Origin: a virus
DNA length: 64,000 bases
Virus record (IMG/VR): IMGVR_UViG_3300045988_120820
Span: 64,001-128,000 of that record
Reading direction: 5' to 3' (one strand)
The translations under genes were made by a program, and so were the position numbers. The notes under the pieces were generated by a model, which was not told the DNA's origin, made no database searches, and saw only the letters and a program-made list of their open reading frames with translations. Positions within the stretch are counted from its first letter, which is position 1, and every line of letters begins with the position of its first letter. Below are positions 1 to 64,000 of this stretch, in pieces.

Positions 1-2
1 AA

Positions 3-230
3 AATGACACAGTTAATCATCCTTCACATTACACAGATACCAAGATAGAAGTTATGGATTATATAGAAGATAAACAATTAAATTTTGCTAGAGGAAATGT
101 AATAAAATATGTGTCCCGAGCAGGAAAAAAAGACCCAAATAAAGAACTCGAAGACCTTCAAAAAGGATTTTGGTATTTAAATAGAGAGATAGAAAGACTT
201 AAAAAATTGCAAGACAAAAATAATGAATAA
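3..230 (+). CDS. DUF3310-like phage protein, 5' end cut by window edge
   Basis: Frame open from window start to TAA at 228-230. Translation NHPSHYTDTKIEVMDYI..FARGNVIKYVSRAGKK..DLQKGFWYL shows the HPxHY / GNxxKYxxR pattern typical of DUF3310 proteins. Confidence 0.6.
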   Translation, partial: NDTVNHPSHYTDTKIEVMDYIEDKQLNFARGNVIKYVSRAGKKDPNKELEDLQKGFWYLNREIERLKKLQDKNNE

Positions 231-257
231 GTTTTTAATAATCTAAATAGAAAGGAG

Positions 258-755
258 GTGATTATTATACCAAATAAAAGTAATAAAATAGGTGCTAAAT
301 TTGAAAATAGATTAACAAAACAATTTGAAAAATACAGGAATGAAGGGAAGGCTTATATATTTAAAATTCCAACAGAATTTGTAGTATTAAGAAAAGGAGC
401 TAAAATCGTATCGGCTTTTCCTAAAAAACAATCACCTTGTCTAGATTACATAGGTATATTACCTAATGGAAAAAGCATAGTATTTGAGGCTAAAACAACA
501 GCTAATAAAACTTCATTTCCTCTTTCAAATATAAAAGACTATCAATATGATTTAATTGATGAGATTCAAAACTATGCAAATAATGTATTCTTTATAATAG
601 AATTTAGAGAATTTAAAGAAGTGTATTTAGTGAGTGGGCTAGCAATCAAAAAGTTTAAAGAAAATAACAAGCGTAAAAGTATACCGTATAAAGAGTTCAA
701 AAATATAGGTATATTAATGAATGATTTAGATGTGTTAAAATATATAAATTATTAA
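258..755 (+). CDS. recU: RecU-like Holliday junction resolvase
   Basis: 165 aa with GAKFENRLTKQFEKYRNEGKAYIFKIPT..DYIGILPNGKSIVFEAKTT, the RecU-type layout (FE..Y..G.A...K.PT, D-x-G, FE-x-K). No ATG at the 5' end: the GTG at 258 abuts the AGGAGG SD, so the exact start is uncertain. Confidence 0.6.
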   Translation: MIIIPNKSNKIGAKFENRLTKQFEKYRNEGKAYIFKIPTEFVVLRKGAKIVSAFPKKQSPCLDYIGILPNGKSIVFEAKTTANKTSFPLSNIKDYQYDLIDEIQNYANNVFFIIEFREFKEVYLVSGLAIKKFKENNKRKSIPYKEFKNIGILMNDLDVLKYINY

Positions 756-777
756 TAAAGGAGAGATGTAATATGAA
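735..777. repeat. 43-nt perfect direct repeat, copy 1 (gene-junction sequence)
   Basis: ttaaaatatataaattattaataaaggagagatgtaatatgaa is identical to 1443-1485. It spans the RecU 3' end, SD and start of the next gene. Confidence 0.9.
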
Positions 778-1432
778 AATGAATGAATGGGCTAAGCAAG
801 AAGTTAAAATATATAAAAAAGAGAATTCTACAGAAGAAGGTTTTGATTATGGAGGAGCTTGTGCGGAAAGTGCATTAAGAGCATTTAATTCATTATGCGA
901 GGACGGACATAGTGGACTATCTATTCAAGTAACACAGATAATGTTAAACAGATTAATTGATGGAAAGCCACTTACAGCAATAGAGGATATTCCAGAGAAT
1001 TGGAGTGAACCATACCAAACTACAAACAGTATGGAAGAAAATGGTGTTTGGAAATATGCATGTAAAAGAATGAGTGATTTATTCAAAACAGTATATCCAG
1101 ACGGAAAAGTGGAATATTTAGATATGAACAGAGATATAGCAGTAGATATAAATTCAGAAGTAACATATGGTTGGGGAGGAGCTACAAGATTAGTGAATGA
1201 ACTATTTCCTATAAAATTTCCATATTATCCACCAACTAAGCCATATAAAGTATATGTTGAGGACTTTTTAACAGACCCAGAACATGGAGATTTTGACACA
1301 GTAGGATATTTTTATATAATAACTCCAGATGGAGAAAGGGTTGAAGTTAATAAATTCTACTATTACCCAGATGGAAATAACAAAGTTGAAATAACAAGAG
1401 AAGAATACGATAAATTAAAAGCAAAAAAATAA
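773..1432 (+). CDS. hypothetical protein
   Basis: 219-aa ORF with GGAGAG SD 7 nt upstream of the ATG. No recognisable motifs. Confidence 0.7.
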   Translation: MKMNEWAKQEVKIYKKENSTEEGFDYGGACAESALRAFNSLCEDGHSGLSIQVTQIMLNRLIDGKPLTAIEDIPENWSEPYQTTNSMEENGVWKYACKRMSDLFKTVYPDGKVEYLDMNRDIAVDINSEVTYGWGGATRLVNELFPIKFPYYPPTKPYKVYVEDFLTDPEHGDFDTVGYFYIITPDGERVEVNKFYYYPDGNNKVEITREEYDKLKAKK

Positions 1433-1442
1433 ACCACAATAA

Positions 1443-1485
1443 TTAAAATATATAAATTATTAATAAAGGAGAGATGTAATATGAA
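1443..1485. repeat. 43-nt perfect direct repeat, copy 2
   Basis: Identical to 735-777. Here it is intergenic sequence plus the start of the dUTPase gene. Confidence 0.9.
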
Positions 1486-2218
1486 TTTTAATATAGGTGA
1501 TAAAGTAAGAATAAGAGAGGATTTAAATGAATATAATTTTCATGATATAATTCCAGAGATGTTAAAATATAGAGGGAAGGAATTTGAAATAATAGATATA
1601 CGTTATAATGCTATCTTTGGTAAATGTTATGTGTTAAACGATGTTGATTATTTTTGGTATGGAGATGCGTTAGAATTAGTAAATGAATCAGAAATTAAAA
1701 TATTAGGTGTCGATTATACAACAAGCACATTAAAAATAGAAGAAAGTGTCTCACAAAAAGTAAGGGGATTTGAAATTGTGTCTGATGAATTTAGAAAACA
1801 TCCAGACGTAGATATACAATTGCCTAAACGTGGAACTAAAAAATCAGCAGGATATGATATATGTACTCCTATAGATATAATTATCCCTCCCAATGGTATA
1901 TCTGATGCAATTCAAACTGATTTAAAAGCATATATGTTAGAAGACGAAGTATTAGAAATAGTACCAAGAAGTAGTATAGGATTTAAAAAAGGATTGATGT
2001 TGATTAATACTGTAGGAATAATAGATTCAGATTATTATAGCAACCCAGATAACGATGGTAATATAGGATTTAAATTTAAAAATTTAACAGATAAAACAGT
2101 AGAAATAAAAGCTGGAGAAAGAATATTACAAGGGATATTTAAAAAATATTTAACAACAGATTATGACGATTGTGATATTGAGAGAATGGGCGGAATAGGA
2201 AGTACGGGGATTGAATAA
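1481..2218 (+). CDS. dut: dUTP diphosphatase with ~100-aa N-terminal extension
   Basis: C-terminal half carries the five trimeric dUTPase motifs: AGYDI, PRSSIG, GIIDSDYY, GERILQGIF, RMGGIGSTG. The first ~100 aa have no recognisable motif. Confidence 0.8.
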   Translation: MNFNIGDKVRIREDLNEYNFHDIIPEMLKYRGKEFEIIDIRYNAIFGKCYVLNDVDYFWYGDALELVNESEIKILGVDYTTSTLKIEESVSQKVRGFEIVSDEFRKHPDVDIQLPKRGTKKSAGYDICTPIDIIIPPNGISDAIQTDLKAYMLEDEVLEIVPRSSIGFKKGLMLINTVGIIDSDYYSNPDNDGNIGFKFKNLTDKTVEIKAGERILQGIFKKYLTTDYDDCDIERMGGIGSTGIE

Positions 2219-2301
2219 AAAATAATTAATAAAATTTTTATCGGATAGGTAATTTTAGTTGCTTATCCGATAATATATAAGTGTAGAAAGGACGTGATAA
2301 A

Positions 2302-2478
2302 ATGAACAGATATGATATATTACATGAATTAACATTAGAACAATTAGCCGAAGTATTGGGCAAATATAAATTATGTAATATATGTAAATACCAATCAGAT
2401 AATAAATGTCTAAGTATTTCACATAAAGAAAGTAATTGTTATGAAGGTATAGAACTATTTTTAAGAGAGGAGATATAG
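2302..2478 (+). CDS. hypothetical small Cys-rich protein (58 aa), below the ORF-track size cutoff
   Basis: Hand translation gives MNRYDILHELTLEQLAEVLGKYKLCNICKYQSDNKCLSISHKESNCYEGIELFLREEI. AAAGGA SD upstream. Co-oriented and tightly packed with its neighbours. Confidence 0.5.
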   Translation: MNRYDILHELTLEQLAEVLGKYKLCNICKYQSDNKCLSISHKESNCYEGIELFLREEI

Positions 2479-2480
2479 AT

Positions 2481-2708
2481 ATGAAAATAGGAGATAAGGT
2501 TAAATTAATAATAACTGAAAGTGAATTGGATAAAATATTAAAAGATAACAAAGATTTGGAAAATGAAATCATGGAATGTTACAATGTAAAGATAGGAATA
2601 ATAGTTGATAAATTTTTACCAAGTAAATTCATTTCAGAAAATTATTATTGTTTAAATACAAATGACAATGTGGCTTGGAAAGAGAGTGAATTAGAATTAA
2701 TAGATTAG
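2481..2708 (+). CDS. hypothetical protein
   Basis: 75-aa ORF with GAGAGGAG SD upstream; packed in the + operon. Confidence 0.6.
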   Translation: MKIGDKVKLIITESELDKILKDNKDLENEIMECYNVKIGIIVDKFLPSKFISENYYCLNTNDNVAWKESELELID

Positions 2709-2718
2709 GAGGTATGAT

Positions 2719-2868
2719 ATGCTTGTGTTAACTCTAGTTTTAATGGGGCTTTTGATTGGAATAATATTCAGTTGTTTAGGTTATACCGTAGATTTACCAA
2801 CGTATATTTTTACTTGTGTGAGTTGGTTTATAGGTACACTTATAGTTGAATGGTGGGATAAGAAATGA
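2719..2868 (+). CDS. small hydrophobic (2-TM-like) protein, 49 aa
   Basis: Hand translation MLVLTLVLMGLLIGIIFSCLGYTVDLPTYIFTCVSWFIGTLIVEWWDKK. TAGGAGG SD at 2705-2711. Confidence 0.45.
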   Translation: MLVLTLVLMGLLIGIIFSCLGYTVDLPTYIFTCVSWFIGTLIVEWWDKK

Positions 2869-3020
2869 AACTTTTAATTAATTTTATATTATTAATTATA
2901 CTTAGTTATGTTTTAGAAGAATCTTTTAAATTAGTAAAACCATACAAACATATAATGATTGCAACCATTATTTTCTTTGCTATATTAATATTTTTTAATA
3001 GTTTTGATTTATTATTTTAG
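2865..3020 (+). CDS. small hydrophobic protein, 51 aa
   Basis: ATGA start/stop overlap with the previous ORF. Translation MKLLINFILLIILSYVLEESFKLVKPYKHIMIATIIFFAILIFFNSFDLLF. Confidence 0.4.
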   Translation: MKLLINFILLIILSYVLEESFKLVKPYKHIMIATIIFFAILIFFNSFDLLF

Positions 3021-3032
3021 GGAGGATATATT

Positions 3033-3383
3033 ATGAAAATGAATAAAAAAGAATTACAACAGTTTGATAGTTATGTAGAAGAACTAGGAAGAGGACTTAA
3101 AAATACAATATTATGGGAATCAAGTGATAAATATTTAAGACAGCAATGCGAATACAAATATGATTCATTTTTAGTAAATTATATTGAACGCTATATGGAT
3201 ATTCAATATGAAGATATAAAAAACGATATGAAATTAAAATCAAGATTTGATAAAATTTTATTTCCAGTATTAAAAGATATGAGAGAAGAGTTAAAAGTTG
3301 AACACGAAGAAAAAATAAAGGAAGAAAGAAAAAGAGCAAGAGAAAAAGAAATGAAAAAAGGACATAAACGTAAAAAGAAATAG
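3033..3383 (+). CDS. hypothetical protein with basic Lys/Arg-rich C-terminus
   Basis: 116-aa ORF with GGGAGGA SD. It is the last gene of the + block. Confidence 0.65.
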   Translation: MKMNKKELQQFDSYVEELGRGLKNTILWESSDKYLRQQCEYKYDSFLVNYIERYMDIQYEDIKNDMKLKSRFDKILFPVLKDMREELKVEHEEKIKEERKRAREKEMKKGHKRKKK

Positions 3384-3402
3384 TCCAAAAAATAAAAAAG
3401 TT

Positions 3403-3440
3403 GGGATAGATGTTAATTTAAAACACCTATCCCTTTATTT
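3403..3440. terminator. bidirectional intrinsic terminator between convergent gene blocks
   Basis: GGGATAG (3403-3409) pairs with CTATCCC (3427-3433). T-runs follow the hairpin on both strands. Confidence 0.6.
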
Positions 3441-3534
3441 ATGTTTATTTTTACAGGTATAAATACCTTATGAGAAATTTCAAACGCCTTAGAATCGATT
3501 TTACAGCGTCGTTATTTCTGCAATACTCGGAAAT

Positions 3535-4449
3535 TTATATAATTTCTAAATATTTTTTATTGACAAACCCATAATCTGTATTTGTATAAACAGATACCCA
3601 TCCATTCAATGAATATCCTATAGTTACAATTTCACCTTTCTTTAATACAAATTTAACTTTACCTAAATTACCATTTTTATCTGGTCGTGTATCTCTAACA
3701 TTTAAAGTTGTGCAATTAATTACTTTCGCTTGAACATTATAAGCTTTCTTGTCTTCTATTGTTTTATTGGCAACTGTAGTTTCATTTGAAGTTTTTACTT
3801 CTTCTCCATATTTATATGCTTTTAATAATGGATAGAAATTATTTTCAAATGCTTTTTTAGTATTTCCAAATCCCATAAAGTTAGTACCAGGACATGATTT
3901 TCTTGATTTACCAGGATAATAATTCCATAAACAAGTACCACCAGAAGTAAACCATGCATGAGGTCTTATATAAGTAGAAGTTATAGGTATATTGCATTTT
4001 TTAGCTAGTAAAGCATATACAAATATAACAGCTTTCTTTTGTTCTTTTGTCATTATATCTTGCCCTTTATCAAAATTACCATATATTTCAATACAAATCG
4101 CATTAGTATTCCATCCTGCTATACCTATAGGTGTACTATTTAAGTGTCTACCAGTTGTTATTTTCCCATTAGGAAATATAGAAAAATGTTGTGCTATATA
4201 ATGTCCATAACCGTCAGAACTATGCCAAGTTTGTTTTCCATATGCATCTAAAGCTAAAGTTCTCCCTAATTCTCTATTATCACCATACACTCTTTTATCT
4301 GTATTATTCCAAGTTGAATAATCGGGTAATCCCATATGGTGTACTTGTAATCTAGTTATTTTTCTAGTTGGATGTTGTTTATCTAACCATTCTTTGAATT
4401 CTTTTTCAGTTTCTAATAATGTGAATCCATTTTGTGTTTTCATTATCAA
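3535..4449 (-). CDS. endolysin: N-acetylmuramoyl-L-alanine amidase (Amidase_2/PGRP type) + C-terminal SH3-like wall-binding domain
   Basis: Motifs VHHMG, GWNTNAICIEIYGNF, RPHAW..KSCPGTNF. C-terminus NVRDTRPDKNGNLGKVKFVLKKGEIVTIGYSLNGWVSVY is SH3-like. It lies next to the holin. Confidence 0.85.
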   Translation of the reverse strand: MIMKTQNGFTLLETEKEFKEWLDKQHPTRKITRLQVHHMGLPDYSTWNNTDKRVYGDNRELGRTLALDAYGKQTWHSSDGYGHYIAQHFSIFPNGKITTGRHLNSTPIGIAGWNTNAICIEIYGNFDKGQDIMTKEQKKAVIFVYALLAKKCNIPITSTYIRPHAWFTSGGTCLWNYYPGKSRKSCPGTNFMGFGNTKKAFENNFYPLLKAYKYGEEVKTSNETTVANKTIEDKKAYNVQAKVINCTTLNVRDTRPDKNGNLGKVKFVLKKGEIVTIGYSLNGWVSVYTNTDYGFVNKKYLEII

Positions 4450-4463
4450 TCAACTCCTTTATA

Positions 4464-4500
4464 AAATAAAAAAAAGAGTAGACAAATTAACATCTACTCT
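4464..4500 (-). terminator. intrinsic terminator between holin and endolysin
   Basis: AGAGTAGA (4475-4482) pairs with TCTACTCT (4493-4500). On the minus strand the hairpin is followed by a T8-containing run. Confidence 0.55.
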
Positions 4501-4510
4501 TTAGTAATTA

Positions 4511-4777
4511 TTATTTTTTATCTTTATTAATTAAATTTCTATAAGCCTCATACAATCCAGTACTTGCTAATCCTGTAATTAAACCACTTAAAATTACATT
4601 AAAATTATAACTTTGAGCATTAACTATTGCAACAAGCATACCTACAATTCCCATAATTAAAGGTATATATCTATTTGGTATTTTAGGTATTGAAGTTTTA
4701 ATTATATACCCAATCGCTAAGCAAAATAACATTACACCACCATTTATTAAACTCATGTATAAATCTAAATCAATCAT
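4511..4777 (-). CDS. holin (small multi-TM protein with charged C-terminus)
   Basis: 88 aa with hydrophobic segments and a KDKK tail. It sits immediately upstream of the endolysin. Confidence 0.7.
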   Translation of the reverse strand: MIDLDLYMSLINGGVMLFCLAIGYIIKTSIPKIPNRYIPLIMGIVGMLVAIVNAQSYNFNVILSGLITGLASTGLYEAYRNLINKDKK

Positions 4778-5079
4778 TATTTTTCACCTTCTCTTTCATG
4801 TTGTTTTATATCTCTAATATCCAATTTTAAATCATCCATATCATGTTTTAAATCGTCAATTTTAACATTTGTATCTCTTACTTCATTACTTATTCCTTTT
4901 ATGGTCAATGAGAATTCATTTACAGTTTTATGAAATTCTTCTACTGAAGTTTTATATAAGTCTCTATTTTGATTAGCCTCGTTTAAAACTTGTTGTATTA
5001 AAATCCATACTAATATTACAAAAACACCCATTGCACCATAATTACTTAACACCTCCAATAAATCCATTATTAGCACCAC
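4777..5079 (-). CDS. BhlA/UviB-like holin-associated protein (N-terminal TM + coiled coil)
   Basis: 100 aa: GAMGVFVILVWILIQQVL followed by a charged coiled coil. The architecture matches BhlA/UviB family proteins. 1-nt overlap with the holin start. Confidence 0.55.
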   Translation of the reverse strand: MVLIMDLLEVLSNYGAMGVFVILVWILIQQVLNEANQNRDLYKTSVEEFHKTVNEFSLTIKGISNEVRDTNVKIDDLKHDMDDLKLDIRDIKQHEREGEK

Positions 5080-5099
5080 CTTTCTTTATTAATTATTTA

Positions 5100-5795
5100 T
5101 TATAAGGTTATAGTTATTTCAATATATGGTCGAGTACTACCCGTACCACTAAAATATCCATAATCTGTAACTGCGAATCCAGTTGGTGCTAATAGTCTAA
5201 AACCATCAATAGTACCATTTTGGATAGATTGTATTGCTGTACTATTTAATGTTAATGTTAAAGTTCCTCCTTTATTAAAATGAGTACTACTACAATATTG
5301 AGTAGAATTAACATTATTCATTGAAAAGTTTGTAGGTCTATAAGTATTCATATTAGTTGCTCCACTTATTATAGTGTTTAATCCTGCATAATAATACGAA
5401 TGTAAATTAGTTAATTTTAATTTCACGCTTGATATTGTTCCTAATTGTCTAGCTTGTTCAAATAAACTTTTAAAACATATTATTCCTAAATAATTAAAAT
5501 TAGGATAATAACCTTGATATATTCTATCTCTTCTATCATCGTTGAAATTATCTGTAAATGTTCCAGTTGTACTAGAGCCACGATAACTTCCACTCCAATC
5601 AGCATAACCTTTTATAATATATGGTGAAGATGGAGTTGAACCTCCACCTCCAGAAGAGCCATTGCCTAAATCTATTCTTTCCATACCATTAGAAGTTTTT
5701 TTATAAACAGGACAAATTTCCATACCATTAGAAGTTTTTCTATAGATAAGTATGTTATTTAATGAACCATTTTTATTGATGTATATACCACTCAT
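5100..5795 (-). CDS. hypothetical tail-fibre-module protein with internal 13-codon duplication and Gly/Ser linker
   Basis: 231 aa. Contains YRKTSNGMEICPVYKKTSNGMERID followed by GSSGGGGS. Last structural gene before the lysis cassette. Confidence 0.6.
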   Translation of the reverse strand: MSGIYINKNGSLNNILIYRKTSNGMEICPVYKKTSNGMERIDLGNGSSGGGGSTPSSPYIIKGYADWSGSYRGSSTTGTFTDNFNDDRRDRIYQGYYPNFNYLGIICFKSLFEQARQLGTISSVKLKLTNLHSYYYAGLNTIISGATNMNTYRPTNFSMNNVNSTQYCSSTHFNKGGTLTLTLNSTAIQSIQNGTIDGFRLLAPTGFAVTDYGYFSGTGSTRPYIEITITL

Positions 5796-5806
5796 AAAAA
5801 TCCCTC

Positions 5807-8089
5807 CTAATTAATATTTGAAATTTGTGAATCTGTTAAAACTGAATCATATACTTTAATGTACTCATAATCAGAATAACTATTTGTAGCATTATATAAG
5901 TATTTTAATGTTGAAGCTCGTTTTGTATAAATTCCTTGATATTTAGTACCACCTACATTTAAAGTTAATTGCTTTTTAGATGAATCACATCTCATAATTA
6001 AAATTATTTCTCCTGTAGCAACTTTACCTTTTACACTATCACCATTGATTGTAGCTTGATAAACTGTATTTGAAGGCATTATATTACAAGCCATATTATC
6101 AGTCCAATTTCCTGTTCCTGCTCCTAAAGTCACAATGTTATCGCCAGAAGATGATACACTTGCATTTGTAGGATTAACTAATATTTTAGCCACCAATGTA
6201 TAACTATTTAAATTTAATGAACTAACATTGCATAAGAAATATTTGTTTCCATCAAATCTAACTCTACCATTAACCTTTTGCACAGTGCCATTAATTGTAG
6301 CTGATTTATCTCCTACTAAATCCACCCATTTACTTGCTCCACTCGTAAAATTAGATGCATTTAATTCAAATACAGGATTAGGAACAGTTGTGATAGTTGT
6401 CACTGTAGCACTTGCTGTAATTGCTACATTACCAGTAACTTTAGATATGTTAATTGTATTGTTTGCCACTGAAGTAGAAGTTATATTTGTTCCACCCATT
6501 GTAACTACTATAGAATTAATAGTATATCCATTATAAGCTGTTAATTTTGCACTATATGATTTATTTTTTTCTATACTTGTCATATCATTATTTGTAATTA
6601 CATTAGTTAAGTTATTTGAAATAACATATTTATCAATACTTGGAGTAGTACTTCCTCCACTAGAAGCTCCATCTATTTTTATTAATATATCATTTACCCT
6701 AGCATCTGAAGGAAATTCTGAACCTGTATAAATTCTGATTCCATTTATTTCAATACAACCTAATGCTAATCTACTATTATTGATTTCTCCATTTTTCTTC
6801 ATTTCAAATTGAGAATTGTCAACGTTATAATCTATTTTTCCTTCAACTGAAACATTTATATCTCCGTTAACATCTAATCTATCTGTTACATTTTTTACCG
6901 AATTAACTTCATTTATATCAGCTTTGTTAACATAAGCTTTATCAAATCTATATTTTTCTGAACCTAAACTAGAACTTATCCCTCTTCCGTAGGGTATTAA
7001 ACCTTCTTTGGTTGTACGAATAGCTCTAGTTTCATTGCCATCTTCAGTAATCATACCTTTGTAACCGTCTATCTCTTTAACTAATAAACCTTTTGTTTCA
7101 TTTATTTTTTCGATGTAATTATCATGTGTATGATTTATATCAGCATATTTTTTATCGCAATTATTTTTAAAATCTGTTAGAGTAGTTTTAACACTATCTT
7201 GTAAATCTTTTATGTCTTTTTCACTAGCAAATCCATCAAAATCAATATTGTTATTGTCCATAATTATTTCAACTAACCATGTACCTATATAACTTAATCT
7301 ACACTTATAATAACCTCTAGCAAGTCTATAAATATAATCTTTTTCTGCACTTCTAAATGTTGCATAAATCACTTCTGATGTATTTATGTATAGTATAAAT
7401 TCATTATGAAAGCTTATACTAGGAAGTTTTATAACCAAATCATTATTTGTAGTTACACTTTGATATTTATCTAAAGATAAACTTATTTCTCCGTTTACAG
7501 GAAGTTTATTTACAACTAAATTGTCTAATGAATAATATAAAGCATCTTCTATTTTATTCATTTTTTGTGCTGTTATAGTGTCTTTATCATACCATGTAGT
7601 TTTATTATATCTTTTATTTACATCAAATATATTTATGGGGTCTCCTATAGTTATATGAGAACTTCCTACACCACCTTGATTTATTCCACTTGAAGTATCT
7701 TCTGAATAATCAATTATGGGATTTACATGAAATTGATTATAAACTATAGGTAAATGGATTTCACTGTTATCCTTACCAAATAATTTTATTTGAAAATTAT
7801 AATCTCCTATTTCTACAACTTCATCAACTATATCTTCTGTTACTTTTAAAATTATTTCGTTGATATCCACTGCTGTTTTAGGAAGAACTACTTTAGTTTT
7901 ATTAGGTTTTTCTAATGTTATTTGAGAATAACTAGCACCTTCTATACCTTCACCATTGGAAAACTTATAAGGAAAGCCATCAACAGTAAAATAAAGTACT
8001 ATATCTTTATCTTTTTTACTTAAAAATACATCTCTATCTAATGTCGCTTTACCACTTTTTATTTTTATATTAAATTTACCGTACATCAT
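5807..8089 (-). CDS. tail fibre / receptor-binding protein (BppU-like N-terminus, ~75-aa repeat module, C-terminal LamG/ConA-like lectin domain)
   Basis: 760 aa. N-terminus KFNIKIKSGKATLDRDVFLSKKDKDIVLYFTVDG. The C-terminus ends YIKVYDSVLTDSQISNIN, typical of LamG-type domains. Its repeat module is shared with 37349-39166. Confidence 0.7.
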   Translation of the reverse strand: MMYGKFNIKIKSGKATLDRDVFLSKKDKDIVLYFTVDGFPYKFSNGEGIEGASYSQITLEKPNKTKVVLPKTAVDINEIILKVTEDIVDEVVEIGDYNFQIKLFGKDNSEIHLPIVYNQFHVNPIIDYSEDTSSGINQGGVGSSHITIGDPINIFDVNKRYNKTTWYDKDTITAQKMNKIEDALYYSLDNLVVNKLPVNGEISLSLDKYQSVTTNNDLVIKLPSISFHNEFILYINTSEVIYATFRSAEKDYIYRLARGYYKCRLSYIGTWLVEIIMDNNNIDFDGFASEKDIKDLQDSVKTTLTDFKNNCDKKYADINHTHDNYIEKINETKGLLVKEIDGYKGMITEDGNETRAIRTTKEGLIPYGRGISSSLGSEKYRFDKAYVNKADINEVNSVKNVTDRLDVNGDINVSVEGKIDYNVDNSQFEMKKNGEINNSRLALGCIEINGIRIYTGSEFPSDARVNDILIKIDGASSGGSTTPSIDKYVISNNLTNVITNNDMTSIEKNKSYSAKLTAYNGYTINSIVVTMGGTNITSTSVANNTINISKVTGNVAITASATVTTITTVPNPVFELNASNFTSGASKWVDLVGDKSATINGTVQKVNGRVRFDGNKYFLCNVSSLNLNSYTLVAKILVNPTNASVSSSGDNIVTLGAGTGNWTDNMACNIMPSNTVYQATINGDSVKGKVATGEIILIMRCDSSKKQLTLNVGGTKYQGIYTKRASTLKYLYNATNSYSDYEYIKVYDSVLTDSQISNIN

Positions 8090-8097
8090 ATCACCTC

Positions 8098-8487
8098 CTA
8101 TTTACCAAAACAAGTTAAAAACACTGTAAAACTACCTTCTAATTTTATCTTTGAATCCAAATGTCTTAATCCTATTTTTACTTTATCTTTTCCAGACGGA
8201 ACAGCTACAACATTTAGATTGCTATAAATGTATTTTGTAGATTCACAACTACAAGCTACTGTGAGAATCACATTAGGAAATGATTTTTTTAATGTGATTT
8301 CTTGTGTTATATTTTCCGAACTACCATCAGCAGTTAATGAAATAGTCATACATTCTACTATCATTCCATTTATGTTATTGTAAATATAATCGTCACCTAA
8401 TGTAACTGAACTTGAATTATCTCCAACTGTAGTTGTTCCTAATGATTGCCATGCCCCATCAACCTTGCCTAATATTGATAAATTCAT
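8098..8487 (-). CDS. hypothetical structural-module protein
   Basis: 129-aa ORF, tightly packed, with SD present. Confidence 0.6.
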   Translation of the reverse strand: MNLSILGKVDGAWQSLGTTTVGDNSSSVTLGDDYIYNNINGMIVECMTISLTADGSSENITQEITLKKSFPNVILTVACSCESTKYIYSNLNVVAVPSGKDKVKIGLRHLDSKIKLEGSFTVFLTCFGK

Positions 8488-8498
8488 TAAATCACCTC

Positions 8499-10268
8499 CT
8501 AAAATCCATTTTTGTGATTAGCTCTTACATATGTTGGATAATCGAAATAGCAAGTATCGTAATCTAAATCTCCATTGTGTCCTGGAAGTCTTTTAGTAGC
8601 TGACATTTGCCATAACTTAACCTCGGTTCTAGTCCAAGTACAAGCTGAACTCCATTGAGCTACCCATATGTGGTCAGTATATTTTATATTACTCCAATTC
8701 ACATAACTTGTTGCCCATGAGTTATTAGTGTAAATTCCTGCCATATAACCTGCATCATTTATTATTTGACAGAAAGTATTCATACAATTAGTTAACACTG
8801 TTTTTCCTGGATTACCCATTTTATCAACTAAGTCATTTTCTTGGTCAAAGAACACTGGGAATTCAAATGTTTGAGAATATTTATTTAATTGTTGAACCAC
8901 CCAATTCGCTTCTATTTTAACCTTTTCAACTGTATTTGCATATGAGAAGAAATAAACACCTACAGGGATTTTATTTTCAACACACAATTTTAAATATTCT
9001 TCAAATTTTGGGTCTATTATAGGTTGTCCACCTTTTCTGCTACCATAACCAATTCTTAATATCACAAAATTTATACTACCATTTTCTTTTAAAGTTTTTA
9101 AATCTATTGTACCTTGCCATCTTGATATATCTATTCCATAACAAGGCACTGTGAATCCTGTACTACCTCCTACTTCTCCTGTTCCTCCTGCATCAACTGT
9201 TATCGTAGATATACTTACATATGAACTACTAGCATTTATATATCCTATACTATTATTATAGCTTACTTTAACCCATGAAGTATTTGTATAAGTTTCAAGT
9301 ATTGGTAGTGTATATCCCTTAGGTACTGCTCCTAATACACTATATTTTACACCCATTCCACTTCTAACATTTAAAGCATTACAAATTACTTTTGCAACTT
9401 TAGTAGTAGAAGATAATAATAATCCCACATACGCTTTACCTGTATTTTCTCCTATTGCAGTAGCAGTAGGTTGGTCTTTACAGTTTATAGCGAATACGGG
9501 AAGACTGTGTGAAGAACTTAATCCTAAAGCATCATTACTTATTGTTCCTGTTATTTGGAATACCTTACCGTCTATATCCTTTCCAGTGTCTGCAAATTTA
9601 ACATATTGTCCAACATATCTTTGGTCAGTAGTTAAACATACATTTTTATCTGGATATTTATCACTTGTAAATTCTGAATCTATATAATAACCCATTATAG
9701 TTGAGTCTAAAGTTAAATTAGACACCCATACAGTTTTATCTTCAGCGGGTGGCTTTACAGGTGTTGGATTACTTGGGACATCTTTTCCATCATCGTCATC
9801 ATCTTTAGGTTCTTCATAAATTCTTATCCATAATTTATATTTTGGGTCATTAGGAATATCACTACCAATATATATTTCTTCTTCTGTAAAATGTTCAAAC
9901 ATATATTTAAATATATCATTAAGAGAATCAAATTTAGTTCCTTCAACTAAACCCTCTTTGTAACTACATAATTCTTTTCTCATAGTTTCAATTAATTCGT
10001 CTTTAGTCATATCATTGTTATCTAATAAAGCTCCTATACCTTTTACTTCATACGCAACTTTAATTTCCGTATCCAACTCTTCAAAAGAGGAAACTATCAA
10101 GCATTCTTTTTCTTCGTCATATTCTGGTTCTACTCCGTTTATTTTTTTAAACCCATATTTTTTCATTAGGTCTTCATTTGTATTAAAGTTAGTTATTAAA
10201 TTCCCTTCTGAAGTTTTATAATTCATAGGAGCATATACTAATTGATTATTTATAATTTTTCCGTACAT
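8499..10268 (-). CDS. GH25 muramidase with central SH3-like domain and N-terminal fibre-associated domain
   Basis: C-terminus GIDISRWQGTIDLKTL..FVILRIGYGS..DPKFEEY..VGVYFFSYA is the GH25 pattern. NVRSGMGVKYSVLGAVPKGYTLPI..WVKVSY is SH3-like. Confidence 0.8.
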   Translation of the reverse strand: MYGKIINNQLVYAPMNYKTSEGNLITNFNTNEDLMKKYGFKKINGVEPEYDEEKECLIVSSFEELDTEIKVAYEVKGIGALLDNNDMTKDELIETMRKELCSYKEGLVEGTKFDSLNDIFKYMFEHFTEEEIYIGSDIPNDPKYKLWIRIYEEPKDDDDDGKDVPSNPTPVKPPAEDKTVWVSNLTLDSTIMGYYIDSEFTSDKYPDKNVCLTTDQRYVGQYVKFADTGKDIDGKVFQITGTISNDALGLSSSHSLPVFAINCKDQPTATAIGENTGKAYVGLLLSSTTKVAKVICNALNVRSGMGVKYSVLGAVPKGYTLPILETYTNTSWVKVSYNNSIGYINASSSYVSISTITVDAGGTGEVGGSTGFTVPCYGIDISRWQGTIDLKTLKENGSINFVILRIGYGSRKGGQPIIDPKFEEYLKLCVENKIPVGVYFFSYANTVEKVKIEANWVVQQLNKYSQTFEFPVFFDQENDLVDKMGNPGKTVLTNCMNTFCQIINDAGYMAGIYTNNSWATSYVNWSNIKYTDHIWVAQWSSACTWTRTEVKLWQMSATKRLPGHNGDLDYDTCYFDYPTYVRANHKNGF

Positions 10269-10295
10269 ATAATACCTCCTTTATTAATTATTAAA

Positions 10296-11642
10296 TTATT
10301 TTAGATTTTTTTCAATCAATGGTATATAAAAAGTGTTATATCCTAATTCATTTGGATGTGTTCCATCTGAATTATTTGTGTATGTGTTTTTATGTTCTGA
10401 AATATATGTATTTAAACCACCACAGTCATATACATCTATAATTGGTATAGACCATCTTTTACATAATACTTTGGCTCTTTTACTATAAGTATTCTGTAAT
10501 TCTGTATCCCTAGAACTCATTTTATGAACACAAACATAGAATACTGGCACACCTTTCCAATAAGTTTTTAATCTATAACAAATTTCTTCAAAAGCACCAG
10601 AAAATGTATTTGTATTTTTTGTTTGGCTATATCCATCAGATATTTCACCTAAATCTTTCACAGCGCCATTATTAATATCATTTGTAAATCCATCAAATAA
10701 TATATAATCTGCTGTTTTTTTATCATTTTTTGCTTTTTCAATTTGAGTTAATATATCGTTTGTAGAAGTTGTTATTGTAGCACCACCCACAGCATAATCA
10801 TAACAAATCATATCATTCTTCTTAGCTAATAATTCGGCATATCCAATACCGTTATTGCCATCTCCAGCACCTATGCTATCACCAAAATTTAAAATAGTCT
10901 TACCTTTTAATATGTTATTTAATAAATATATTTCATTTTTTACTTCTTCTTTTAAGCTTTCATTTAATTTTAATTTATCTATTATTATTTTATTTTCTTC
11001 GTATTCCATTTTTTCATCACCAAAATATAACATTGAATTATCCGCAAGATTCTTTTCAAAAGAGACTCTGATATATGCTACTTCTTTATTTCCATTATAA
11101 GTTATTGACTCTTTTGTAAAATTTGTATTATCATAATAATAATCTGTTAATACATTATAAGAATTATCATAAAAACACGCAGTTCTTATAGCTCTTCTTG
11201 TCATATTTGTATTCTGTGTTGGGTTATCCATCCTAGATAGGTTTATTTTATCACCTTTGCTAAACGGTATATATGTAGTCGTTACATAATTTCCATTTTT
11301 TATTTCCCCATTAGAATATACATATCCACCAACTAATTCATCAATATTTAATATATTATTTCCATATTTGGCAAAATTAGTTTTGTATGGAGTTACTTGT
11401 TCATCTACTATATTTTCACTTAATATAGTATTTTTTCCCACTACTGCTACACTTCCACCAGTTATTGCCTCTTTTATATCTTGCCCCATATTAGCCATAG
11501 TGAATACCTCATTTTTATCAGCTTTATTATTTAAATTTTCTCTTAATGTCTTACTATCTTTACACAATACATTGTCATCAGTAGACCAAAATGAAATGAC
11601 ATTTCCATTCTCATCACCATATTTATTCTTCATATACTTCAT
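10296..11642 (-). CDS. tail-fibre protein with C-terminal SGNH/GDSL hydrolase domain
   Basis: LNFGDSIGAGDG (block I), GGATI, and DGTHPNELGY (block V). The N-terminal motif ISFWSTDDNVLCKDSKTLRENL is shared with 32078-32725. Confidence 0.75.
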   Translation of the reverse strand: MKYMKNKYGDENGNVISFWSTDDNVLCKDSKTLRENLNNKADKNEVFTMANMGQDIKEAITGGSVAVVGKNTILSENIVDEQVTPYKTNFAKYGNNILNIDELVGGYVYSNGEIKNGNYVTTTYIPFSKGDKINLSRMDNPTQNTNMTRRAIRTACFYDNSYNVLTDYYYDNTNFTKESITYNGNKEVAYIRVSFEKNLADNSMLYFGDEKMEYEENKIIIDKLKLNESLKEEVKNEIYLLNNILKGKTILNFGDSIGAGDGNNGIGYAELLAKKNDMICYDYAVGGATITTSTNDILTQIEKAKNDKKTADYILFDGFTNDINNGAVKDLGEISDGYSQTKNTNTFSGAFEEICYRLKTYWKGVPVFYVCVHKMSSRDTELQNTYSKRAKVLCKRWSIPIIDVYDCGGLNTYISEHKNTYTNNSDGTHPNELGYNTFYIPLIEKNLK

Positions 11643-11656
11643 TGCTTCATACCTCC

Positions 11657-12898
11657 CTAATTTATATAACTCTCTTCAGAAGAAATTTTATTAAAAGGAA
11701 TTTTTGTAATAGTTCCTGTTACCCCTCCTGATGTGTCTTCCTTAACTATTGGTACATTTTCATCATGTATTAAAGTATCTCCATACCAAATTTCATTTAA
11801 ATAACTTAATTTTATTTGACATAATACATCTTTTTTTAATATCGGTTGCGTTCTCCATGATATACTCGGAAATATTAAAATTAAGTTATCCACTGTTGGT
11901 CTAATAAATAAATTCAATTCCATAAATTCATCCACATCTGGTAATACGATAGTCGATAATGTTTCTGTTTTTAAATATTGATATTTATCTCCGGTTAAAT
12001 TTAATTTATCTTCATCATCGGCGATAACTACATTTAAATAATCTACTATTTGTTCTTTTTTATTTTTTATTTTATTAAATTTATATAGTTTGAAATAATC
12101 TTCATTAAAACAACATAAACCGTATGTATAAGTATCTGTATTACTTGTTATATATGCATAATTTCTATTACCATCTAAATATATTATTTCAGTACTAGAA
12201 TTAAAATCTTTTGCCCAACCTTTTAATATATAAGAACTTTTACTTAATTCTGATATTATTATAGGTGTATCTTCTGTACCTTTTTTAATTGTATAGCCTT
12301 TACTTTCTTCTAATTCTATTAATTTTGTCTTATGCTGTAATATCTCATCTTTAATTTCGCTAGTTGCTTGTTCTAATTTGTTCAATTTAGAATCGGTAAT
12401 TACATCTCCAGATATCCAAATAGTTCTATTATAAGACCCGTCGTCATTGAAAGTTTTTAATTCTTTTCCATATTTAGCAACTTTTGTGTTGTCTATTGCT
12501 GTTCCATCAACTGTTCCATAAGATAAATCGTCATCGTCCACTTCACATTCTTCAACTGACATTATAAAATAAGGTAATTTTATTCTTCCACCTTTATCGT
12601 CATAAATTCTAATATGAACATGATAATTTCCTATTTCATCAATTTGATTCATTATTTCATTATTAATTGTAAATAATATTTTATTATCTATAATAGGTAC
12701 TATATCTGATTTTATTTGTTTTTTTAAAGGACTAACTAATACTATATCAGATAATAAATAATTAGAACTTAAATCTAAATAATCAGTATCCATCAATTTG
12801 AAATATATATCTATACCTTTATCGTGTTGAAATATTGATAGCTGACGATTTAAAATACTCTTTTGTTTATTAATAATTATCGAATATTCTTTTTTCAT
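11657..12898 (-). CDS. baseplate/fibre protein with BppU-like N-terminal domain
   Basis: 413 aa. N-terminus IIINKQKSILNRQLSIFQHDKGIDIYFKL resembles the N-termini of 5807-8089 and 34306-35475. Confidence 0.55.
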   Translation of the reverse strand: MKKEYSIIINKQKSILNRQLSIFQHDKGIDIYFKLMDTDYLDLSSNYLLSDIVLVSPLKKQIKSDIVPIIDNKILFTINNEIMNQIDEIGNYHVHIRIYDDKGGRIKLPYFIMSVEECEVDDDDLSYGTVDGTAIDNTKVAKYGKELKTFNDDGSYNRTIWISGDVITDSKLNKLEQATSEIKDEILQHKTKLIELEESKGYTIKKGTEDTPIIISELSKSSYILKGWAKDFNSSTEIIYLDGNRNYAYITSNTDTYTYGLCCFNEDYFKLYKFNKIKNKKEQIVDYLNVVIADDEDKLNLTGDKYQYLKTETLSTIVLPDVDEFMELNLFIRPTVDNLILIFPSISWRTQPILKKDVLCQIKLSYLNEIWYGDTLIHDENVPIVKEDTSGGVTGTITKIPFNKISSEESYIN

Positions 12899-12912
12899 CT
12901 ATTTGCTCCTTT

Positions 12913-14448
12913 CTAAACATTTGTATTATTTTCAAGAGCATCTAATCTTGATTCTATGTTAGATAATCTTGAATTTATATTTCCTATTTTAGAATTTAAA
13001 TCATTGACTTGATTTTGAACTTCTAAGATTTTATCATTTAATCTTTTTTCAATTTGTTGTAAATTAACTTCACTCGTTGCTGAATTAATTAAGTTTATAC
13101 AGTTTAACATTTGTGAGTTCAATTTATTTCTAGCTTCCCTATATAATGCTAATCTTATAGTGAATCTTTTTCTTTCATCTTTATTAAAAATTAAATCTTT
13201 CATATCTACTTTTATTGAATTAATAAAATCTGTGTGTTTTGCTTTAAAATCATCAAAATATTCTTTTAATAATTGTTTATTATTATCGCCTAACTTCTCA
13301 TTATTATAGTAAGATTGATAACTAGCTTCTATTTTAGAAACGTAATTAACCATTCCATTTGCTAAAGCGTCCAACGAATTATATTGTGCTACCGTTAATT
13401 TCCCATCCACGTTTAACAATGAATTAATTATAGGTAACATGTCATTTGAGTACTTTTGATTTGCATCAAAATATCCTTGAATAGTTTGTTGTTCTTTAGC
13501 GAAAGAATTAATCAATGAAGCTTGTAATTCACTCATATTACTAGATAAATCATCTATTCTAGCATTTGTATTATAAACTTCATCTGATATAGTACTTGAA
13601 GCCCCTAATGTTTTTTCGCCTTCTGAACCTATAGACAATATTGTACTACATGAATCTTTAAAAGAAGATAATGTTATCAATATCGTAGTTATATTAGATG
13701 TTATGGAAGAAATATCTGCTAATGTTATATTTTCTCTATCATCCTCTGTGACGATTTTAATTTCTACAATTAAATCAGCCAGCATTTTTTGCAAAGATAG
13801 TTGATATTCTAAAAAAGATGTTGTGTCTACATCATTAGAATTTTCTGCCATCATATCAATTAAAGCATCACTATATCCTAGCATTTCTTCAAATTTATTA
13901 TTGATTGTATCTAACCTATAATTGACATCTGCTTTTTCTGCTGAATTAAATGTCTCATCGGAAAGTCTATCGGTTAATGTGGTTTTTAAATCTATCATTA
14001 AAGAATTGGAATTTATTATTGCTGTATTTAATAATTCTTTAATTTGTTCAAATGATAAGTTTTCTTGATATTCTTTTGATAAACTTTCTATATTATCTTG
14101 AGTGATTTCAAGTTGTTTTTTATAAAATTTATTGTTTTCAGTGACTCCTTTTAATTTCTCTGCTATCGACTTTTTATTATATCCATCAAATAACATTTCC
14201 AATGTATCTGTTGTAGTTGTAACACTAACACCCTCTATATTTTTAATTATAAATATCAAGTCTTCTTTGTCATCTAATTTATTATTTGAACTTACTAAAT
14301 CAGAAGTTTCTATCTTCCAATAGATATACTTGTCTTTTGTATATATATTATTTATAGGAAATATTTGTTCATTATATTTAATGGATAAATCCTTTATGTA
14401 AATGTATCCTTGAGTTGGTGCGTTATTAATTATTGCCATGCATTTCAC
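12913..14448 (-). CDS. coiled-coil structural protein
   Basis: 511 aa, long heptad-like Asn/Leu/Glu-rich C-terminal region. The real start may be the internal MAIINN. Confidence 0.6.
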   Translation of the reverse strand: MKCMAIINNAPTQGYIYIKDLSIKYNEQIFPINNIYTKDKYIYWKIETSDLVSSNNKLDDKEDLIFIIKNIEGVSVTTTTDTLEMLFDGYNKKSIAEKLKGVTENNKFYKKQLEITQDNIESLSKEYQENLSFEQIKELLNTAIINSNSLMIDLKTTLTDRLSDETFNSAEKADVNYRLDTINNKFEEMLGYSDALIDMMAENSNDVDTTSFLEYQLSLQKMLADLIVEIKIVTEDDRENITLADISSITSNITTILITLSSFKDSCSTILSIGSEGEKTLGASSTISDEVYNTNARIDDLSSNMSELQASLINSFAKEQQTIQGYFDANQKYSNDMLPIINSLLNVDGKLTVAQYNSLDALANGMVNYVSKIEASYQSYYNNEKLGDNNKQLLKEYFDDFKAKHTDFINSIKVDMKDLIFNKDERKRFTIRLALYREARNKLNSQMLNCINLINSATSEVNLQQIEKRLNDKILEVQNQVNDLNSKIGNINSRLSNIESRLDALENNTNV

Positions 14449-14454
14449 CTCCTA

Positions 14455-14486
14455 CATAAAAATAACACCTATAAAATATAGGTGTT
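14455..14486 (-). terminator. intrinsic terminator after endonuclease gene A
   Basis: AACACCTATA (14464-14473) pairs with TATAGGTGTT (14477-14486); T-rich tail on the minus strand. Confidence 0.55.
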
Positions 14487-14499
14487 TATACTAAATTTA

Positions 14500-15729
14500 T
14501 TAATTATTTTTAATCTGTAATGTTTCTAATAAAATTTCTTCTATATTATCTATATCATAATACCAAATTTCTAATAAATTAATATTACGTTCTTTTGCAT
14601 ATTCCTTTTTTCTACGGTCATGTTCTAATTGACGTTCAAATTTTTCTTTAGTTTGCCAACCCTCTTGCCATTTTTCATGTTGAATTCCTTGACATTCTAT
14701 TAATAGATTATAATCTGGTAAATAAAAATCGTAAGATAAATTACCACCTTTTAATCCAATTAAACCATTATATTCTACTTGAATATTATAGTTTATATTA
14801 TATTTTTCTAAAATATCTTTAGTTTTTATTTCTAACTGTGAAGAATTGCACTCTTTACACACTACACCTGTATCTACTTTATTTAAATTTAATAAACTTC
14901 TTTCAAATTCTTGTCCGCATTTTTCACAAATAAATTTATATTTTTTGTTACTCATAGGTGAAACTTCAAAAGGTGATTTTTTATTATTTTTACTCCAATA
15001 TTTAGCTTTTTCGGGATATAAACTACCAAAGCTGTCTTTCGGATGTACTTTATGATTACTACAATATGAACATCTACAACCATTGTAAAATTTACTTGGA
15101 ATGGTTTTATACCCACCATAATCATTATGATAATCTTTTTCTTGACACAATATCCAAATATCTCTCGCATTATTTTTACTTATTTTAAATGGATTTAAAG
15201 TATTTTTGCTACTCCAATATTTCTCTACAGCATCTTCTCCATAAGTATTTATTAAATATTGTCCAAAACTGTCTTTAGGATGAACTTTTTTACTAGAGCA
15301 ATAAGGACATCTTGCTTCTTCTGTGAAATGAGCAGGTGTTATAAAATAACTTCCATGATAATCTTTCTTATCACATTTAATAACCACCTTTTCTTTATAA
15401 TATTTATTTATTAAATAAGGATTGACTGTATTTTTCTCCCAATCCCAATATTTATTTAAAGGTTCTTGTAATTCTTGTTGAATATAATAAGCAAAAGAAT
15501 TTTCATAAGTATTACAGCAGTTAGTACATTTACACTTATGTTTTCCTACAAAACCTCCCAATCGTACATCATATTCTTTACCACAATATGGACATTTTAC
15601 TCTAATATAACTTAAATTTTTAGAATATTTACCGTCGATAGTAATTTCTCCGCAATGATAACTCCCAATATAAATATATCCATCACCACGATTTTCAACT
15701 TTTTCTTTATGCTCTTCATTATAATACAT
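14500..15729 (-). CDS. free-standing endonuclease-like protein A: repeated Zn-ribbon modules + C-terminal PD-(D/E)xK-like domain
   Basis: 409 aa. CPYC..C..CC and three W(D/S)xxKN..P...CPYCS modules. The C-terminus has LSYDFYLPDYNLLIECQGIQH. About 70% identical by eye to 47570-48583. Confidence 0.6.
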   Translation of the reverse strand: MYYNEEHKEKVENRGDGYIYIGSYHCGEITIDGKYSKNLSYIRVKCPYCGKEYDVRLGGFVGKHKCKCTNCCNTYENSFAYYIQQELQEPLNKYWDWEKNTVNPYLINKYYKEKVVIKCDKKDYHGSYFITPAHFTEEARCPYCSSKKVHPKDSFGQYLINTYGEDAVEKYWSSKNTLNPFKISKNNARDIWILCQEKDYHNDYGGYKTIPSKFYNGCRCSYCSNHKVHPKDSFGSLYPEKAKYWSKNNKKSPFEVSPMSNKKYKFICEKCGQEFERSLLNLNKVDTGVVCKECNSSQLEIKTKDILEKYNINYNIQVEYNGLIGLKGGNLSYDFYLPDYNLLIECQGIQHEKWQEGWQTKEKFERQLEHDRRKKEYAKERNINLLEIWYYDIDNIEEILLETLQIKNN

Positions 15730-15812
15730 AATATCTCCCCTTTATTAATTATTTTTGTTTCCCTTTTTATTCTTTCCAATTGCAACTTAAATTAAACCTT
15801 TTGAGAAATTGA

Positions 15813-18800
15813 TTATTTATTCCAGATTTGATTTATCCATGAATTTTCAAAAAATGTTTTATCATCTTCTTTGAATTTCCAGAAATTAATCAAAGTTCCA
15901 CCATATTTCATATAACTTGTAAATCTTGTTTTATACTGACTTATTTTACCATAATAATTCATAGCCCAATTATAAGATTGAGTATAACTCCATGCTAAAG
16001 ATTTATTTCCGTATTCAACAATATAAGCATCCACTCGTAAAGGATTTGTCATTTTTGAACTTACATCAGAATAAGATTTTCCCAAAAATAAATCGAAATC
16101 TGTTCCACCGACACCTGTGTCACAAACAGTTACAATACCATCTTTATTGCCCCATTTTCCTTTTAAGAAAGGGATATAAATCTTACTACCATATGGTAAA
16201 TTGTATGAACCGACACTTTTTGCGACTTCTAATGGTAAACCAGAACCTCCTGTTGTATATTTTGCTGAATAATATCCAGTCATACAACAATTAGTTAATT
16301 TAGCTACATAATTTACTCCATCTATTGTTCCATTTTCATAGAATACATTTGGATGTTCAGAGTCTGAAACATTTGTATTTGTATTTCCATTAGAACTGTT
16401 TTTATCAGCTTCAGCAACTTGAGGTAATCTAAAGAATATCCATTGATTTTTATCAAAAGTTCTTTTTCCTTTTCTTATACCACTTGAGTAACCAGATGCC
16501 TCATACATTTCATAATCTGAATATCCGTAAATCATAACATGATGTGTCCTACAAGTGAATACATTATTTCTATTAAAACTTACTCCATCATTAACACAAA
16601 GAACAATATCTCCTGGTTTTGCATCTTTCAATCCCTCTTCTTTATATAACCAATATTCAGCTCCTAGTTGTTTTAATTTCTGTTGTAAAGTTCCTGCTCC
16701 ACATGACAATCCTTTTAAATCGGGTATACCTGCGTAATCATAACAACATCCTGTATAACTAGAACAATCCCATCCATATGTTTGATTTAACACTACCCAT
16801 GATGGCTGGGAATATGTCACGCCACCAACCGTTTCATAACGTCCTTTAATTGTATTTGGATTCCTGTAATCTACAGTTCTATAATATTGACTGTAATTTG
16901 CTTGATGATTAACACACATTCTAACTATTTCTTCAGCTTTTTCCATAATTTTTTGTCTTATGAAATTTACTCCATTTGTCTCATTATCTTCATCATCTGG
17001 AGGAATAAATGTGCCAACATTATTTTTGATTTGATATTTAATATTATTTAATAACATTTTACATCCTACTACATTTAAGTCTAATCCATTATAAGTATAA
17101 TGTGAGGCTAATACTTCATTTTCCACCATTCCACCTTGAACTGTTATAGATTTTAACCCTAATTCATTTGCGATTTTTTGTAACATATTATTATAATTTT
17201 TAATTTGACTATTTAATTGTTCATAGTTATAATCTACAGTTGCATAATTTATACCGACAGGTAATTCATTTGCTACAAATATATATTTTCCTGTGTATTT
17301 AGTTTTTATAGAATTTAACAATGTCTTTATTTTACTTATGTCACATAGAGAGTCATTGTTTAATCCTAACATAACAACGATAGCTTTTGGGTCTGATGGA
17401 TAAGTTGTAATATCAAAATCTTCAACAATATTTCCAAAATACGTCATTTTTGGGGCTAAGTTATACTCTTGTAGATTTTGAATTCTTTTTGTTCCTATAA
17501 TTAATACTTCATCTAAATCATCTATATTTATTTCTGCCTCTTTACCACTAACCGTAACAGTACAAGATGCTTTTATTTTAGTATTTTTATTTGATATAGC
17601 TGTTATAGTGCATTTTCCTTGACCTACACCTGTTATTAATCCCTCATTTGATACTTTGGCTATATTACCATCAGAACTAATATATGTTATTGATTGATTT
17701 GCATTAGTAGGGATTACTGTAGGCAATAAATAAACTGATTCATGTTTATCTATTTCTAATGAATTTGTATTCAATCTAATGCCCGTAACGTTAACATTAC
17801 TACTATCTCCCATATCAACTTCTACGACTACTTTACAAGTATCTGTTTTATTACCATCTTCTGTTATTACAGTTATTATACAAGCTCCATATCCATTTCC
17901 TACTATTACACCATCACTTACACTTGCAATGTTTTCATCACTACTAATCCATATTACATTTTTATTTTTAGCTGTATCTGGTAGTATTGTCGCCTTTAAA
18001 ATATATTCTTCATTTAAATTTATATTTAAAGTATGCTGACTTAAATCCACACTTGAAACACTGTCAACGTAAGCTTTATTAGGGGAAAAATCTAAGTCTA
18101 AATCCATACCAGTCATTAATGTACTATTAACTTTATTGTATTTTTGTTTATTCCATAACCATTTATTAACTGATACAATTTTTTTTGTTTCTTTTGATTT
18201 TTTTAATAAATCAGCAATTACTCTAGTATCTTCTTTATTAGTTTTTTTATTTGAGAAGGTTAAACTTAATTTATTATCTTCGTAATTCATAGCCCAACCT
18301 GTAAAGAAAACTAATTCTTCTTTATCTCTTTCTTTATCGTAAGTAGATATAACGTCTCCTAAACCTAATTGAATTTCTGGACTTAATCTAATTTTGTCAC
18401 CTAGCAATCTATTCACAAAATTTGCAGAATCTATCGAGAATTCTACTGTAGGTTTACATTTAGATTCTAAAATATGTTTTCCTGTTTTTATTAATTCGTT
18501 AGCATCTACAAAACTATCATCTGAATATGTATCATAATAAATGTAATCTTTTAATTCACTTAATAAATTTTCATTGAATAATAAATTACCTGCGTCGTCT
18601 TCTGACGTTTCTCTTCTACATAATTTATTTAATCTATTAATTTTAATATCTAATTCTTTTAATTCTTTTTCTATTTTATATATTTGACTTGAAACAGATT
18701 GCAATTCTAAATTAGATACATCTAATTCACTTTTTATATCGTCTAATAAATAATATTCTTCTTCAGTTTCCATATCCGTATAACCGTCTATTATATTTTG

Positions 18801-19781
18801 TAATTGATTACATTTAGTCATAAGTATATTCTCTGAAGAATCCAATGTAGACAATTCTGAATTTTTTTGTGCTTTTAAACTTACATATTCTTTCCATTTT
18901 TTCATTCTTTTAGGTGTTAATACTTCAAATAGTTTTAAAGCTCTAATTAATTCTTTGCTCATATCTTCGTTTTCTATAAAGTATGAATAATTTTCAATAT
19001 AATTTAATCCTGTTGGATTTGCTTCTTCTACTATACACTCTTCTTCATTGCCTTCAAGGATTAATCTAGTTACAATGTCAGAAGAATTAAAAGTTTTTTC
19101 CAATGATTTTAAATAATTATCTTTATTTAGAACTAATTTTAAATCATTTCCAAATCCGTCAATATCGTATAGATTTATTAATTTATTTTTTCTATCAAAT
19201 ATAGGAACACAACAAAATTGTTCTGCAATAGTTTCAGTTATAAATGAATAAAAGGAAGTATTTGTTTCCTCTTGCATACGCATTTTAGGTTCTCCATTAT
19301 CCATGTATCTAACTGAATCGTCTATATGACCTAATCTCCAACCCGTTTGTTGATATAAATATTCATCAAAAGAATAAACATATGTATCTTCGTCTTTATC
19401 TTTTAACATAAGTCCACAATCTGATAAAGCTATTGTATTCTTTTCTAATTTCTTTTCCAATCCATAAGCTGTAATTGTTTTCGTATGATTTGATTGATTT
19501 TCATTTATTTCTTTAATTACAAAATACTCACCATCAACGCATATTAATCTTTCTGCTATAACTTCATCATATACATAATAATTTACCATTTTCTTTGAAA
19601 AATTATCTCTATATCTCAAAGGTATTGTAAAAGTTATCGTGTCTACTTCATCGATATTTCTACTTTCTTCTGTTAAATAAAATATAGGTATTTCTGCAAT
19701 AACGTCTCCGTTTAATTTTGTCAATGTAATCTCTTGTATTGGTTTTAATTCCTTAATAATTATATCGTTCATATTTATCAC
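15813..19781 (-). CDS. tail-associated lysin (Tal): prophage-tail N-domain, coiled coil, 2x Big_2, degenerate SGNH-like, NlpC/P60, 3D/RlpA-like domains
   Basis: 1322 aa directly after Dit. Big_2-like ATILPDTAKNKNVIWISSDENIASV appears twice. YGWDCSSYTGCCYDYAG..HHVMIYGY is P60-like. GSKIYIP..VCDTGVGGTDFDLFL is 3D-like. Confidence 0.8.
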   Translation of the reverse strand: MINMNDIIIKELKPIQEITLTKLNGDVIAEIPIFYLTEESRNIDEVDTITFTIPLRYRDNFSKKMVNYYVYDEVIAERLICVDGEYFVIKEINENQSNHTKTITAYGLEKKLEKNTIALSDCGLMLKDKDEDTYVYSFDEYLYQQTGWRLGHIDDSVRYMDNGEPKMRMQEETNTSFYSFITETIAEQFCCVPIFDRKNKLINLYDIDGFGNDLKLVLNKDNYLKSLEKTFNSSDIVTRLILEGNEEECIVEEANPTGLNYIENYSYFIENEDMSKELIRALKLFEVLTPKRMKKWKEYVSLKAQKNSELSTLDSSENILMTKCNQLQNIIDGYTDMETEEEYYLLDDIKSELDVSNLELQSVSSQIYKIEKELKELDIKINRLNKLCRRETSEDDAGNLLFNENLLSELKDYIYYDTYSDDSFVDANELIKTGKHILESKCKPTVEFSIDSANFVNRLLGDKIRLSPEIQLGLGDVISTYDKERDKEELVFFTGWAMNYEDNKLSLTFSNKKTNKEDTRVIADLLKKSKETKKIVSVNKWLWNKQKYNKVNSTLMTGMDLDLDFSPNKAYVDSVSSVDLSQHTLNINLNEEYILKATILPDTAKNKNVIWISSDENIASVSDGVIVGNGYGACIITVITEDGNKTDTCKVVVEVDMGDSSNVNVTGIRLNTNSLEIDKHESVYLLPTVIPTNANQSITYISSDGNIAKVSNEGLITGVGQGKCTITAISNKNTKIKASCTVTVSGKEAEINIDDLDEVLIIGTKRIQNLQEYNLAPKMTYFGNIVEDFDITTYPSDPKAIVVMLGLNNDSLCDISKIKTLLNSIKTKYTGKYIFVANELPVGINYATVDYNYEQLNSQIKNYNNMLQKIANELGLKSITVQGGMVENEVLASHYTYNGLDLNVVGCKMLLNNIKYQIKNNVGTFIPPDDEDNETNGVNFIRQKIMEKAEEIVRMCVNHQANYSQYYRTVDYRNPNTIKGRYETVGGVTYSQPSWVVLNQTYGWDCSSYTGCCYDYAGIPDLKGLSCGAGTLQQKLKQLGAEYWLYKEEGLKDAKPGDIVLCVNDGVSFNRNNVFTCRTHHVMIYGYSDYEMYEASGYSSGIRKGKRTFDKNQWIFFRLPQVAEADKNSSNGNTNTNVSDSEHPNVFYENGTIDGVNYVAKLTNCCMTGYYSAKYTTGGSGLPLEVAKSVGSYNLPYGSKIYIPFLKGKWGNKDGIVTVCDTGVGGTDFDLFLGKSYSDVSSKMTNPLRVDAYIVEYGNKSLAWSYTQSYNWAMNYYGKISQYKTRFTSYMKYGGTLINFWKFKEDDKTFFENSWINQIWNK

Positions 19782-20522
19782 CTATATTACTTCTGGGAAA
19801 CTACAATAAATAATTATATTGCATTCTCCTTCAACAATTAATTGGTTATCTCCTTGTTTTAAATTAATCCATTTTCTATTACAATCTGATATGGGATAAT
19901 ATCGCTTATCGGATTTAACCAAACACATTTTATTGTCTATTTTAATAGTTTCCTCTTCAAGTAAATTATTTATTACAAAATTGTTTATTCTTACTATTTG
20001 ATTTCTTTTACAATTACTTTCAATTACAATTACAGGTTCACAATTTAAATCTCCACTATTATGTATATCTATTAATTCTTTACCTTTTACTTCTTTTTCT
20101 ATAATTACTTTTTTATATGCATATTGGCTTAAAGGTTTAAATGTGACTTCTATACAACCTTTAGGTTCACCGTATGTAAATTTTTTTTGTATTTTCGTAC
20201 ATTTTAAATAATACACATAATTTAAGTTGTCATAAGAAATAAATTCCTCAAAGTTATCACTTATTAACCATTTTTTAATCTCTCTAAAATTTTCACTAGT
20301 CCATATTAAAGGCACTCCGTCTTTTTCTAAATATAATTGCAATATTATATCTTCGGGTTCTTCTTCTTTTTCATTATATAAATCTAAATTATCTTCTTTT
20401 TCTAATGTTTTATTATATGGAACTCCAAAATCATTTAGAACATCATTATCAGTGGTTAATATACTTAAAAATTTATCTTTAGATTGTTTTCCTTTCCAAA
20501 TAAAATATTGACTTTTAAACAA
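19782..20522 (-). CDS. distal tail protein (Dit)
   Basis: 246 aa between TMP and Tal, the canonical siphovirus position. Confidence 0.65.
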   Translation of the reverse strand: MFKSQYFIWKGKQSKDKFLSILTTDNDVLNDFGVPYNKTLEKEDNLDLYNEKEEEPEDIILQLYLEKDGVPLIWTSENFREIKKWLISDNFEEFISYDNLNYVYYLKCTKIQKKFTYGEPKGCIEVTFKPLSQYAYKKVIIEKEVKGKELIDIHNSGDLNCEPVIVIESNCKRNQIVRINNFVINNLLEEETIKIDNKMCLVKSDKRYYPISDCNRKWINLKQGDNQLIVEGECNIIIYCSFPEVI

Positions 20523-20565
20523 TTACATCACCCTCCTTATAATAGAGGGCTAATATATTAACCCT

Positions 20566-23500
20566 CTATAATGATTTATTAACAATATCTTTTAAAGTTT
20601 TATTAATCATTTCTTGCATGTCATCAAGAACATTTTCATCAACACTTCCTTCAACATTAATATTGATATCACCCACATTTAATGTTTTAGAAGTTGTATC
20701 TTTATTCATACCTTCTTTATAATTTACATTTCCTAATTGTTTGAATCCAAGTTCTTTAAATATATCTTTATAGTCTTTTAAATAATCCAAAGCTACTTCA
20801 AGATTATCACACAATTCTGTTTTAATTGAATCACCTAATATTCCTACTGCGTCTCCACTTGTTTCTGCAAAGTCAATCAATTTATCTTGTAAATTGGTAA
20901 TATTACCATTTAAATCAGTAAAAGTATTAGTCATCATCGCATCTTTAACCATTTGTGCTATTTTTTGTGGAGTATAAGTGTCATCTATATTTTGTGTCAT
21001 ATCTTCTTTCTTTTTATCTAAAGCGTCTAATTGTTCTTGGAACATATTATCGATGTCTTCATCAACCTTATTTTGAACTGTTTCATCTAATTTATCTTGA
21101 GCTTCTTTTAAATCGTCTAATAATTCTTTCAACTTAGATTTACCACTCATAGAATTATCTCGTTTTGCTAATTCTATTTTTTTATTAATAGTGTCAATTT
21201 CGTCTTGTTGTTCTTTTAAATTTTTTGCATAATCATCTTCATCACGTTGTTTTTTATAATCATCTCTTCTTTTTTCTATTAATTCTTTTTCTTTGTCATA
21301 TTGTTTTTCTATAGCGTCTTTACGTTTATCTATTTCATCTTTTATTACATCTGTGATTTTATCTTCTATGTCTTTCACTTTATTAAGTTTATCTTTTTGT
21401 AAATCTACTATGTTTTTTTGTAAATCAGCATAATTTTTTTCTGCGTCAGCTAAATCGTCATTTATTAAAGAAGTATATTCTTCTAATAAATCATTAACCT
21501 TTTCCAAATCTTCACTGTTTTGAAAACTGTTTAATACTTCGTCTATATTGCTTACATTTCCTTCTACATCAAATGTGAAACCATATTTAGATAAACTTTC
21601 TTGATATGTAGGAATCTTATTTTTCATATTAGTCATTAAATCCATTTGTTTAGATAGTTGTTCATTCATAAGTTTTAATTTTTCTTCTGTCAATTTAATT
21701 GTATCTACTCCATTTGAATTTTCTAGTTTAACATCTATTATATCAATTTTATTTCCTAGTATATCGAATTGATTTTTTAATTGAGTTATGGCGTTGCTAA
21801 ATTTATACAATTTATCTTCTCTAGTTAGTTTTTCAATTTCGTCATTATTTTCTTTAATTGTATTTTTCATTTCTTGCCATTGTTCTTCACAACTAAATAT
21901 ATCACTTTGTTGTATATCATAATATTTATTAGCTAAGTTTGTAAGTTTATCCAATTCTTCTTTATATTTACTAGCTTTATCGCTTGCTGTATTATTTGAA
22001 GAACCACTAGAAGAGCTACTTTTAGAAGATTTATCGGCTACATCTTGAAGTCGTTTATATTCTTTTTGCATAGCCAATAATTTTTCTTCATAGTTAGTCA
22101 TATTCCCATCTTCATTAAATTTGAATCCTTCTTTTTGAAGTTTTTGTTGAAGTGTTTCTCTTTCAGAAATTAAATCGTCATAATATTCTTTTTGAAGTTT
22201 AGCCTGTTCTTCTAATAATTTATTTTTTTGTTTAAGATATTTAATTTTTTCAGTACCTACTGCTTTTTCCATTTGTTTATCTAATAATGAAGTTTTCTTA
22301 GTTACTGTTTCAATTCTATATTGCAACTCTTTAAATAATTCAACAGAGTACTCAATCATATCTAATACATTTTGATATTCAAGGCTTATAGGAGTTAAAG
22401 CTGTTTCTATATCACCTATACTATTAAAATCTCTCGTAGCATAAGTACTTATTCCACCAGAACTATCTGAAGTAGAATTTGTTGTGCTTATATCATTTGC
22501 AGTTACTACAGGTTGTGAAGTCACCATTGGTGTAGCACTCAATTGCTCTACAGAATAAGGATTATCTTCTATATTAGAAAATTCACCTATAGAATCTCCC
22601 CACATTACTGATTTTCCCTTTCCACTATGAGGAACTTTTGATTTACCTTTTTCTGTATAGCTTAACGTAGCCATTATTGATATACTTCGTGGTATTTCGT
22701 TTATTTTTTGTTTTAAACTATCTAATTTATTTGATATATCGGCACTATTACTAATTATTTTAATATATTTCTCTGGAATTTTTAATCCTTGAAGTGCATA
22801 AAGTTGCTGTAATGCTTGAAAAGCCATTACGGTAACATCTACAACTTTATTTTTTAATTGTATAGCATCTACAGTTCCAAGTTCATCTAATGCATTAGAT
22901 AATGCTACTCCAACTTCAATTTGTTTTTCTGCTGGTAGTTGCCCTATTAAGTCCATTACGGTTGCTATGTCACCTTGAGCTAAAGCTTTATCTATTTTTA
23001 CTTTTATGTCTTTTTCATCTTTTTCATTTAATAGACTATCTATTTCAGCCTTAGCAGTTTTTATTGTATCTTCACCTAAAACATTTATATGACAACTTGT
23101 TACTGCTTCTGGATGGTCAAATACCCATTGAATCATGTCTTCATAAGATTTCAATTCAGATAAATCTTGAATGTTATTTTTAAAAAATGTTTCAATGTTT
23201 TTATCTTTACCTCTTAAATTATCCATTAATTTGGCATAATTTTCAACTTGGTCGGTATTTTCTATATTCGCTCTTAAAGTTTTTACTATTTCATCTTTTC
23301 CGTCAAATTGTTTAAAACTCGCAAAAGCGTCATCTATTTTCTTTTTATCGTCATCAGATACAGCATATTCTCCTGTAACAAACAGTTTACCTACATCTAT
23401 TTTACCTTTTCCAAATTGTTTATCTACAAGATTTTGAACGTCTTGAATTAAATTATTTCTAGTTTCTTCATCATCTTCTACATAAATTTGAGATAATTTA

Positions 23501-24519
23501 GCTGTTAATTCCATATCGTCTAAAGAAAATTCATTGTCGTCCATCAATCGATTAACCAAATCTTTTACTTTGTCTGGTAAATTACTATCTTCTAAAGTGG
23601 CTTTAACTTCTTTGATGTTGTAAACCATTTTTCCGTCTTTTTCTACTGTATCAAGACCACTTAAATCTTGAAGAAAATTATTGTAAGCGTCCCATGTTGC
23701 CATTAAATCTTTAGTTTCTTTATCTGTCATGTTTATGTTTTTACCAAAAGAACGTAAATAAGCATCCATAGCATTTTGAGCCATTTTAGCACTTTCTGGT
23801 AACTCTACCATACTTCTAGCTACATCTTCATTTACTCCCCATAATTTGGCTAAAGAAGGGATTAATTTTTCAATTCCTTGTTCATAAGCAGTAATGTCAC
23901 TTGTGTCTGCGTATGCTTGTTGTAAATCATACAATTTTCTTATTGATTTATCTATTGTTCCAGAATCAAACATTTTTTTCATATTCGATTCAAATAAACT
24001 TTGTTGTCCACTTGTTAATTGAGAAAAATCTAATCCATTTACAACTTCTATCATTTCAGATTGAACGTCACTTTTTAATTTACTGAAACCATCACCTATA
24101 GACAAAGAGTTTACTATACTTTTATTAATTTTTTGAGATTCGGCACTTATTTTTGCTTCAGCATCTACAACTGCCTCTTTAGCACTAGCATACGTATCAC
24201 TTAATTTAGCAAGCCTTTCTGAATAATCTTCTAGCCATGCTGAATCACCTGTTTGAACAAATGTGTTATTAAGTTCATCTTTCTTTTTTCTGATGTTTTC
24301 TATTTGTCTATTATATTCCTTAATTGCTTGTTTATTGAAAGCCCCATCTTTACCAGCAAATCCTTGTCCTTCATTCATTTTGTCTGTAGCATTTCTTTGT
24401 TGGTCTTTATATTCTTGATTCAGAGCCTCTTGTTGTTTCTTGATTAATTTATCATATTTTGCAATTAATTTATCAATATCTCCACCCATCGATAAAATCG
24501 GGTTATTATCTTTATCATA
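20566..24519 (-). CDS. tape measure protein, exon 5 (C-terminal 1317 aa)
   Basis: Long coiled-coil ORF. The proposed 3' splice acceptor lies after G at 24520, and the frame continues from exon 4 (..DIVLG|YDKDNNPILSMGG..). Confidence 0.75.
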   Translation of the reverse strand, partial: YDKDNNPILSMGGDIDKLIAKYDKLIKKQQEALNQEYKDQQRNATDKMNEGQGFAGKDGAFNKQAIKEYNRQIENIRKKKDELNNTFVQTGDSAWLEDYSERLAKLSDTYASAKEAVVDAEAKISAESQKINKSIVNSLSIGDGFSKLKSDVQSEMIEVVNGLDFSQLTSGQQSLFESNMKKMFDSGTIDKSIRKLYDLQQAYADTSDITAYEQGIEKLIPSLAKLWGVNEDVARSMVELPESAKMAQNAMDAYLRSFGKNINMTDKETKDLMATWDAYNNFLQDLSGLDTVEKDGKMVYNIKEVKATLEDSNLPDKVKDLVNRLMDDNEFSLDDMELTAKLSQIYVEDDEETRNNLIQDVQNLVDKQFGKGKIDVGKLFVTGEYAVSDDDKKKIDDAFASFKQFDGKDEIVKTLRANIENTDQVENYAKLMDNLRGKDKNIETFFKNNIQDLSELKSYEDMIQWVFDHPEAVTSCHINVLGEDTIKTAKAEIDSLLNEKDEKDIKVKIDKALAQGDIATVMDLIGQLPAEKQIEVGVALSNALDELGTVDAIQLKNKVVDVTVMAFQALQQLYALQGLKIPEKYIKIISNSADISNKLDSLKQKINEIPRSISIMATLSYTEKGKSKVPHSGKGKSVMWGDSIGEFSNIEDNPYSVEQLSATPMVTSQPVVTANDISTTNSTSDSSGGISTYATRDFNSIGDIETALTPISLEYQNVLDMIEYSVELFKELQYRIETVTKKTSLLDKQMEKAVGTEKIKYLKQKNKLLEEQAKLQKEYYDDLISERETLQQKLQKEGFKFNEDGNMTNYEEKLLAMQKEYKRLQDVADKSSKSSSSSGSSNNTASDKASKYKEELDKLTNLANKYYDIQQSDIFSCEEQWQEMKNTIKENNDEIEKLTREDKLYKFSNAITQLKNQFDILGNKIDIIDVKLENSNGVDTIKLTEEKLKLMNEQLSKQMDLMTNMKNKIPTYQESLSKYGFTFDVEGNVSNIDEVLNSFQNSEDLEKVNDLLEEYTSLINDDLADAEKNYADLQKNIVDLQKDKLNKVKDIEDKITDVIKDEIDKRKDAIEKQYDKEKELIEKRRDDYKKQRDEDDYAKNLKEQQDEIDTINKKIELAKRDNSMSGKSKLKELLDDLKEAQDKLDETVQNKVDEDIDNMFQEQLDALDKKKEDMTQNIDDTYTPQKIAQMVKDAMMTNTFTDLNGNITNLQDKLIDFAETSGDAVGILGDSIKTELCDNLEVALDYLKDYKDIFKELGFKQLGNVNYKEGMNKDTTSKTLNVGDININVEGSVDENVLDDMQEMINKTLKDIVNKSL

Positions 24520-25568
24520 CAATATCTTCAATTAGGTTCGCTACTTCCTAATCAGTTCTCTTATGAACTTCTCTATGTTTCCATAGAAGTTGAGACTATA
24601 TCTTTACCTTTATTAAAGGCACATACCACTTCCACTCGCTTGAGTGTACGAGCATTTGCTCTAGTCGTTGAAGTTTACTTTTATTAATTGCTTAAATTAT
24701 ATTTTTTTGAAAATTCAATACTATTTTTTAATCTATTAGGTTTATATTTCATATCAAATTTATAATAAAATTCTTTTGGTATATATTTTAAATAAGGTCT
24801 GACTACATCAAAAAATTTTCTAAAATTTGTAGCGTTAAAATACAATCTATAATATGTTCTATTCTTATATCCTTTGATTCCAGATTTATCAGTATGTATT
24901 TTTAAATCTATATCAAACCTTCTCTTAAACATGTCTTTAATTCTTACATTATCTTTATAACTGAAGCCTTGAGTATTTAGATACCCAAATCTTTTAGCAT
25001 AATTATTTTTAAACGAAACATGCCAGTTTCCATCATCTAAAAACCAAAGTAATAAACCAAAAGAATTTATATTGTTTAAAACTGTGTCTGATAAATATTT
25101 TTTACCATTTAATAATGTATTCTTTTTAAATTCTTCTTTATTAGGAATTTTTATTCTAACATTAGAATAAATATAAATACCAAATGTTGTATTTTTTTCA
25201 TAATCATATTTAGAATGAGTGTCTATTCCTAAAGAACTAAACGTATATTCTAACCATTCAACATAAAATCTTTGTTTATTGGTATGGACACAACGAATAT
25301 ACTCTCCATTGATATCACCATCCCCTAACATCAATCCATATAAACTATTTATTATTTCTTTCTCATTTTTAATCATGTGAATACTCACTCCTTTTTTTAT
25401 TTTCGCAATTAACTTAAAGTCTTACCTGCTGATTGCCCAATCCTTAAACTTTTTAAAACCATCACGCTCATCATTACTGATTACGTTGTGGTATTAAGGC
25501 TCTAAGGGGTTTCCAGCAATTCAATATGTTTTCTAATAATAATTTCTTATTATAGGGGCTATTTATTA
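24520..25568 (-). mobile_element. group-I-like intron TMP-I4 (family A, 1049 nt) carrying a LAGLIDADG ORF
   Basis: The exon ends GGU with UAA immediately after. A P1-like pairing GGGU|UAAUAAAUA-GCCC is present. The core ACGACUAG..AUAUAGUCUC is P7-like. The insert ends ..AAGAUAUUG. It is homologous to 26451-26860 and 43379-43748. Confidence 0.75.
24684..25376 (-). CDS. LAGLIDADG homing endonuclease (intron-encoded)
   Basis: Two motifs, LYGLMLGDGDI and LLLWFLDDGNW. AAGGAGTG SD upstream. ATG at 25376 is preferred over the track's non-ATG start at 25388. Confidence 0.85.
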   Translation of the reverse strand: MIKNEKEIINSLYGLMLGDGDINGEYIRCVHTNKQRFYVEWLEYTFSSLGIDTHSKYDYEKNTTFGIYIYSNVRIKIPNKEEFKKNTLLNGKKYLSDTVLNNINSFGLLLWFLDDGNWHVSFKNNYAKRFGYLNTQGFSYKDNVRIKDMFKRRFDIDLKIHTDKSGIKGYKNRTYYRLYFNATNFRKFFDVVRPYLKYIPKEFYYKFDMKYKPNRLKNSIEFSKKYNLSN

Positions 25569-26450
25569 ACCCAAGACAATATCTTCACCACAAATATCAA
25601 TTATTTGTTGTTGTAACTCTTTAAATCTTTCTTGTTGTGCAGAAGTTTTATCTACTGTATCGTATAATTTTTTATATTCATCTCTAATATTGGATAAATT
25701 TGTTTTTGCTTTTGTTGAGCTAGTTACTTTATTATTTAAATTGGTTATATTTTCTGCATTTTTTTCTAAAGCGTCATTAAGTTTATTAGCCTCGTCTGTA
25801 AAATGTTGAATAACTTTACCTATTCCCCATGATACGAGCATACCTATACCCATATTTATAACGCCCATAGCTAAATTCATAGCTCCTAAAGCTACTTTTG
25901 TTCCTAATGCTTTAGCCTCTACACCTGCTAAAGCACTTCTAACTGCTGTTAATCCAGAGGCAAATACTCCAGATGATTGACGAGCCTCTTTAAATGAAGT
26001 ACCTATCCCTTTTATTACATTCCAAGATTTTCCAAGATAACTAGCTTGAAATCCTTCTTTTATTGTTGCAAAGAATCCTGGATTAGCAGTCCCAACCATC
26101 GTAGCACTAGATGCTTGTCGTGTTGCAGTGGCTTGTCCTTCTAGTGCAGTAGTTGTACTCAAAGCTTCGGCTTTTAATCTTCTTTCTTGATTAATTAATG
26201 CTTCAAATCCACCACTTTGATTAAATTTTATTGATTCAAAAATACCAGAAATTGCCCCTGCTATTACGGGTAATCCTACACCCATGTCATCTATATACTT
26301 AACAAATTTATCTAACATGTCTAAAGCACTTATACCAATGTCTAAAAATCCTTTTGCCGTATTTCCACTTACAGCTGTATTGACTATACTTCTCCATTTT
26401 TCTTGGAGTAATGTAAGTTTCCCTTGCACGGAGTCTATATATCTTGCATT
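25569..26450 (-). CDS. tape measure protein, exon 4 (294 aa)
   Basis: NARYIDSVQGKLTLLQEKW.. continues the TMP core, followed by hydrophobic Gly/Ala-rich segments typical of TMPs. Confidence 0.75.
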
Positions 26451-26860
26451 CGTTATCTTCACATAAATTCGCTACATTTACGCAGTTCTCTTATGAACTT
26501 CCTATACTTTCATATAGAGTCGAGACTATTTCTTCACCTTCAGCATTATCTGTTAAGGGCAAAGTATTTCCACTATCAATAGCTTATAGTGTACGGTTTC
26601 ACAACCTAGTCGTTGAAAGTTTAATCTAATTTATTAATTATTTTTTAAATCTTTTAAATGATTTTTAATTATATTAGATTAATACTTGCATGAACACCCA
26701 TTGTTTAAGATTACTTAGGATTTAACCATATAATCATCCTTACGTTTTTTCTACTTTCGTACCTTCACGTTTATTGTTACCAATTACGTTGTGGTGTAAG
26801 GCTTTAGGGATTACCTGCTTTTAACTTTGTGTCCTACGCACATTTCTGTACGTACGGAGA
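26451..26860 (-). mobile_element. group-I-like intron TMP-I3 (family A, ~410 nt, ORF-less); 5' junction uncertain (26861 or 26870)
   Basis: Shares UAGGACACAA, GCAGGUAAUCCC..ACACCACAACGUAAU, CAACGACUAG, AAAUAGUCUC and the ..AAGAUAACG 3' end with the capsid and I4 introns. Confidence 0.7.
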
Positions 26861-26977
26861 ATGTTGTTTCTCTTTCATTGAACTTCCGAAAGTGTCGCCA
26901 TTTTCGTACTCTTTCATAAATTTTTCTGCTTGACTCCAGTTACTCATTATTGCTGTGAAAACGTTCAGTTGGTTTTT
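26861..26977 (-). CDS. tape measure protein, exon 3 (mini-exon, ~36-39 aa)
   Basis: Hand translation KNQLNVFTAIMSNWSQAEKFMKEYENGDTFGSSMKE(KQH). This is the xxQxNxFxAxMxNW segment expected after AIAG in TP901-type TMPs. It is not in the ORF track. Confidence 0.7.
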
Positions 26978-28142
26978 CGGTTTGTTATCGTAAAGGCTTT
27001 TTATCCTCTACTTCTTATAGTTTCCTATAAGCCCAGCATACATTTTCACCCTCGTTTAACGTTAGGTATTGATGGTTGCAAACCCATCTCAAGTATTACT
27101 ATATAATACTGTGGAGGAGGCTCGTGATAGGATTATTGCTAACAATATCGCTCACCTATTATGCGTTACGGATGTTCTCTGTTAAGACACCCTCGGTATT
27201 ACCATATCCGTTAAGGACTTAGGCTCTCTTACCACCTTAATCTTTCGATTTAGTTGACCGATACACCCCTCTAATCTACATGATATTTCTACCATGAGTG
27301 GCATAATATTTAATTAATAGTTTATATTTTTTAAATTTTCTTTCTAAATATATATTTGAATTTTTATAAATATAATCACAAAAAGTTAATACATCTTCTT
27401 TTTTATTAGTTACTAATCTAAAGATATCATTGGATTTACAATTCGTTTTGTAAATTCTCCCCAATGGAATATTTGTATTCAAACATATACCTTCTAGGAT
27501 ATTTTTAGTTCCTAATATTTCTATACTTTGATGTTTTTCAGTACAAACAATACAACCATCTCCATCTAAATACCCTCTTATAAAATGAGGTGTTAATTCT
27601 TTAGGAACTTGTTCTTCTGTTGGAAAAGTTAATGTCAATGATTTTCTAGGAGTACATCCTAATTTAATTAAATCTTGCTTCATTTTTTTATTTTTAAAAG
27701 ATACTCTACATCTAAAATCATCTACAATTAATTTTCCCTCAAACCCTATAAAATCTTTGAATTTTTGAAGATGCTCTTTATCTGATAATTGTAAAGAAAG
27801 TTCTATATCATTTCTTTTACCACTTGAAATACTTCCATCGGCATATAAAAATCCTAACCAATAAGCTTTTTCTTCAGAGTCTATTTTCTCAAATATATCA
27901 TCGTTTATCTTCTTTTTATGTGGCATAATATTAACTTTTATACCTTGGTTTTTTAAATAAGAAGAAAATCTACTTCTTGAAATTTTTAATTCTTTACTGA
28001 TTCTAGCTGTAGATACTCCTTCTAAATACATTTTTAAACCCAAATTATATTTTTCTAAAGTTTCCTCCATCATAATATTCACCCCCTTTTTATTCTTTCC
28101 TTTATTAATTATTTTTAAACCTTTTAAACTATTAATTTATAT
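26978..28142 (-). mobile_element. group-I-like intron TMP-I2 (family B, 1165 nt) carrying a LAGLIDADG ORF near its 5' end
   Basis: The exon ends GGU and the insert ends GAUAACAAACCG. It shares AUUAGAGGGGUGUAUCGGU and GGUGAAAAUGUAUGCUGG with the terminase intron 51617-51968. Confidence 0.75.
27276..28073 (-). CDS. LAGLIDADG homing endonuclease with N-terminal HTH (intron-encoded)
   Basis: Motifs WLGFLYADGSI and FIRGYLDGDGCI. N-terminal TARISKELKISRSRFSSYLKNQG is HTH-like. GGGGGTG SD lies 8 nt before the ATG at 28073. Confidence 0.85.
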   Translation of the reverse strand: MMEETLEKYNLGLKMYLEGVSTARISKELKISRSRFSSYLKNQGIKVNIMPHKKKINDDIFEKIDSEEKAYWLGFLYADGSISSGKRNDIELSLQLSDKEHLQKFKDFIGFEGKLIVDDFRCRVSFKNKKMKQDLIKLGCTPRKSLTLTFPTEEQVPKELTPHFIRGYLDGDGCIVCTEKHQSIEILGTKNILEGICLNTNIPLGRIYKTNCKSNDIFRLVTNKKEDVLTFCDYIYKNSNIYLERKFKKYKLLIKYYATHGRNIM

Positions 28143-28313
28143 ACCTGCAATCGCTTCAGCTACAGAAGATTTACTTTTTTTATCTAATTTATCCCACATT
28201 CCTGCTATATCGCCCATGATGTCATAGAAATCTCTAACTTGGCCATTTGAATCGTGCATATCAATTCCAGTTATTTTTTCTATGGCCATTGCTGTTTTAT
28301 TCATTGAAATACT
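28143..28313 (-). CDS. tape measure protein, exon 2 (mini-exon, 57 aa)
   Basis: Hand translation SISMNKTAMAIEKITGIDMHDSNGQVRDFYDIMGDIAGMWDKLDKKSKSSVAEAIAG, the conserved TMP core segment. It is not in the ORF track. Confidence 0.75.
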
Positions 28314-28623
28314 CGAATTGTTATTAACGTTAAGTTTTTTATCTTAACCTCTGGAAGTTTCCTTCATTTTCATCGATTGGTCATTTCCAATCCAGTCTGG
28401 CGTACATATTCCATCTCATATAAGACAGTCGGAGACTCTTGGAGGAATTATATTCTATTTAAATAGTTTCATCCTCTACGCTCTACATTATTGAATAAGT
28501 TTTAATTTATTCAATTAACTCGGTATTAACTTATCTTTATTAATTATTTTTAAGACTTAGTCTTTCTTACCATATGTATTACTACATATATGACCGAATT
28601 TCCCCGAACCGGCAATATTATTT
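28314..28623 (-). mobile_element. group-I-like intron TMP-I1 (divergent family B, 310 nt, ORF-less)
   Basis: A P1-like pairing CGGU|AAAUAAUAUU-GCCG is present. The 3' end AAUAACAAUUCG parallels GAUAACAAAUCG and GAUAACAAACCG of the other family B members. GNRA hairpin GAAG-GAAA-CUUC. Confidence 0.65.
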
Positions 28624-30654
28624 ACCGTCTTTAGCACTTGTTTTCCAACCTGCCATATTTTGCATGATTGTTTTTAAACCATTACCTAATTTACTTGCAT
28701 TTTGTAATGGTTCTTGCCCTGCAATTATAATAGCAACCAACTCTTGCATACTAACACCTAATGTTTTCGCAACAGAAGATGAACGCATCATTGCTTCAGA
28801 TACGTCTTTACCTGTAACAGCATAGTTGTTGTTTGCATAGTTGACCATATCCATCATTTGCATCATTTTGGTAGTTTCTTTGGTGTTACCTTTGACTTTC
28901 ATTGTGACTTTATCTAATGAGTTTGCAACACCACCATAAGATGCTAATGTTGATTTCAAGTATTTATCTGCATCTGCTTGGCTTGTATCTATAACGTTGG
29001 CAAACATAGATGCATTTTTAGCATATTGTAAAGCTTTACTAACATTATGGAAACCAGATTGTAATGCCTCGGCAGTGGAATCAATTATATCAATACTACT
29101 TCTGGCAACCTCTTGACCTGCCTCACTTGCTTTTTGAGTTAACCAATCTAATTGCTTGGCTGTTCCTGTAAAGGTGTCTGGTGCAACTTTTAATAATTTT
29201 TTAATAGCCGTATCTGTATCAATAATAGTACTAGGAATTGAAGATATACCTTGAGTGATAAGTCTACCAATCATATTTGGTATTGAATACATTGATAACA
29301 TAGAGGCTAAATTACTGAAAAATCCAGACGTTTTCTTGGTTGCATTTCCTAATATATTCATTGCTTGAGTTGCACTTCTAGCACCATTAGCAACTCCGTT
29401 TATACCATTTCCGTTAATATTAGATAGACTACTAGAAAAAGTACTTACGTCTTTAGTCAGTGCTTTTAACTCTGCGTCTCTATCTTTTAAATTACTTATA
29501 CTAGCTATAGTTTGTAGTCTTTGTTTAAATTCTTCTACCTTAGATGATGAAGCTCCTAATTCTTGACATCTTCTTGTTAAGTTTGTTAAATCTTGAGATA
29601 CTTTATTAAAATCTGCATCAAATTTTACATTAGCTCTTTTAGTAGAAATTTCACTTTCAAATTGTTTATATTTATTTTCACATTGTGCTATTTTATCTTT
29701 TAAACCATCAAATTCAGCTTTAGCACCTTCTGTATTAGGGTCTATATTTCGTAATTTTGATTGATATTGTTCTATTTGAGTTATTAGTTCTTGTATTCCA
29801 GATGTATTAGCAAATTTACTCGTTCCTAATTCAGCAAGTTTAGCTTTAAGAGATTCTAACTTAGCAACAGATGTATTTATCTTATCGGTGAATGTAATTG
29901 AACCATTCAATCCTTTTAATGACACCGACACATTACTAATCTCTGCATTTAAATTATGTATTTGTTCATATGCCTTGTCAGATTTTAATATTTGACTTAA
30001 ATCAGCACCTTTAACATTATTGATTTTATTTTGAAGTTCTTGAAGTTGTCCCATCTGTGAACTTGTTAAGTTTTTATTTTTGAACATATTATTAATTTGT
30101 TCAGAGGTATTATTAGCCTTTTGTTGAATTTTATCAAATGAACTTATTAAATCTCTACTTATATCTATATTAGATTTATTTTTTAAGTTGTCCATTTTTT
30201 GTGCAGTAGATTGCATCTCACTGTTAATTTTTGATAACTTAGATTCTAACTCGTTATAAGCTTGAGTATTTATAGTTTTAGACATTTGTTTTTGAAGTGA
30301 TTCTGATTGTTTTTGTAAAACTTTATATTTAGCTATAGTATTATCTAATTCTTTATTACCTGTAGAAGTCTTAGTAGAACCACTGCCAAATAAATTTTTT
30401 TGCACGTCTTTACTTAAAGAATTTATTTCTTTTAAAGTGTTTTGTATTTGTTTAAGATTGTTTAATTGGTCATCTTTAAGTTTAAAGGCATTGTTTAGTA
30501 CTTTTTGAAGTTCTTCCATTTGAGCTTTCATTTTAGTAGTATCAAATTTTAGATTAACTTCTTTTTTCTCTAGCTTTTCCTTCAACTTAGCAACTTCTTG
30601 CTCTGCACCACTTCCATCTACAGAAGTTTTTAACCTAATAGTTAAATCTGCCAT
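28624..30654 (-). CDS. tape measure protein, exon 1 (N-terminal 677 aa)
   Basis: Coiled-coil N-terminus, then ..GVSMQELVAIIIAGQEPLQNASKLGNGLKTIMQNMAGWKTSAKDG, the start of the TP901-type TMP core. A stop follows one codon after the proposed GGU splice donor. Confidence 0.8.
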
Positions 30655-30675
30655 ATATTATCCTCACCTACCTTT

Positions 30676-31119
30676 CTATATAACATCCAATCCTTGCCCA
30701 ATCAAATATCGTTTTAATTCTTCTGGTATTTGTTGAGCTATTTTAACTTGTGAATCTGGTATAATCGTTGTTGGAGGATAATAAGCAACCGTAGAATCAC
30801 TTTTAAAACTCCAAACTTTACCTGCTTCCCAACCTATAATTGGAAAGAAATGTTCTCCCGTTTTTACACTTGTCCAATCCCCATTATCTTGAAATTCTAC
30901 TACAGCACAATTCATATCAATACTTGATATCTGTGCTATTTCTCCCATTTGCCCTGTACGTTCATATACAGATGGTTCATGGTCGGCATATATTTGTTCA
31001 TTTACTTCTTGTTGCATTATATCTACCATTTTATTCGCCATAGGTGTCATAGCCGTAGAAACAACGGATTTAATATAATTGACTGCACTTTCAATATCAT
31101 TTACAACCAAATTAATCAC
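30676..31119 (-). CDS. second tail-chaperone-position ORF (possible T part of G/GT, or an independent protein)
   Basis: 147 aa immediately upstream of the TMP. It overlaps the end of 31112-31576 and is in its +1 frame. An alternative TTG start at 31110 has a GGTGAT SD. Confidence 0.55.
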   Translation of the reverse strand: MINLVVNDIESAVNYIKSVVSTAMTPMANKMVDIMQQEVNEQIYADHEPSVYERTGQMGEIAQISSIDMNCAVVEFQDNGDWTSVKTGEHFFPIIGWEAGKVWSFKSDSTVAYYPPTTIIPDSQVKIAQQIPEELKRYLIGQGLDVI

Positions 31120-31576
31120 CTTTTTTCATTTCTTTTATTTCCTCTTCTAATTTCTCACATTGTTTATTTAATATTTCTAATTTTTCGGCTTCTAATAATA
31201 TTCTTTTACTTAAAGTTAACGAAGTCATATTTGCTAATAGGTTTTGTTTTTCTAACATGGCTTCTATAACAATTTCACTTACTATTTCATCTACATCTTG
31301 TGCAATAAACATTAATTCTTTTTTACCTTTATTTATTGATTCTATTAAATCTTCGTCTAATTCTAAATCCGTAGCTAATTCAAATGCTTCTTTATATATA
31401 AGTTCCATTAATGCTTTTTCTTCTAATCCTTGTTCTAGTCCTTTAGATATTTTTTCTTTTAATTCGTTTCTATTCTTACCAAATATATTATAAACTAAAA
31501 CAGTTTCTATTTCGTCATTTACTTCCACGTCATATGAACTTCTAATCATATCTAATGTTAAATCACTTAATTTCAT
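31112..31576 (-). CDS. tail assembly chaperone (gpG-like)
   Basis: 154 aa, acidic and helical, in the canonical position upstream of the TMP. An A6G run lies 8 nt before its stop. Confidence 0.6.
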   Translation of the reverse strand: MKLSDLTLDMIRSSYDVEVNDEIETVLVYNIFGKNRNELKEKISKGLEQGLEEKALMELIYKEAFELATDLELDEDLIESINKGKKELMFIAQDVDEIVSEIVIEAMLEKQNLLANMTSLTLSKRILLEAEKLEILNKQCEKLEEEIKEMKKGD

Positions 31577-31714
31577 TTCTTAATCTCCCTTCTTTATTAA
31601 TTATTTTAATACATCTTCTCCTATTTCACACATTATACAAATAGTAATTAGAGTTATAACACAACTGGCTTTGTGTACGATTATATTATATGATTATTTT
31701 AAATTTATATTCAC

Positions 31715-31735
31715 AATATTTTTAAATTGCGAACT
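31715..31735. repeat. 21-nt conserved intergenic motif, copy 1
   Basis: aatatttttaaattgcgaact is identical to 35624-35644. Confidence 0.85.
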
Positions 31736-31753
31736 TAATGGATATTAAACGAA

Positions 31754-31882
31754 CTATTCAACTATTAATTCTTCACATCCGCTTTCTATTAATATTTGTT
31801 TAACTTGCTCCTTTAACTTTGTAGGTACTTTTTTATAAGTTAATTTACCTTGTATTATTCTATAAGCTAAAAATTCAGCCAT
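31754..31882 (-). CDS. XkdX-like small phage protein (42 aa), below the ORF-track cutoff
   Basis: Hand translation MAEFLAYRIIQGKLTYKKVPTKLKEQVKQILIESGCEELIVE. GAAGGAGGTG SD upstream. This gene type normally closes a tail-fibre module. Confidence 0.55.
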   Translation of the reverse strand: MAEFLAYRIIQGKLTYKKVPTKLKEQVKQILIESGCEELIVE

Positions 31883-31883
31883 A

Positions 31884-32069
31884 TTATTCACCTCCTTCTA
31901 AAGTTAACATAATCAAATCTTGTATTGCCTGTGCTTGTCTTTCTTGTTCTTCTTGCATTAAATCAAGTTGAGATTTAGGCTGTTCAATTGTATTTTCCTG
32001 AAGTTCTTTAAAAAAAATCAATTCTTCTGTTGTCATTTCACGTATTATACCATTTTCATATATTTTCAT
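31884..32069 (-). CDS. hypothetical small protein (61 aa from MKIYENG)
   Basis: AGGTGG SD precedes the internal ATG at 32069. The track's longer start overlaps the upstream gene. Confidence 0.5.
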   Translation of the reverse strand: MKIYENGIIREMTTEELIFFKELQENTIEQPKSQLDLMQEEQERQAQAIQDLIMLTLEGGE

Positions 32070-32077
32070 TTTACCAC

Positions 32078-32725
32078 CTATCTTCCATAAACCCAAAATT
32101 CTAAATTATTAATAGCAGTATTAAAAACTAAAAATAATTTATCTACTTTTTTTACATTACAAGACCCAGGTTTCCAAACATTTGAAACCAAATCACTACC
32201 AAAGCTTACATTTAAAACATATGTGGATGCATTACCCATATATCTTGTAGCATGAACTGTATCAGCACCAATTGTTATATTATATCTTATATATTTTTCT
32301 CTTGTCGTATCACCAAAACTATTATCTGACATTAACATATCACTATTATCAGTCAAAGTACCCCTCAATAATTTAAATGTTTTCTTTTCACTTAATTTTG
32401 GTACTTTAAAAAATACCATAACTTCATTATATAAAAAAGAGTTGCCTTTATCATTTTGAGTTAATGACACAGTAGTTACATCTGCTGACAACACGTCATG
32501 TTTAACTAACTCCCAATCTTGTAATGTAAAACGATTATTTAAAACATTTAATTGAGAATTTATATTGGTTATATTTCCAGTTATATCAGTTATTTTATCA
32601 TTCATATTTGATATATTTTTTCTTAAATAATTTCCATCTTCACATAATACATTATTATCTGTACTAAAAAAAGATATATTTTTTTTTGATTGTTTATCTC
32701 TAAACATTTTTTTTAAAAAGTCCAT
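32078..32725 (-). CDS. fibre-type protein with conserved N-terminal anchor motif
   Basis: 215 aa. ISFFSTDNNVLCEDGNYLRKNISNMNDKI parallels ISFWSTDDNVLCKDSKTLRENLNNKADK of 10296-11642. Confidence 0.6.
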   Translation of the reverse strand: MDFLKKMFRDKQSKKNISFFSTDNNVLCEDGNYLRKNISNMNDKITDITGNITNINSQLNVLNNRFTLQDWELVKHDVLSADVTTVSLTQNDKGNSFLYNEVMVFFKVPKLSEKKTFKLLRGTLTDNSDMLMSDNSFGDTTREKYIRYNITIGADTVHATRYMGNASTYVLNVSFGSDLVSNVWKPGSCNVKKVDKLFLVFNTAINNLEFWVYGR

Positions 32726-32729
32726 TTTA

Positions 32730-34322
32730 TCACATCCATTTTTTATTTAATAAATTTTTATAATTTGTAATAAATATCTCAGCATTAGTTTTTTCTTCAC
32801 CATCGTTTGCATGATAATGAGTAACAGGTTTATCATTATTATTATTAACTTTATTTATTGTAGAATTGATACTAGCTATATTGCATCTTACACCATTAAT
32901 ATTTATTGAATTTATATATGAATTTATAATTGTAGGGAAATGTATATTATTATGAAAAACAGCAGATTGCAATATACAATTTACACCAGTCCATCCTTGA
33001 ACGCCATGATATATTGAATTTCCTAAAATGAAAGAATTAGATATCACGCTATTAATGCAACTATTCCATGCATCTTCCATATCTAATGACCAATCATATT
33101 TCCATCCATTATTTGGTTGAATTATTTTATTTATATGTAAATCTTGATTCCCACCAACTACATTAACAATCCCCGTTGCTGAAGAAATACAATTTATATT
33201 TTCTATGATACAATCTTTGTTCAAATTGCAAGGAAATATTCTCATAATACATACATCATCTCTAGGCTGTTTATTTTTAGGTTCTTTTTCTTGATAAATG
33301 CCTAGCTTATAATATGTAGCGTTTATAGGATATTGATACTCTCTATAGTATTGACAATCTTCTAATAATTCTATAAAATTACCTTCTGCGTCATAAAAAG
33401 CAATATTATACAATCTGACGTTTGTTGGAATCCATGCATTAGAACATCCTACAACAAAAGTATTATTATCACATATAGGTAATTCAGAATATTCATTCAT
33501 ACACCAACATTTATTATTTGCAATTAACTTTCCTGTTATTTTATCTATGTATCCATTATAATTATTTTTATCAGACCATCTACCATGTGCTATTGTAGGT
33601 TTTATTGTTACATAATCCATATCAGAATAAATAAGAAAATTAAAACCGCATACATTTTTAAATTGTATATTTTTAATTATAGAATTTTCAGCATTTGCTA
33701 ATTCGACAGTAAAACAATTATCACTATATTCATCTTTTTTACCATACATATCGTTTGAACCGTAAATTTTTACGTTAATTAAACCACTATAATCAGAATC
33801 TATTTTAAATCCTTTGTAATGAATGGGCGTTTTTATAGTTGTTCCATCTTCTTCATATTCAACTTGTTCTGCGTGAGATATATTTATTGTTGAAAAATTA
33901 AAATCAATTATAGTTCCTTTTGGAATTGGATAACTCTCATTAGTCAATTCAAAATTATAAATATCTTTTGGAATTGAAATATAAGAATCTTCTCCACATT
34001 GAGTAACAAATGATTTAAAATCTTCCCATGATGTTGGTGTATATTCATAATATTCTCTATTAATATTATTAAAAGGATTTTTTATAGCTTTTATAGTCTT
34101 ACTATCTGTATTACCATATTGGTCTATACAATTTATAGTGAAATTACCTTCATCTTTAATATAAATTGTATCATGAATAAGCACAACATTTTCATCATTA
34201 CAAGTATACTTACACCAATATTGCAAAGGAGTATAGAATCTAGGATATGCTATTATTTTATACCATCTACCAACAATCATCTTATCAGCACAACAAATCT
34301 TACACTTATTTTGTATCGTCAT
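32730..34322 (-). CDS. beta-helix-type tailspike/depolymerase-like protein (paralogue of 35643-37280)
   Basis: 530 aa. LYNIAFYDAEGNFIELLEDCQYYREYQYPINATYYKLGIYQEKEP aligns with IYNIYFYDENKTFISKLKNCIQHEFYERPSGSAYCKIDFYQDYLP. Confidence 0.55.
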   Translation of the reverse strand: MTIQNKCKICCADKMIVGRWYKIIAYPRFYTPLQYWCKYTCNDENVVLIHDTIYIKDEGNFTINCIDQYGNTDSKTIKAIKNPFNNINREYYEYTPTSWEDFKSFVTQCGEDSYISIPKDIYNFELTNESYPIPKGTIIDFNFSTINISHAEQVEYEEDGTTIKTPIHYKGFKIDSDYSGLINVKIYGSNDMYGKKDEYSDNCFTVELANAENSIIKNIQFKNVCGFNFLIYSDMDYVTIKPTIAHGRWSDKNNYNGYIDKITGKLIANNKCWCMNEYSELPICDNNTFVVGCSNAWIPTNVRLYNIAFYDAEGNFIELLEDCQYYREYQYPINATYYKLGIYQEKEPKNKQPRDDVCIMRIFPCNLNKDCIIENINCISSATGIVNVVGGNQDLHINKIIQPNNGWKYDWSLDMEDAWNSCINSVISNSFILGNSIYHGVQGWTGVNCILQSAVFHNNIHFPTIINSYINSININGVRCNIASINSTINKVNNNNDKPVTHYHANDGEEKTNAEIFITNYKNLLNKKWM

Positions 34323-35475
34323 AATTAATCACTCCACTTTGAGAAAGATTGCATATTCCATTTTGATAATTACGTTCTGTTATATCTATATTTCCTTCGT
34401 CATAAGCTATTATATTTCCCTCTTCATCATATGCTAATGGTGAACCGCACCCTTTTGTTCCTTGTAATAAAGCTGTCGCATTTACAGTTTCATTTATAGT
34501 ACACTCTTCTGAACTAACCTCTTCAAATATATTATCTCCACTACTTGAAGATGTAGGTAAATCAGTTCCTTCATCTAATTTAGTTCCATCTGCTTTTGCT
34601 AAATATATTTTATTTCCTTCAATAATAGTTTTTTTCGCAATCTCTTTAAGTTGCGAATTAACCTCATTTATTGCAGGTATTATTTTTTTATTTGTAGTAG
34701 TTAATGTATCATGTGAAATATCATCTATGCCATTAAATGAAACATCATCTTTATCAAGTTCAATTTGATTCTCTTGTACTTCCTTTATTTTATTATTTAC
34801 CTCATTTATCCCACCAGTAATTGTTTTTTCGTCGGTATTTAAAAATTCATCATTTTTCTTTTGATAATTCGTTAAATCTACAGTTCCTCCACCGATTCCA
34901 GAATTAACATCTTCTCTTAATTGATTTATCGCACCTACTATAGTTTTGTTATCGCCAACTAAATTTTCATCTCGTTTCATCTGAATTTCATTTTTACTTA
35001 TTCCATCAGTTATTTCTTTAACATCTTTTATTAATTTTTCTAATATAGGGAGGTTTTTATCATTTTTTATTTTTTTATTTAACTTAGCAGTAATATTTGG
35101 TCTAACTACATAATCAAATTCTTCAGATGTAAAACATTTTAATTCATTTTCTATTGTTCCAGAAACTCTTATTTCACATTCATAAGTTCCAATTATATCA
35201 AAATAATCTGTAGTTAAATCAACTTGATATAATAAATCTTCTTTAGATATTAATGTTGCGTCTAAAGGTTTGAATTCATCTGTCTCTGGTTTTAATACTG
35301 CAAGTTTAACTATTAAATCATCTGGTATGGTTTTATCTTCATCAGTACAAATTAATTTTATAAAAATATTACATATATTTAAATCTGTATTATAGAAAAA
35401 TATAGTTTTATCGGATTTAACTTTTGTATTTTTTAAATCTACGGTAATTAAATAATCTTTATCTATATTAATCAT
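34306..35475 (-). CDS. fibre/baseplate protein with BppU-like N-terminus
   Basis: 389 aa. N-terminus YLITVDLKNTKVKSDKTIFFYNTDLNICNIFIKL, followed by a coiled-coil middle. Confidence 0.55.
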   Translation of the reverse strand: MINIDKDYLITVDLKNTKVKSDKTIFFYNTDLNICNIFIKLICTDEDKTIPDDLIVKLAVLKPETDEFKPLDATLISKEDLLYQVDLTTDYFDIIGTYECEIRVSGTIENELKCFTSEEFDYVVRPNITAKLNKKIKNDKNLPILEKLIKDVKEITDGISKNEIQMKRDENLVGDNKTIVGAINQLREDVNSGIGGGTVDLTNYQKKNDEFLNTDEKTITGGINEVNNKIKEVQENQIELDKDDVSFNGIDDISHDTLTTTNKKIIPAINEVNSQLKEIAKKTIIEGNKIYLAKADGTKLDEGTDLPTSSSSGDNIFEEVSSEECTINETVNATALLQGTKGCGSPLAYDEEGNIIAYDEGNIDITERNYQNGICNLSQSGVINYDDTK

Positions 35476-35494
35476 TTAATCATCCTCCTTTTTG

Positions 35495-35526
35495 TATATT
35501 TTAAAAGGGTTATATAACATAACCCT
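35495..35526 (-). terminator. intrinsic terminator-like hairpin upstream of 34306-35475
   Basis: AGGGTTA (35506-35512) pairs with TAACCCT (35520-35526). A TTTTAAAATA tail follows on the minus strand. Confidence 0.45.
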
Positions 35527-35623
35527 CTAATTTACATTTTTCTTTCTATATAAGTGTAAGCGATATGTATTTTTAGAAACATACATTACTATTTATTGTG
35601 TGTATTAATGTGTGAGTGTTCGT

Positions 35624-35644
35624 AATATTTTTAAATTGCGAACT
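35624..35644. repeat. 21-nt conserved motif, copy 2 (overlaps the stop of 35643-37280)
   Basis: aatatttttaaattgcgaact is identical to 31715-31735. Confidence 0.85.
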
Positions 35645-37280
35645 AAATTTCTATATTACTAAAATTCCAAATGGTATTATCTCCATATGTTGTTCCTATG
35701 TTAAAAGGTATTCCTTTAATATAACTGTTATATGCTACAACTGCATCAGTTTTTGCACTAAACCCAAGTTTAACAAGATTTGAATCATTTGAAGTCCAAT
35801 TATTTTTAAATATTCTATAGTTCTCGCTATTAACTCTAAAATCTAAAATTGTATCTCGAAATTCATTATTATGTAATACTATATTTCTACTATTTACTGA
35901 TATAACAAAACTAACCCCATCATTATTATTAATAAATCTTGAATTTCTAACGATATGTCCATGCATATAATGAGAATTATCTTCCCAATCTATTTGAGCC
36001 GAAGGGTCGTAATAACCACAATTTATGAAATCGCAATCATCAATTAAAACATTTGTTCCACCTTGTGGTGAAAGACCAGTAGACATAGCTTCTTTAAATT
36101 TACATTTTTTAAAAGTAATATTTTTTAATTCTTCAATTGCTAAAATATGAACAACTCCACCAAAATCGGGGTCTGCTTCCGTAGGAAGATAGTCTTGATA
36201 AAAATCTATTTTACAATAAGCAGAACCAGAAGGTCTTTCATAAAATTCATGTTGTATGCAATTTTTTAATTTGCTAATAAAAGTTTTGTTTTCATCATAA
36301 AAATAAATATTGTATATTCTACTTGTGACATATGGATATCCTAAACCTCCTTGAACATTCCCGACACTAAATTTTAAAGTAATATCTTTAATTTTATTAA
36401 GGGAGTCTAAAGATAAAAAATCTTTTGTTCTAAATCTTGTTGAAATATCTTTATTTTCACCAAAATCATTTATTCCACCAATTTCTATATTATTCAATTT
36501 TAATGAAACTATGGTTTCTCTATGTTGTCTTTGCATTAATCCAACATTAAATCCAGGAGCATAATTAAATTCACAATTTTCAATAAGTATATTATCACCA
36601 CCACAAATATCTAAAGTTTCTTCTGCTTCAATATGATAATTTTTATCCGTCATATAGTTTTCCCCATAAAACTTACCATTTAAGATTGTTAAATTTTTAG
36701 TACAATAAATTTTAAACATATGATATGCGTATTTATTTCCAGGATTTACATGATTGTAATTTTTAATATCAATTGTTTTTCTTAATTCTAATTGTATTAT
36801 AGAATTATTCCAATCAACTATCATATTACTTGGATATTCTATAGTACCTACATCTCCTTGAACATTATATGTTCCAGTAGGGAATATTATTTTATTATAA
36901 TTATTTTCTGATGCATATTTAAAAAGATTGATAATACTTTGTGTGTTAGTTGTACCACTATCCTTTGCGCCAGTATTGTCTAATCCATATGTTTCTAAGT
37001 CTACATTTAATATTTTTAAATCATCAGAATTTATATTAGAACGTTCTATTACTTTTACTTCCATTTGTTTTGAAATATTTTGTCCTACATATTTTACAGT
37101 TATAATAGCAGTTCCAATATTATTGGCACGAAGTACTCCAAATTGACATGATATAACAGAATTATTAGATGATGTTATAGAAACACTATTATTATCACCC
37201 CTCATATCCCATCTAAAAGGATGTTCTGATTCGTCTTGCAATCCTATTGCCCATAAAACATATTCATCACCAATATACAT
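35643..37280 (-). CDS. tailspike-like protein: Big_2-like N-domain + pectate-lyase-type beta-helix (putative polysaccharide depolymerase)
   Basis: ITSSNNSVISCQFGVLRANNIGTAIITVKYVG is Big_2-like. LETYGLDNTGAKDSGTTNTQSIINLFKYASENNYNKIIFPTGTYNV resembles beta-helix glycanase N-caps. The frame stays open 27 codons upstream of the ATG. Confidence 0.65.
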   Translation of the reverse strand: MYIGDEYVLWAIGLQDESEHPFRWDMRGDNNSVSITSSNNSVISCQFGVLRANNIGTAIITVKYVGQNISKQMEVKVIERSNINSDDLKILNVDLETYGLDNTGAKDSGTTNTQSIINLFKYASENNYNKIIFPTGTYNVQGDVGTIEYPSNMIVDWNNSIIQLELRKTIDIKNYNHVNPGNKYAYHMFKIYCTKNLTILNGKFYGENYMTDKNYHIEAEETLDICGGDNILIENCEFNYAPGFNVGLMQRQHRETIVSLKLNNIEIGGINDFGENKDISTRFRTKDFLSLDSLNKIKDITLKFSVGNVQGGLGYPYVTSRIYNIYFYDENKTFISKLKNCIQHEFYERPSGSAYCKIDFYQDYLPTEADPDFGGVVHILAIEELKNITFKKCKFKEAMSTGLSPQGGTNVLIDDCDFINCGYYDPSAQIDWEDNSHYMHGHIVRNSRFINNNDGVSFVISVNSRNIVLHNNEFRDTILDFRVNSENYRIFKNNWTSNDSNLVKLGFSAKTDAVVAYNSYIKGIPFNIGTTYGDNTIWNFSNIEI

Positions 37281-37348
37281 TTGAGATATAGGGTTAACTA
37301 TTACTATTTCATTAATATTTCTATTCTGTTTTTTTGCTAATTCTGCTT

Positions 37349-39166
37349 TCAGAGATATGCCTCATCTGTACTAGAAATTTCTTTACCTACCACTACAGGA
37401 ATAGTTTTAGTAAAATTCTTTGCAACAAGATTAACCGTAGAAGTGCCGTCTTTTAATGCAGTAATACTATTATCCTTATTAATTTTTATTATATCGTCAG
37501 TATTTGGTTTTTTTAAAGACACACTATCTGAATAATTTATTACCGGTGATGTAGAATATGGTATAGAATATGTTTCACCAATGCCCATATTCAATGTATT
37601 TATTGAATTTACACTTTCCACATCTAATGCTTCAAATATCACATCAGTAGTATAATTATTATTTCCATCAACAACTTTTATTGTTACAGTAAATTCTTTA
37701 TCAGATAATCTTGTTACATTTCCTAAACTATCTATTGTGGCATTATTTTTATCGCAGATAAATTCAATGTCATAAAATGATTTATCTTTTAAAGGAGTGG
37801 TAACAGGATGTAATGTTGTTATACTATTAACGGCACTATTATATGATTTTATTTCAGTTGTAGACGTATCTCCACAATACAAGTTACCATCTACTTTCAA
37901 GTTTTTTACCCCTGTAACACTATTGTTACAATAAGGAGATAAAACATATTTATTATTATTGATAACTACATAACCATTTATAACATCTTTATATAATGGT
38001 TGAATGTTATATACCCATTTATAATTTGATGCTTTTATAAATCCTAATCTAATGAATTTTGTATTATTTCTTAATGTCATATAAGTCTTATCTCCAGTCC
38101 AAGGTGCATATATTATTCCACCTCTTTGACCATAAATTTCACCTATCTTAACTTTATTTTCGTCGTAACACACTATATTTAAAACAAGACCATAATAATT
38201 AGCACTAATTATTATTTCATTAGTATCAACCTCGATGTATTCTTCGCTATAACATCCTGTTGACCAAGTATTGCCATAGTCGCCACTACTCATTACCGTA
38301 TTGTGACCTCTTACCATAGTCAATGTCTCTTCTTTATTTATAATAGTTTCAGGTATTTTTTCACCTTTAACAGTTATTATTATATCACCAGTAACCTTGT
38401 CTATTGAAACAGTTCTTGATTCTTTACTATATGCTATATCAGTTATATTTATTCCTCCCATTGTAATAGACAACGAAGTTGGTTCATATTCCAAAATAGG
38501 TTCTAATTTAGCTACATACTTAGTATTTGGGTCGATAGAAGTTTTCTTATTATCATTGGTATAATTAGTTAAATTGTTTATTATAGAATAACTTGTAGGC
38601 TGAACAATTTCTGTACATTTTACAGTTATAACTAAATCACCTGTAACACTAGATATATTAATATTACCATTATTATAAACAGTATTGGTGATGTCTGTAC
38701 CACCCATAGTAATAATAACACTATTAATAGAATATCCTTCATTAGCAGTAATAGTTGCAGTATAAGATTGATTCTCCTCTATTTCAGTTGCATTATTATT
38801 ATTAATTGCATTAGATAATGTATTTGTTATAGTATATTTTATTACAGTAGGTGTAGTAGAACCTAATGGTATTTCTGCTATTACTTTATTTCCGCATTTT
38901 ATTTTGTAAGAATTAGTAGTTTGTTCTGTACTAAATAAGTTCGCAATATCTTTAAATTGTGCATCAATTTTACTTGATGACCAAGTCTTATCAGTGCTGG
39001 TATTCACATCATCTATAGAAACACCGCCACCTGTTTCTATCTTGGTTTCTAATTCATTAAATTTAGTGGTAGCAGACTTCCCATTTTTATCTACAACTAA
39101 ATCTGGTGAAGTGTAAGGGTAAGAATAGCCGTCATTCCCGTCTCTCACTTTCATTTTATCGCTCAT
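37349..39166 (-). CDS. fibre protein with two ~75-aa repeat modules and C-terminal Big_2-like domain
   Basis: 605 aa. YTITNTLSNAINNNNATEIEENQSYTATITANEGYSINSVIITMGGTDITN.. occurs twice, and a related copy is in 5807-8089. Confidence 0.65.
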   Translation of the reverse strand: MSDKMKVRDGNDGYSYPYTSPDLVVDKNGKSATTKFNELETKIETGGGVSIDDVNTSTDKTWSSSKIDAQFKDIANLFSTEQTTNSYKIKCGNKVIAEIPLGSTTPTVIKYTITNTLSNAINNNNATEIEENQSYTATITANEGYSINSVIITMGGTDITNTVYNNGNINISSVTGDLVITVKCTEIVQPTSYSIINNLTNYTNDNKKTSIDPNTKYVAKLEPILEYEPTSLSITMGGINITDIAYSKESRTVSIDKVTGDIIITVKGEKIPETIINKEETLTMVRGHNTVMSSGDYGNTWSTGCYSEEYIEVDTNEIIISANYYGLVLNIVCYDENKVKIGEIYGQRGGIIYAPWTGDKTYMTLRNNTKFIRLGFIKASNYKWVYNIQPLYKDVINGYVVINNNKYVLSPYCNNSVTGVKNLKVDGNLYCGDTSTTEIKSYNSAVNSITTLHPVTTPLKDKSFYDIEFICDKNNATIDSLGNVTRLSDKEFTVTIKVVDGNNNYTTDVIFEALDVESVNSINTLNMGIGETYSIPYSTSPVINYSDSVSLKKPNTDDIIKINKDNSITALKDGTSTVNLVAKNFTKTIPVVVGKEISSTDEAYL

Positions 39167-39270
39167 TTAATCATCCTCCATTTCTATATTTTGTAAGAGC
39201 AATAATTTGCCCCCATATAATTTATATACTTTTGTAAAATCATTAATTCAAATATTCTTACAAAAGCATA

Positions 39271-39301
39271 TAAAAAAATATGGGGACATTTCTGCCCCCA
39301 T
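39271..39301 (-). terminator. intrinsic terminator after the major tail protein gene
   Basis: ATGGGG (39280-39285) pairs with CCCCAT (39296-39301), followed on the minus strand by T7. Confidence 0.6.
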
Positions 39302-39325
39302 AAGTTAAAATTTATTAATTATTTT

Positions 39326-39835
39326 TTATATATCTGTTTTATCTTCTTCAAATGTCATAAAATCTCCATTTGTATCAGTACCTACATCAAAAGTTACAGA
39401 ATAAGTTTGTAAATCTAATGAACTTGTACCAAAATCTTCAGTTATTTGTGGAGTACAGTTAGGTATTGTTGCATTTAATATTTTTCTTGTACCGTCTGGG
39501 AATTTTAATTTCATTTTTCCTGTATAAGTATAAGTAGTAGATGGAGAATCACCTATATGTATTTTACCTTCTGCATCTTTTGTAGCTCCTAAAGTAACTA
39601 AGAACATATCGAAATTCATAACTTCCATTTCTGCTGTGAAAGTCATAGCTTTATTTGCTTTTAATGTTATTTTATTTTTACCATCAGCTCTAGCATTTAA
39701 AGTATCTTCTGATTGACCTAAATTAAATGCATTTACATAATCTAATGCTACGTCTTTATCTGCTCCAGTTTCACCATTTGGATGAAGTTTCCCTTGCATA
39801 GCACCTTCTATTACGAATAAAGTTTCTTGTGCCAT
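39326..39835 (-). CDS. major tail (tube) protein
   Basis: 169 aa, strong GGAGG SD, followed by its own terminator. The call rests on position after the connector genes and on size. Confidence 0.55.
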   Translation of the reverse strand: MAQETLFVIEGAMQGKLHPNGETGADKDVALDYVNAFNLGQSEDTLNARADGKNKITLKANKAMTFTAEMEVMNFDMFLVTLGATKDAEGKIHIGDSPSTTYTYTGKMKLKFPDGTRKILNATIPNCTPQITEDFGTSSLDLQTYSVTFDVGTDTNGDFMTFEEDKTDI

Positions 39836-39863
39836 TTCACATTACCTCCGTTTTATTAATTAT

Positions 39864-40604
39864 TTATTCATCCCTCATTAGTCTTGTACCCATATACCAA
39901 GGAGGAATTTCTTTACCTTTATATGCTCCCGCAATAGCAAGTTTCCAAGCCAACTCGCAATCTTCCATTGCTTTCATTGATTTATAAGTGTCTTGTAATT
40001 GCCAAGCAGTCCAATTTTTTATTTCTTCATACGTAGTTTTTCTTGTATGTATCACTTGTCTTACTATTTCTTCAAAATATATAGCATTTTTTTTCATTTG
40101 TTTTTCTTTGTATTCTTTTTCATACTTTTCAAACAATGCTATATCTTCAGCTGAACCTTCAATCTTTTGTTTAATTTCTTTTTTAGGTTCATCATAATAC
40201 ATTATTTCTAAAACAATTTTAGACAATATATTAAAATTACTATCGTCTATAAAAGATTCAATATTATCTTGAGATTTAATAAATATACTATATCCTTTAT
40301 CTCCACAATTTTTTAACTTTATATCTTTTGTATCATATAAAATCATAAGATACAATATTAAATCTACTAATAAAGATTTATTCTTTTGAGATAAGGTATA
40401 ATATATATTAAAAGGCATTTCCACTTCTTCAAAAGCACCATTATTATTCCAATATCGAACCATGTAAAAAGGTTTTATAAACTCTATGCTATCCACCACC
40501 TCTATAAAGGTTTGAATCTTGGGCTGTTTAATAATGCCTAAATTAAATTCTCTTAAATCAATATCTTTACCAGATAATAATTCTTTAGTGAATTTACATT
40601 TCAT
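39864..40604 (-). CDS. hypothetical head-tail/tail-module protein
   Basis: 246-aa ORF, overlapping gene packing. Confidence 0.55.
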   Translation of the reverse strand: MKCKFTKELLSGKDIDLREFNLGIIKQPKIQTFIEVVDSIEFIKPFYMVRYWNNNGAFEEVEMPFNIYYTLSQKNKSLLVDLILYLMILYDTKDIKLKNCGDKGYSIFIKSQDNIESFIDDSNFNILSKIVLEIMYYDEPKKEIKQKIEGSAEDIALFEKYEKEYKEKQMKKNAIYFEEIVRQVIHTRKTTYEEIKNWTAWQLQDTYKSMKAMEDCELAWKLAIAGAYKGKEIPPWYMGTRLMRDE

Positions 40605-41121
40605 TGAAATATCTCACTGTGACACTTGTTATATAAGTGTTATAATCAATTGGTATTGAATAGTTTTGAGATGTAGTTCCTATAATTGGTTTTCCAATAG
40701 CTTCCAACCTTTCATCTTCTCTAAGAATTTCATTTATTCTTTTGTAAATGATAATGTCTCTTGACCCATTTAATGTATTGGAGCAACTATTGTGACAAAC
40801 TACACCTATATCTAATCTAAAAGAACTTATAAATGAAGAAGTTTTACCATTATTTAAAGAAGCTGGTTCATCTTTATACATATTTAAAAATATATAACAA
40901 TCGGATTCAAATATAGCGTCAAAGAGTTTATTAACTCTACGGTCTATAAATATTTTTTTATCATTAAGGTTTTTTATAGGCTCTTTTACTTTAGGTAAAG
41001 ATAAAATATCATCTTCGGTAGTGTTTGTATAATACAACATTTTATTAATTGTATCATCAAGCATTAAAAGAGTTCCCACTTTATTTATATATCTATCGGG
41101 AAATGTTATTAACTTACCCAT
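40594..41121 (-). CDS. hypothetical head-tail joining/tail completion protein
   Basis: 175-aa ORF; call by position only. Confidence 0.5.
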   Translation of the reverse strand: MGKLITFPDRYINKVGTLLMLDDTINKMLYYTNTTEDDILSLPKVKEPIKNLNDKKIFIDRRVNKLFDAIFESDCYIFLNMYKDEPASLNNGKTSSFISSFRLDIGVVCHNSCSNTLNGSRDIIIYKRINEILREDERLEAIGKPIIGTTSQNYSIPIDYNTYITSVTVRYFNEM

Positions 41122-41122
41122 T

Positions 41123-42118
41123 TTAAGACGCCCCCAATCCTCTTATTGTTATATTTTTAATATCTATAGTTTCACCATTTTTATTTTTTGCTATTAAAGT
41201 AATAACCTCTCCAATAATATCAAAATCTAAATCTACAGATATAGTACATTCTTTATTGTTTGTATTAGTAATTTTACAAAAACCATAATCAAAGTCTAAT
41301 TCAAAATTTACTTCTTCGTCATATTGGATTTTATAAATTAAATCTTCACCTATATGTATTTTATCGTTTCCTTCTATCTTTCCGTATTTAACAGACGAAT
41401 CATAAAAAGGATTGTAAGCAACTAAATTATCGTTATCATCTTCCACTAATTGAGTAGTTTCAAGTAATAACCATTTGATTAATCCATCACCAGGAGTTTC
41501 TCTTCTAGTATACTCAAAATCATTTTTATGAGTTATTTTATAAGCTTGTCTATCTTTTCCCATAAGTCTTGCACCGACGTTCAAACTAGAAGTTATCGGA
41601 TTAGAACCTACTAAAACAGTTCTTTTTGCATCTAGGTTAGAAATATATTTATAATCGTGAATACCTTTAGAATACATCGTTAAGTTTGTGATATTAACTG
41701 GTGTTCTATAAATCTCACCTTTGTATCCAATATTGAACCATTCATTACATCGTTTTAATGTATACTTTTTATGAGTCATTGTACTTATTACTTCTTCAAA
41801 TTCTAATATGTAATATGATTTATTCCAATATATATAGCTACCTACATCTACAGGACATTCTAATCTACAAACTAAATATTTTTCATCAAATGCTGTTTTA
41901 TCATTATCAGCCACATCTTTTATAACCATTCTTTCATATGAATTAGTTTCTTTATTTATTAATTCATCTGGTCTTGTATATTGGATTTCATAAGCACTTC
42001 GAGCCTCTTTAGTTAAGTAAAACTCAAAGTCGTTAATCATATCATTTCTTTCTTTTTCCTCTATTGTATTAAAATCTTTTAGATTTCTTTTTCTATATTT
42101 TTCAAAGTAATTACTCAT
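41123..42118 (-). CDS. hypothetical virion protein
   Basis: 331-aa ORF in the connector region. Confidence 0.5.
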   Translation of the reverse strand: MSNYFEKYRKRNLKDFNTIEEKERNDMINDFEFYLTKEARSAYEIQYTRPDELINKETNSYERMVIKDVADNDKTAFDEKYLVCRLECPVDVGSYIYWNKSYYILEFEEVISTMTHKKYTLKRCNEWFNIGYKGEIYRTPVNITNLTMYSKGIHDYKYISNLDAKRTVLVGSNPITSSLNVGARLMGKDRQAYKITHKNDFEYTRRETPGDGLIKWLLLETTQLVEDDNDNLVAYNPFYDSSVKYGKIEGNDKIHIGEDLIYKIQYDEEVNFELDFDYGFCKITNTNNKECTISVDLDFDIIGEVITLIAKNKNGETIDIKNITIRGLGAS

Positions 42119-42521
42119 TTATGTCAACTCCTCTTGTGGCATAACCTATTCTTAACTTTCTCAATTCTTTAACATACATTTCTCTAGTTTTTAAAAGGTT
42201 ATTTAATAAGGTTGCAGGTGACTTAATAGAATACTCACTATCTGTTATATGAATAGTTAAAGCGTCTCTATTAAGTATTTTTGTATCCACAAAAGGAATC
42301 AACATACCTTTAGCTAATATTTGTTTTTCTTTCCAATTTAATTTAGATTTAAAATAGCCGTCCTCTATAGTTAAATCCTGTTTGCATTGTTCAAAATTAG
42401 ATATTGAAACATATAAGTAGGATTCTAATAAATCTTCAAGGACGGATTCATCTATTTCTAATAAATCATCTTTACCTAAATGTTTTAGAAACAAATCATA
42501 AATTTCTGTAACAGGTGTCAT
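42111..42521 (-). CDS. head-tail connector/adaptor-position protein
   Basis: 136-aa ORF downstream of the capsid gene; call by position only. Confidence 0.45.
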   Translation of the reverse strand: MTPVTEIYDLFLKHLGKDDLLEIDESVLEDLLESYLYVSISNFEQCKQDLTIEDGYFKSKLNWKEKQILAKGMLIPFVDTKILNRDALTIHITDSEYSIKSPATLLNNLLKTREMYVKELRKLRIGYATRGVDINE

Positions 42522-42531
42522 TTAATCACCT

Positions 42532-43152
42532 CTAATCAATATCTAGTAATTGTTCTCTACCTAGTAAATCACATAATATTTTTTCTTTTCTTCTTGATAA
42601 CTCGAAATCAGTTTCTTCTGATTTAGTCATCATTATCGCTTTACAAGCTAGATTTCTTAGGAATGACTCTTTTCTATTTTGAATTTTTCTTTCAAATCTA
42701 TCATCTGGAAGATTTAATAATTCTTCAGCTTTAGCAGTTAATTGATTTTCTTCGCTATTATAAATAGAAGCTATACCAACATAATCTACAACATTATCTA
42801 TTGTGTATTCATCTGATAATACGTCTGTTACAATTATCATATAATCTTTAAAAAAAGATTTACATTTATTTGCAACTTCCCATAATTCTGCTAAAGATAT
42901 TTCAGTATATTCGTTTGGAAGTAAATCAAAATATACTTCTTCATTCTTATTCATATAAATAACACTCATAAAAGACATATTACAAATCTGAACATATATT
43001 TCATCTTGATTCTTTTTTAATTCCATATTAATTTGTCTTTTAGTTTTTTTCTTTTCTATTTTTTCTTCTACCTTTTCCATAACATCTTTAGTTACTTCAT
43101 TGGCAGTTTTCGCTTTAGTTGATTTAGTAGTAGCTTTTTTTACTTTTTCCAT
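42532..43152 (-). CDS. hypothetical protein with Lys-rich N-terminus
   Basis: 206-aa ORF, first gene after the capsid terminator. Confidence 0.55.
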   Translation of the reverse strand: MEKVKKATTKSTKAKTANEVTKDVMEKVEEKIEKKKTKRQINMELKKNQDEIYVQICNMSFMSVIYMNKNEEVYFDLLPNEYTEISLAELWEVANKCKSFFKDYMIIVTDVLSDEYTIDNVVDYVGIASIYNSEENQLTAKAEELLNLPDDRFERKIQNRKESFLRNLACKAIMMTKSEETDFELSRRKEKILCDLLGREQLLDID

Positions 43153-43171
43153 TTTGTTTATTCTCCCTTCT

Positions 43172-43205
43172 AAATTAAATAAAGCACTACCAACAAAGTA
43201 GTGCT
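43172..43205 (-). terminator. intrinsic terminator after the major capsid gene
   Basis: AGCACTAC (43183-43190) pairs with GTAGTGCT (43198-43205); TTTATTTAATTT follows on the minus strand. Confidence 0.6.
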
Positions 43206-43229
43206 ATGTTAATTATTAATTATTTTTGA

Positions 43230-43378
43230 TTAGTTTTGTATTTTTATTATAGCGTAAGTAGAAGCTATAGCTACACCTAAATGTACCATACGGTTCATTT
43301 CCATTTCGATTTGATAATCTTTTCTAGCTCCAGTAGTATCTTCGTTTAATTCTACATCGCCTAATCTTCGCATAAGGT
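43230..43378 (-). CDS. major capsid protein, exon 2 (C-terminal 49 aa)
   Basis: Hand translation (Y)LMRRLGDVELNEDTTGARKDYQIEMEMNRMVHLGVAIASTYAIIKIQN. The frame is restored when joined after U at 43749. It is not in the ORF track. Confidence 0.7.
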
Positions 43379-43748
43379 CGTTATTCTTATACCGTTCTCT
43401 AAGGAACTGCTCATGCTTTCACATGAGAGGAGACTATTTCTTCACCCTATATTTATAGGGGCAACCCACTTCCACCCACTTGGGTGTACGAACTTGCGTT
43501 CTAGTCGTTGGAGTTTTTCCTCGTTATATTATAAATTTATTTATAACAGGGGAACTTACCTGCATGAACAGGGATTGTAATGAATTTAATCATTTAGTGT
43601 TTAGGATTTAACCATGCACCATCTCTACGTTTTTTCTACTTTCGTGCCGTTACGTTTTAGTTTTCACTATCCGCTTTGGTGTAGAGCTTTACCCATTACC
43701 TGCAATTCAAGTTGTGTCCTATACCGATTGCTCGATATACGAGGCGTT
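43379..43748 (-). mobile_element. group-I-like intron in the major capsid gene (family A, 370 nt, ORF-less)
   Basis: A P1-like GCUU|..GAGC pairing is present. It shares UAGGACACAA, GCAGGUAAUGGG, CAACGACUAG, AAAUAGUCUC and the ..AAGAAUAACG end with TMP-I3 and TMP-I4. Confidence 0.75.
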
Positions 43749-44640
43749 AAGCTACGTTTAGCTCGTTACCTTCATATCCTAATTTTACAATTGACTCACC
43801 GGCTGGTAGTAAAATTAAGTATTTATCTTCTATATCAAATTTACCTACTTCTTTATCATAATAGTTTGGTAATGGAACTAATGGAGTACCTTCAAACACT
43901 CTAGTATAACCATAATTCCTTCTATCATCTTTTTCTGCGTCAGATAAGAAAGTAGCATCAGTTTTTACATGAGCTAATGCTGATTTAGTACCTAATATTT
44001 GTACTTCTGCACCTGTATAGTCAGAAACTTTAGCTATCATTTCTCTTAATGTTTCTGCTAAAGCAGTATCTGGAGTAGCCTTGCATAAATTTGGATTTCC
44101 GGCAGTATCATAAGCCCCATATAAAGTTTTAGTTACTAAAGTACATATTTTTTTATCAAAAGATTTAGAAACTCTTTCTACGAATAATGTCCAATCTATA
44201 GCACCTTTTAAGAAATCGAACATTTCTGCATAGATTTTGATACCTAGTCTAAAACCTTTAGTATCAACTTTTCTATCAAAAATTCTTTGTCTATGAACAG
44301 TCTTGACACCAGTAGCCATTAAACTAACTTTAAATAATTCATCATTTTGTACTAAATATTCTTTTTTATCACCTAAGTCGAATGTTTCAACATCAACTAA
44401 ATCTCCATAAGATTCCATAGTTATTTCATTATGTGTTACTGTTATTAATTCTTCTAATAATTCAAATACAATAGTACCATTTCTATCTAACCATCTTTTA
44501 TATTTAGATTTCTTTTCTGGTAATGGTTCTACTTTTTCAAATATCATATTTCTGATTATATCAGATGCTTCTTTTTTAGAATAATTACATACTCCATTAT
44601 GTAAATCTACTATCATTTGTCTAACATCGTTATCTATCAT
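43749..44640 (-). CDS. major capsid protein, exon 1 (297 aa + 1 nt)
   Basis: Abundant-protein context: strong SD, a terminator after exon 2, and position after scaffold/decoration genes. The ORF ends ..LGYEGNELNVA with UAA spanning the splice donor. Confidence 0.7.
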
Positions 44641-44679
44641 TATTTATAACCTCCTAATTTTATTAATTGTTTTTTGATT

Positions 44680-45189
44680 TTAATAGAATAATATTTTAAC
44701 CATATCTCTACCTTGTACTGTAAGTACTTCTACAACTTCACCAACTATTCTTTTAGCTCCTGTTTCACCAACACCTGGAGCAGTGTATTTTTTAAGATTA
44801 TGTGAACTAGCTTTAACAGTTAATTGGTCTCCTACGGCAACAGTTTCGTCTATAAGTGTTTTTTCTATAGTGACAACCATTCCTTTATGTAAAAAATAAC
44901 CTCTCACAGGGTTTCCTGCTTCTGTATCTGGATAATCTCCATGATTCCACATATCTCTTTTATCATATCTATGACCGTCAGATGCTACCATAGCTAATAT
45001 TTTATTAGCGTCATCTTCTAAATCAGTTACTTCATAACATTCACCTTCTGCCCCTATATCAGATACTTTAGCTAAAGTATTATCAGCAAGTCCTTTTACT
45101 AATACTACTTCTCCATTTTTTAATGCTTCATCTTCGCATATTATTGATTTGGCAAAATTATCTTCTACATAATTTAATATTTGTATCAT
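44680..45189 (-). CDS. possible head decoration protein
   Basis: 169 aa between the scaffold and capsid genes; call by position only. Confidence 0.4.
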   Translation of the reverse strand: MIQILNYVEDNFAKSIICEDEALKNGEVVLVKGLADNTLAKVSDIGAEGECYEVTDLEDDANKILAMVASDGHRYDKRDMWNHGDYPDTEAGNPVRGYFLHKGMVVTIEKTLIDETVAVGDQLTVKASSHNLKKYTAPGVGETGAKRIVGEVVEVLTVQGRDMVKILFY

Positions 45190-45214
45190 TATTTATACCT
45201 CCTAATTTTGTTAA

Positions 45215-46468
45215 TTATTTTTTGTTTTTCCATTTTTCCAATCTACCACCGTAAGGTGCATTAGAATCTGTAAATTCTTCATTTGGATTTATTATACCTA
45301 CTGAATTAGTTTTTCCATTTTTAGGTTTACTAAATGATTGAGTTTCTCTAACTTGATTAGCCCACATTATAGCTAATTTTCCTTCATATTCTTCTTTAGA
45401 TATTTCATGTTTTAATGCTTTATCTTGAAGTGCTTTAGCATCTTCTGTATCTAAAGAATATTTTTCAGTTATAGAATCAATTTCTAATTTAAATTGTTTA
45501 GCATCGCTATCAGCTTTAAATTGTTTTAATTCTTCATAATCACTCATGCTTTCTAATTGAGCTTTTAATTCTTCGTATTCAATTTTTAATTGGTCAAAAG
45601 CAGTTTTTAATTGTGTATATTTTTCATCTTCTGTGTTATCTTCAACAGAATGATTTTCCTTATCTTTATCTTCTTTCTTTTCTTCAGAATCATCTTGAGA
45701 ACATTCTTCTTTTTGTTCTTCTTCATCCGGAGTGAAATCTTCTTGTTGAGTTCCCTCTTGATTTTCAAACTCTTCAGTTTCTTGAACTTCTTGATTTTCA
45801 AACTCTTTATCCATTGTTTCACCTCCCTTTTCTAAAGAATAAATTTTCTTCATTTCTTCTAATTCAGTTTTAACATCTCCACAAGTGAACAGAGATAAGT
45901 TAGCTCCTGCCATAGCAGGTTGAACACCTACACCAAGCATTGTTATACCTAAAAAAGTAAAATCAGTTATTTCAAAGAATCCATCTTCTCTAAAGCTGAA
46001 ATCGTCAACATTTATTTCCATAGATACTTCTAATGCACCATCGTTAGAATCTAATACATCAAGTAATTGTTGGGAATACTCCCTCCATATTAATGCTGTG
46101 CAAGATAAATATTTCTTACCGTCTTTTTCTACTTGTGTAATTATAGTATCTTCTGGAACGAATCCATAAGCTTTTTCAAGATATATTAACTGATAATCGT
46201 AACCATCTGGAGTATCAGTAGCCTCCACTTTAGTATCATGTCCACCTAAAACCCATTCGTCATCTTCATTTTTATAAACATGAGCTAATAAGGGTATACC
46301 TCTAATACTTTTTTCAGCACATTTCATTTGTGTTTCTGAATCAAACCAAGAACCATTTAAATTATCTTGGTCGTGACATACAAGTATTCTACATCCTACA
46401 AATCTACTATCACTTGAAGATTTAAAAACTTCCATTTCACTATATAATTTTAAATGTTTATTTCCCAA
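45215..46468 (-). CDS. scaffolding protein (acidic coiled-coil C-half; N-half may be a prohead-protease-like domain)
   Basis: 417 aa. Highly acidic EFENQEVQETEEFENQEG..DSEEKKEDKDKE segment plus coiled coil. It lies upstream of the capsid gene. Confidence 0.55.
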   Translation of the reverse strand: MGNKHLKLYSEMEVFKSSSDSRFVGCRILVCHDQDNLNGSWFDSETQMKCAEKSIRGIPLLAHVYKNEDDEWVLGGHDTKVEATDTPDGYDYQLIYLEKAYGFVPEDTIITQVEKDGKKYLSCTALIWREYSQQLLDVLDSNDGALEVSMEINVDDFSFREDGFFEITDFTFLGITMLGVGVQPAMAGANLSLFTCGDVKTELEEMKKIYSLEKGGETMDKEFENQEVQETEEFENQEGTQQEDFTPDEEEQKEECSQDDSEEKKEDKDKENHSVEDNTEDEKYTQLKTAFDQLKIEYEELKAQLESMSDYEELKQFKADSDAKQFKLEIDSITEKYSLDTEDAKALQDKALKHEISKEEYEGKLAIMWANQVRETQSFSKPKNGKTNSVGIINPNEEFTDSNAPYGGRLEKWKNKK

Positions 46469-46492
46469 TTCTAATTCACACCCCCTTTCTTC

Positions 46493-46678
46493 TTAGAAAA
46501 ATAATTTATTAGAAAACATGAATTTTCTTTTATCTTCATTACTGAATTTAACTTTAGTACTATTAAGAAAAATATAAACAGTTTTATTGTCTATAATACC
46601 TTCAGATAAAAACACTAATCCTCGATTTAAAAGTTCATGTTTATCTTCTTCATTAAATGCATATATGAATTTATTCAT
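46493..46678 (-). CDS. hypothetical small protein
   Basis: 61 aa; overlaps the protease gene end by 8 nt. Confidence 0.5.
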   Translation of the reverse strand: MNKFIYAFNEEDKHELLNRGLVFLSEGIIDNKTVYIFLNSTKVKFSNEDKRKFMFSNKLFF

Positions 46679-47570
46679 AATGTATCACTCCATTACCTTG
46701 GAATCTAAAATCTAAATTTAAATCCCTACAATGTTTTATTAATTCAGCATATAACTCCATTTCACTAGGATTTCTACCTCTTTTAAATTTAAATTTTTGT
46801 TTTAATAAAGCTAAAAATCCCGCAACATGAGGTGATGCTTGACTTGTACCACTAGCAGTGGCAAATTTATTATTTAAATAACAACCCCTTATATTGTAAC
46901 CTGGAGCTACCAAATCTATTTCATCATTTGAATTAGAGAATTTTGTTATTTTATCATCTATACTTATTGCTCCTATTGCTATTGAATTATTTAAATATGC
47001 TGGGTAAGATATTTCATTAGTATTAAACTTACCATCTCCACTGTTACCACTACTAACACAACATAAGATATCATTATCTATTGCTAATTCAATTAATTTA
47101 TCTAATTCTTTATCATAAACATTTGTACCTAAACTCATATTAATTATATCTACTTTTTCTTCTATCATATATTTAATACCATTAGTTATACATTCCATAT
47201 CACCATTACCTTTTTTATTAAGTACTTTTCCAACTACTAATTTAGCATTAGGTGCTACACCATAAATGCCTAAATGTTCGCCGTCAGGTTTTGCACATAT
47301 TATAGAAGAAACATGAGTTCCATGCCCATTTAAATCCTCAAAATTATCAGAATTACCTTCGGAAGTGAAATTTTTCCCTTTTAAAATATTATCTTTTAAA
47401 CAATAATGAGAAGTACTTATTCCTGTGTCTAATACACCTATCACTATATCTTCTCCTTTATATCCTTCATTCCATAAATTTTCAGTTCCAATATGTTTAA
47501 TATTATCGGGAATTAAATCTGGAAGATTGTCGCTTATAGATTCTATTTTATAGTCTGCAATTTTAAACAT
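46671..47570 (-). CDS. subtilisin-family (S8) serine protease, intracellular-type (no signal peptide)
   Basis: Catalytic triad contexts VIGVLDTGI, HGTHVSS, GTSQASPHVAG, plus oxyanion SSGNSG. Its start overlaps the stop of endonuclease gene B (TAATG). Confidence 0.85.
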   Translation of the reverse strand: MFKIADYKIESISDNLPDLIPDNIKHIGTENLWNEGYKGEDIVIGVLDTGISTSHYCLKDNILKGKNFTSEGNSDNFEDLNGHGTHVSSIICAKPDGEHLGIYGVAPNAKLVVGKVLNKKGNGDMECITNGIKYMIEEKVDIINMSLGTNVYDKELDKLIELAIDNDILCCVSSGNSGDGKFNTNEISYPAYLNNSIAIGAISIDDKITKFSNSNDEIDLVAPGYNIRGCYLNNKFATASGTSQASPHVAGFLALLKQKFKFKRGRNPSEMELYAELIKHCRDLNLDFRFQGNGVIHYE

Positions 47571-48583
47571 TATATCACCTCCTTATTTATTTTATTTAAT
47601 TCTTTAATTAATATCTCTTCAATATTATCTATATCATAATACCAAATCTCTAATAATCTAATATTATTTTCTTTAGCATAATTTCTTTTTCTTTTATCGT
47701 GTTCAAGTTGTCTTTCAAAATCTTCCTTAGTTATCCAAGTTTTTTGCCATGATTCATGTTGCTCACCTTGACATTCTATAAGTAAGTTGTAATTTGGTAG
47801 ATAAAAATCATAAGATAAATTGCCGTTTCCTAATCCTAATAATCCTTCATATTTTATTTGTGTCTTATAGTCTATATTATATTTTTCTAATATATTCTTA
47901 GTTTTTATTTCTAATTGAGAAGAATTACATTCTCTACAAAACACACCTCTATCAACTTGATTTAAATTTGCTAAATTCCTTTCAAATTCACCACCACATT
48001 CTTGACATATAAATTTATACTTGTTACCACTTCTAGGGGTTACTTCAAATGGTGATTTTTTATTATTAGGAGACCAATATTTAGCCTTATCTGGATATAA
48101 ACTTCCAAAACTATCTTTTGGATGAATTTTTCCTACTTTTTTAGAACAATAAGGACATCTTTTTCCTTCTAAAAAATGAGCAGGAGTTGTAATATAATTG
48201 CCATGATAATATTTTTCATTACATATTAAAATAATCTTTTCGTGACTTCTACGAGTTATACAATAAGGATTTATACCTCTTTTTTCGTTTTCCTCAAAAT
48301 CCCAATAATCTTCTAATTTTTCATTTAATTCTTCTTCAATATAATATGCGAAACTATTATCGTAAGTATGACAACAACTAGAGCATTTACTTCCACGATT
48401 AAAATGATTAAATATAACGTCATATTCTCTTTTACAATAAGGACATTTAACTCTAATATATACATTATTATTTTTCTTATTTTTATCATCTATAGTCACT
48501 TCATTTTTATGATAACTTCCTATATAGACATAACCATCTCTACGATTTTCAACTTTTTCTTTGTGTTTTTCATTAAAATACAT
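47570..48583 (-). CDS. free-standing endonuclease-like protein B (paralogue of 14500-15729)
   Basis: 337 aa. Same N-terminus (MYFNEKHKEKVENRRDGYVYIGSYH), Zn-ribbon modules and C-terminus (LSYDFYLPNYNLLIECQGEQH..LLEIWYYDIDNIEEIL). Confidence 0.6.
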   Translation of the reverse strand: MYFNEKHKEKVENRRDGYVYIGSYHKNEVTIDDKNKKNNNVYIRVKCPYCKREYDVIFNHFNRGSKCSSCCHTYDNSFAYYIEEELNEKLEDYWDFEENEKRGINPYCITRRSHEKIILICNEKYYHGNYITTPAHFLEGKRCPYCSKKVGKIHPKDSFGSLYPDKAKYWSPNNKKSPFEVTPRSGNKYKFICQECGGEFERNLANLNQVDRGVFCRECNSSQLEIKTKNILEKYNIDYKTQIKYEGLLGLGNGNLSYDFYLPNYNLLIECQGEQHESWQKTWITKEDFERQLEHDKRKRNYAKENNIRLLEIWYYDIDNIEEILIKELNKINKEVI

Positions 48584-48611
48584 ATATATTCCTCCTCAAT
48601 ATTTTATTAAT

Positions 48612-48660
48612 TACTATATTATTGTATTAACATTTCTATATTATAAATCACCTATGATTT
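48612..48660 (-). promoter_or_regulatory. promoter/operator element, copy 5 (upstream of endonuclease gene B)
   Basis: Minus-sense AAATCATAGGTGATTT-N14-ATGTTAATAC matches the four elements at 58.15-60.02 kb. Confidence 0.5.
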
Positions 48661-48665
48661 ATTAA

Positions 48666-48842
48666 TTATTTTTTATTCCATTTATTTAATGCTAAGTCTA
48701 AATCTCTATTTCTCATAAATACCCAAAATGTTTTATGATTATTAGGATTTAAACCACAAACATAATATTTAAGTCCTTCATTTATTAAAAATTTCTTTTG
48801 TTTAGCGTCATAACATATATATAATGGATTTTTATAATTCAT
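48666..48842 (-). CDS. hypothetical small protein (58 aa), below the ORF-track cutoff
   Basis: Hand translation MNYKNPLYICYDAKQKKFLINEGLKYYVCGLNPNNHKTFWVFMRNRDLDLALNKWNKK. GGAGGAAG SD upstream. Confidence 0.5.
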   Translation of the reverse strand: MNYKNPLYICYDAKQKKFLINEGLKYYVCGLNPNNHKTFWVFMRNRDLDLALNKWNKK

Positions 48843-48859
48843 ATTTCTTCCTCCTTATT

Positions 48860-50338
48860 TTAATAATCTCCAGCATTATCCGCTTCTGGCGCTCTATTCG
48901 GGTCACCAGACTCCTCTGATGCACTCGGTCTACCACCTGTATTTTCAATATCTGCTCCCGACATTGTATGCGAATTAGCTAACGGACTCATAAGAGTTCC
49001 AAAATCTAATATACTTTCTATTTGAAGTATATTTAACGCTTCTAATGGTGAATATCCACATATTCCTAAATGTTCTAGCTTGCTTGTCCACGTTGTTAAT
49101 CTATTGCAACTAGATTGAATTTTTTCCTCTTTATTAAATTTGGTTGTATCACAGAAATATAATTGAAAATTTTTTAATGATGAATTTTTACTAAAAACAT
49201 AATTTAACCATATTTTGATTCTATCTAATAAATTCAATGGTACTAAACTATCTACAATTGTCCCATAGATTACAGATTGAGTGCTACTTCTATTATCTCC
49301 GTTAAATAAATTGCTATCTATACCTGCTGTATCATATACATTATTAGTTAAATTGTTTATTTCTTCATAATCAGAAACTTTATTGGTTTGTAATGAAACG
49401 GAATCTATTTTATAAGGAGAACTCACCACCCCTATTCCGTCTCTAACATTTCTAACTAATGCTCTATGATAAAACATTGCCGTTTCTGGCTCTATGCTTA
49501 ATTCACCATCATCATCTGTAGGTAGCAATTGATGAATTAATTTAAAGTTATTAGCTTCAATATTTTCCATACTAGCGTCAGCTAAATCTTTTATTCTACT
49601 TAAATCTAAAAGCAACCCAGAATAATATGGAATACCTTTACTTTCTATTACTTCTGGAAGAAAAGCTATTGCATTTTCAAGTGGTAATTTGTAATAGTTA
49701 TCTACGAAATTTTCATCATTCTTTAAATTACCTGCTTTATAATCGGCATATAAATTTTGAATATCTGTTGGGTAATATCCTAATTGTTTAGTATTAATAC
49801 CACTAAGTTTTATACTATAACCCAACATAAAAGATTCAGTATAAGTGACTTTACATAAATCTTCGGGTAAAGAAACAAATGTAATACTATCGCTTGTTTC
49901 CTGTTTATATAAATATATTTCTCCTTTTCTAAATTCACTTTCTAAAACCCAAGGACAAAAAGTTTTTAGATTATATTTTTCTAATTCTAAACACGCTTTT
50001 CTATAAGATTTAAAAAAGTTATCCTGTCCTTTAGTTATAAATTTACTAGCATCTAATGGAACTAAATAATGGTCGTAAGTTAACAAATTCGATTTATAAT
50101 TTATTATTTCTTTTAAATTACCATTAATTACTCTCATAAGTTCGGCTTGCTGTTGTAGTGTAGAAACATTAGAATAAGGATTTTCTAAAGCACTAGCTAT
50201 AGTGTCAGTATCCACCTTGCTTCTTTTCCTATTACTAGATATTTTGTCTATGTTACTTATATCAACCATCGAAGCTTGTTGTGCAAAACTTAAATTTTTC
50301 TTTTTATTATCTTTCTCTTCGCTCAAACATCTCACCAC
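48860..50338 (-). CDS. portal protein
   Basis: 492 aa immediately downstream of the large terminase, with an acidic C-terminal tail. The call rests on position and size. Confidence 0.65.
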   Translation of the reverse strand: MVRCLSEEKDNKKKNLSFAQQASMVDISNIDKISSNRKRSKVDTDTIASALENPYSNVSTLQQQAELMRVINGNLKEIINYKSNLLTYDHYLVPLDASKFITKGQDNFFKSYRKACLELEKYNLKTFCPWVLESEFRKGEIYLYKQETSDSITFVSLPEDLCKVTYTESFMLGYSIKLSGINTKQLGYYPTDIQNLYADYKAGNLKNDENFVDNYYKLPLENAIAFLPEVIESKGIPYYSGLLLDLSRIKDLADASMENIEANNFKLIHQLLPTDDDGELSIEPETAMFYHRALVRNVRDGIGVVSSPYKIDSVSLQTNKVSDYEEINNLTNNVYDTAGIDSNLFNGDNRSSTQSVIYGTIVDSLVPLNLLDRIKIWLNYVFSKNSSLKNFQLYFCDTTKFNKEEKIQSSCNRLTTWTSKLEHLGICGYSPLEALNILQIESILDFGTLMSPLANSHTMSGADIENTGGRPSASEESGDPNRAPEADNAGDY

Positions 50339-50341
50339 CTT

Positions 50342-51616
50342 TTAATTAGCTAAGAAAATATGTCTTTTTCTCTTGTTTCTATTTTTCTTTCTTATATCTT
50401 TTTCTATTAATTCAGCTAAATAATTACCATAAGTAATAGAAGAATATCTATCTTTACGATTTCTTCCTTTTTCTTTAAGAACTATATCACCATTTCCCAT
50501 AGTTTCATAATCTAAGTTTATTGATTCAAATATAAAATTAGATGTTTGAATAAATGGTGCTATTTTATTAGCATGGTATTCAGCGTCTTGATGATATTTT
50601 AAGTCTTTACTAAAGTCTCCTCTTTTTTCATTTTCTTCTATTAATAATCTTATTTTTTTACTACCAAAAGCATTTTTAAGATATACTGCACAATCATTAT
50701 TTATTTTTTGATTCCCTTTAATTACATATATACAATTTATACCATTTTTTAAAGGTTGAAAATCTTTTGATTGTGTACTCATATCATAAATGCCAAAAGG
50801 TTCGTAATGTTCATCAATATTTTCGTCATAAGATGATTTTTCCATCTCTTGTATTACTGCTATACCTAAACCACCACCATCTATAATGATTTTATCAGCT
50901 TTAAATTCTGTATATAATCTCTTAATTCTAGTGGCTTGTTTTTCAAATTTCATACCATTATGTGATTCCATATAAACAACTTCTCTAATAATATTATTTC
51001 CACTAGGAAGTAATCTCCATAAAGTAAAAATAGAGTTATCATTTTTATTTGATTTGTTAGCTTTTGCTGTGGCTACATCGACCGAAATTATTCTTATTTC
51101 GTCTTTCTTTTTAGGCATTTGTCTTAATTTCTTTTTCTTCTCTTCCGGATTTCTATAGTCGTCATCTGTTAATGGATAATAACAATTCTTTAAAACTCTA
51201 GCATTTAACATATCAGATGTATTAAAGAAGCAATCACCACTTTGTCCATGCCATATAGCACCATATTCCATATTAAATACAAATTCGCCCATGTCCTCTT
51301 TATCTTCTTCAATCTTATCTTTTAATACAAGTTTATGGTCTAAAGAAGCTAAATAAGGAATAGCACATGCAAATGATTTTCCACCCTCAAACATTCTATT
51401 TAGTATAGTCATAAACTTTTCATAACTCCAATGAACTTTCATCCATGCAGAACTTAGATATATCTCCATATTAGCTTCTAATGGATAATCTGCATATTCG
51501 GGTTTTTCTAAAAATGGAGGTTTTCTTGGATTTGTTAAGAATTGTTTTAAAACTGAATTTATTATATCTAATTTGATAAGCCTAAATTCGTCTGCAACCA
51601 ATACGTTACCTCTCAA
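50342..51616 (-). CDS. terL: terminase large subunit, exon 2 (Walker B + nuclease domain)
   Basis: Begins LRGNVLVADEFRLI (Walker B-like); ISVDVATAK and IIDGGGLG are nuclease-domain-like. It has no start codon of its own (TTG in frame after the intron's terminal G). Confidence 0.75.
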   Translation of the reverse strand: MRGNVLVADEFRLIKLDIINSVLKQFLTNPRKPPFLEKPEYADYPLEANMEIYLSSAWMKVHWSYEKFMTILNRMFEGGKSFACAIPYLASLDHKLVLKDKIEEDKEDMGEFVFNMEYGAIWHGQSGDCFFNTSDMLNARVLKNCYYPLTDDDYRNPEEKKKKLRQMPKKKDEIRIISVDVATAKANKSNKNDNSIFTLWRLLPSGNNIIREVVYMESHNGMKFEKQATRIKRLYTEFKADKIIIDGGGLGIAVIQEMEKSSYDENIDEHYEPFGIYDMSTQSKDFQPLKNGINCIYVIKGNQKINNDCAVYLKNAFGSKKIRLLIEENEKRGDFSKDLKYHQDAEYHANKIAPFIQTSNFIFESINLDYETMGNGDIVLKEKGRNRKDRYSSITYGNYLAELIEKDIRKKNRNKRKRHIFLAN

Positions 51617-51968
51617 CGATTTGTTATCCTATAGGCTTTTTATCCCATAGTTCTTACATTTTACCATCATGTAAGTCCAGCATACATTTTCACCTTCAGC
51701 ATTATCTGTTAAGGGGAGGAGGCTCGTGAGAAAATTATTGCTCTCATATTATCGCTCATTTCTTATGCGTTACAAACAGTATTAGATATTACTGCTCTCG
51801 GTATTGTCCCTTGTGAATTGGAGGATTCTCTTTTAATTTTATACAAATTCAAAATGAAGATTTCCTGTGCTTTTTCTTCTCTTAATATAAAATTATTATT
51901 CATTTTATGAACCGATACACCCCTCTAATTATCTAAAAAATTTCTCTTTTAGACGGCTATACTTTTTA
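51617..51968 (-). mobile_element. group-I-like intron in terL (family B, 352 nt, ORF-less)
   Basis: The exon ends GGU followed by UAA, and the insert ends GAUAACAAAUCG. Long blocks are shared with TMP-I2 (27000-27275). Confidence 0.75.
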
Positions 51969-52481
51969 ACCTCTCGCTCCATCATTAGAAGCTATAGCTG
52001 TTATTACAGAACCATTTTTAAAAATACATTTAACATTATCCTTATTATTTTGAACTTTTTTAATTTCTTTTGCTAACGCAGGGTAATCCCTGCGTAAATC
52101 TTCAATCTTTTCGGTTATAATTAATCCTGCTTGGTCTTTATTACCAGATGCAACTACTATCTTTGAACCCGGATATAATATTGCTCTACAACATACAAAT
52201 ATCGCGGTTATAAAACTTTTTCCCAAACCCCTCGATGCAATCCAGCACACACTTGTACATATATTCATCATGTAAAGCAATACTTGTTGAAACCAATACA
52301 AATTAATTCCTAACCAATCCATACAAAATCTATGTGGATTTTTTCTAAAATATTCAGTCCATATTTTTACACCATCTAATAAGTTTTCATATGAATCCTT
52401 TTTTAAGTTTTTTCTTTGTTTACATTTTAATTTATTTTCCATATCCACGCTCATCCTCCTCTGTATAAGGAGTTGAATCAT
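51969..52481 (-). CDS. terL: terminase large subunit, exon 1 (Walker A ATPase part)
   Basis: IASRGLGKSFITAIFV is a Walker A motif, and the exon ends ..ASNDGARG. The true start is probably at 52442-52454, overlapping terS; the coordinates give the track's longest ORF. Confidence 0.75.
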
Positions 52482-53277
52482 TGTTCATTAACTTCTTAAT
52501 AGGGTTTAAGAAGTAACGATTTAACCACCATTTGATTCTATCAACATCATCATATTCTGGATGAACATCTGGGATAGGTTCATTTTTTTCTATTTTAGCA
52601 ATTAATGTCCCATAACTTAAGTTATCGTCTTCACCATATTTACTCATCTTAGACGGTAAAACATTTAATTCTTCCATACGTTTGGAAATTTGATTAGTTA
52701 AGTTTTCAAATGCTTTTTGGTCATTCTTGACTATAGCTCTTTCTCTTAGAACCTCTAACATACATATTGTTTTAATTAAATTAACTTCTTGAATGGCTTT
52801 AGATGGGTAATTATCTGTGTATTGTTCATATTTTCTTTGGAGTAATTCATACTCATCATCTTGAAATCCCTTACCCCAAAAGTTAACAACCTCACTTGAA
52901 GTAACTGTTTCCCCAGTAATAATATTAGTTACACCATCATAAGTAAGTATATTATCTAAAGATGTTAATCCTTTAAATGCTTTGTCTCTATTGATTATTC
53001 TAGTATAATTACCTAAAAAATTATTACCATATTTTTCAACACATTTTAAATACGTTTCTTCATCATAATACATATCTAAAACCATACATAAATGTATGAA
53101 AGCTAACCTATGGTCGTTATTATAATTCTTTAACAACTTTTTAAAATACTTGTCAACTACTTCCTTACTCATAGGTAATTTCTTATCATGTTCATAAAGC
53201 ATTGATTGTGTAGAGTAGAAATCTCTAACGGTGGGTTTAAATTTACCTGTAGCTGAACATTGTTTTGTGTCTGCCAT
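52432..53277 (-). CDS. terminase small subunit (by position)
   Basis: 281 aa directly upstream of and overlapping terL. No diagnostic motif recognised. Confidence 0.45.
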   Translation of the reverse strand: MADTKQCSATGKFKPTVRDFYSTQSMLYEHDKKLPMSKEVVDKYFKKLLKNYNNDHRLAFIHLCMVLDMYYDEETYLKCVEKYGNNFLGNYTRIINRDKAFKGLTSLDNILTYDGVTNIITGETVTSSEVVNFWGKGFQDDEYELLQRKYEQYTDNYPSKAIQEVNLIKTICMLEVLRERAIVKNDQKAFENLTNQISKRMEELNVLPSKMSKYGEDDNLSYGTLIAKIEKNEPIPDVHPEYDDVDRIKWWLNRYFLNPIKKLMNNDSTPYTEEDERGYGK

Positions 53278-53428
53278 TTTATCACTCTCCTTTTAAAAAT
53301 GAAAAAAAATGGTTACGACTAATGGAAGGAGTTTTTAGCCGTAACCTAAAGGGGAGAAATTATTTTTTGAGCCTTATTTTAAAGACTCAAAAAATACTGA
53401 TATAATTATCAATATCATTTCAATCCTT

Positions 53429-53458
53429 AAAATAAAAATACCACTCTTATTTGAGTGG
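53429..53458 (-). terminator. intrinsic terminator after the metallophosphatase gene
   Basis: CCACTC (53441-53446) pairs with GAGTGG (53453-53458); TATTTTTATTTT follows on the minus strand. Confidence 0.6.
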
Positions 53459-53467
53459 CTTAATTAA

Positions 53468-54607
53468 TTATTCAACTTTCATTACGTAACTTGCAACTAC
53501 TCCATCTTCATCAAGTATTAATAATGTTTGAGAAGGTTTGTTATATAATTTTTTCTTCATAGCATAATCATCTGTTGAAATTAAACTACCATTTATATAT
53601 ATATTTGTATTATATTGTGAAAACATTTTAGGTTGATGATAATGTCCTAATAAAATTAAATCTATGTTTTCACCACCTATAACCATAGATAATTCTTCAC
53701 TTACTTTATTTAAATTAACTTGGTCGCCATGACATGAAACAACTGTATTTCCTTTTACATTCATTACAGATAGTTCACCATTATTTATCGAATCTAAAAA
53801 TACAACATTAGATAAATTTGATGTTCTCATTTTAATCATTTCATTTAATAACATAGAATAATTGTTACTATTACTTCTATCATCTTTCATCATTTCTACT
53901 GCTTCATGGTTACCATTGTTTTGAGTTACAGTTAAATAAAAATAATTTGATAATTTTTCTATTACCTGTGATATTATTTCACTAACACTTACTATTTGTT
54001 TTACCAAAGATTCTTGATTAGATAATTTAATACTATTATGTAATTCACCAGATATTAAATCTCCGTTCAATACTAAATGTAATTTATCTATGTTATTATC
54101 AATACAATGTTCTATTGTTTTATTAATTATTTTATCTAACCTTTTTATAGCTATATCTTTATTATATTTATTTATTGAATTTTCTACAGTCATAGAAATA
54201 TGTAAATCGCTTAATATCAAAATTCCGTCTTTCCCACTAGAATCTTCTTTTGGAACATAGCGATTCAACAATGGATTTCTTGAATTTAAATTATTAATTT
54301 CTTCACTTATTAAATTCATTACATTTTCCATCCTAGATAACCCTCTTAATTGTCTATTCACTTCTGTCCTTAAATCAGTTAACTTTATTTTTTCCTTTTT
54401 TATTTCAGCTAATGTTTTGCTATCTACATCATTTTCATCTATAGTTTCAGAATATAATTTAAATCCATATGCTAATTTTCTTAAATGGTCGTCTGAATAA
54501 TCTGTTTCATATTTTCTATTTATATCTTCCCATGACATATCATTTAATTTATTAAGTTTATTTAAACAATCCTGTATTAATCCCTTTTTATTCATAATTC
54601 CCTCCAA
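53468..54607 (-). CDS. calcineurin-like metallophosphoesterase with ~125-aa N-terminal helical domain
   Basis: Motifs LILSDLH, LNGDL, NNGNHE, SCHGD, LLGHYH, in canonical order. Confidence 0.7.
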   Translation of the reverse strand: MEGIMNKKGLIQDCLNKLNKLNDMSWEDINRKYETDYSDDHLRKLAYGFKLYSETIDENDVDSKTLAEIKKEKIKLTDLRTEVNRQLRGLSRMENVMNLISEEINNLNSRNPLLNRYVPKEDSSGKDGILILSDLHISMTVENSINKYNKDIAIKRLDKIINKTIEHCIDNNIDKLHLVLNGDLISGELHNSIKLSNQESLVKQIVSVSEIISQVIEKLSNYFYLTVTQNNGNHEAVEMMKDDRSNSNNYSMLLNEMIKMRTSNLSNVVFLDSINNGELSVMNVKGNTVVSCHGDQVNLNKVSEELSMVIGGENIDLILLGHYHQPKMFSQYNTNIYINGSLISTDDYAMKKKLYNKPSQTLLILDEDGVVASYVMKVE

Positions 54608-54611
54608 ATAA

Positions 54612-54645
54612 ACAAAAAAATAATTGGGAGGTTTTTATGCCTCCC
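54612..54645 (-). terminator. intrinsic terminator
   Basis: GGGAGG (54626-54631) pairs with CCTCCC (54640-54645); AATTATTTTTTTG follows on the minus strand. Confidence 0.6.
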
Positions 54646-54653
54646 TTATTTAA

Positions 54654-54845
54654 TTATCTTTCATTTACATTCTCTATCTTAATTTTAACTTTATCTTCTC
54701 CAATAAAATTATTAAATAAATCTTCCAAAGAAAAAGTTTCTAAACTATAACCATCTTTATCTAATTCTTCAACAACAATGCCGTTATCAGTTTCTTTAAC
54801 CTTTGATATTTTTATTTCTAATGTTTTTCCTTCTTTAAAAATCAT
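54654..54845 (-). CDS. hypothetical small protein
   Basis: 63-aa ORF with SD. Confidence 0.55.
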   Translation of the reverse strand: MIFKEGKTLEIKISKVKETDNGIVVEELDKDGYSLETFSLEDLFNNFIGEDKVKIKIENVNER

Positions 54846-54863
54846 ATAATCATTCTCCCTTTA

Positions 54864-55145
54864 TTAATTATTATGAATTAATTGTTCAAGTATATATTCT
54901 AATGACGATTTTATCTCTTCAAAATTATAAGAACGACATATGTCTGTTTTAAATATTCTACCACGTACACCTGTAGGATACATTCTATAAGCCAATACAC
55001 TCTTATCATTTACCATATATGTTATTATTCTATTACAATCATAACATACCATTTCATATGTTAATGTATCATTATTTAATTTAAATCCCAACTCTTTTAA
55101 TTTATTGTCTATATCTTCATTGAAAATATAATATTTATTAAACAT
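54864..55145 (-). CDS. hypothetical protein
   Basis: 93-aa ORF with GGGAGGAG SD. Confidence 0.55.
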   Translation of the reverse strand: MFNKYYIFNEDIDNKLKELGFKLNNDTLTYEMVCYDCNRIITYMVNDKSVLAYRMYPTGVRGRIFKTDICRSYNFEEIKSSLEYILEQLIHNN

Positions 55146-55167
55146 TAAATTCTCCTCCCTTTATTAA

Positions 55168-55473
55168 TTATTCACCTTGTATTCTTTTAGCAACAGACTT
55201 TTTAAGTCTAACCTTAACAACTTCTTTATCTTCAGTTTTAAAAGGTGTTTCTTTTCCTTCTTTAGTTTTCATCACACCTTCTCTACCTTTTTTAACTTTC
55301 TTATCTACTAAGAACATTCCTAGAGAAACAGATTCATCAACATCTATTTGTTCATATACAGAAGCTACAACATCTTCTAATGCTTTTAACACCTCTCTAG
55401 CTTCTGCCTGTGATACTTTTAGACCTCTTTCTTCTAAAGCTCCTTGTAGTTCTTTTATTACGTTTATTTCCAT
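55168..55473 (-). CDS. HU/IHF-like histone-like DNA-binding protein
   Basis: 101 aa. ELQGALEERGLKVSQAEAREVLKALEDVVAS..VSLGMF..KGREG..KTKEGKETPF is colinear with the HU fold (helix-turn-helix, then a beta-arm with R-x-G). Confidence 0.55.
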   Translation of the reverse strand: MEINVIKELQGALEERGLKVSQAEAREVLKALEDVVASVYEQIDVDESVSLGMFLVDKKVKKGREGVMKTKEGKETPFKTEDKEVVKVRLKKSVAKRIQGE

Positions 55474-55610
55474 AAAACATACCCCCTTATAAATTATAAA
55501 ATATTAATAAAAATAACAAATATTATAGGCTTTTTAGCCTTACATAATATATATTATAAATACTAGGAAAAAAAGGTAATATTTTGCAATACGTTTAAAA
55601 TATATTATTT

Positions 55611-56795
55611 TTATCGGCATTTTTTACACATAGGCATTAGTCCTTGTTTACCATTTTTATTAAATTTATTTGTTAATTTAATCTCACCACAAGCATTACA
55701 TTTCTTATACTCTCCTTTTCTTATATTTAAATAGTATATATCTTCTATTTTTTCTTCATATACCATTGTAATTTTTTTAATTATAGTATTCAACATACTT
55801 TCGACACTTTTTCTATCTTTACCCAATTCCTTAGCTATATTTTTAATTGTCATACCATTTTTCCACATATGTAATAATTCTTCCTGTTTATCGGTTAATT
55901 CTACTTCTTTTAATACAGTTTCTAAATCTTGAAACATACATCCTAAATCGCTTTGAAAGTCATATACTTCAGACTCTTTATATAATTGTAATAAAGCTTT
56001 AATGTGAGTAGGGTCTAATTCATCAAATTCATTCCAATCAGCTTGACCATTATCTTTAAGTGGTGCTTTAAAATTTATAGGTCTTATTAATTCTATTTTA
56101 GTTTGAACCATATCGTTTTTTAATTTACCAATATGGTTCATTAAAAATGTTTTAGCTTGTTTATTTGTTTTTATTTTTTTATAACCTTTATTCTGCATAT
56201 ATTCAACAAATTCATTCAGCCTATCTTCTTTAATATAAGCCGACAATCTATCTATTTCTTTTTTATATTCTCTAAGTTCTAGACATCTCTTTAAATCATC
56301 ACTTGTTACGACTTCGTCTTTAGATTTTTTATAATTATCTTTTCTCCTCAATATAATTATTTCATCATTAATTGTATTTTCACCGTATCTATTAATACAT
56401 TTTTTTTCTTTAATTAATGCATTTTTAAAATCTTCTTCATTATTATAAATTTTAATATTTTCTTTTTTATTTTTATTAGGGTCAGCCCAAAAAATATAGT
56501 TGGCTAACATTTCTAATGTTTTAGCAATATTACTGTCAGTATAAAGTTCGGTCTCGTTATTAGGTGTTAAATCAATATAACTTGTCTTATTGGGTCTTTG
56601 TTCAAATACTTCATTCCAAAATTCATCATTGCTAAATTCGACTCCGTTTTCATCTTTTGCTACATTCAATAAATCATATATATATTGTATTCTACCCTCT
56701 AAGTCATCTATAGTAGTATCTAATTTTGTATAATCATAAATATTTTTACCGTCTATTTTGCTGAAAAATCTGTTAAAATATATTCTATTTCCCAT
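55611..56795 (-). CDS. putative late-gene transcription factor: sigma-70 region-4-type HTH + C-terminal Zn ribbon
   Basis: LTDKQEELLHMWKNGMTIKNIAKELGKDRKSVESMLNTIIKKI is r4/LuxR-like. The C-terminus is CNACGE..CKKC. Confidence 0.5.
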   Translation of the reverse strand: MGNRIYFNRFFSKIDGKNIYDYTKLDTTIDDLEGRIQYIYDLLNVAKDENGVEFSNDEFWNEVFEQRPNKTSYIDLTPNNETELYTDSNIAKTLEMLANYIFWADPNKNKKENIKIYNNEEDFKNALIKEKKCINRYGENTINDEIIILRRKDNYKKSKDEVVTSDDLKRCLELREYKKEIDRLSAYIKEDRLNEFVEYMQNKGYKKIKTNKQAKTFLMNHIGKLKNDMVQTKIELIRPINFKAPLKDNGQADWNEFDELDPTHIKALLQLYKESEVYDFQSDLGCMFQDLETVLKEVELTDKQEELLHMWKNGMTIKNIAKELGKDRKSVESMLNTIIKKITMVYEEKIEDIYYLNIRKGEYKKCNACGEIKLTNKFNKNGKQGLMPMCKKCR

Positions 56796-56817
56796 TTTAT
56801 ATCATCTCCCTTATTTA

Positions 56818-57597
56818 TTAATCGTCTATTTCAATTATATAATTGTATAACGCATTATATAATTTTTGTGGTATTTGATTTCTATAATAATCAGCTACCA
56901 CCTTAATATTTTTCTCTTTATAATACTTGTAAACTTGAAATGCCTTTTCTTGACTATTATAATAACCTAGATGTTCTTTTTTTGATTCGCCTGTTCCCAT
57001 ATTAATCATACGACAATGTACTTGATATTTACCGTTTTCAAGAGGACTTGTCCCTATAACTGAATCACCTCTTGATTTATCACATTTAACAAATAAAATA
57101 TTAATTTTTTCTGGTACAAACATACAAGCTTCTGGACTATACATCTTGTTTTTCTTAACCAATATATCCTTGTCGAGACATATTCTCTCTCCTTTAATTT
57201 CATAATAGTTATCATAATACCACTTTGCAAAATTTTGAAAATTATGCCATTCATCACATACAATACAACCTTTATAAGTCGGATATTTTTCTTGATATTT
57301 TTCATCATAACATCTTCTTAACATATCGTGCCATATTTGATAACATTTGGTAATTTTACCATTTTCTTTTGTTTTATATTTTCCTTCGCCTAAATAACCT
57401 ATTCGAAATATACTTTTGTCATATGGTGATTTTATTTTACCTTTTTTAAAATCACCATATTGTGCTCCTTTAGTAGTATAATCATGTTTCGGAAAATATA
57501 CATCTATATTATGACACCCTCTGTATTCAATAATAATCATCTCATTACCAAAATTATTAATATTTTTCTCTCCTATCCTATCAATTTTCTTCGCCAT
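56818..57597 (-). CDS. AP2-domain-like DNA-binding protein (homing-endonuclease-associated type)
   Basis: 259 aa. YQIWHDMLRRCYDEKYQEKYPTYKGCIVCDEWHNFQNFAKW and KEHLGYYNSQEKAFQVYK resemble phage AP2/HNH-associated proteins. No nuclease motif was seen. Confidence 0.4.
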   Translation of the reverse strand: MAKKIDRIGEKNINNFGNEMIIIEYRGCHNIDVYFPKHDYTTKGAQYGDFKKGKIKSPYDKSIFRIGYLGEGKYKTKENGKITKCYQIWHDMLRRCYDEKYQEKYPTYKGCIVCDEWHNFQNFAKWYYDNYYEIKGERICLDKDILVKKNKMYSPEACMFVPEKINILFVKCDKSRGDSVIGTSPLENGKYQVHCRMINMGTGESKKEHLGYYNSQEKAFQVYKYYKEKNIKVVADYYRNQIPQKLYNALYNYIIEIDD

Positions 57598-57625
57598 ATT
57601 CTCTATCTCCCTTTATTAATTATTT

Positions 57626-57784
57626 TTACTTCGCATAATTATTTATTTCATCAATTTTATATTCTATCCTTTCTAGTGAGAAAAACAATCTTTGTATACA
57701 TTCCTTACTCTTGCCTTTTTTAATTGCTTGTTTAATTTTCTCCTCTATTTTTATACTCCTGTCAATATTGGCTACTCTATTCAC
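57626..57784 (-). CDS. possible small ORF (52 aa, GTG start)
   Basis: Hand translation (M)NRVANIDRSIKIEEKIKQAIKKGKSKECIQRLFFSLERIEYKIDEINNYAK. It fills the gap between two genes. The start overlaps the upstream stop (GTGATATGAAGTGA). Confidence 0.35.
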   Translation of the reverse strand: MNRVANIDRSIKIEEKIKQAIKKGKSKECIQRLFFSLERIEYKIDEINNYAK

Positions 57785-57785
57785 T

Positions 57786-58049
57786 TCATATCACCTCCAA
57801 TTCATTTATTTTAAATACAAGCGATTCATACATACTATCTAAAATACACTTATCATCTTCCATTGTTGTTATTGCCCAATCTTCATATTTAAATTGTCCT
57901 TTTATTTGTTTCTTTGCATATTCTTTCATTTTATCTCTAGCTGTATTTTTATCTTTACAAACACATTTAATATCTTTCTGAACTCCTTCTTCGCTATAAT
58001 ATATTTCTGTGACAATATACACTTTCATGTTTACACCCCCTAAATTCAA
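57786..58049 (-). CDS. hypothetical protein, first gene of the long leftward array
   Basis: 87 aa (probably from MKVYIV). GGGGGTG SD upstream. Confidence 0.55.
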   Translation of the reverse strand: MNLGGVNMKVYIVTEIYYSEEGVQKDIKCVCKDKNTARDKMKEYAKKQIKGQFKYEDWAITTMEDDKCILDSMYESLVFKINELEVI

Positions 58050-58150
58050 TTTTAAGCAATCCTATCTCTTTATTGAATAACTAATCCTATTTTCAATTAA
58101 AAGTTTTTAGAAAAGCTCTCATTAGATATTTTAGCTATATCTTGTTTAAC

Positions 58151-58203
58151 CACTCCTTATATTACTATATTAACATTACTGTGCAATAAATTACCTATGA
58201 ATT
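58151..58203 (-). promoter_or_regulatory. promoter/operator element, copy 1 (head of the leftward gene array)
   Basis: Minus-sense AATTCATAGGTAATTT-ATTGCACAGTA-ATGTTAATAT, i.e. a TGnTAATAT extended -10. Confidence 0.5.
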
Positions 58204-58251
58204 TAAATTATTATTAATCTTTCGTATTTATGAATGAAATGAATAAATTAA

Positions 58252-58293
58252 GAAAGAAGAGGAAAGAGTTTAATCGGTTTTGAATTAAACTCT
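58252..58293 (-). terminator. intrinsic terminator
   Basis: 10-bp stem AGAGTTTAAT/ATTAAACTCT, followed on the minus strand by TTCCTCTTCTTTCTT. Confidence 0.5.
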
Positions 58294-58574
58294 TGACGAA
58301 TAATTACAATTCTTTATCCCCTAGTCGTTCATAATAATTAAAAACCAAATTATTACTCACTCCTTCCCCTTATCTCAATAATGGGAATTATTTTATTAAT
58401 TATTTTTAATACTCTCTTATCTTATTCTTCTAACCATTTTAAGAATAAATTTCTATCATCACTTTCTAAATAATCACTCAATCTTATCACTCCTACATCT
58501 TAGTTTCTAGTGTAATATTAATATATAACTAACTTAGGTTTAATATAGTTTTTTTATATTATTTCTCATTTTAG

Positions 58575-58626
58575 TACTGCACAAAATCTTGACCCACAGC
58601 TTATTTTACTGCACAAAATCTTGACC
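58575..58626. repeat. two 20-nt perfect direct repeats, 32 bp apart
   Basis: tactgcacaaaatcttgacc occurs at 58575-58594 and 58607-58626. The second copy overlaps the stop of the 300-aa gene. Confidence 0.85.
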
Positions 58627-59528
58627 TATGGTTTAATGACCAGTTGTTTACAAACATCTTTCATACATTGTATTTTATTACCTGCAAATAGAACTAATGG
58701 GTTAATCACAAAATAAGTTCTAAACTCTTTACCATATTCAAAGGTATGTGCTCCAAATAAGTAATAATCATTACCTTGATAATTTATAGTAAAATTTAAT
58801 AATGATTTCTTAAAAGCACTTATTGATTGCTTGTTATTTGCTGGAATATCTAGTAATTTCATAATGTCTCTTATTTCAGCTTTTTCATCATTAATTAAAA
58901 TATGATTTGTATCAAAATCAACATAAGGTAATAGTTGTAAAACATATCCTAACTGTTTATGTTGTCTTGATGTGCAATGTTCATACAAATATCTAGTTGT
59001 ATCTATGTAAAGTCTTATATAGTTATCTTTATTATCCTTTATCTTACCTTTTGAAATATATTTTTCATTTATATAAAAAGCACCATCTTTTTCAGTTATT
59101 AATTCTTTAGATTTCATTTCTTTGATAAAATTATAATAAGCCCTTTCACTTAGTTTCATCAATTTCATTATATCTTTGTTATTCATAGGTTTTATTTTTC
59201 CTTTTTCTTTTTTGACTAACATATTGCCATCTTTATAGTTATAGCTTATATATGTAGCTAAATAAAGGAATCTACTTACATCTGCTGGATTCAGATTTAA
59301 TTTATTATATAACAATTCATCTTTGACATAGAATACATGAACATATCCACCTAGAGTTTCAGCCATCTCACCCATAACATCCTTCTTTTGTAAATAATCT
59401 TTTTGTCCATCAGATAAGTCTTTTCTAGTTTGCATTTCGATACTTTCACCCTTTTTAATAAAGACATTAGCTAATTCTTCACCTGTATCAACATTAATTG
59501 CTACAACTCTTTCGTATTTATTTTCCAT
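58626..59528 (-). CDS. hypothetical DNA-binding-like protein (possible winged-helix; replication/regulation candidate)
   Basis: 300 aa. The central segment NNKDIMKLMKLSERAYYNFIKEMKSKELITEKDGAFYIN is wHTH-like. It is flanked by operator copy 2 and the 20-nt repeats. Confidence 0.55.
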   Translation of the reverse strand: MENKYERVVAINVDTGEELANVFIKKGESIEMQTRKDLSDGQKDYLQKKDVMGEMAETLGGYVHVFYVKDELLYNKLNLNPADVSRFLYLATYISYNYKDGNMLVKKEKGKIKPMNNKDIMKLMKLSERAYYNFIKEMKSKELITEKDGAFYINEKYISKGKIKDNKDNYIRLYIDTTRYLYEHCTSRQHKQLGYVLQLLPYVDFDTNHILINDEKAEIRDIMKLLDIPANNKQSISAFKKSLLNFTINYQGNDYYLFGAHTFEYGKEFRTYFVINPLVLFAGNKIQCMKDVCKQLVIKP

Positions 59529-59544
59529 ATCATCACCTCCTTTC

Positions 59545-59591
59545 TTATATTATTATATTAACATTAGTTATTTAAAAATTACTTATGATTT
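59545..59591 (-). promoter_or_regulatory. promoter/operator element, copy 2
   Basis: Minus-sense AAATCATAAGTAATTT-N13-ATGTTAATAT, then an AAGGAGGTG SD and the start at 59528. Confidence 0.5.
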
Positions 59592-59809
59592 TTATCTTTT
59601 CTCTTTTTAATTATAGCATCGTGAATTACTACCATTAATAGTAATGTAATCATAGGGAGAAACATAATTCCTGTTAATGTTATTATGAAAGCCACCTCTC
59701 CAAATGCTTCACCAACTATAACTGAATATTTTAAAGCTTTAAATAATACAAATGCAGTTATCACAGCTCCTGATAATGTTGCACTATTTTTACCAGCATA
59801 TCTCCACAT
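59579..59809 (-). CDS. small 2-TM membrane protein
   Basis: 76 aa with two hydrophobic spans and a KKRKDKNHK tail. Confidence 0.55.
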   Translation of the reverse strand: MWRYAGKNSATLSGAVITAFVLFKALKYSVIVGEAFGEVAFIITLTGIMFLPMITLLLMVVIHDAIIKKRKDKNHK

Positions 59810-59839
59810 AATATCAACTCCTTTTTATTTATTTCTTAT

Positions 59840-59880
59840 TTATGTATTAACATAACTGTATAAAAAATTACCTATGAATT
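59840..59880 (-). promoter_or_regulatory. promoter/operator element, copy 3
   Basis: Minus-sense AATTCATAGGTAATTT-N13-ATGTTAATAC, upstream of the 76-aa gene. Confidence 0.5.
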
Positions 59881-59974
59881 ACAAAAAATATGTTTGTCCT
59901 CCAAGATTTTTATTAAGTTTCTTTGACACCATTACAAAAACACTCCGAATATATGTATTATTTTATAATTATAT

Positions 59975-60016
59975 TTATATAATTAACAACTAATAATGAA
60001 AAATTACCTATGAATT
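59975..60016 (-). promoter_or_regulatory. promoter/operator element, copy 4
   Basis: Minus-sense AATTCATAGGTAATTT-N13-TTGTTAATTA (more divergent -10 part). Confidence 0.4.
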
Positions 60017-60105
60017 ATATTATTTAATATATATAGTATTTAATTTAGTATTTAATAGTATTTAAGAAAGCTACTTCTATTGATATTCCTTGTATTCATC
60101 ATATT

Positions 60106-60304
60106 ATATATGAGTTTTAAAGGTTTTAATATGTGTTTTTAAGGGATATATATGTTAAATTAAGTATCATTTCGTTTATAAATATGTGTTTTTAAGGGCA
60201 TTTTTATCTCCTTAATTACTCATAATAATTTAAATATGTTAAAATAAGGGACTATTAATATGAGATATTAAGGGTTATAATATAACTATGAGAAATTAAG
60301 GAGG
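60106..60304. repeat. iteron array of the plasmid-type origin (18-bp AATATG-N7-AAGGG units)
   Basis: Identical aatatgtgtttttaaggg at 60128-60145 and 60181-60198. Variants lie at 60233-60250, 60257-60274 and 60284-60301, with degenerate copies at ~60106 and ~60150. The last unit overlaps the rep SD. Confidence 0.7.
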
Positions 60305-60311
60305 TTTTAAT

Positions 60312-61268
60312 ATGAGTAAAAATCAAATACTTATGAAGAATAACACAATAGTTAGTGCTAGATATAACATATCTCTCATGCATAATAATATATTTATTTT
60401 CATATTGTATAAACTTCAGAAGGCTAAGTCTGGCAATGCATATTGCTATATAAGCAAACAAGAATTTCAAAATCTTATTTCAAATAAAACACAGAAAACA
60501 GTTCCAGGTATTAAAAAAGTATTAGATAATATGCTAGATGAAAAAATATATTTTAGAGAAGATGGTGAGTGGAGCTGTAAATATAGTATTATAGCTGGGT
60601 ATGAATATAATAAAAAAGAAGATTTATTTAAAATAGTTGTCATTGATAAAGTTTATCATCTTCTTATGAATTACAAAGCTTATACACCTATTAATATGAA
60701 AATATTTTTAACTTTAAAATCAATATATAGCCAAAGATTATATGACCTTCTTAGATTATGGAGTAATACAAAAGAAAATATAACATATGAACTAGACGAA
60801 TTAAAAGATTTATTAATGTTAAACAACAAATATAATTTGTATGCTGATTTTAAAAGAAATGTTCTTCAACGAGCTAAAAAGGAATTAAATAATACTGGAA
60901 TGTTTGAATTATCATATACTGAAAATAAAAAAGGACGAAGTGTAAAATCTATAACATTTCATGTAAAAGATTTAGATAAAAGAGTATATTTTAAAAAGAA
61001 ACAAACTGAACAAATTTCACCATTGTCATACATTCCTAATAAGAGTTTAATATCAAATAATTGTATGTCGTCTCTTCAAAAAGATTTTGAGTTAATAGAT
61101 TTCACGTATGAAGATATGAAACAGTCTTTTATTGAATCAGTCAATATAACATTATCTAAATTTAATGTAGATAAAATAGATTATAATGTATATCCTTACT
61201 TTAAAGCTGTGTTAAATAATAAAATTAAGTATTATACTGACTTATTTATAAAGACAAGTATTTTTTAA
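60312..61268 (+). CDS. Rep_3-type (iteron-binding) plasmid replication initiator
   Basis: 318 aa. The N-terminus NNTIVSARYNISLMHNNIFIFILYKLQ is the typical Rep_3 opening (..a.y.ls..e.ri....l..i). It is preceded by iterons and an AAGGAGG SD. Confidence 0.65.
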   Translation: MSKNQILMKNNTIVSARYNISLMHNNIFIFILYKLQKAKSGNAYCYISKQEFQNLISNKTQKTVPGIKKVLDNMLDEKIYFREDGEWSCKYSIIAGYEYNKKEDLFKIVVIDKVYHLLMNYKAYTPINMKIFLTLKSIYSQRLYDLLRLWSNTKENITYELDELKDLLMLNNKYNLYADFKRNVLQRAKKELNNTGMFELSYTENKKGRSVKSITFHVKDLDKRVYFKKKQTEQISPLSYIPNKSLISNNCMSSLQKDFELIDFTYEDMKQSFIESVNITLSKFNVDKIDYNVYPYFKAVLNNKIKYYTDLFIKTSIF

Positions 61269-61276
61269 TTAATCTA

Positions 61277-61305
61277 TTGACAAAATATATTTTCCATGTT
61301 ATCAT
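61277..61305 (+). promoter_or_regulatory. strong sigma-A-type promoter
   Basis: TTGACA (61277-61282), 17-nt spacer, TGtTATCAT extended -10 (61297-61305). Confidence 0.6.
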
Positions 61306-61311
61306 GATATA

Positions 61312-61416
61312 GTACATTCTCATAAGAATTGCAAATATCGCATATAACTTTAATTAAATTATTATATTTTATTTCCAAAATGTAATAATCAGCCCTTTTT
61401 AGGGCTTTTTCTTTTG
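61312..61416 (+). ncRNA. candidate ~100-nt small RNA between promoter and terminator
   Basis: No ORF or SD lies between the promoter and the terminator AGCCCT-TTTT-AGGGCT + TTTTTCTTTT (61391-61416). Confidence 0.4.
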
Positions 61417-61501
61417 TTTTTTATAAAAATAAGCAATTTTTCTTAATTTTTTAATGTTTTTTATGCATTTTTACTCATTTTTTTGCTAAAAATTTAGCAT
61501 T

Positions 61502-61696
61502 TTATTCGTATTTTTTCTTAATAATTTCACCAAATTTAGGAGGTTTTATTAAAATTTTCTCAAGTATTGACCTATCTTTATAAATTTCCATTGATGTTTC
61601 TAACTCCTCTAACGTATCTTCTTTAATTAATCCACCAATTATTTCCATTCTATCTCTTGATTCCATCTTCCATTCTACTTCCCAAAGCTCTCTCAT
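61502..61696 (-). CDS. hypothetical small protein
   Basis: 64-aa ORF with GGAGG SD; last gene of the FtsK-like operon. Confidence 0.5.
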   Translation of the reverse strand: MRELWEVEWKMESRDRMEIIGGLIKEDTLEELETSMEIYKDRSILEKILIKPPKFGEIIKKKYE

Positions 61697-61708
61697 ACCA
61701 TTAACCTC

Positions 61709-61891
61709 CTAAAATAATTTTTTAATTATTCTATATCCATATTCATATGAAGGATTTTTACTACATTTTTCTTTTAATTTATTTATTTCTTCTTCTATTT
61801 CTTTTTTATTTTTTGTTTCAATTTTATTCACATAAATATTTTCATATAAATCATCTCTATCTTCTATAGATTCATATAATGTATACTTCAT
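61709..61891 (-). CDS. hypothetical small protein
   Basis: 60 aa; its start overlaps the stop of the FtsK-like gene by 1 nt. Confidence 0.5.
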   Translation of the reverse strand: MKYTLYESIEDRDDLYENIYVNKIETKNKKEIEEEINKLKEKCSKNPSYEYGYRIIKKLF

Positions 61892-63021
61892 TATTTTACC
61901 TCCTCTTTCTTTTTACTATATTTTTCACTTATTTTTAATACAGTTTCTCTATCAATATAAAATGTCTGTATTTCTGTCCCATATTCTTCACAATCAAACA
62001 CTCTCATATTTCCAGCTCCTCTTAATAAATGTAAATATCCATAGTTAATTATCATATTAGACCTAATTTCATCTTTACATTTACCACCTATAACGATATT
62101 TATATTCTGTTTAGTTATATTAGGTAATATATCTTTAGAAGGTAATTGGGTAGTTAGTATTAGAAACACCCCTGCTCCTGCACCTCTACTAGCTATTAAA
62201 GCTAACATATTGTGAAAATCTTTATTCTTCATATAAGAAGATAACTCCTCTATAACTATAAATCTAATAGGCATTTTTTTAAACTTTCTATATTGCCATA
62301 TATCAGTACAATTTCTATAAGTAAACTGTTCATATCTTTTATCTATATCTTGTATAGCATCAAATAATATATCTTCAGCTTCATCTCTATTTTCTGTATA
62401 ATGAATTACATTTTTACAGTTTCTAAATTCAAATAAATCTACTCTCTTTTCATTGATTAAATCTAACACAACGTCACATTTTCTTTTCATAACTAATTGA
62501 GATATAATAACTCTTAAACAATTAGATTTACCACATCTAGTAGCTCCTGCTAAATACATATGTGCATTAGAAGGCTCACTAAAATCAATATATCTAATAC
62601 TACAATCTTCTAAATTAATTCCAATAGGTATTTTATATCCTTTAGCTTTATGTTTTTCTAAATCAAAGTCAGCACACACTATCTCTTCCTTTTTAATTCT
62701 TAATTGAATATAATATCCATTCTTTTTAAAACTAACATCTTCCTTTTCTTTATTTAATAAATGACAAAACTTATTCTTATTATTATTAAAATCGTCTATA
62801 GTCATCCCTGTAGGTATTATAAATTCATATATTTTATAGTTTTCGTCTTCCCATTTATTTCTTAACTTAGGTATATCTCCAGAAGCATTCTTCATATTGA
62901 TATTATTAAAGAAATCAGTAAAATCAATATGTTTAATATTAAATATATCTAAAACTGATTTACATAATAATGTTATTGTATCCCAAATAGTATTTGTTAA
63001 AGGTTCTATTACATTACTCAT
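61891..63021 (-). CDS. FtsK/SpoIIIE-family DNA translocase ATPase
   Basis: Walker A LAGATRCGKS, Walker B PIRFIVIEELSSY, and RGAGAGVFLILTTQLPSKDILPNITKQNINIVIGGKC, which parallels FtsK RAaGIHlilATQRPs..i...iKaN...Ri. Confidence 0.8.
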   Translation of the reverse strand: MSNVIEPLTNTIWDTITLLCKSVLDIFNIKHIDFTDFFNNINMKNASGDIPKLRNKWEDENYKIYEFIIPTGMTIDDFNNNKNKFCHLLNKEKEDVSFKKNGYYIQLRIKKEEIVCADFDLEKHKAKGYKIPIGINLEDCSIRYIDFSEPSNAHMYLAGATRCGKSNCLRVIISQLVMKRKCDVVLDLINEKRVDLFEFRNCKNVIHYTENRDEAEDILFDAIQDIDKRYEQFTYRNCTDIWQYRKFKKMPIRFIVIEELSSYMKNKDFHNMLALIASRGAGAGVFLILTTQLPSKDILPNITKQNINIVIGGKCKDEIRSNMIINYGYLHLLRGAGNMRVFDCEEYGTEIQTFYIDRETVLKISEKYSKKKEEVK

Positions 63022-63139
63022 ATTATCATCTCCTTTTACTTAACTATATGCAAGTGTGTAGTAAATGTTTCCTAAATATTAAAAAAATATTTTAGTAACA
63101 TTATTTAAATATATACATATACTATATTGAGGTGATAAT

Positions 63140-63733
63140 ATGACGGAAAGAGATTTGAATGTATTAAACTTTATTAATTTAGTTACTATGTGTAGAACAG
63201 AACATATAAGAAACTTATTCTTTGCAGGATTAACTAATACCACTTGGGATAGAAGAGCTAATAAATTAGTAGAATATAAGCAATTAAAACGCTTTAGAAG
63301 TGGAATATACAATAGAGAATATATTTATTATATTGAAAATAAACCTAACGAGAGATTACTTAGGCATGATATGTATATAACTGAATTAATATATAATTTA
63401 TTATTACTAGGTGTAGAAATAATAAACGTAGATAGAAATGTTCAATTAGGTAATGTTATAGCAGATGGTTATATTATAATTAGATATAAAAAAGACAATA
63501 CTATAATAAGGAAAGGTTTATTAATAGAAGTTCAATTGCATGGTAGATTATCAGATTGTATAGATAAATATACAGATATTAATCCTATTAAAGAATATGT
63601 GATTGAACAAGGTATGCAAACTATTCCCTCTCTACTTATTATAAGCGACTTACAGGGCAAGATTAGAAATAAAATTCTTAAAACTATGTGTGTAAACTGT
63701 AACTTAGAGTGTTTAGACAAGTGTATATTATAA
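63140..63733 (+). CDS. Replication-relaxation-family-like protein
   Basis: N-terminus MTERDLNVLNFINLVTMCRTEHIRNLFFAG....DRRANKLVEYKQLKRF....EYIYYI follows the lt.rD..iL.fl...r.lt..qi..lfF....a.rrL.kL pattern of that family. Confidence 0.55.
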   Translation: MTERDLNVLNFINLVTMCRTEHIRNLFFAGLTNTTWDRRANKLVEYKQLKRFRSGIYNREYIYYIENKPNERLLRHDMYITELIYNLLLLGVEIINVDRNVQLGNVIADGYIIIRYKKDNTIIRKGLLIEVQLHGRLSDCIDKYTDINPIKEYVIEQGMQTIPSLLIISDLQGKIRNKILKTMCVNCNLECLDKCIL

Positions 63734-63742
63734 TGTAAAATT

Positions 63743-63787
63743 GAGTGTGTGATACAGCTATTGCTTGTACTACACACTCTTTTATTT
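63743..63787 (+). terminator. intrinsic terminator
   Basis: GAGTGTGT (63743-63750) pairs with ACACACTC (63772-63779), followed by TTTTATTT. Confidence 0.65.
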
Positions 63788-64000
63788 GGTATTTCAATGG
63801 TTTGACAAGGTAAAACTAATGGGTTTATATAGATGAATTAACATGAAATGGCGGTATATTATATCTGATTAAACCCGTATTTTCCCATTTATTTCCAATA
63901 TATTAAATATACTATTAAATTCCCATTAAATCAAGTATTAATTTATAAACGTAAAATAACATATTTATAATATCATTTCCCGAGAGTAAGTACAATACGG

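What the first reader, a model, noticed from the sequence alone, without database searches (positions are those of the whole stretch)
20566..30654. Tape measure gene split into five exons by four group-I-like intervening sequences
The ORF track shows three minus-strand TMP-like ORFs (678, 298 and 1321 aa) separated by gaps of about 1.0 and 2.2 kb. Hand translation of the larger gap reveals two further mini-exons. One is 28143-28313 (SISMNKTAMAIEKITGIDMHDSNGQVRDFYDIMGDIAGMWDKLDKKSKSSVAEAIAG). The other is 26861-26977 (KNQLNVFTAIMSNWSQAEKFMKEYENGDTFGSSMKE..). Joined in order, they rebuild one continuous TP901-type tape-measure core: ..GNGLKTIMQNMAGWKTSAKDG|SISMNK..AEAIAG|KNQLNVF..GSSMKE..|NARYIDSVQGKL..DIVLG|YDKDNNPIL... 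At the proposed junctions the upstream exon ends in U (GGU three times). A stop codon follows within a few nt for I1, I2 and I4, and about 25 nt in for I3. Each insert ends in G and the frame is restored. Short P1-like pairings exist, for example CGGU|AAAUAAUAUU-GCCG and GGGU|UAAUAAAUA-GCCC. Family-A inserts carry a GACUA...AUAGUC pair like the group I P7 core. Two inserts encode double-motif LAGLIDADG proteins. Four introns in one phage structural gene, three of them within about 130 codons of its conserved core, would be exceptional.
Basis: partly seen in the sequence, partly recalled or inferred. Interest (0 to 1): 0.88.

Follow-up and report, generated by a model that had tools for sequence, protein, structure and literature searches.

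The report
Four group I introns in a phage tape-measure gene
A phage tail-length (tape measure) gene is cut into five pieces by four mobile self-splicing group I introns, two carrying homing endonuclease genes; this is real and neatly documented, but it belongs to an already described phenomenon.

Summary
Confirmed. On the minus strand, five exons (30654-28624, 28313-28143, 26977-26870, 26450-25569, 24519-20566) join into one 2381-aa TP901-type tape measure protein (TMP).

- **Intron-free relative:** its first 1111 residues align without gaps, at 96% identity, to a single uninterrupted reading frame in a related phage contig (L027).
- **Empty sites:** each of the four inserts is absent, to the nucleotide, from other relatives more than 90% identical.
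- **I3 and I4:** td/Twort-like (IA2-type) group I introns. A copy of I4 without its endonuclease gene scores 84 bits on Rfam RF00028.
- **I1 and I2:** a second group I family that Rfam misses. It is supported by covariation and by similarity to introns splitting gyrA and terL in other phages.
- **Endonucleases:** I2 and I4 carry double-motif LAGLIDADG homing endonuclease genes, in the P1 loop and the P6 loop.

One correction. The I3 insert is 419 nt (26869-26451), not 410. The corrected 5' exon ends in G, so I3 lacks the canonical U·G pair.

Novelty is modest. Group I introns at three TMP sites were reported for Bacillus cereus prophages in 2008. Clostridioides difficile phage-plasmids also carry unannotated TMP introns. 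The window holds two more introns, in terL and in a capsid-like gene.

The parts
28624..30654 (-). TMP exon 1 (677 codons), ends ...GAC GGU
   Evidence: ORF. PF10145 profile positions 2-147, E 4.5e-14. Runs straight into exon 2 in L001, L013, L016, L017 and L027.
28314..28623 (-). Intron I1 (310 nt, family B, no ORF). P1 CGGU|..GCCG (IGS 28610-28613); P10 AGUAUU/AAUAUU; P4 UCGGU/ACCGA; P7 GCGUA (28477-28481)/UACGC (28400-28404); terminal G at 28314
   Evidence: Absent to the nucleotide from L001, L013, L016 and L017. Its 3' half is 82-87% identical to sequences between the gyrA pieces of phiR1-37, AR9 and BpSp and the terL pieces of C. perfringens phage 1181. P7 and P3 covary among these. No Rfam hit.
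28143..28313 (-). TMP exon 2 (57 codons)
   Evidence: PF10145 profile positions 150-201. Contiguous with exon 1 in P0002, P0003 and P0004, and with exon 3 in L024, L008 and L027.
26978..28142 (-). Intron I2 (1165 nt, family B). P1 GGUAUA/UAUGCC (3' strand 27300-27305) with the endonuclease gene in its loop; P2 27279-27296; P3 GAGGGG/CUCCUC; P4 UCGGU/ACCGA; P7 GCAUA (27160-27164)/UAUGC (27036-27040); P9 and P9.1; terminal G at 26978
   Evidence: Empty site in L024 and L008. Copies of 337-374 nt without the endonuclease gene in L001, L007, L009 and L013. A homologous intron sits at the same ..IAG|K site in a TMP only 28-36% identical (L002). Structure counts: 92.5% paired, 27 of 88 pairs changed on both sides, 0 of 500 shuffles as high. 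Rfam only 12 bits, not significant.
27276..28082 (-). LAGLIDADG homing endonuclease gene in the P1 loop of I2. The real start is probably the ATG at 28073, behind an AAGGGGG ribosome-binding site. Its last 9 codons overlap the P1 3' strand and P2
   Evidence: Pfam LAGLIDADG_3, E 7e-8. phrog_4645 'endonuclease', E 1.5e-60. Two motifs: LGFLYADGS and RGYLDGDGC. Missing from most related I2 copies; 99% identical copy in L025.
26870..26977 (-). TMP exon 3 (36 codons), ends ...AAA GAG.
   Evidence: I3-free alleles read ..SSMKE|NARYID... Gapless alignment to L027.
26451..26869 (-). Intron I3 (419 nt, family A / IA2-type, no ORF). P1 GAGAA/UUCUC (26857-26861), so the cleavage-site pair is G-C, not U.G; P10 AAU/AUU; P2 26833-26857; P3 CAAAG/CUUUG; P7 GACUA (26607-26611)/UAGUC (26524-26528); P7.1, P7.2, P8, P9 and P9.2; terminal G at 26451
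   Evidence: RF00028 31.5 bits, E 2.7e-6; 25 bits in L001. The 3' core is 68-80% identical to I4. MFE folding predicts P1 and P2. P2 has a compensatory change in L008. The same P2 sits behind a canonical GGGU/GCCC P1 in L019 and L022. The L008 copy carries an ORF.
25569..26450 (-). TMP exon 4 (294 codons), ends ...UUG GGU
   Evidence: ORF. Contiguous with exon 5 in P0001/L007, L020 and L027.
24520..25568 (-). Intron I4 (1049 nt, family A / IA2-type). P1 GGGU|UAAUAAAUA GCCC (IGS 25556-25559); P10 UAU/AUA; P2 25533-25555; P3 ACAUAUU/GGUAUGU; P4 UUGCUG/CAGCAG; endonuclease gene in the P6 loop; P7 GACUA (24662-24666)/UAGUC (24594-24598); P7.1, P7.2, P8, P9 and P9.2; terminal G at 24520
   Evidence: Empty site TTGGGT|TATGAT in L020. 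The 353-nt copy without the endonuclease gene in L001 scores RF00028 84.1 bits, E 2.4e-21, over the full model. It shares 96-97% identity over the 5' part of I4 and 89% over the 3' part. MFE folding recovers P1-P9.2.
24684..25388 (-). LAGLIDADG homing endonuclease gene in the P6 loop of I4. The real start is probably the ATG at 25375, behind an AAAGGAG ribosome-binding site
   Evidence: Pfam LAGLIDADG_2, 67 bits, E 2.5e-18. Two motifs: LMLGDGD and LWFLDDGN. Missing from every related I4 copy examined.
20566..24519 (-). TMP exon 5 (1317 codons plus stop)
   Evidence: ORF. 94-98% identical to the downstream TMP frame in L028, L029 and L031.

Best explanation
The region is one late structural gene for a 2381-aa tape measure protein. 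It belongs to a large (about 135 kb) low-GC phage that shares YomN, YomU, YomV and YomW-type (SPbeta-like) genes and a phiCD211-like TMP. Four mobile group I introns have invaded it.

**How it works (inferred from group I biology).** The gene is transcribed as one pre-mRNA. Ribosomes running out of each 5' exon meet a stop codon 0 to 11 codons into the intron, which leaves the ribozyme free to fold. Each intron pairs the end of its 5' exon with an internal guide sequence (P1) and the start of its 3' exon with the adjacent guide nucleotides (P10). It binds guanosine at P7 and removes itself in two transesterifications that end at its terminal G. All four introns sit between codons, so exon ligation restores one continuous frame.

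**Two ribozyme families (shown).** I3 and I4 are td/Twort-like IA2-type introns, with P7 GACUA/UAGUC and P7.1 and P7.2 hairpins. I1 and I2 belong to a second family, with P7 GC(A/G)UA/UA(U/C)GC and P4 UCGGU/ACCGA. The window's terL intron and gyrA introns of jumbo phages belong to that family too.

**Mobility (presence/absence shown, mechanism inferred).** I2 and I4 carry double-motif LAGLIDADG endonuclease genes in peripheral loops (P1 and P6), each with its own ribosome-binding site. These enzymes presumably cut intron-free TMP alleles during co-infection, and repair copies the intron in.

**I3 (unresolved).** Comparative boundaries and P1/P10 geometry place its 5' splice site after GAG. That makes the cleavage-site pair G-C rather than the canonical U.G.
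For: **Colinearity**
- The spliced product, residues 1-1111, aligns gapless at 96.2% identity to one frame in L027.
- More distant TMPs (Peptostreptococcus; P0005-P0007) are uninterrupted across J1-J3.

**Exact empty sites**
- All four junctions have empty sites in relatives more than 90% identical.
- Nearly every occupancy combination occurs: none; I4 only; I2 as the only intron seen, with J3 hidden by a scaffold gap; I2+I3+I4; I1+I2+I4; I1+I2+I3; I1+I3; all four.

**Ribozyme identity**
- RF00028 scores 84.1 bits on the I4 copy without its endonuclease gene and 31.5 bits on I3.
- blastn links the I3/I4 cores to more than 500 phage records, including one annotated 'Group I catalytic intron'.
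- Family B model: 92.5% of cells paired against 41-54% for slid controls, and 27 pairs with changes on both sides.
- P7 covaries between I2 (GCAUA/UAUGC) and I1 or Cpe1181 (GCGUA/UACGC). P3 covaries among the gyrA introns.
- P1 and P10 exist at all four sites.

**Endonucleases**
- Pfam and PHROG hits.
- The genes are present or absent independently of the intron core.

**I3 5' splice site**
- All 13 I3-bearing copies recovered by pattern search, plus the window, L001 and L008, have G at -1, against 1 of 7 close I3-free alleles.
Against: - No RNA or protein data, so splicing itself is inferred.
- Rfam gives no significant score for I1 or I2, nor for the related terL intron. The window's own I4 and I2 cannot be scored because of their endonuclease gene inserts.
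- As delimited by the empty sites, I3 violates the near-universal rule that the 5' exon ends in U (PMC2504315). Either it splices poorly or differently, or the mature protein keeps three extra residues.
- The family B structure was derived partly from the same sequences it was counted on.
Confidence: 0.88

Rival explanations
1. The 5' splice site follows CAU (26861|26860), the intron is 410 nt, and the mature TMP carries three extra residues (KQH). These would derive from foreign 5'-exon sequence brought in with the intron.
For: It keeps the canonical U before the intron and a terminal G, and it stays in frame. TMPs tolerate insertions (general knowledge). AAACAACAU is identical in every I3-bearing allele, including the copy whose TMP is only about 61-64% identical.
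Against: - No I3-free allele has KQH, and the bridging sequence is absent from IMG/VR.
- There is no P1 for this site. The U would lie in the loop of the GAGAA/UUCUC hairpin, directly 5' of the guide sequence.
- The only nearby GUG is the 3' strand of P2. It becomes CUG in L008, with a compensating change that preserves P2.
- The homologous intron in L022 starts AAAUUUACCA-GCCC. That aligns with AAACAACAU-UCUC as intron sequence.
Confidence: 0.2
2. The gene is dead or permanently split. The pieces are either remnants of a decaying prophage or are translated as separate polypeptides, and the inserts are not removed from the RNA.
For: Gene callers and RefSeq annotate the pieces as separate CDSs. 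Exons 4 and 5 begin near in-frame GTG and TTG codons.
Against: - Exons 2 and 3 (57 and 36 codons) have no start codon or ribosome-binding site.
- All exons stay open and conserved across alleles with 47-96% identity.
- The inserts have ribozyme cores, and the same exons are fused in relatives.
- A Pfam domain is bisected by I1.
Confidence: 0.03
3. I1 and I2 are not autonomous group I ribozymes. They could be degenerate copies, or elements that need a protein cofactor or another excision route.
For: No Rfam RF00028 signal. I1 has no P2. I2 has two extra hairpins between P3' and P8, and an insert of about 830 nt in its P1 loop.
Against: - P1 with U.G, P10, P3, P4, P6, P7, P8 and P9 are all present, and peripheral helices covary.
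- A terminal G and exact empty sites.
- Relatives interrupt essential genes (gyrA, terL) of lytic phages. AR9 gyrA is annotated as a three-piece join.
Confidence: 0.07

Closest known systems
Group I introns TMP-IVS1, IVS2 and IVS3 in tape measure genes of Bacillus cereus-group prophages (Tourasse & Kolsto 2008, PMC2504315)
   Same: Same host gene class. Same element type (IA1 and IA2 group I introns, with or without endonuclease genes). Several insertion sites in one TMP. Patchy presence among related prophages. Related introns adapted to different sites through P1, and different introns at the same site.
   Different: Their cases have at most two introns per gene at three sites. This gene has four at once, three of them within 93 codons, and the host is a clostridial-type SPbeta/phiCD211-like phage. 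I did not test whether any site is orthologous to IVS1-3. One intron here (I3) is not inserted after U.
[quoted passage not shown]
   Same: Several IA2-type group I introns packed into one phage protein gene. The I3/I4 cores hit 267 Staphylococcus phage records by blastn.
   Different: A different gene, and three introns rather than four. Twort splicing and exon skipping were shown experimentally. Nothing has been shown here.
Phage T4 td intron with I-TevI (own knowledge)
   Same: I4 has the same P1 context (UUGGGU|UAAU...GCC) and IA2-type P7.1 and P7.2, and its endonuclease gene sits in the P6 loop with its own expression signals.
   Different: The endonuclease is LAGLIDADG here, not GIY-YIG. 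The host gene is structural, not nucleotide metabolism.
Introns in gyrA of the jumbo phages AR9/PBS1, vB_BpuM-BpSp and phiR1-37, and in terL of C. perfringens phage vB_CpeS-1181
   Same: The 3' half of I1 is 82-87% identical to them. They share the R and S elements, P9 to P9.2 and the CA(C/A)GAG-P3' arrangement.
   Different: Different host genes and different P1 guide sequences.
TMP genes of Clostridioides difficile phage-plasmids of about 130 kb (NZ_CP083617, NZ_CP020426)
   Same: The TMP core is about 42% identical. It is interrupted by family A and family B introns, including two introns that flank an 11-codon mini-exon.
   Different: The insertion sites differ: 7 nt upstream of J2, and two sites upstream of J1. 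One or two introns were seen within the aligned region. RefSeq annotates the pieces as separate CDSs.

Membership tests
Group I intron | 5' exon ends in U, which forms a U.G pair with the internal guide sequence in P1 | tested here: met
   Met for I1, I2 and I4. I1 CGGU/GCCG; I2 GGU(AUA)/(UAU)GCC; I4 GGGU/GCCC. See the next row for I3.
Group I intron | The same feature (U.G at the 5' splice site), for I3 | tested here: not met
   Empty-site alleles place the insert after GAG. P1 is GAGAA/UUCUC, with a G-C pair at the cleavage site. The alternative site after CAU has no P1.
Group I intron | Intron ends in G, and P10 pairs the start of the 3' exon with the guide nucleotides next to P1 | tested here: met
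   All four end in G. P10 pairings: I1 AGUAUU/AAUAUU; I2 AAAAA/UUUUU, read on the copy in L001; I3 AAU/AUU; I4 UAU/AUA.
Group I intron | Conserved catalytic core P3-P9, scored by covariance model (Rfam RF00028, gathering score 50 bits) | tested here: inconclusive
   - I4: 84.1 bits, but only on the copy without its endonuclease gene in L001.
- I3: 31.5 bits, E 2.7e-6, below the gathering score.
- I1: no hit.
- I2: 12 bits, not significant.
- Whole window: nothing at the gathering score.
Group I intron | Core helices supported by covariation (family B: I2, the I2-like intron in L002, and the terL intron) | tested here: met
   88 pairs. 92.5% of cells paired, against 41-54% for slid controls. 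27 pairs changed on both sides, against 3-6 for slid controls. 0 of 500 shuffles as high. P3, P4 and P7 are nearly invariant within that set. P7 and P3 covary in I1 and its relatives.
Group I intron | GTP-dependent self-splicing | not testable with these tools
   Needs in vitro transcription and splicing, or RT-PCR.
Subgroup IA2 (td/Twort type), for I3 and I4 | Extra hairpins P7.1 and P7.2 between P7 and P3' | tested here: met
   I4: GAGCAAAUGCUC and CACUCAAGCGAGUG. I3: GGUUGUGAAACC and CACUAU..AUAGUG. In L001 both are replaced by different but still paired sequences.
LAGLIDADG homing endonuclease | Two LAGLIDADG motifs in one chain, plus a match to the family profile | tested here: met
   I2 ORF: PF14528, E 7e-8, and phrog_4645, E 1.5e-60. 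I4 ORF: PF03161, 67 bits. Two motifs each. Cleavage activity not testable here.
Mobile intron (homing) | Exact presence/absence polymorphism at the same site among close alleles | tested here: met
TP901-family tape measure protein (PF10145) | Profile match, great length, and position between tail chaperone-like and distal tail genes | tested here: met
   PF10145 on exons 1 and 2. 2381 aa. A homologue is named TMP by NCBI. A Big_2 tail protein lies downstream and a YomN-like gene upstream in relatives.

The most novel reading that the evidence does not exclude
I3 is a natural, lineage-fixed group I intron that splices after a G, with a Watson-Crick G-C pair where almost all known group I introns have the U.G wobble. 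It appears to have retargeted its guide sequence (GCCC to UCUC) to a new TMP site. The exon nucleotide at -1 is G in every I3-bearing allele and A in six of seven empty alleles.

A second possibility follows from all internal exons being whole numbers of codons (57, 36 and 294). Exon skipping between the tandem introns could produce in-frame shortened tape measure proteins.
Probability: 0.45. Interest if true: 0.6.

Novelty: new member of a known kind. Interest (0 to 1): 0.45.

Why it matters
- **Annotation:** the TMP of this phage group, and of C. difficile phage-plasmids in RefSeq, is currently split into unrelated-looking CDSs. That misleads tail-length and host-range analyses.
- **A natural series for studying intron spread:** relatives carry every occupancy state from zero to four introns, with endonuclease gene gain and loss separate from intron gain and loss. 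This suits the study of invasion, endonuclease loss and site retargeting.
- **I3:** if it really splices after G, it is a rare natural test of how essential the U.G wobble is for choosing the 5' splice site.
- **Otherwise ordinary:** group I introns in phage structural genes, the TMP included, are established.

Tried and rejected
- **Rfam on the whole window and on 24300-28800** found no group I hit. The endonuclease gene inserts and the speed filters hide the introns. Scanning short slices and copies without those genes recovered them.
- **The CCGUACGUAC..GUGCGUAGG hairpin as P1 of I3**, with its internal U.G as the splice site. Rejected: no G-terminated 3' site restores the frame except one that cuts the P9.2 hairpin. 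P9.2 covaries between the window and L001 and is homologous to the verified 3' end of I4. The same hairpin is P2 behind a canonical P1 in L022.
- **L007 as an I3-free allele** could not be used, because a run of N covers J3.
- **Inteins** are excluded by stop codons in every insert. **Group II introns** are excluded by size (310-419 nt cores) and by the absence of a reverse transcriptase or domain V.
- **Host identification** through genome contigs returned only a 2.4-kb fragment from an uncultured Firmicutes genome bin.
- **Literature searches** for phage genes with four or more group I introns, and for phiCD211 introns, returned nothing relevant. I therefore cannot say whether four is a record.
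- **Not done:** a covariance model for family B (the full alignment exceeds the practical model length), and a test of whether any site here is orthologous to B. cereus TMP-IVS1-3.

Full report
**Observation**

The minus strand between 20566 and 30654 carries ORFs of 678, 298 and 1321 aa, separated by about 2.2 and 1.0 kb.

Pfam's tape-measure core (PF10145) is bisected by the first insert. Exon 1 matches profile positions 2-147 and the 57-codon exon 2 matches positions 150-201. The two larger inserts each hold a LAGLIDADG ORF (PF14528 and phrog_4645; PF03161) with two motifs.

**Comparative test**

Protein searches found truncated relatives whose ends show which introns they have or lack. Fetching their contigs, and scanning IMG/VR and metagenomes with short DNA patterns, gave about 30 related loci.

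Empty sites exist at the nucleotide level for every junction:

| Junction | Empty-site sequence | Loci |
|---|---|---|
| J1 | GACGGT\|AGTATT | L001, L013, L016, L017 |
| J2 | GCAGGT\|AAAAACC | L024 |
| J3 | ATGAAAGA(A/G)\|AATGC | L025-L031 |
| J4 | TTGGGT\|TATGAT | L020 |

L027 comes from a 136.8-kb viral contig and has none of the four inserts. The spliced product, residues 1-1111, aligns to it in a single frame with 0 gaps and 96.2% identity.

Occupancy varies freely among relatives:
- none (L027);
- I4 only (L028, L029, L031);
- I2 as the only intron seen, with J3 hidden by a gap (L007);
- I2+I3+I4 (L001, L013, L016, L017, L021);
- I1+I2+I4 (L026, L030);
- I1+I2+I3 (L020);
- I1+I3 without I2 (L024);
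- all four (L012, L014, L015 and the window).

The endonuclease genes vary independently of the intron cores. Every other I4 copy lacks its ORF. I2's ORF recurs only in L025. The I3 copy in L008 carries an ORF that the window's I3 lacks.

**Correction at I3**

Every I3-free allele, close or distant, reads ..KE|NARYID... The inserted DNA is therefore 26869..26451 (419 nt, AAACAACAU...GAUAACG), not 26860..26451.

Structure agrees with the corrected boundary:
- The exon end GAG plus the intron's AA pairs with UUCUC, around an ACAACA loop (P1; also the MFE prediction).
- The 3' exon AAU pairs with the adjacent AUU (P10).
- The next hairpin, CCGUACGUAC..GUGCGUAGG, is P2. It shows a compensatory C-G to G-C change in L008.
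- The same P2 recurs, unchanged, behind a canonical GGGU/GCCC P1 in an I3-like intron of an unrelated TMP (L019, L022).

So I3 seems to have retargeted its guide sequence. [quoted passage not shown]

The exon nucleotide at -1 is G in all 13 I3-bearing copies recovered by pattern search. It is also G in the window, L001 and L008. Only 1 of 7 close empty alleles has G there.

Whether splicing really occurs after that G, which would give a colinear protein, or after the downstream CAU, which would add KQH, needs RNA data. I favour the former, roughly 2 to 1 or better.

**What the inserts are**

*Family A (I3 and I4).*
- The 353-nt I4 copy without its endonuclease gene, in L001, matches Rfam RF00028 over the full model at 84.1 bits (E 2.4e-21). 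It is 96-97% identical to the window's I4 over the 5' part and 89% over the 3' part.
- That alignment and MFE folding give P1-P9.2 with P7 GACUA/UAGUC and the IA2-type P7.1 and P7.2 hairpins.
- The window's endonuclease gene sits in the P6 loop.
- I3 scores 31.5 bits (E 2.7e-6) and shares the I4 core at 68-80% identity.
- P7.1 and P7.2 differ completely between the window's I3 and L001's I3, yet stay paired.
- By blastn, these cores hit more than 500 phage records: Staphylococcus, PBS1/AR9, Lactococcus AM1 (whose TMP is split around a homing endonuclease) and a Clostridium botulinum phage annotated 'Group I catalytic intron'.

*Family B (I1 and I2).*
- Rfam gives nothing significant.
- I2 copies, an I2-like intron at the same ..IAG|K site of a TMP only 28-36% identical (L002), and the window's terL intron align well.
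- They support P1, P2 (GAAA loop), P3, P4 (UCGGU/ACCGA), P5, P6, P7 (GCAUA/UAUGC, a pseudoknot with P3), P7.1, P8, P9 and P9.1.
- 92.5% of cells are paired, against 41-54% for slid controls. 27 of 88 pairs change on both sides, against 3-6. None of 500 shuffles is as high.
- I1 is a compact relative without P2.
- Its 3' half is 82-87% identical to sequences lying between split gyrA pieces in phiR1-37, AR9 (annotated as a three-piece join) and BpSp. It also matches the sequence between split terL pieces in a C. perfringens phage.
- Across these, P7 covaries (GCAUA/UAUGC against GCGUA/UACGC), and so does P3 (GGGG/CUCC, UGAGG/CCUCA, CUGGGG/CCCCAG).
- I2's endonuclease gene lies in the P1 loop, and its last nine codons overlap the P1 3' strand and P2.

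**Mechanism**

What is shown: exact, polymorphic insertions with group I architecture, in phase 0, with early in-frame stops, a terminal G, and P1 and P10 at each site, two of them carrying endonuclease genes.

What is inferred: guanosine-initiated self-splicing of a late transcript that restores the 2381-aa TMP, and endonuclease-driven homing during co-infection.

**Context and novelty**

Relatives are phage contigs of 133-140 kb with YomN, YomU, YomV and YomW-type genes. The nearest cultured-host matches are Clostridioides difficile phage-plasmids of about 130 kb. Their TMP cores are also interrupted: one family A intron 7 nt upstream of J2, and in another strain two introns around an 11-codon mini-exon. 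RefSeq annotates the pieces as separate CDSs. L022 and L011 add further sites.

The key precedent is Tourasse & Kolsto 2008 (PMC2504315). They describe IA1 and IA2 group I introns at three TMP sites in B. cereus-group prophages, up to two per gene, with the same themes of patchy distribution and P1 retargeting.

The kind is therefore known. This is a dense new instance: four introns in one gene, and six in 64 kb. I found no report of four introns in one phage gene, but I cannot claim a record.

**Verdict**

Novelty is modest.

Noticed in passing
window 51617-51968 (- strand): A fifth group I intron (352 nt, family B) splits the large terminase gene as ..ASNDGARG|LRGNVLVADEF.. (exons 52481-51969 and 51616-50342). 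It has P1 GGU/GCC and a terminal G. Its P8 is the same sequence as the P8 of I3. Pfam terminase ATPase matches span the junction. Rfam gives no hit.
   Followed up: partly
window 43361-43748 (- strand): A sixth group I intron (388 nt, family A; RF00028 48.4 bits, E 2e-11) splits a capsid-module gene (exons 44640-43749 and 43360-43230). The joined 340-aa protein matches phrog_4088 end to end. P1 is GCUU/GAGC with a U.G pair.
   Followed up: partly
window, 14 sites, e.g. 14496-14513, 28101-28118, 28536-28553, 26630-26647, 31593-31610, 57612-57629: The motif TTAAAAATAATTAATAAA occurs 14 times within 2 mismatches (0.77 expected), 13 of them on the gene strand. It usually overlaps or follows a stop codon and lies 5-30 nt upstream of a ribosome-binding site and ATG. 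It also sits inside I1, inside I2 (just before the endonuclease gene) and inside I3. It may be a phage-specific intergenic or late-promoter element, and in I1 and I3 a relic of lost endonuclease genes.
   Followed up: partly
L034 (NZ_CP020426) 3190-3790; L033 (NZ_CP083617) 3440-3740: TMP genes of C. difficile phage-plasmids of about 130 kb carry unannotated group I introns. In L034 a family B and a family A intron flank an 11-codon mini-exon (EKVGTALKTIG). In L033 a family A intron lies 7 nt upstream of the J2 site. RefSeq lists the pieces as 'tape measure protein' plus 'hypothetical protein'.
   Followed up: partly
L022 1890-2275 and about 3050-3375; L011 1-75: An unrelated, higher-GC TMP (L022) has an I3-like intron with a canonical GGGU/GCCC P1. 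It also has a different group I-like insert (P7 GACCA/UGGUC) at the same conserved ..AAG| site as J2. L011 has a family A intron about 14 codons upstream of J3. The TMP core is therefore a multi-site intron hotspot.
   Followed up: partly
window 25576-25585 and 24520-24529: The 10-mer GAAGATATTG occurs both in exon 4, 8 nt before the I4 5' splice site, and as the last 10 nt of I4. GAAGAU..G is a conserved 3' tail in family A introns, so the exon copy may be chance or may relate to homing.
   Followed up: no
window 26571-26606 compared with L001 I3: P7.1 and P7.2 of I3 are entirely different sequences in the window and in the otherwise 94%-identical L001 copy, yet both fold. P7.1 of I4 differs in the same way. 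This looks like module swapping between introns.
   Followed up: no
L002, L003 and L004, about 4064-5900: An EcoRI-family restriction enzyme and methylase pair (PF02963, PF13651) sits immediately upstream of the TMP gene in the phage that carries the I2-like intron.
   Followed up: no

What the first reader, a model, noticed from the sequence alone, without database searches (positions are those of the whole stretch)
24520..28623. Two intron sequence families, each with one HEG-bearing and two ORF-less members, spread over three late genes
Family A comprises TMP-I3 (26451-26860), TMP-I4 (24520-25568) and the capsid intron (43379-43748). In RNA sense these share GC(A/U)GG(U/A)AA..CCUUA..ACCACAACGUAAU, CAACGACUAG, A(A/U)AUAGUCUC, GUUC(A/C)UAAGAGAAC-like blocks and the end AAGA(U)A(AC/UU)G. 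Family B comprises TMP-I1 (28314-28623, divergent), TMP-I2 (26978-28142) and the terminase intron (51617-51968). These share AUUAGAGGGGUGUAUCGGU, GGUGAAAAUGUAUGCUGG, GAUAAAAAGCC and the end AUAACAA(A/U)(U/C)CG. The hairpin CCCUUAACAGAUAAUGCUGAAGG is shared between I3 (family A) and the terminase intron (family B). Only I2 and I4 keep an endonuclease ORF. ORF-less I1 and I3 still contain the phage's stop/SD junction motif AAAAAUAAUUAAUAAA in a peripheral region, as if an ORF had been lost. The pattern suggests intragenomic spread to ectopic sites followed by HEG decay.
Basis: partly seen in the sequence, partly recalled or inferred. Interest (0 to 1): 0.7.

Follow-up and report, generated by a model that had tools for sequence, protein, structure and literature searches.

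The report
Six phage introns, two mobile families
A gut phage carries six self-splicing group I introns of two related families in its tape-measure, capsid and terminase genes, and comparison with about 18 sister phages shows them being gained, lost, moved to neighbouring sites and stripped of their endonuclease genes, which is a rich but not fundamentally new example of intron mobility.

Summary
Six inserts interrupt three late genes on the minus strand: four in the tape measure gene, one in the major capsid gene and one in the large terminase gene. They fall into two sequence families. Both families fold as group I ribozymes with strong covariation (family A 93.6% and family B 91.2% of cells paired, against 35-48% in slid controls). 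Only I2 and I4 carry LAGLIDADG genes.

Corrections:
- Intron-less alleles in sister phages and guide-sequence complementarity put I3 at 26451-26869 and the capsid intron at 43360-43768. Both then follow a G rather than the usual U.
- I1 belongs to a separate sub-family.
- The "shared hairpin" is a P8 module found in 72 unrelated viral contigs.

About 18 related IMG/VR phages show every site polymorphic for the intron, and four of the six sites polymorphic for an endonuclease gene. They also show deletion remnants of endonuclease genes and three extra sites. Near-identical or related introns occupy different sites: two capsid sites 30 nt apart, tape measure site 1 and terminase site 2, tape measure site 2 and terminase site 1.

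Spread to new sites followed by endonuclease decay is therefore supported. It is old, acts at the population level and is blurred by recombination between introns. This is a new member of a known kind; interest is moderate.

The parts
28314..28623 (-). TMP intron 1 (I1/T1). 310 nt, ORF-less, sub-family B2. P1/P10 guide AAUAUUGCCG pairs with the ligated exons CGGU|AGUAUU (10 bp).
   Evidence: Intron-less alleles read GACGGT|AG(C/T)ATTTCA. Structure and covariation. P1/P10. Closest relatives are the terminase site-2 intron of sister phages (75-82% identity) and phiCD211 TMP intron 1.
26978..28142 (-). TMP intron 2 (I2/T2). 1165 nt, sub-family B1. The HEG is inserted in the P1 loop, between the 5' splice site and the guide sequence.
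   Evidence: Intron-less alleles read GCAGGA|AAAAAC; intron-bearing alleles read GCAGGT|. ORF-less 337-362-nt versions occur in 10 sister phages. Covariation.
27276..28082 (-). I2 homing endonuclease gene, 268 aa: double-motif LAGLIDADG_3 with an N-terminal HTH. Its last codons run through the guide sequence and P2.
   Evidence: Pfam LAGLIDADG_3 7.4e-8. PHROG 4645 endonuclease 1.5e-60. 33% aa identity to the HEG of terminase-site-1 introns in sister phages. ORF end.
26451..26869 (-). ORF-less, family A (IA2-like). The 5' exon ends in G. The guide CAUUCUC is the exact complement of GAG|AAUG.
   Evidence: Seven intron-less alleles read ATGAAAGA(A/G)|AATGC(G/A) and lack the 9 nt AAACAACAT. P1/P10. 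Covariation.
24520..25568 (-). TMP intron 4 (I4/T4). 1049 nt, family A, canonical P1 GGGU/GCCC. The HEG sits in the P6 loop.
   Evidence: The intron-less allele L039 reads CTTGGGT|TATGAT. ORF-less 350-431-nt versions occur in 12 sister phages, and a different HEG occurs in L052 and L054. Covariation.
24684..25388 (-). I4 homing endonuclease gene, 234 aa, LAGLIDADG_2. It is unique to this phage among the relatives sampled.
   Evidence: Pfam LAGLIDADG_2 2.5e-18, matching profile positions 4-168 of 168. No blastp match to any other HEG of the set.
43360..43768 (-). ORF-less, family A, sister of I3. The 5' exon ends in G (GAAGG|UAAC...GAAGAUUAGG|CGAUG).
Evidence: Rfam RF00028 48.4 bits, E=2e-11, at 43410-43769 when searched alone. 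Intron-less capsid alleles lack 39 nt. The 3' end is homologous to the P9.2 and GAAGAUAnnG tail of I3 and I4.
51617..51968 (-). Large-terminase intron (L1). 352 nt, ORF-less, sub-family B1, at ...GCGAGAGGU|...AAAUCG|UUGAGA in the ATPase Walker B region.
   Evidence: Intron-less alleles read GAGGC|TTGAGAGG. Terminase Pfam hits on the spliced product. HEG-bearing 1254-nt versions occur in L009, L011 and L013. Covariation. No Rfam hit even at E<=10.
20566..30654 (-). Tape measure gene in five exons: 28624-30654, 28143-28313, 26870-26977, 25569-26450 and 20566-24519. The spliced product is 2381 aa.
   Evidence: single ORF. PHROG tape-measure families down to 4e-43. Homology to the annotated phiCD211 TMP.
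43230..44640 (-). Major capsid (structural) protein gene in two exons: 43769-44640 and 43230-43359. The spliced product is 333 aa.
   Evidence: The corrected product aligns in one piece over at least 80% of its length with homologues in all 78 matching phage records. Some are annotated major capsid protein (Bacillus phages Izhevsk, KoopaTroopa) or structural protein.
50342..52481 (-). Large terminase gene in two exons: 51969-52481 and 50342-51616. The spliced product is 595 aa.
   Evidence: Uninterrupted 1785-1788-nt alleles occur in L003-L008, L010 and L018.
26533..26559 (-). P8 hairpin of I3, identical over 27 nt to the P8 of the terminase intron (51689-51715).
   Evidence: Its 20-nt core occurs in 72 IMG/VR contigs.
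26631..26644 (-). Junction motif AAAATAATTAATAA in the P6a loop of I3. It also lies at 28537-28550 (a P5-type loop of I1) and at 28102-28115 (the HEG leader of I2).

Best explanation
Shown:
- The window holds six group I introns in three late genes of a roughly 135-kb siphophage of a low-GC gut Firmicute. The phage is distantly related to C. difficile phiCD211.
- The introns form two ribozyme lineages. Family A (I3, I4, capsid) is IA2-like, with P7.1 and P7.2 hairpins between P7 and P3'. Family B has the same P3/P7 pseudoknot topology and splits into B1 (I2, terminase) and B2 (I1). The Rfam model does not see family B.
- In the phage population every site is polymorphic for presence or absence of the intron. 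Four of the six sites are polymorphic for an endonuclease gene.
- Related introns occupy different sites.
- ORF-less introns carry endonuclease remnants.

Inferred mechanism:
1. Each intron is transcribed within its host gene and removes itself. The guide sequence pairs with the last 3-5 nt of the 5' exon and the first 1-7 nt of the 3' exon.
2. The LAGLIDADG proteins of I2 and I4 cut intron-less alleles during co-infection, so the intron is copied in by recombinational repair (homing).
3. Intron-HEG composites were occasionally copied into new sites, and guide sequences then adapted to the new exons.
4. HEGs were repeatedly lost by internal deletion and sometimes replaced.
5. Paralogous introns exchanged segments by recombination.

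I3 and the capsid intron most probably splice after a G paired to a C of the guide instead of the usual U-G wobble.
For: Interruptions and intron-less alleles.

Fold:
- Rfam RF00028 scores 48.4 bits (E=2e-11) on the capsid intron.
- Family A: 93.6% of cells paired against 35-45% in slid controls; 30 of 52 pairs with changes on both sides; 0/500 shuffles reach the observed value.
- Family B including I1: 91.2% against 36-48%; 29 of 54 pairs; 0/500. P3, P4, P7 and P7.1 are 100% paired.

Guide complementarity to ligated exons: 10, 8, 7, 7, 5 and 4 bp for I1, I2, I3, I4, capsid and terminase.

Adaptation of exon bases: the base before the intron is a synonymous T in intron-bearing alleles and A or C in empty ones (I2 GGA to GGT; terminase GGC to GGT). 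For I3 it changes from GAA to GAG, matching a guide C.

HEGs.

Movement between sites:
- The capsid site-2 intron, 30 nt upstream, is 95.7% identical to the 5' half of the capsid site-1 intron and carries a homologous HEG (57-61% aa identity).
- The terminase site-2 intron is I1-like.
- I2 and the terminase site-1 introns share both the ribozyme family and a homologous LAGLIDADG gene at the same position in the P1 loop.

HEG decay.

Recombination between paralogues: shared P7.1/P7.2 alleles.

Horizontal spread: introns are often better conserved than their flanks, e.g. 0.93 against 0.78/0.83.
Against: - No RNA data, so splicing and exact splice sites are inferred.
- Two introns would have G instead of U before the 5' splice site. 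From general knowledge of group I introns this is very rare and is expected to slow the first step. In the capsid intron a U-G wobble is available one nucleotide downstream, but using it would break the reading frame.
- Rfam gives no hit for family B, and the best family A hit is just under the gathering score (48.4 against 50).
- The direction and timing of transposition events cannot be reconstructed, because the introns are mosaics.
- Endonuclease activity and targets are untested.
Confidence: 0.8

Rival explanations
1. The six introns were acquired independently by ordinary homing from a large pool of related introns circulating among Firmicute phages. The within-genome family resemblance reflects that shared pool rather than copying from site to site in this lineage.
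For: - Family A and B introns also sit at three other TMP positions in phiCD211 and AR1086-1.
- The 3' cores match introns of Staphylococcus, Enterococcus, Bacillus and Vibrio phages at 86-97% over 70-100 nt.
- The P8 20-mer is present in 72 unrelated viral contigs.
- Introns are better conserved than flanking exons.
Against: - Homing needs a homologous target. An intron cannot reach a TMP, capsid and terminase site without at least one non-homologous step somewhere.
- External database matches cover only 20-53% of an intron at 72-87% identity. The in-clade paralogues align over their whole length, including peripheral elements and the HEG position.
- The two capsid sites 30 nt apart carry 95.7%-identical 5' halves.
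Confidence: 0.15
2. The reader's original boundaries for I3 and the capsid intron are the true splice sites (U before, G at the end). The intron-bearing proteins would then carry 3 and 13 extra residues.
For: Both give open frames in the window and obey the canonical U and omega-G rule.
Against:
- Intron-less alleles and all distant homologues lack the extra residues.
- No guide pairing can be drawn for those sites, whereas the corrected junctions are complementary to the guide over 7 and 5 bp.
- The supposed 3' exon start of the capsid gene is homologous to the P9.2 and tail of I3 and I4.
Confidence: 0.07
3. The similarity between inserts is only the convergent core that any group I ribozyme must have, so the 'families' are structural classes rather than relatives.
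For: P7, the J8/7 tail and P4 are invariant and widely shared.
Against: - The similarity extends to non-core parts: the P5 extension shared by I3 and the capsid intron, P9.1/P9.2, the L2 loop AGAAAU, and the HEG leaders.
- Homologous HEGs sit in the same loops.
- Cross-family comparisons are mostly not significant, while within-family z-scores are 17-43.
Confidence: 0.03

Closest known systems
Staphylococcus phage Twort orf142 introns and the T4 td intron (subgroup IA2); cited from my own knowledge (Landthaler and Shub 1999; Golden et al. 2005, the latter cited in PMC3984707)
   Same: - Several self-splicing introns in one phage gene.
- IA2-type architecture with P7.1/P7.2.
- I4 has a td-like 5' end: UUGGGU|UAAU..., a GCCY guide and a P2 hairpin.
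- The HEG sits in the P6 loop.
   Different: - Four introns in one gene here; Twort orf142 has three.
- The host genes are a tape measure, a capsid and a terminase gene.
- Two members follow a G rather than a U.
Group I introns of Bastillevirinae phages (PMC11878797, NAR 2025)
   Same: [quoted passage not shown]
- A small internal exon between adjacent introns (in an RNR large-subunit gene).
- VSR/PD-(D/E)XK-type and other HEGs.
- Partial Rfam hits separated by HEG loops.
   Different: - That survey started from Rfam and GISSD hits. Family B here gives no RF00028 hit.
- No tape measure or capsid introns were reported there.
- No site-to-site paralogy was analysed.
Annotated Intron_gpI in the tape measure gene of Clostridium phage phiCD211 (LN681537)
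   Same: - Homologous gene (30-43% aa identity) interrupted by a family A-like intron about 12 codons upstream of the I1 site.
- RF00028 score 41.7 bits.
   Different: - Different insertion sites.
- phiCD211 actually carries two tandem introns (B-like then A-like) separated by a 33-nt exon, and only one is annotated.
- The window phage has four introns at other positions.
Homing cycle and deletion derivatives: T-even phage intron distribution and Streptococcus thermophilus phage lysin intron variants; cited from my own knowledge (Goddard and Burt 1999; Sandegren and Sjoberg 2004; Foley et al. 2000)
   Same: Presence/absence polymorphism of introns among close relatives; ORF-bearing and ORF-deleted versions at one site; exon co-conversion next to the insertion site.
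   Different: Here nine polymorphic sites in three genes can be compared in one clade. Three HEG families and clear paralogy between sites are visible.
Ectopic transposition of group I introns, by reverse splicing or relaxed HEG specificity, as reviewed in PMC3984707
   Same: Related introns at different positions of the same or different genes are the classical circumstantial evidence.
   Different: [quoted passage not shown] Here the cases are protein-coding phage genes, one pair of sites is only 30 nt apart, and the HEG moved together with the ribozyme. That fits a DNA-level route at least as well.

Membership tests
Group I intron | Conserved core helices P3-P8, P4-P6 and P7 with the P3/P7 pseudoknot order (P3 5', P4-P6, P7 5', P3 3', P8, P7 3', P9). 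| tested here: met
   - Family A: 93.6% of cells paired and 30 of 52 pairs with compensatory changes, plus the Rfam alignment.
- Family B including I1: 91.2% and 29 of 54 pairs. P3, P4 and P7 are 100% paired.
Group I intron | Score at or above the curated threshold of Rfam RF00028. | tested here: not met
   - Whole-window gathering scan: 0 hits.
- Capsid intron searched alone: 48.4 bits against a threshold of 50.
- Terminase intron and I1: no hit at E<=10.
- The already annotated phiCD211 intron also scores below threshold, at 41.7 bits, so this reflects the model's reach rather than the fold.
Group I intron | The last intron nucleotide is G (omega-G). | tested here: met
   All six introns, and all 60+ alleles in sister phages, end in G at the junction fixed by intron-less alleles.
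Group I intron | The 5' exon ends in U, forming a U-G wobble with the internal guide sequence. | tested here: not met
   - Met for I1, I2, I4 and the terminase intron.
- Not met for I3 (GAG|) and the capsid intron (AAGG|), where a G-C pair occupies that position.
- This applies to two of the six introns, and the splice sites are inferred, not measured.
Group I intron | The guide sequence pairs with both exon ends (P1 and P10). | tested here: met
   Contiguous complementarity to the ligated exons of 10, 8, 7, 7, 5 and 4 bp.
Group I intron | GTP-dependent self-splicing. | not testable with these tools
   Needs in vitro transcription and splicing assays, or cDNA from infected cells.
Subgroup IA2 (family A only) | Two extra hairpins, P7.1 and P7.2, between P7 5' and P3 3'. 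| tested here: met
   P7.1 has four or five alternative stem sequences, all paired (94.9%). P7.2 is 97.5% paired. The definition of the subgroup is taken from my own knowledge (Michel and Westhof 1990).
LAGLIDADG homing endonuclease (I2 and I4 ORFs) | Match to LAGLIDADG profile families above the curated threshold, and two LAGLIDADG motifs for a monomeric enzyme. | tested here: met
   - I4 ORF: LAGLIDADG_2 67.1 bits against a cut-off of 25.
- I2 ORF: LAGLIDADG_3 33 bits against 22.5.
- The I2 ORF shows YWLGFLYADGSI and FIRGYLDGDGCI in the sequence.
Mobile (homing) intron | Intron-plus and intron-minus alleles in one population, with altered exon bases next to the insertion site. | tested here: met
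   Counts in sister phages:
- I1 8/16, I2 12/16, I3 9/16, I4 14/16.
- Capsid site 1 9/18.
- Terminase site 1 at least 4/18.
 Synonymous changes at the junction. Actual cleavage and homing were not tested.

The most novel reading that the evidence does not exclude
I3 and the capsid intron may be natural group I introns that splice after a G paired with a guide-sequence C, instead of the near-universal U-G wobble.

The shift looks like the scar of a DNA-level jump. The sister intron 30 nt upstream in other phages starts with the same UAAC but sits after a canonical U. If so, this phage clade preserves before-and-after states of ectopic intron transposition in protein-coding genes, a step for which the field has only circumstantial rDNA examples.
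Probability: 0.4. Interest if true: 0.7.

Novelty: new member of a known kind. Interest (0 to 1): 0.5.

Why it matters
Group I introns with homing endonucleases in phage genes are textbook material, so the basic finding is not new.

Three things make the locus useful.

1. Density. Four introns in one tape measure gene and six in 28 kb exceed the 'two or even three' per gene reported for other phages (PMC11878797).

2. A natural series covering the whole intron life cycle in one clade. About 18 sister phages show empty sites, HEG-bearing introns, deletion derivatives, HEG replacement, paralogues in other genes and recombination between paralogues. This makes the poorly understood step of movement to new sites (PMC3984707) testable with defined donor and recipient sequences.

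3. A blind spot in annotation. Family B is invisible to the Rfam model that annotation pipelines use. Genes split by such introns will therefore be mis-annotated as fragments in gut-phage catalogues. phiCD211 already has one such unannotated intron.

The two introns that follow a G would interest ribozyme specialists if confirmed.

Tried and rejected
- Rfam at the gathering threshold on the whole window, and at E<=10 on 24000-29000, found nothing. Only a 411-nt slice around the capsid intron gave a hit.
- megablast of the capsid region against INPHARED phages found no match. The phage has no close relative in that collection.
- AlphaFold on capsid exon 1 as a single sequence gave pLDDT 34, which is unusable, so no fold search was run. 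Capsid identity rests on gene order and on annotated distant homologues.
- I looked for a seventh intron with family core motifs. AACGACTA also occurs at 58329 and 11283, but the first lies in a repeat-bearing non-coding region and the second inside an ORF. Neither is an intron.
- I considered seven alternative splice-site pairs for the capsid intron, including cleavage after the available U-G wobble.
- MAFFT alignments of whole families misalign P5, P8 and P9. I therefore scored only helices whose columns I had checked.
- Literature searches for natural non-U 5' splice sites gave nothing usable.
- Full-length covariance models could not be built within the tool's size limit and were not attempted.

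Full report
**Setting.** The window is AT-rich (about 27% GC) and its genes lie almost entirely on the minus strand. The tape measure region is 30-43% identical at the protein level to the large C. difficile siphophages phiCD211, phiCDIF1296T and AR1086-1. IMG/VR holds about 18 contigs of 114-140 kb whose terminase, capsid and TMP are 72-98% identical to the window. A human-gut MAG contig carries a 96%-identical terminase, and a Terrisporobacter mayombei contig a 62%-identical one. The phage is therefore a gut phage of a low-GC Firmicute, probably a member of the Peptostreptococcaceae. The host is an inference.

**Are the six inserts real interruptions?** Yes.
- Removing the four TMP inserts gives one open frame.
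- tblastn of that product against phiCD211 runs through all four positions in a single frame.
- Sister phages carry empty alleles at every site. Contig L039 has no TMP intron at all, L024-L027 have an uninterrupted capsid gene, and L003-L008, L010 and L018 have an uninterrupted terminase gene.
- The interrupted genes are the tape measure gene (PHROG families down to 4e-43) and the large terminase gene (Pfam Terminase_6N, TerL_ATPase).
- The third gene encodes a 333-aa structural protein. Its distant homologues are annotated as major capsid protein or structural protein. It sits where a capsid gene is expected.

**Two families.** I compared the ribozyme parts, with ORFs removed, by global alignment against shuffled controls.
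- Family A: I3-capsid z=43, I4-capsid z=23, I3-I4 z=17.5.
- Family B: I2-terminase z=21, I1-I2 z=6.6, I1-terminase z=0.9.
- Cross-family pairs are mostly not significant.
- I1 is better described as a separate sub-family, B2. Its closest relatives are an intron at a second terminase site in sister phages (75-82% identity) and an unannotated intron in the phiCD211 TMP.

**Group I fold.** Rfam finds nothing in the whole window or in 24000-29000 at E<=10. Given alone, the capsid intron scores 48.4 bits against RF00028 (threshold 50, E=2e-11) with a full-length alignment. The intron already annotated in phiCD211 scores 41.7 bits. The terminase intron and I1 give no hit at all. I therefore derived structures by comparison and tested them on representative alignments.

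- Family A: P2, P3, P5a, P7, P7.1, P7.2, P8, P9, P9.1 and P9.2 give 93.6% standard pairs against 35-45% when the 3' partners are slid. 30 of 52 pairs change on both sides. 0 of 500 shuffles reach the observed value. The two hairpins between P7 and P3' mark it as IA2-like; that definition is from my own knowledge.
- Family B, with I1, the phiCD211 intron and the terminase site-2 intron included: 54 pairs give 91.2% against 36-48%. 29 pairs change on both sides. 0 of 500 shuffles reach the observed value. P3, P4, P7 and P7.1 are 100% paired.

Both families have the P3/P7 pseudoknot order of group I introns.

**Corrected boundaries.** phiCD211 lacks the corresponding three residues too.

The junctions that reproduce the empty alleles are GAG|AAAC...AUAACG|AAUG for I3 (26451-26869, 419 nt) and GAAGG|UAAC...GAUUAGG|CGAUG for the capsid intron (43360-43768, 409 nt). 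The guide sequences agree: CAUUCUC in I3 is the exact complement of GAG|AAUG, and CGCCU in the capsid intron is the complement of AGG|CG. The canonical I4 has AUAGCCC for GGGU|UAU, and I1 has 10 contiguous pairs.

The consequence is that these two sister introns follow a G, not a U. In the capsid intron a U-G wobble is available one nucleotide further on, but cleavage there cannot give an open frame with any G-terminated 3' site. I regard the corrected junctions as well supported and the chemistry as unexplained.

**Endonuclease genes.** The I4 ORF (24684-25388) is a complete LAGLIDADG_2 protein. The I2 ORF (27276-28082) is a double-motif LAGLIDADG_3 protein with an N-terminal HTH.

The I2 ORF lies in the P1 loop, directly after the 5' splice site. 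Its last nine codons run through the guide sequence and P2, as comparison with ORF-less alleles shows.

**Population survey.**

| Site | Occupied in sister phages | Endonuclease gene |
|---|---|---|
| I1 | 8 of 16 TMP loci | never |
| I2 | 12 of 16 | in 2, plus the window |
| I3 | 9 of 16 | never |
| I4 | 14 of 16 | in 2, plus the window |
| Capsid site 1 | 9 of 18 | in 6 |
| Terminase site 1 | at least 4 of 18 | in 3 |

Two extra sites appear in relatives.
- A second capsid site lies 30 nt upstream (CCGGU|UAAC...AAAAAG|UGGAG).
- A second terminase site has a 12-bp P1/P10 guide match.

**Three HEG families** occur.
- H1: LAGLIDADG_3 with HTH, in I2 and in terminase site-1 introns. The two are 33-34% identical and sit at the same place in the P1 loop.
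- H2: CapR/zinc-ribbon repeats with a C-terminal domain that gives only weak Pfam matches to RAP and phage endonuclease I. I read it as PD-(D/E)XK-like. It occurs in capsid sites 1 and 2, in the I4 site of L052 and L054, and in terminase site 2.
- H3: LAGLIDADG_2, only in the window's I4.

**Movement between sites.**
- The capsid site-2 intron is 95.7% identical to the 5' half of the site-1 intron. It begins with the same UAAC and carries a homologous HEG (57-61% aa identity). It sits after a canonical U.
- I2 and the terminase site-1 introns share both the ribozyme sub-family and the HEG family at the same internal position.
- I1-like introns occur in the terminase gene.
- Family A and B introns occupy three further TMP positions in phiCD211 and AR1086-1. 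One of these is only 7 nt from the I2 site.

Homing cannot move an intron between non-homologous sites, so non-homologous transpositions must have occurred. Each site's intron is orthologous across phages whose flanking exons differ by up to 25%. The events are therefore older than this genome. Whether they happened within one genome or between co-infecting phages cannot be decided.

Introns are often better conserved than their flanks (0.93 against 0.78/0.83 for I2 in L043; 0.91 against 0.80/0.82 for the capsid intron in L028). This fits later horizontal spread by homing.

P7.1/P7.2 hairpin alleles are shared between paralogous sites. One capsid site-1 allele equals the I3 type, and capsid site 2 equals an I4 type. 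The introns are therefore mosaics, and a simple tree would mislead.

**HEG decay.**
- ORF-less I4-site introns keep 38-72 nt of the 3' end of the H2 gene. In L047 the remnant still reads NIEEILEKEINK, against ...NIEKILDKIINK* in the intact gene.
- The ORF-less capsid intron of L031 keeps 51 nt identical to the HEG end of L032.
- L029 has a truncated HEG. L054 and L033 have HEGs that lack one repeat.
- The I3 P6a loop holds a HEG leader 93% identical over 29 nt to the I2 leader, with no ORF behind it.

It also shows replacement, since H2 and H3 occupy the same I4 loop in different phages.

**The motif and the hairpin.** AAAATAATTAATAA has 13 exact copies, or 20 with at most one mismatch, against 2.6 expected. 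It lies mostly between a stop codon and the next ribosome-binding site. It is part of the I2 HEG leader, and it also encodes the last residues (KIINK) of H2 endonucleases. Its presence in I1 and I3 is thus consistent with HEG remnants. Its function at gene junctions is unknown.

The hairpin shared by I3 and the terminase intron is P8 and is identical over 27 nt. Its 20-nt core occurs in 72 IMG/VR contigs of many sizes and sources. It is a widespread module, not evidence of exchange within this genome.

**Comparison with what is known.** Phage genes with two or three group I introns, small internal exons, HEG-bearing and HEG-less variants, and Rfam hits broken by HEG loops are documented for Bastillevirinae (PMC11878797). 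From my own knowledge the same is known for Twort and the T-even phages. The review PMC3984707 states that movement to ectopic sites is unresolved and rests on circumstantial rDNA cases.

This locus is therefore a new member of a known kind. It is notable for density (four introns in one gene), for a family the standard model misses, for a well-sampled natural series of the intron life cycle, and for two probable non-U 5' splice sites.

**Verdict.** Interest is 0.5.

Noticed in passing
window, 13 exact sites, e.g. 14497-14510, 15742-15755, 31594-31607, 39312-39325, 43213-43226, 48659-48672, 57613-57626 (all minus strand): AAAATAATTAATAA(A) is strongly over-represented: 20 sites with at most one mismatch against 2.6 expected. 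It sits between a stop codon and the next Shine-Dalgarno sequence. It may be a promoter, a processing site or a terminator-like signal of this phage. The same 15-mer encodes the C-terminal KIINK of endonucleases in sister phages.
   Followed up: partly
window 58049-58626 (-): A non-coding stretch of about 580 nt carries a direct repeat, GGTCAAGATTTTGTGCAGTA, twice, together with AT-rich tracts. It lies between a 300-aa ORF and a small gene. It could be an origin or a regulatory region. It is not an intron.
   Followed up: no
L001 (phiCD211, LN681537) about 6146-6755, i.e. record about 28578-29187: The phiCD211 tape measure gene holds two tandem group I introns, a family B-like one and then a family A-like one. 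They are separated by a 33-nt exon encoding EKVGTALKTIG. Only the second intron is annotated, and the upstream exon is annotated as a separate 'minor tail protein'.
   Followed up: partly
L059-L130 (IMG/VR): The exact 20-mer CTTAACAGATAATGCTGAAG (the P8 hairpin) occurs in 72 viral contigs from 4 kb to 344 kb and from many sample types. It could serve as a simple marker for finding this class of phage introns.
   Followed up: no
window 51617-51968 and 28314-28623: Rfam RF00028 does not detect family B introns even at E<=10, and its filters drop family A in a whole-window scan. Pipelines relying on it will annotate such split genes as fragments.
   Followed up: yes
window 25577-25587 and 24520-24530 (-): The 11-mer TGAAGATATTG occurs in the 5' exon 8 nt upstream of the I4 5' splice site and again as the last 11 nt of I4. 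The pattern is conserved in many sister phages, although some I4-site alleles end in GTGAAGATATTG. It may be chance, a cryptic splice signal or a trace of the insertion event.
   Followed up: no
L033, L034, L036, L037 (capsid site 2) and L012, L016, L017, L020 (terminase site 2): Sister phages have introns at sites that are empty in the window: 30 nt upstream of the capsid site, and about 160 nt downstream of the terminase site. L012 has two terminase introns.
   Followed up: yes
window 28143-28157 and 51969-51980 (-): 5' exon ends of I2 and the terminase intron: The two sites that host homologous LAGLIDADG-bearing introns share AGCGA..(G)AGGT just upstream of the insertion point (GAAGCGATTGCAGGT and GGAGCGAGAGGT). 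This is a possible remnant of a common endonuclease target.
   Followed up: no
L009, L011, L013 against the window, 51617-51968: The terminase site-1 intron exists in two diverged lineages that are 72-75% identical, although the flanking exons are 76-96% identical. In L011 and L013 the first codons of the 3' exon are also different (CAAAGATGC... against TTGAGAGG...).
   Followed up: partly

What the first reader, a model, noticed from the sequence alone, without database searches (positions are those of the whole stretch)
43230..44640. Major capsid gene interrupted by a 370-nt ORF-less group-I-like intron 49 codons before its end
The 297-aa ORF ends ..LGYEGNELNVA with UAA. A second open frame at 43230-43378 encodes ..LMRRLGDVELNEDTTGARKDYQIEMEMNRMVHLGVAIASTYAIIKIQN and is followed by a strong terminator. 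Splicing after U at 43749 (GCUU|, P1-like pairing with GAGC 15 nt downstream) to the nucleotide after G at 43379 restores the frame through a UAC (Tyr) codon. This gives a 346-aa capsid protein. The insert shares its core with TMP-I3 and TMP-I4.
Basis: partly seen in the sequence, partly recalled or inferred. Interest (0 to 1): 0.7.

Follow-up and report, generated by a model that had tools for sequence, protein, structure and literature searches.

The report
Group I intron splitting phage capsid gene

Summary
Confirmed: the minus-strand gene at 43230-44640 is an HK97-fold major capsid gene split by an ORF-less group I (subgroup IA-like) intron and followed by a terminator. The intron shares its core with two tape-measure-gene introns in the window.

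Not confirmed: the 370-nt length, both splice sites, the GCUU/GAGC "P1" and the 346-aa product.
Its 3' site lies in the P9.2 loop.

Intron-less alleles, including one 97% identical, place the intron at 43768-43360 (409 nt, or one base downstream). The product is ...KLGYEG|DVELNEDTTG..., 333 aa.

A 17-helix model is 98% paired across 12 copies. Of its 87 pairs, 45 show compensatory changes.

The unexpected point: a 3'-terminal G and a U at the end of exon 1 cannot both hold while keeping the frame. Family comparison favours a G-C pair at the 5' splice site. This is inferred and needs cDNA.

Overall it is a new member of a known kind.

The parts
43769..44640 (-). Capsid gene exon 1: ATG at 44640, codons 1-290 plus the first two bases (GG) of Gly291.
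   Evidence: ORF listing. DNA colinearity with the intron-less allele L001 ends at ..GGATATGAAGGT. Intron-less alleles L009-L012 and L054 agree. The end is uncertain by one base (43769 or 43768).
43360..43768 (-). ORF-less group I intron, 409 nt (UAACGAGC ... GAAGAUUAGG).
   Evidence: Rfam RF00028 at 48.7 bits, E 2.7e-11. Boundaries come from intron-less alleles and sister copies. The structure is 98% paired with 45 of 87 pairs compensatory.
43230..43359 (-). Capsid gene exon 2: third base of Gly291 (C43359), codons 292-333 (DVELNEDTTG...KIQN) and the TAA stop at 43232-43230.
   Evidence: PHROG 4088 profile positions 291-332. Alignment to 17 homologues. DNA match to L001 begins at AGGCGATGTAG.
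43742..43771 (-). P1: exon A43771-G43770-G43769 plus intron U43768 pair with the guide sequence G43745-C43744-C43743-U43742. The stretch also encloses P1a (43764-43760 with 43753-43749).
   Evidence: The minimum-energy fold reproduces P1, P1a and P2, z -3.1. L008 carries a compensatory change, exon GAA>GAG with guide GCCU>GCCC. Pair counts for helices 1 and 2 are.
43747..43749 (-). In-frame TAA, inside the intron, that ends the 297-aa product of unspliced RNA.
43720..43739 (-). P2 hairpin UAUAUCGA-GCAA-UCGGUAUA with a GNRA loop.
   Evidence: (5 of 8 pairs with changes on both sides).
43432..43714 (-). Catalytic core.
- P3: 43714-08 with 43468-62
- P4: 43704-699 with 43567-61
- P5: 43694-92 with 43573-71
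- P5a: 43686-81 with 43628-23
- P6, P6a, P6b: 43560-43510
- P7: 43506-02 with 43436-32
- P7.1: 43501-498 with 43493-90
- P7.2: 43486-82 with 43477-73
- P8: 43460-55 with 43450-45

P3 and P7 form the pseudoknot.
   Evidence: Coordinates, covariation per helix, Rfam alignment of the core.
43360..43427 (-). It ends with the 10-nt tail GAAGAUUAGG, whose last base is the terminal G43360.
   Evidence: The same 10-nt tail ending in G occurs in sibling and sister copies.
43183..43205 (-). Terminator-like hairpin plus T-run after the capsid gene.
26451..26869 (-).
   Evidence: Junction against intron-less alleles L039, L043, L045-48 and L052.
24520..25568 (-). It carries a LAGLIDADG ORF (24684..25388) and has canonical U|...G| junctions.
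   Evidence: Intron-less alleles L048 and L050.

Best explanation
The window comes from a roughly 133-kb phage of a gut Firmicute, related to phiCD211 and SPbeta. Its HK97-fold major capsid gene is interrupted, inside the Gly291 codon, by a 409-nt group I intron (43768-43360, minus strand).

The intron has subgroup-IA architecture: P1 to P9.2 with P7.1 and P7.2 and a P3/P7 pseudoknot.

This copy has lost the nuclease ORF. Sister copies in related phages carry that ORF in the P6b loop, so this is a decayed or streamlined descendant of a mobile homing intron.

Unspliced RNA would give a truncated 297-aa protein that ends at a TAA inside the intron. Splicing joins ..GAA GG to C GAU GUA.. and yields a 333-aa capsid protein, ..KLGYEG-DVELNEDTTGARKDYQIEMEMNRMVHLGVAIASTYAIIKIQN, colinear with intron-less homologues.

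Shown here: the split gene, the boundaries to within one base, the RNA secondary structure, and the relationship to the two tape-measure introns and to a copy at a second capsid site.

Inferred: the RNA self-splices by the usual two-step guanosine mechanism. The terminal G is G43360. The 5' cleavage therefore follows G43769, which is paired with C43744, rather than following a U of a U·G pair.
For: Split gene:
- The two pieces match PHROG 4088 colinearly.
- There are 17 uninterrupted homologues of 324-339 aa.
- The intron-less allele L001 aligns up to GGATATGAAGGT and resumes at GATGT.
- L054, 97% identical over the part of the protein that matched (residues 1-280) and without an intron at this site, encodes YEGDVELN.

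Intron identity:
- Rfam RF00028 matches at E 2.7e-11.
- The 3' domain is 73-75% identical to group I introns of phages r1t, c-st/D-1873 (annotated 'Group I catalytic intron') and Enterococcus phages, whose recA is split.
- In the 17-helix model, 98.0% of cells pair and 45 of 87 pairs change on both sides. The covariation score is 0.357, against 0.127 when shuffled (0 of 500 shuffles reach it) and 0.04-0.06 when the partners are slid.

Boundaries:
- The same intron is present in ten IMG/VR contigs. The divergent clade among them has a stop codon upstream of CGATGT.
- The 10-nt tail after P9.2 ends in an invariant G in all copies: site A, site B, S1 and S2.
- Where exons vary, P1 stays paired.

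Capsid identity: an AlphaFold model of the intron-less homologue gives only HK97-fold capsid and encapsulin hits, probability 1.0.

ORF loss: long copies carry a 237-368-aa ORF in the P6b loop.
Against: - The Rfam score (48.7) is just below the curated threshold of 50. The match appears only when a short region is scanned.
- No RNA or protein data exist, so splicing is inferred.
- The frame-preserving junction with a terminal G leaves a G, not the near-universal U, at the end of exon 1. Published work on the Tetrahymena and Anabaena ribozymes reports that U·G is required, or at least a pyrimidine at -1 (PMC1891724, PMC12355055).
- I derived the structure model from these same sequences, so the slid control is biased in its favour.
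Confidence: 0.88

Rival explanations
1. One reading: a 370-nt intron spliced from U43749 to the base after G43379, giving a 346-aa protein with ..NELNVA-Y-LMRRLGDVEL..
For: In this window alone the frame is open across that junction and both sites obey the U/G rule. GCUU can pair with GAGC on paper.
Against: - It adds 13 residues absent from all 17 intron-less homologues.
- In L013-L017 and L023 the same frame has a stop codon downstream of that 3' site.
- G43379 lies in the P9.2 loop, and GAGC lies in the P2 stem and loop. Both helices have compensatory support.
- Intron sequence conserved with other phage introns continues to 43364.
Confidence: 0.02
2. Same intron, shifted one base: 43767-43359. 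Exon 1 ends in the canonical U43768, paired with G43745, but the intron's last base is C43359 instead of G. The protein is identical, and the mRNA reads GGU GAU instead of GGC GAU.
For: U43768·G43745 is a textbook wobble pair in P1. The intron-less alleles read GGT GAT. The one-base ambiguity cannot be resolved from the DNA of L017, where the base is T on both sides.
Against: - The supposed terminal base varies (C in most copies, U in L017), as expected for a synonymous third codon position and not for the guanosine-site ligand.
- The same shift applied to the sister copies gives terminal U (site B, S1) or A (S2). It also destroys the fully canonical junctions of S1 and of site B in L018-22.
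- Every copy has a G exactly 10 nt after P9.2.
Confidence: 0.1
3. Canonical U and G sites that are not colinear with homologues, for example CGAGCU|(43761) joined to the base after G43360. This would give ..EGNEL-DVEL.. with three extra residues.
For: It satisfies both the U(-1) and terminal-G rules and keeps the frame. In the window CGAG can pair with CUCG of the guide.
Against: - That pairing has a C×C mismatch next to the splice site. It is further broken in L014 (CAAGCU) and L008 (CAAGUU with guide GCCCCG). The AGGU/GCCU pairing is instead strengthened in L008.
- The extra residues are absent from all homologues.
- The bases concerned form the P1a hairpin, whose changes preserve pairing.
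Confidence: 0.03
4. The insert is a decayed intron that no longer splices. The capsid protein is the truncated 297-aa product, or exon 2 is translated separately.
For: The copy has lost its endonuclease ORF. The 5' splice-site pair is non-canonical. The Rfam score is sub-threshold.
Against: - All core helices are intact and the variation is compensatory.
- The same intron sits in this essential gene in ten IMG/VR phage contigs, most of 125-140 kb (L006-8, L013-17, L023), and in one short metagenomic contig (L002).
- The 42 C-terminal residues are conserved in all homologues.
- No ribosome-binding site precedes the ATG at 43373.
Confidence: 0.03

Closest known systems
Subgroup IA group I introns of phages of low-GC Gram-positive bacteria (Lactococcus phage r1t between ORF41 and ORF42; recA intron of Enterococcus phages of genus Kochikohdavirus; Clostridium phage c-st / D-1873)
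   Same: - They are 72-75% identical over P7.1-P9.2, including GUACACCCAAGUGGGUGGAAGUG, AUAGUC, GUUCAUAAGAGAAC and the short tail ending in G.
- The D-1873 copy is annotated 'Group I catalytic intron'.
- The recA intron of Enterococcus phage phiEF17H has the same P1-loop-guide-P2 layout and canonical GGGU|..AUAG| junctions.
   Different: - They sit in different host genes.
- The 5' half (P1-P6) is not alignable by BLAST.
- The capsid copy's frame-preserving junction has G-C instead of U·G at the 5' splice site.
Group I introns in phage capsid and tail genes (Lactococcus phage Tuc2009 capsid gene; mycobacteriophage LittleE capsid and BAKA tail genes; Lactobacillus phage JCL1032 late genes)
   Same: An essential late structural gene is interrupted. 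Related genomes hold versions with and without a homing endonuclease. Related introns occur in both capsid and tail genes (PMC3706429, read; JCL1032 as cited in PMC6669764).
   Different: No sequence relationship was tested. Those introns were shown to splice by RT-PCR and have U at the exon 1 end and G at the intron end (PMC3706429). Splicing here is untested.
T4 td / nrdB / sunY and Twort orf142 introns (from my own knowledge, not tested here)
   Same: Subgroup IA hallmarks (P7.1/P7.2, P9.1/P9.2), an optional ORF in a peripheral loop, and several introns in one gene (Twort orf142).
   Different: This is a resemblance of architecture only. No alignment or model comparison was run against them.
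Large phiCD211 / phiCDIF1296T-type Clostridioides difficile phages and SPbeta (genome context)
   Same: The capsid homologue is 38-42% identical in 113-134-kb Clostridioides phages. The precomputed Pfam family is PF27364 (YonB, named after an SPbeta protein).
   Different: Those capsid genes appear uninterrupted in the hits listed. The window's phage is known only from metagenomes (IMG/VR contigs and an uncultured Firmicutes MAG).

Membership tests
Group I intron (Rfam RF00028) | Covariance-model score at or above the curated gathering score | tested here: inconclusive
   48.7 bits against a gathering score of 50, E 2.7e-11, full-length model match 1-253. No hit in whole-window scans because of the speed filters.
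Group I intron (Rfam RF00028) | Conserved core helices P3-P8 with the P3/P7 pseudoknot, supported by covariation | tested here: met
   17 helices, 98% of cells paired, 45 of 87 pairs with changes on both sides, 0 of 500 shuffles reach the observed values. P7 is invariant and P3 has 4 compensatory pairs.
Group I intron (Rfam RF00028) | 3'-terminal guanosine (omega G) | tested here: met
   G43360, 10 nt after P9.2. The aligned position is G in all 12 copies, at four insertion sites.
Group I intron (Rfam RF00028) | Last base of the 5' exon is U, in a U·G wobble pair with the internal guide sequence | tested here: inconclusive
   A U·G pair exists (U43768·G43745). However, the only junction that keeps both the frame and a terminal G cuts 5' of that U, leaving G43769 paired with C43744. 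Sibling S2 has the same G-C arrangement. Site B has U·G (L018-22) or C-G (L054). The actual cleavage site needs cDNA.
Group I intron (Rfam RF00028) | Removal restores a reading frame colinear with uninterrupted homologues | tested here: met
   The spliced product is 333 aa, the same as P0002 and L009-12. The junction YEG|DVEL matches the intron-less alleles, including the 97%-identical L054.
Group I intron (Rfam RF00028) | Guanosine-dependent self-splicing | not testable with these tools
   No RNA data. An in vitro transcript assay or RT-PCR is needed.
Subgroup IA | Extra hairpins P7.1 and P7.2 between P7 and the 3' strand of P3 | tested here: met
   P7.1 is GAAC-GCAA-GUUC, with all 4 pairs compensatory. 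P7.2 is CACCC-AAGU-GGGUG, with 2 of 5 pairs compensatory. Assigning these hairpins to subgroup IA rests on my own knowledge of the Michel-Westhof classification.
Mobile (homing) group I intron | Endonuclease ORF in a peripheral loop, and presence/absence polymorphism among close relatives | tested here: not met
   The window copy has no ORF. Sister copies carry a 237-368-aa ORF in the P6b loop, and intron-plus and intron-minus alleles coexist. This copy is therefore a non-autonomous derivative.
HK97-fold major capsid protein | HK97 fold and position in the head-morphogenesis module | tested here: met
   The model of homologue P0002 (pLDDT 74, pTM 0.71) gives top PDB hits that are all HK97-type capsid proteins or encapsulins, probability 1.0. 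The gene lies downstream of a subtilase-type protease ORF. The window protein itself could not be modelled as a spliced sequence.

The most novel reading that the evidence does not exclude
This intron family splices without the near-universal U·G wobble at the 5' splice site. The pair at the cleavage position would be G-C in the capsid copy and in tape-measure sibling S2, C-G in one site-B copy, and U·G in the others. The cleavage position would then be set by its distance from P2 rather than by a wobble pair.

That tolerance would let an endonuclease-driven ribozyme colonise sites not preceded by U. It would help explain how the same ribozyme sits at two positions 14 codons apart in one capsid gene, and how sibling introns with the same core occupy two sites in the tape-measure gene.
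Probability: 0.55. Interest if true: 0.6.

Novelty: new member of a known kind. Interest (0 to 1): 0.42.

Why it matters
Annotation: without the intron the capsid gene is called as a truncated 297-aa protein, as in the public cluster P0001, and the conserved 42-residue C-terminus is lost.

Biology: the locus and its relatives form a compact natural series:
- intron-less alleles;
- ORF-containing and ORF-less copies of the intron;
- one ribozyme at two nearby sites in one gene;
- sibling copies in the tape-measure gene.

This series can be used to study intron mobility and endonuclease loss in gut phages.

If the inferred G-C splice-site pair is real, it is a natural exception to a rule used to design group I ribozymes, for example for trans-splicing or RNA circularisation. 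It can be tested with a single RT-PCR.

Tried and rejected
- Whole-window Rfam scans in both modes found nothing, as did a scan of the tape-measure region 24300-28800. Only a 700-nt scan recovered the intron, so absence in large scans is a filter effect.
- Local Pfam-A gave no family for the capsid pieces. A profile search of PDB sequences gave nothing. The fold had to be obtained from a model.
- I enumerated every combination of a U-ending exon 1 and a G-ending intron that keeps the frame. In the divergent clade, the stop codon rules out every 3' site upstream of it. The remaining canonical combinations add 3, 5 or 6 residues and either lack a P1 or conflict with P2. I rejected them.
- I considered a terminal G at 43358 (GGCG|AU), which would leave exon 1 ending in A43767 and give Asn292. 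I rejected it because A43767 is unpaired and the tail is 10 nt in the sister copies.
- The genome-contig scan gave one MAG contig only, so no host could be named beyond 'uncultured Firmicutes'.
- Two literature searches for natural exceptions to the U·G rule found nothing usable.
- No covariance model was built from A4, because its 468 columns exceed the 400-column limit.
- The phage r1t intron junctions were not resolved.

Full report
OBSERVATION

On the minus strand, a 297-aa ORF (44640-43747) ends ..KLGYEGNELNVA-TAA. A second open frame (43378-43230) ends ..AIIKIQN-TAA. A terminator-like hairpin follows at 43205-43183. These parts of the finding are correct.

Between the two frames, Rfam's group I intron model matches 43785-43410 end to end. 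The score is 48.7 bits, E 2.7e-11, against a gathering score of 50. The same match is dropped by the speed filters when the whole window is scanned.

The two protein pieces hit one PHROG family (4088) colinearly. The 297-aa ORF covers profile positions 6-293 and the downstream frame covers 291-332. The gene is therefore split, and the insert is a group I intron.

WHAT THE GENE IS

A search of the large protein collection found 19 relatives. Seventeen are uninterrupted proteins of 324-339 aa. One is a 96%-identical 297-aa truncation, meaning the same intron miscalled in a public assembly.

An AlphaFold model of the closest uninterrupted homologue (P0002, 78% identity, pLDDT 74) matches only HK97-fold capsid proteins and encapsulins in the PDB, at probability 1.0.

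The nearest cultured relatives are large Clostridioides difficile phages of the phiCD211 type, at 38-42% identity. IMG/VR holds contigs, most of them 125-140 kb, that are up to 98% identical. One uncultured Firmicutes gut MAG contig also carries the gene.

They all read ..YEG[DSEG]-V/L...
- Six IMG/VR phages of a clade about 80% identical carry the same intron at the same site.
- G43379 lies in the loop of hairpin P9.2.
- The proposed guide 'GAGC' (43733-43730) straddles the stem and the GCAA loop of hairpin P2. Both hairpins show compensatory changes.

WHERE THE INTRON REALLY IS

Intron-less alleles read GGA TAT GAA GGT GAT GTT GAA... (L009-L012). So does L054, which is 97% identical over the part that matched and has no intron at this site. 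It reads ...GAA GGT GAT GTG GAG CTG AAC, that is YEGDVELN.

Intron-containing alleles read ..GAAGG-TAAC(A/G)AGCT.. at the 5' side. At the 3' side they read ..GAAGAT(T/A)A(G/T)G-(C/T)GATGT...

The element is therefore 43768-43360 (UAAC...G, 409 nt) or, shifted by one base, 43767-43359. Either way the protein is ..KLGYEG-DVELNEDTTG.., 333 aa, the same length as the homologues.

RNA STRUCTURE

I aligned 12 copies:
- seven at this capsid site ('site A'), from two clades;
- two copies of the same ribozyme at a second capsid site ('site B');
- the tape-measure siblings S1 and S2, plus a divergent S2.

Endonuclease ORFs were trimmed out of their loop before alignment. I then drew the helices on the window copy.

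The counting tool gave these results:
- 98.0% of 1000 cells form standard pairs.
- 45 of 87 pairs change on both sides.
- The covariation score is 0.357, against 0.127 for shuffles (0 of 500 reach it) and 0.04-0.06 when the partners are slid.

P3 and P7 cross, which is the group I pseudoknot. P7.1 and P7.2 lie between P7 and the 3' strand of P3. By my knowledge of the Michel-Westhof scheme, this marks subgroup IA. P2 has a GNRA loop. P9, P9.1 and P9.2 are followed by a 10-nt tail.

A plain energy fold of 43774-43718 returns P1 (AGGU/GCCU), P1a and P2 exactly, with z -3.1.

One caveat applies. The structure was derived from these same sequences, so the slid control is biased in its favour. The count of compensatory pairs is the stronger evidence.

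THE GUIDE SEQUENCE

P1 pairs exon A43771-G43770-G43769 and intron U43768 with G43745-C43744-C43743-U43742.

- In L008 the exon codon GAA is GAG and the guide GCCU is GCCC, a compensatory A-U to G-C change.
- At site B, intron-bearing alleles have CCG where intron-less ones have CCA. This creates a G-C pair in the same register.
- In sibling S2, intron-bearing alleles all have GAG, whereas five of six intron-less alleles have GAA.

The register, in which exon positions -1, -2 and -3 pair with guide positions 5, 4 and 3 bases before P2, is therefore supported at three sites.

THE UNRESOLVED POINT

A U at the end of exon 1 (U43768) and a G at the end of the intron cannot both hold while keeping the frame.

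If the intron ends at the invariant G43360, exon 1 must end at G43769, which is paired with C43744. The mRNA then reads GGC GAU.

If exon 1 ends at U43768, the intron ends in C43359. That base is U in L017, so it varies as a synonymous third codon position would.

The sister copies bear on this choice:
- S1 is fully canonical (GGGU|UAAU...AUUG|UAUGAU) against intron-less alleles L048 and L050.
- Site B in L018-22 is fully canonical (CCGGU|UAAC...AAAG|UGGAG).
- Site B in L054 has C at -1, paired with G.
- S2 has G at -1, paired with C (AAAGAG|AAAC...AACG|AAUGC). No register of S2 gives both a U and a terminal G.

With the terminal G fixed 10 nt after P9.2, every copy has at most one departure from the rules. 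The one-base-shifted register would give non-G terminal bases in all copies and would break the two canonical ones.

I therefore favour G43769|U43768 as the 5' junction. That would be a natural G-C pair where published work on the Tetrahymena and Anabaena ribozymes reports that U·G is required, or at least that a pyrimidine is needed at -1 (PMC1891724; PMC12355055).

This is inference from comparative sequence only. In this phage, a cDNA would distinguish GGC from GGT.

ORIGIN AND MOBILITY

Copies in L008, L013-15, L017 and L023 (site A) and in L018-22 and L054 (site B) are 1.2-1.6 kb long. They carry a 237-368-aa ORF in the P6b loop, with zinc-ribbon repeats and a C-terminal nuclease-like domain.

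The window copy, like those in L006, L007 and L016, lacks this ORF. It is therefore a non-autonomous derivative.

Site A and site B copies are about 96% identical over positions 28-235, which run from the guide sequence through P6a. They differ in the P1/P1a segment upstream of the guide. This indicates movement of one ribozyme between two sites 14 codons apart. The direction of movement was not determined.

COMPARISON WITH WHAT IS KNOWN

Group I introns in phage late structural genes, including capsid genes, are documented for Tuc2009 and for mycobacteriophages LittleE and BAKA (PMC3706429) and for JCL1032 (as cited in PMC6669764). Multiple introns in one phage gene are also known. The kind of feature is therefore not new.

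What is specific here is the corrected anatomy, the family relationships, and the apparently non-canonical 5' splice-site pair.

VERDICT

The finding is real, and its interpretation is right in outline but wrong in its coordinates and its product. It is a new member of a known kind and of moderate interest. It would be of higher interest if the G-C splice-site pair is confirmed.

Noticed in passing
L018-L022 (about 3840-5426) and L054 (about 3350-4896); equivalent window position about 43810: Some related phages carry the same ribozyme, about 96% identical over P2-P6a, at a second site in the capsid gene. It lies 14 codons upstream (P-V/A|G-E-S) and has a different P1/P1a segment and an endonuclease ORF. 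One ribozyme therefore occupies two nearby sites in one gene in different genomes.
   Followed up: partly
window 26451-26869 (-): The tape-measure sibling intron S2 is ORF-less and 419 nt long. Against six intron-less alleles, its 5' exon ends in G (..AUGAAAGAG|) and is paired with UUCUC in a wobble-free P1. It shows the same anomaly as the capsid intron.
   Followed up: partly
window 24520-25568 (-) and 27276-28082 (-): The tape-measure gene is broken into several ORFs. One intron (S1) carries a LAGLIDADG ORF at 24684-25388. A second LAGLIDADG-like ORF at 27276-28082 lies in a further insert, upstream of S2, that I did not characterise.
   Followed up: partly
window 47570-48583 (-): A free-standing nuclease ORF (zinc-ribbon repeats, PHROG 'HNH/homing endonuclease') lies just upstream of the subtilase-type protease ORF. 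Its C-terminal 139 aa are 34% identical (E 8e-11) to the ORF that long copies of the capsid intron carry in related phages.
   Followed up: partly
window 46671-47570 (-): The head-module protease is a subtilase (Peptidase_S8, E 3e-54). By my own knowledge, this differs from the protease families usually found in phage head modules.
   Followed up: no
L001 6553-7529: In an intron-less relative, an IS605 OrfB/TnpB-type gene (Cas12f-like TNB domain) lies a few genes downstream of the capsid gene.
   Followed up: no
window 31576-32078, 48583-48860, 51616-51966, 54607-55168, 57597-58626: There are other ORF-free gaps of 0.3-1 kb between minus-strand genes. BLAST with the capsid intron found no further copies of this family. 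Other intron types were not excluded, because the whole-window Rfam scans demonstrably miss even the capsid intron.
   Followed up: no
P0001 / L002 (Logan SRR29133674 contig): In at least one metagenome assembly the public protein collection holds the 297-aa truncated capsid product as a called gene (cluster of 106 member sequences). The intron is therefore causing systematic mis-annotation.
   Followed up: partly
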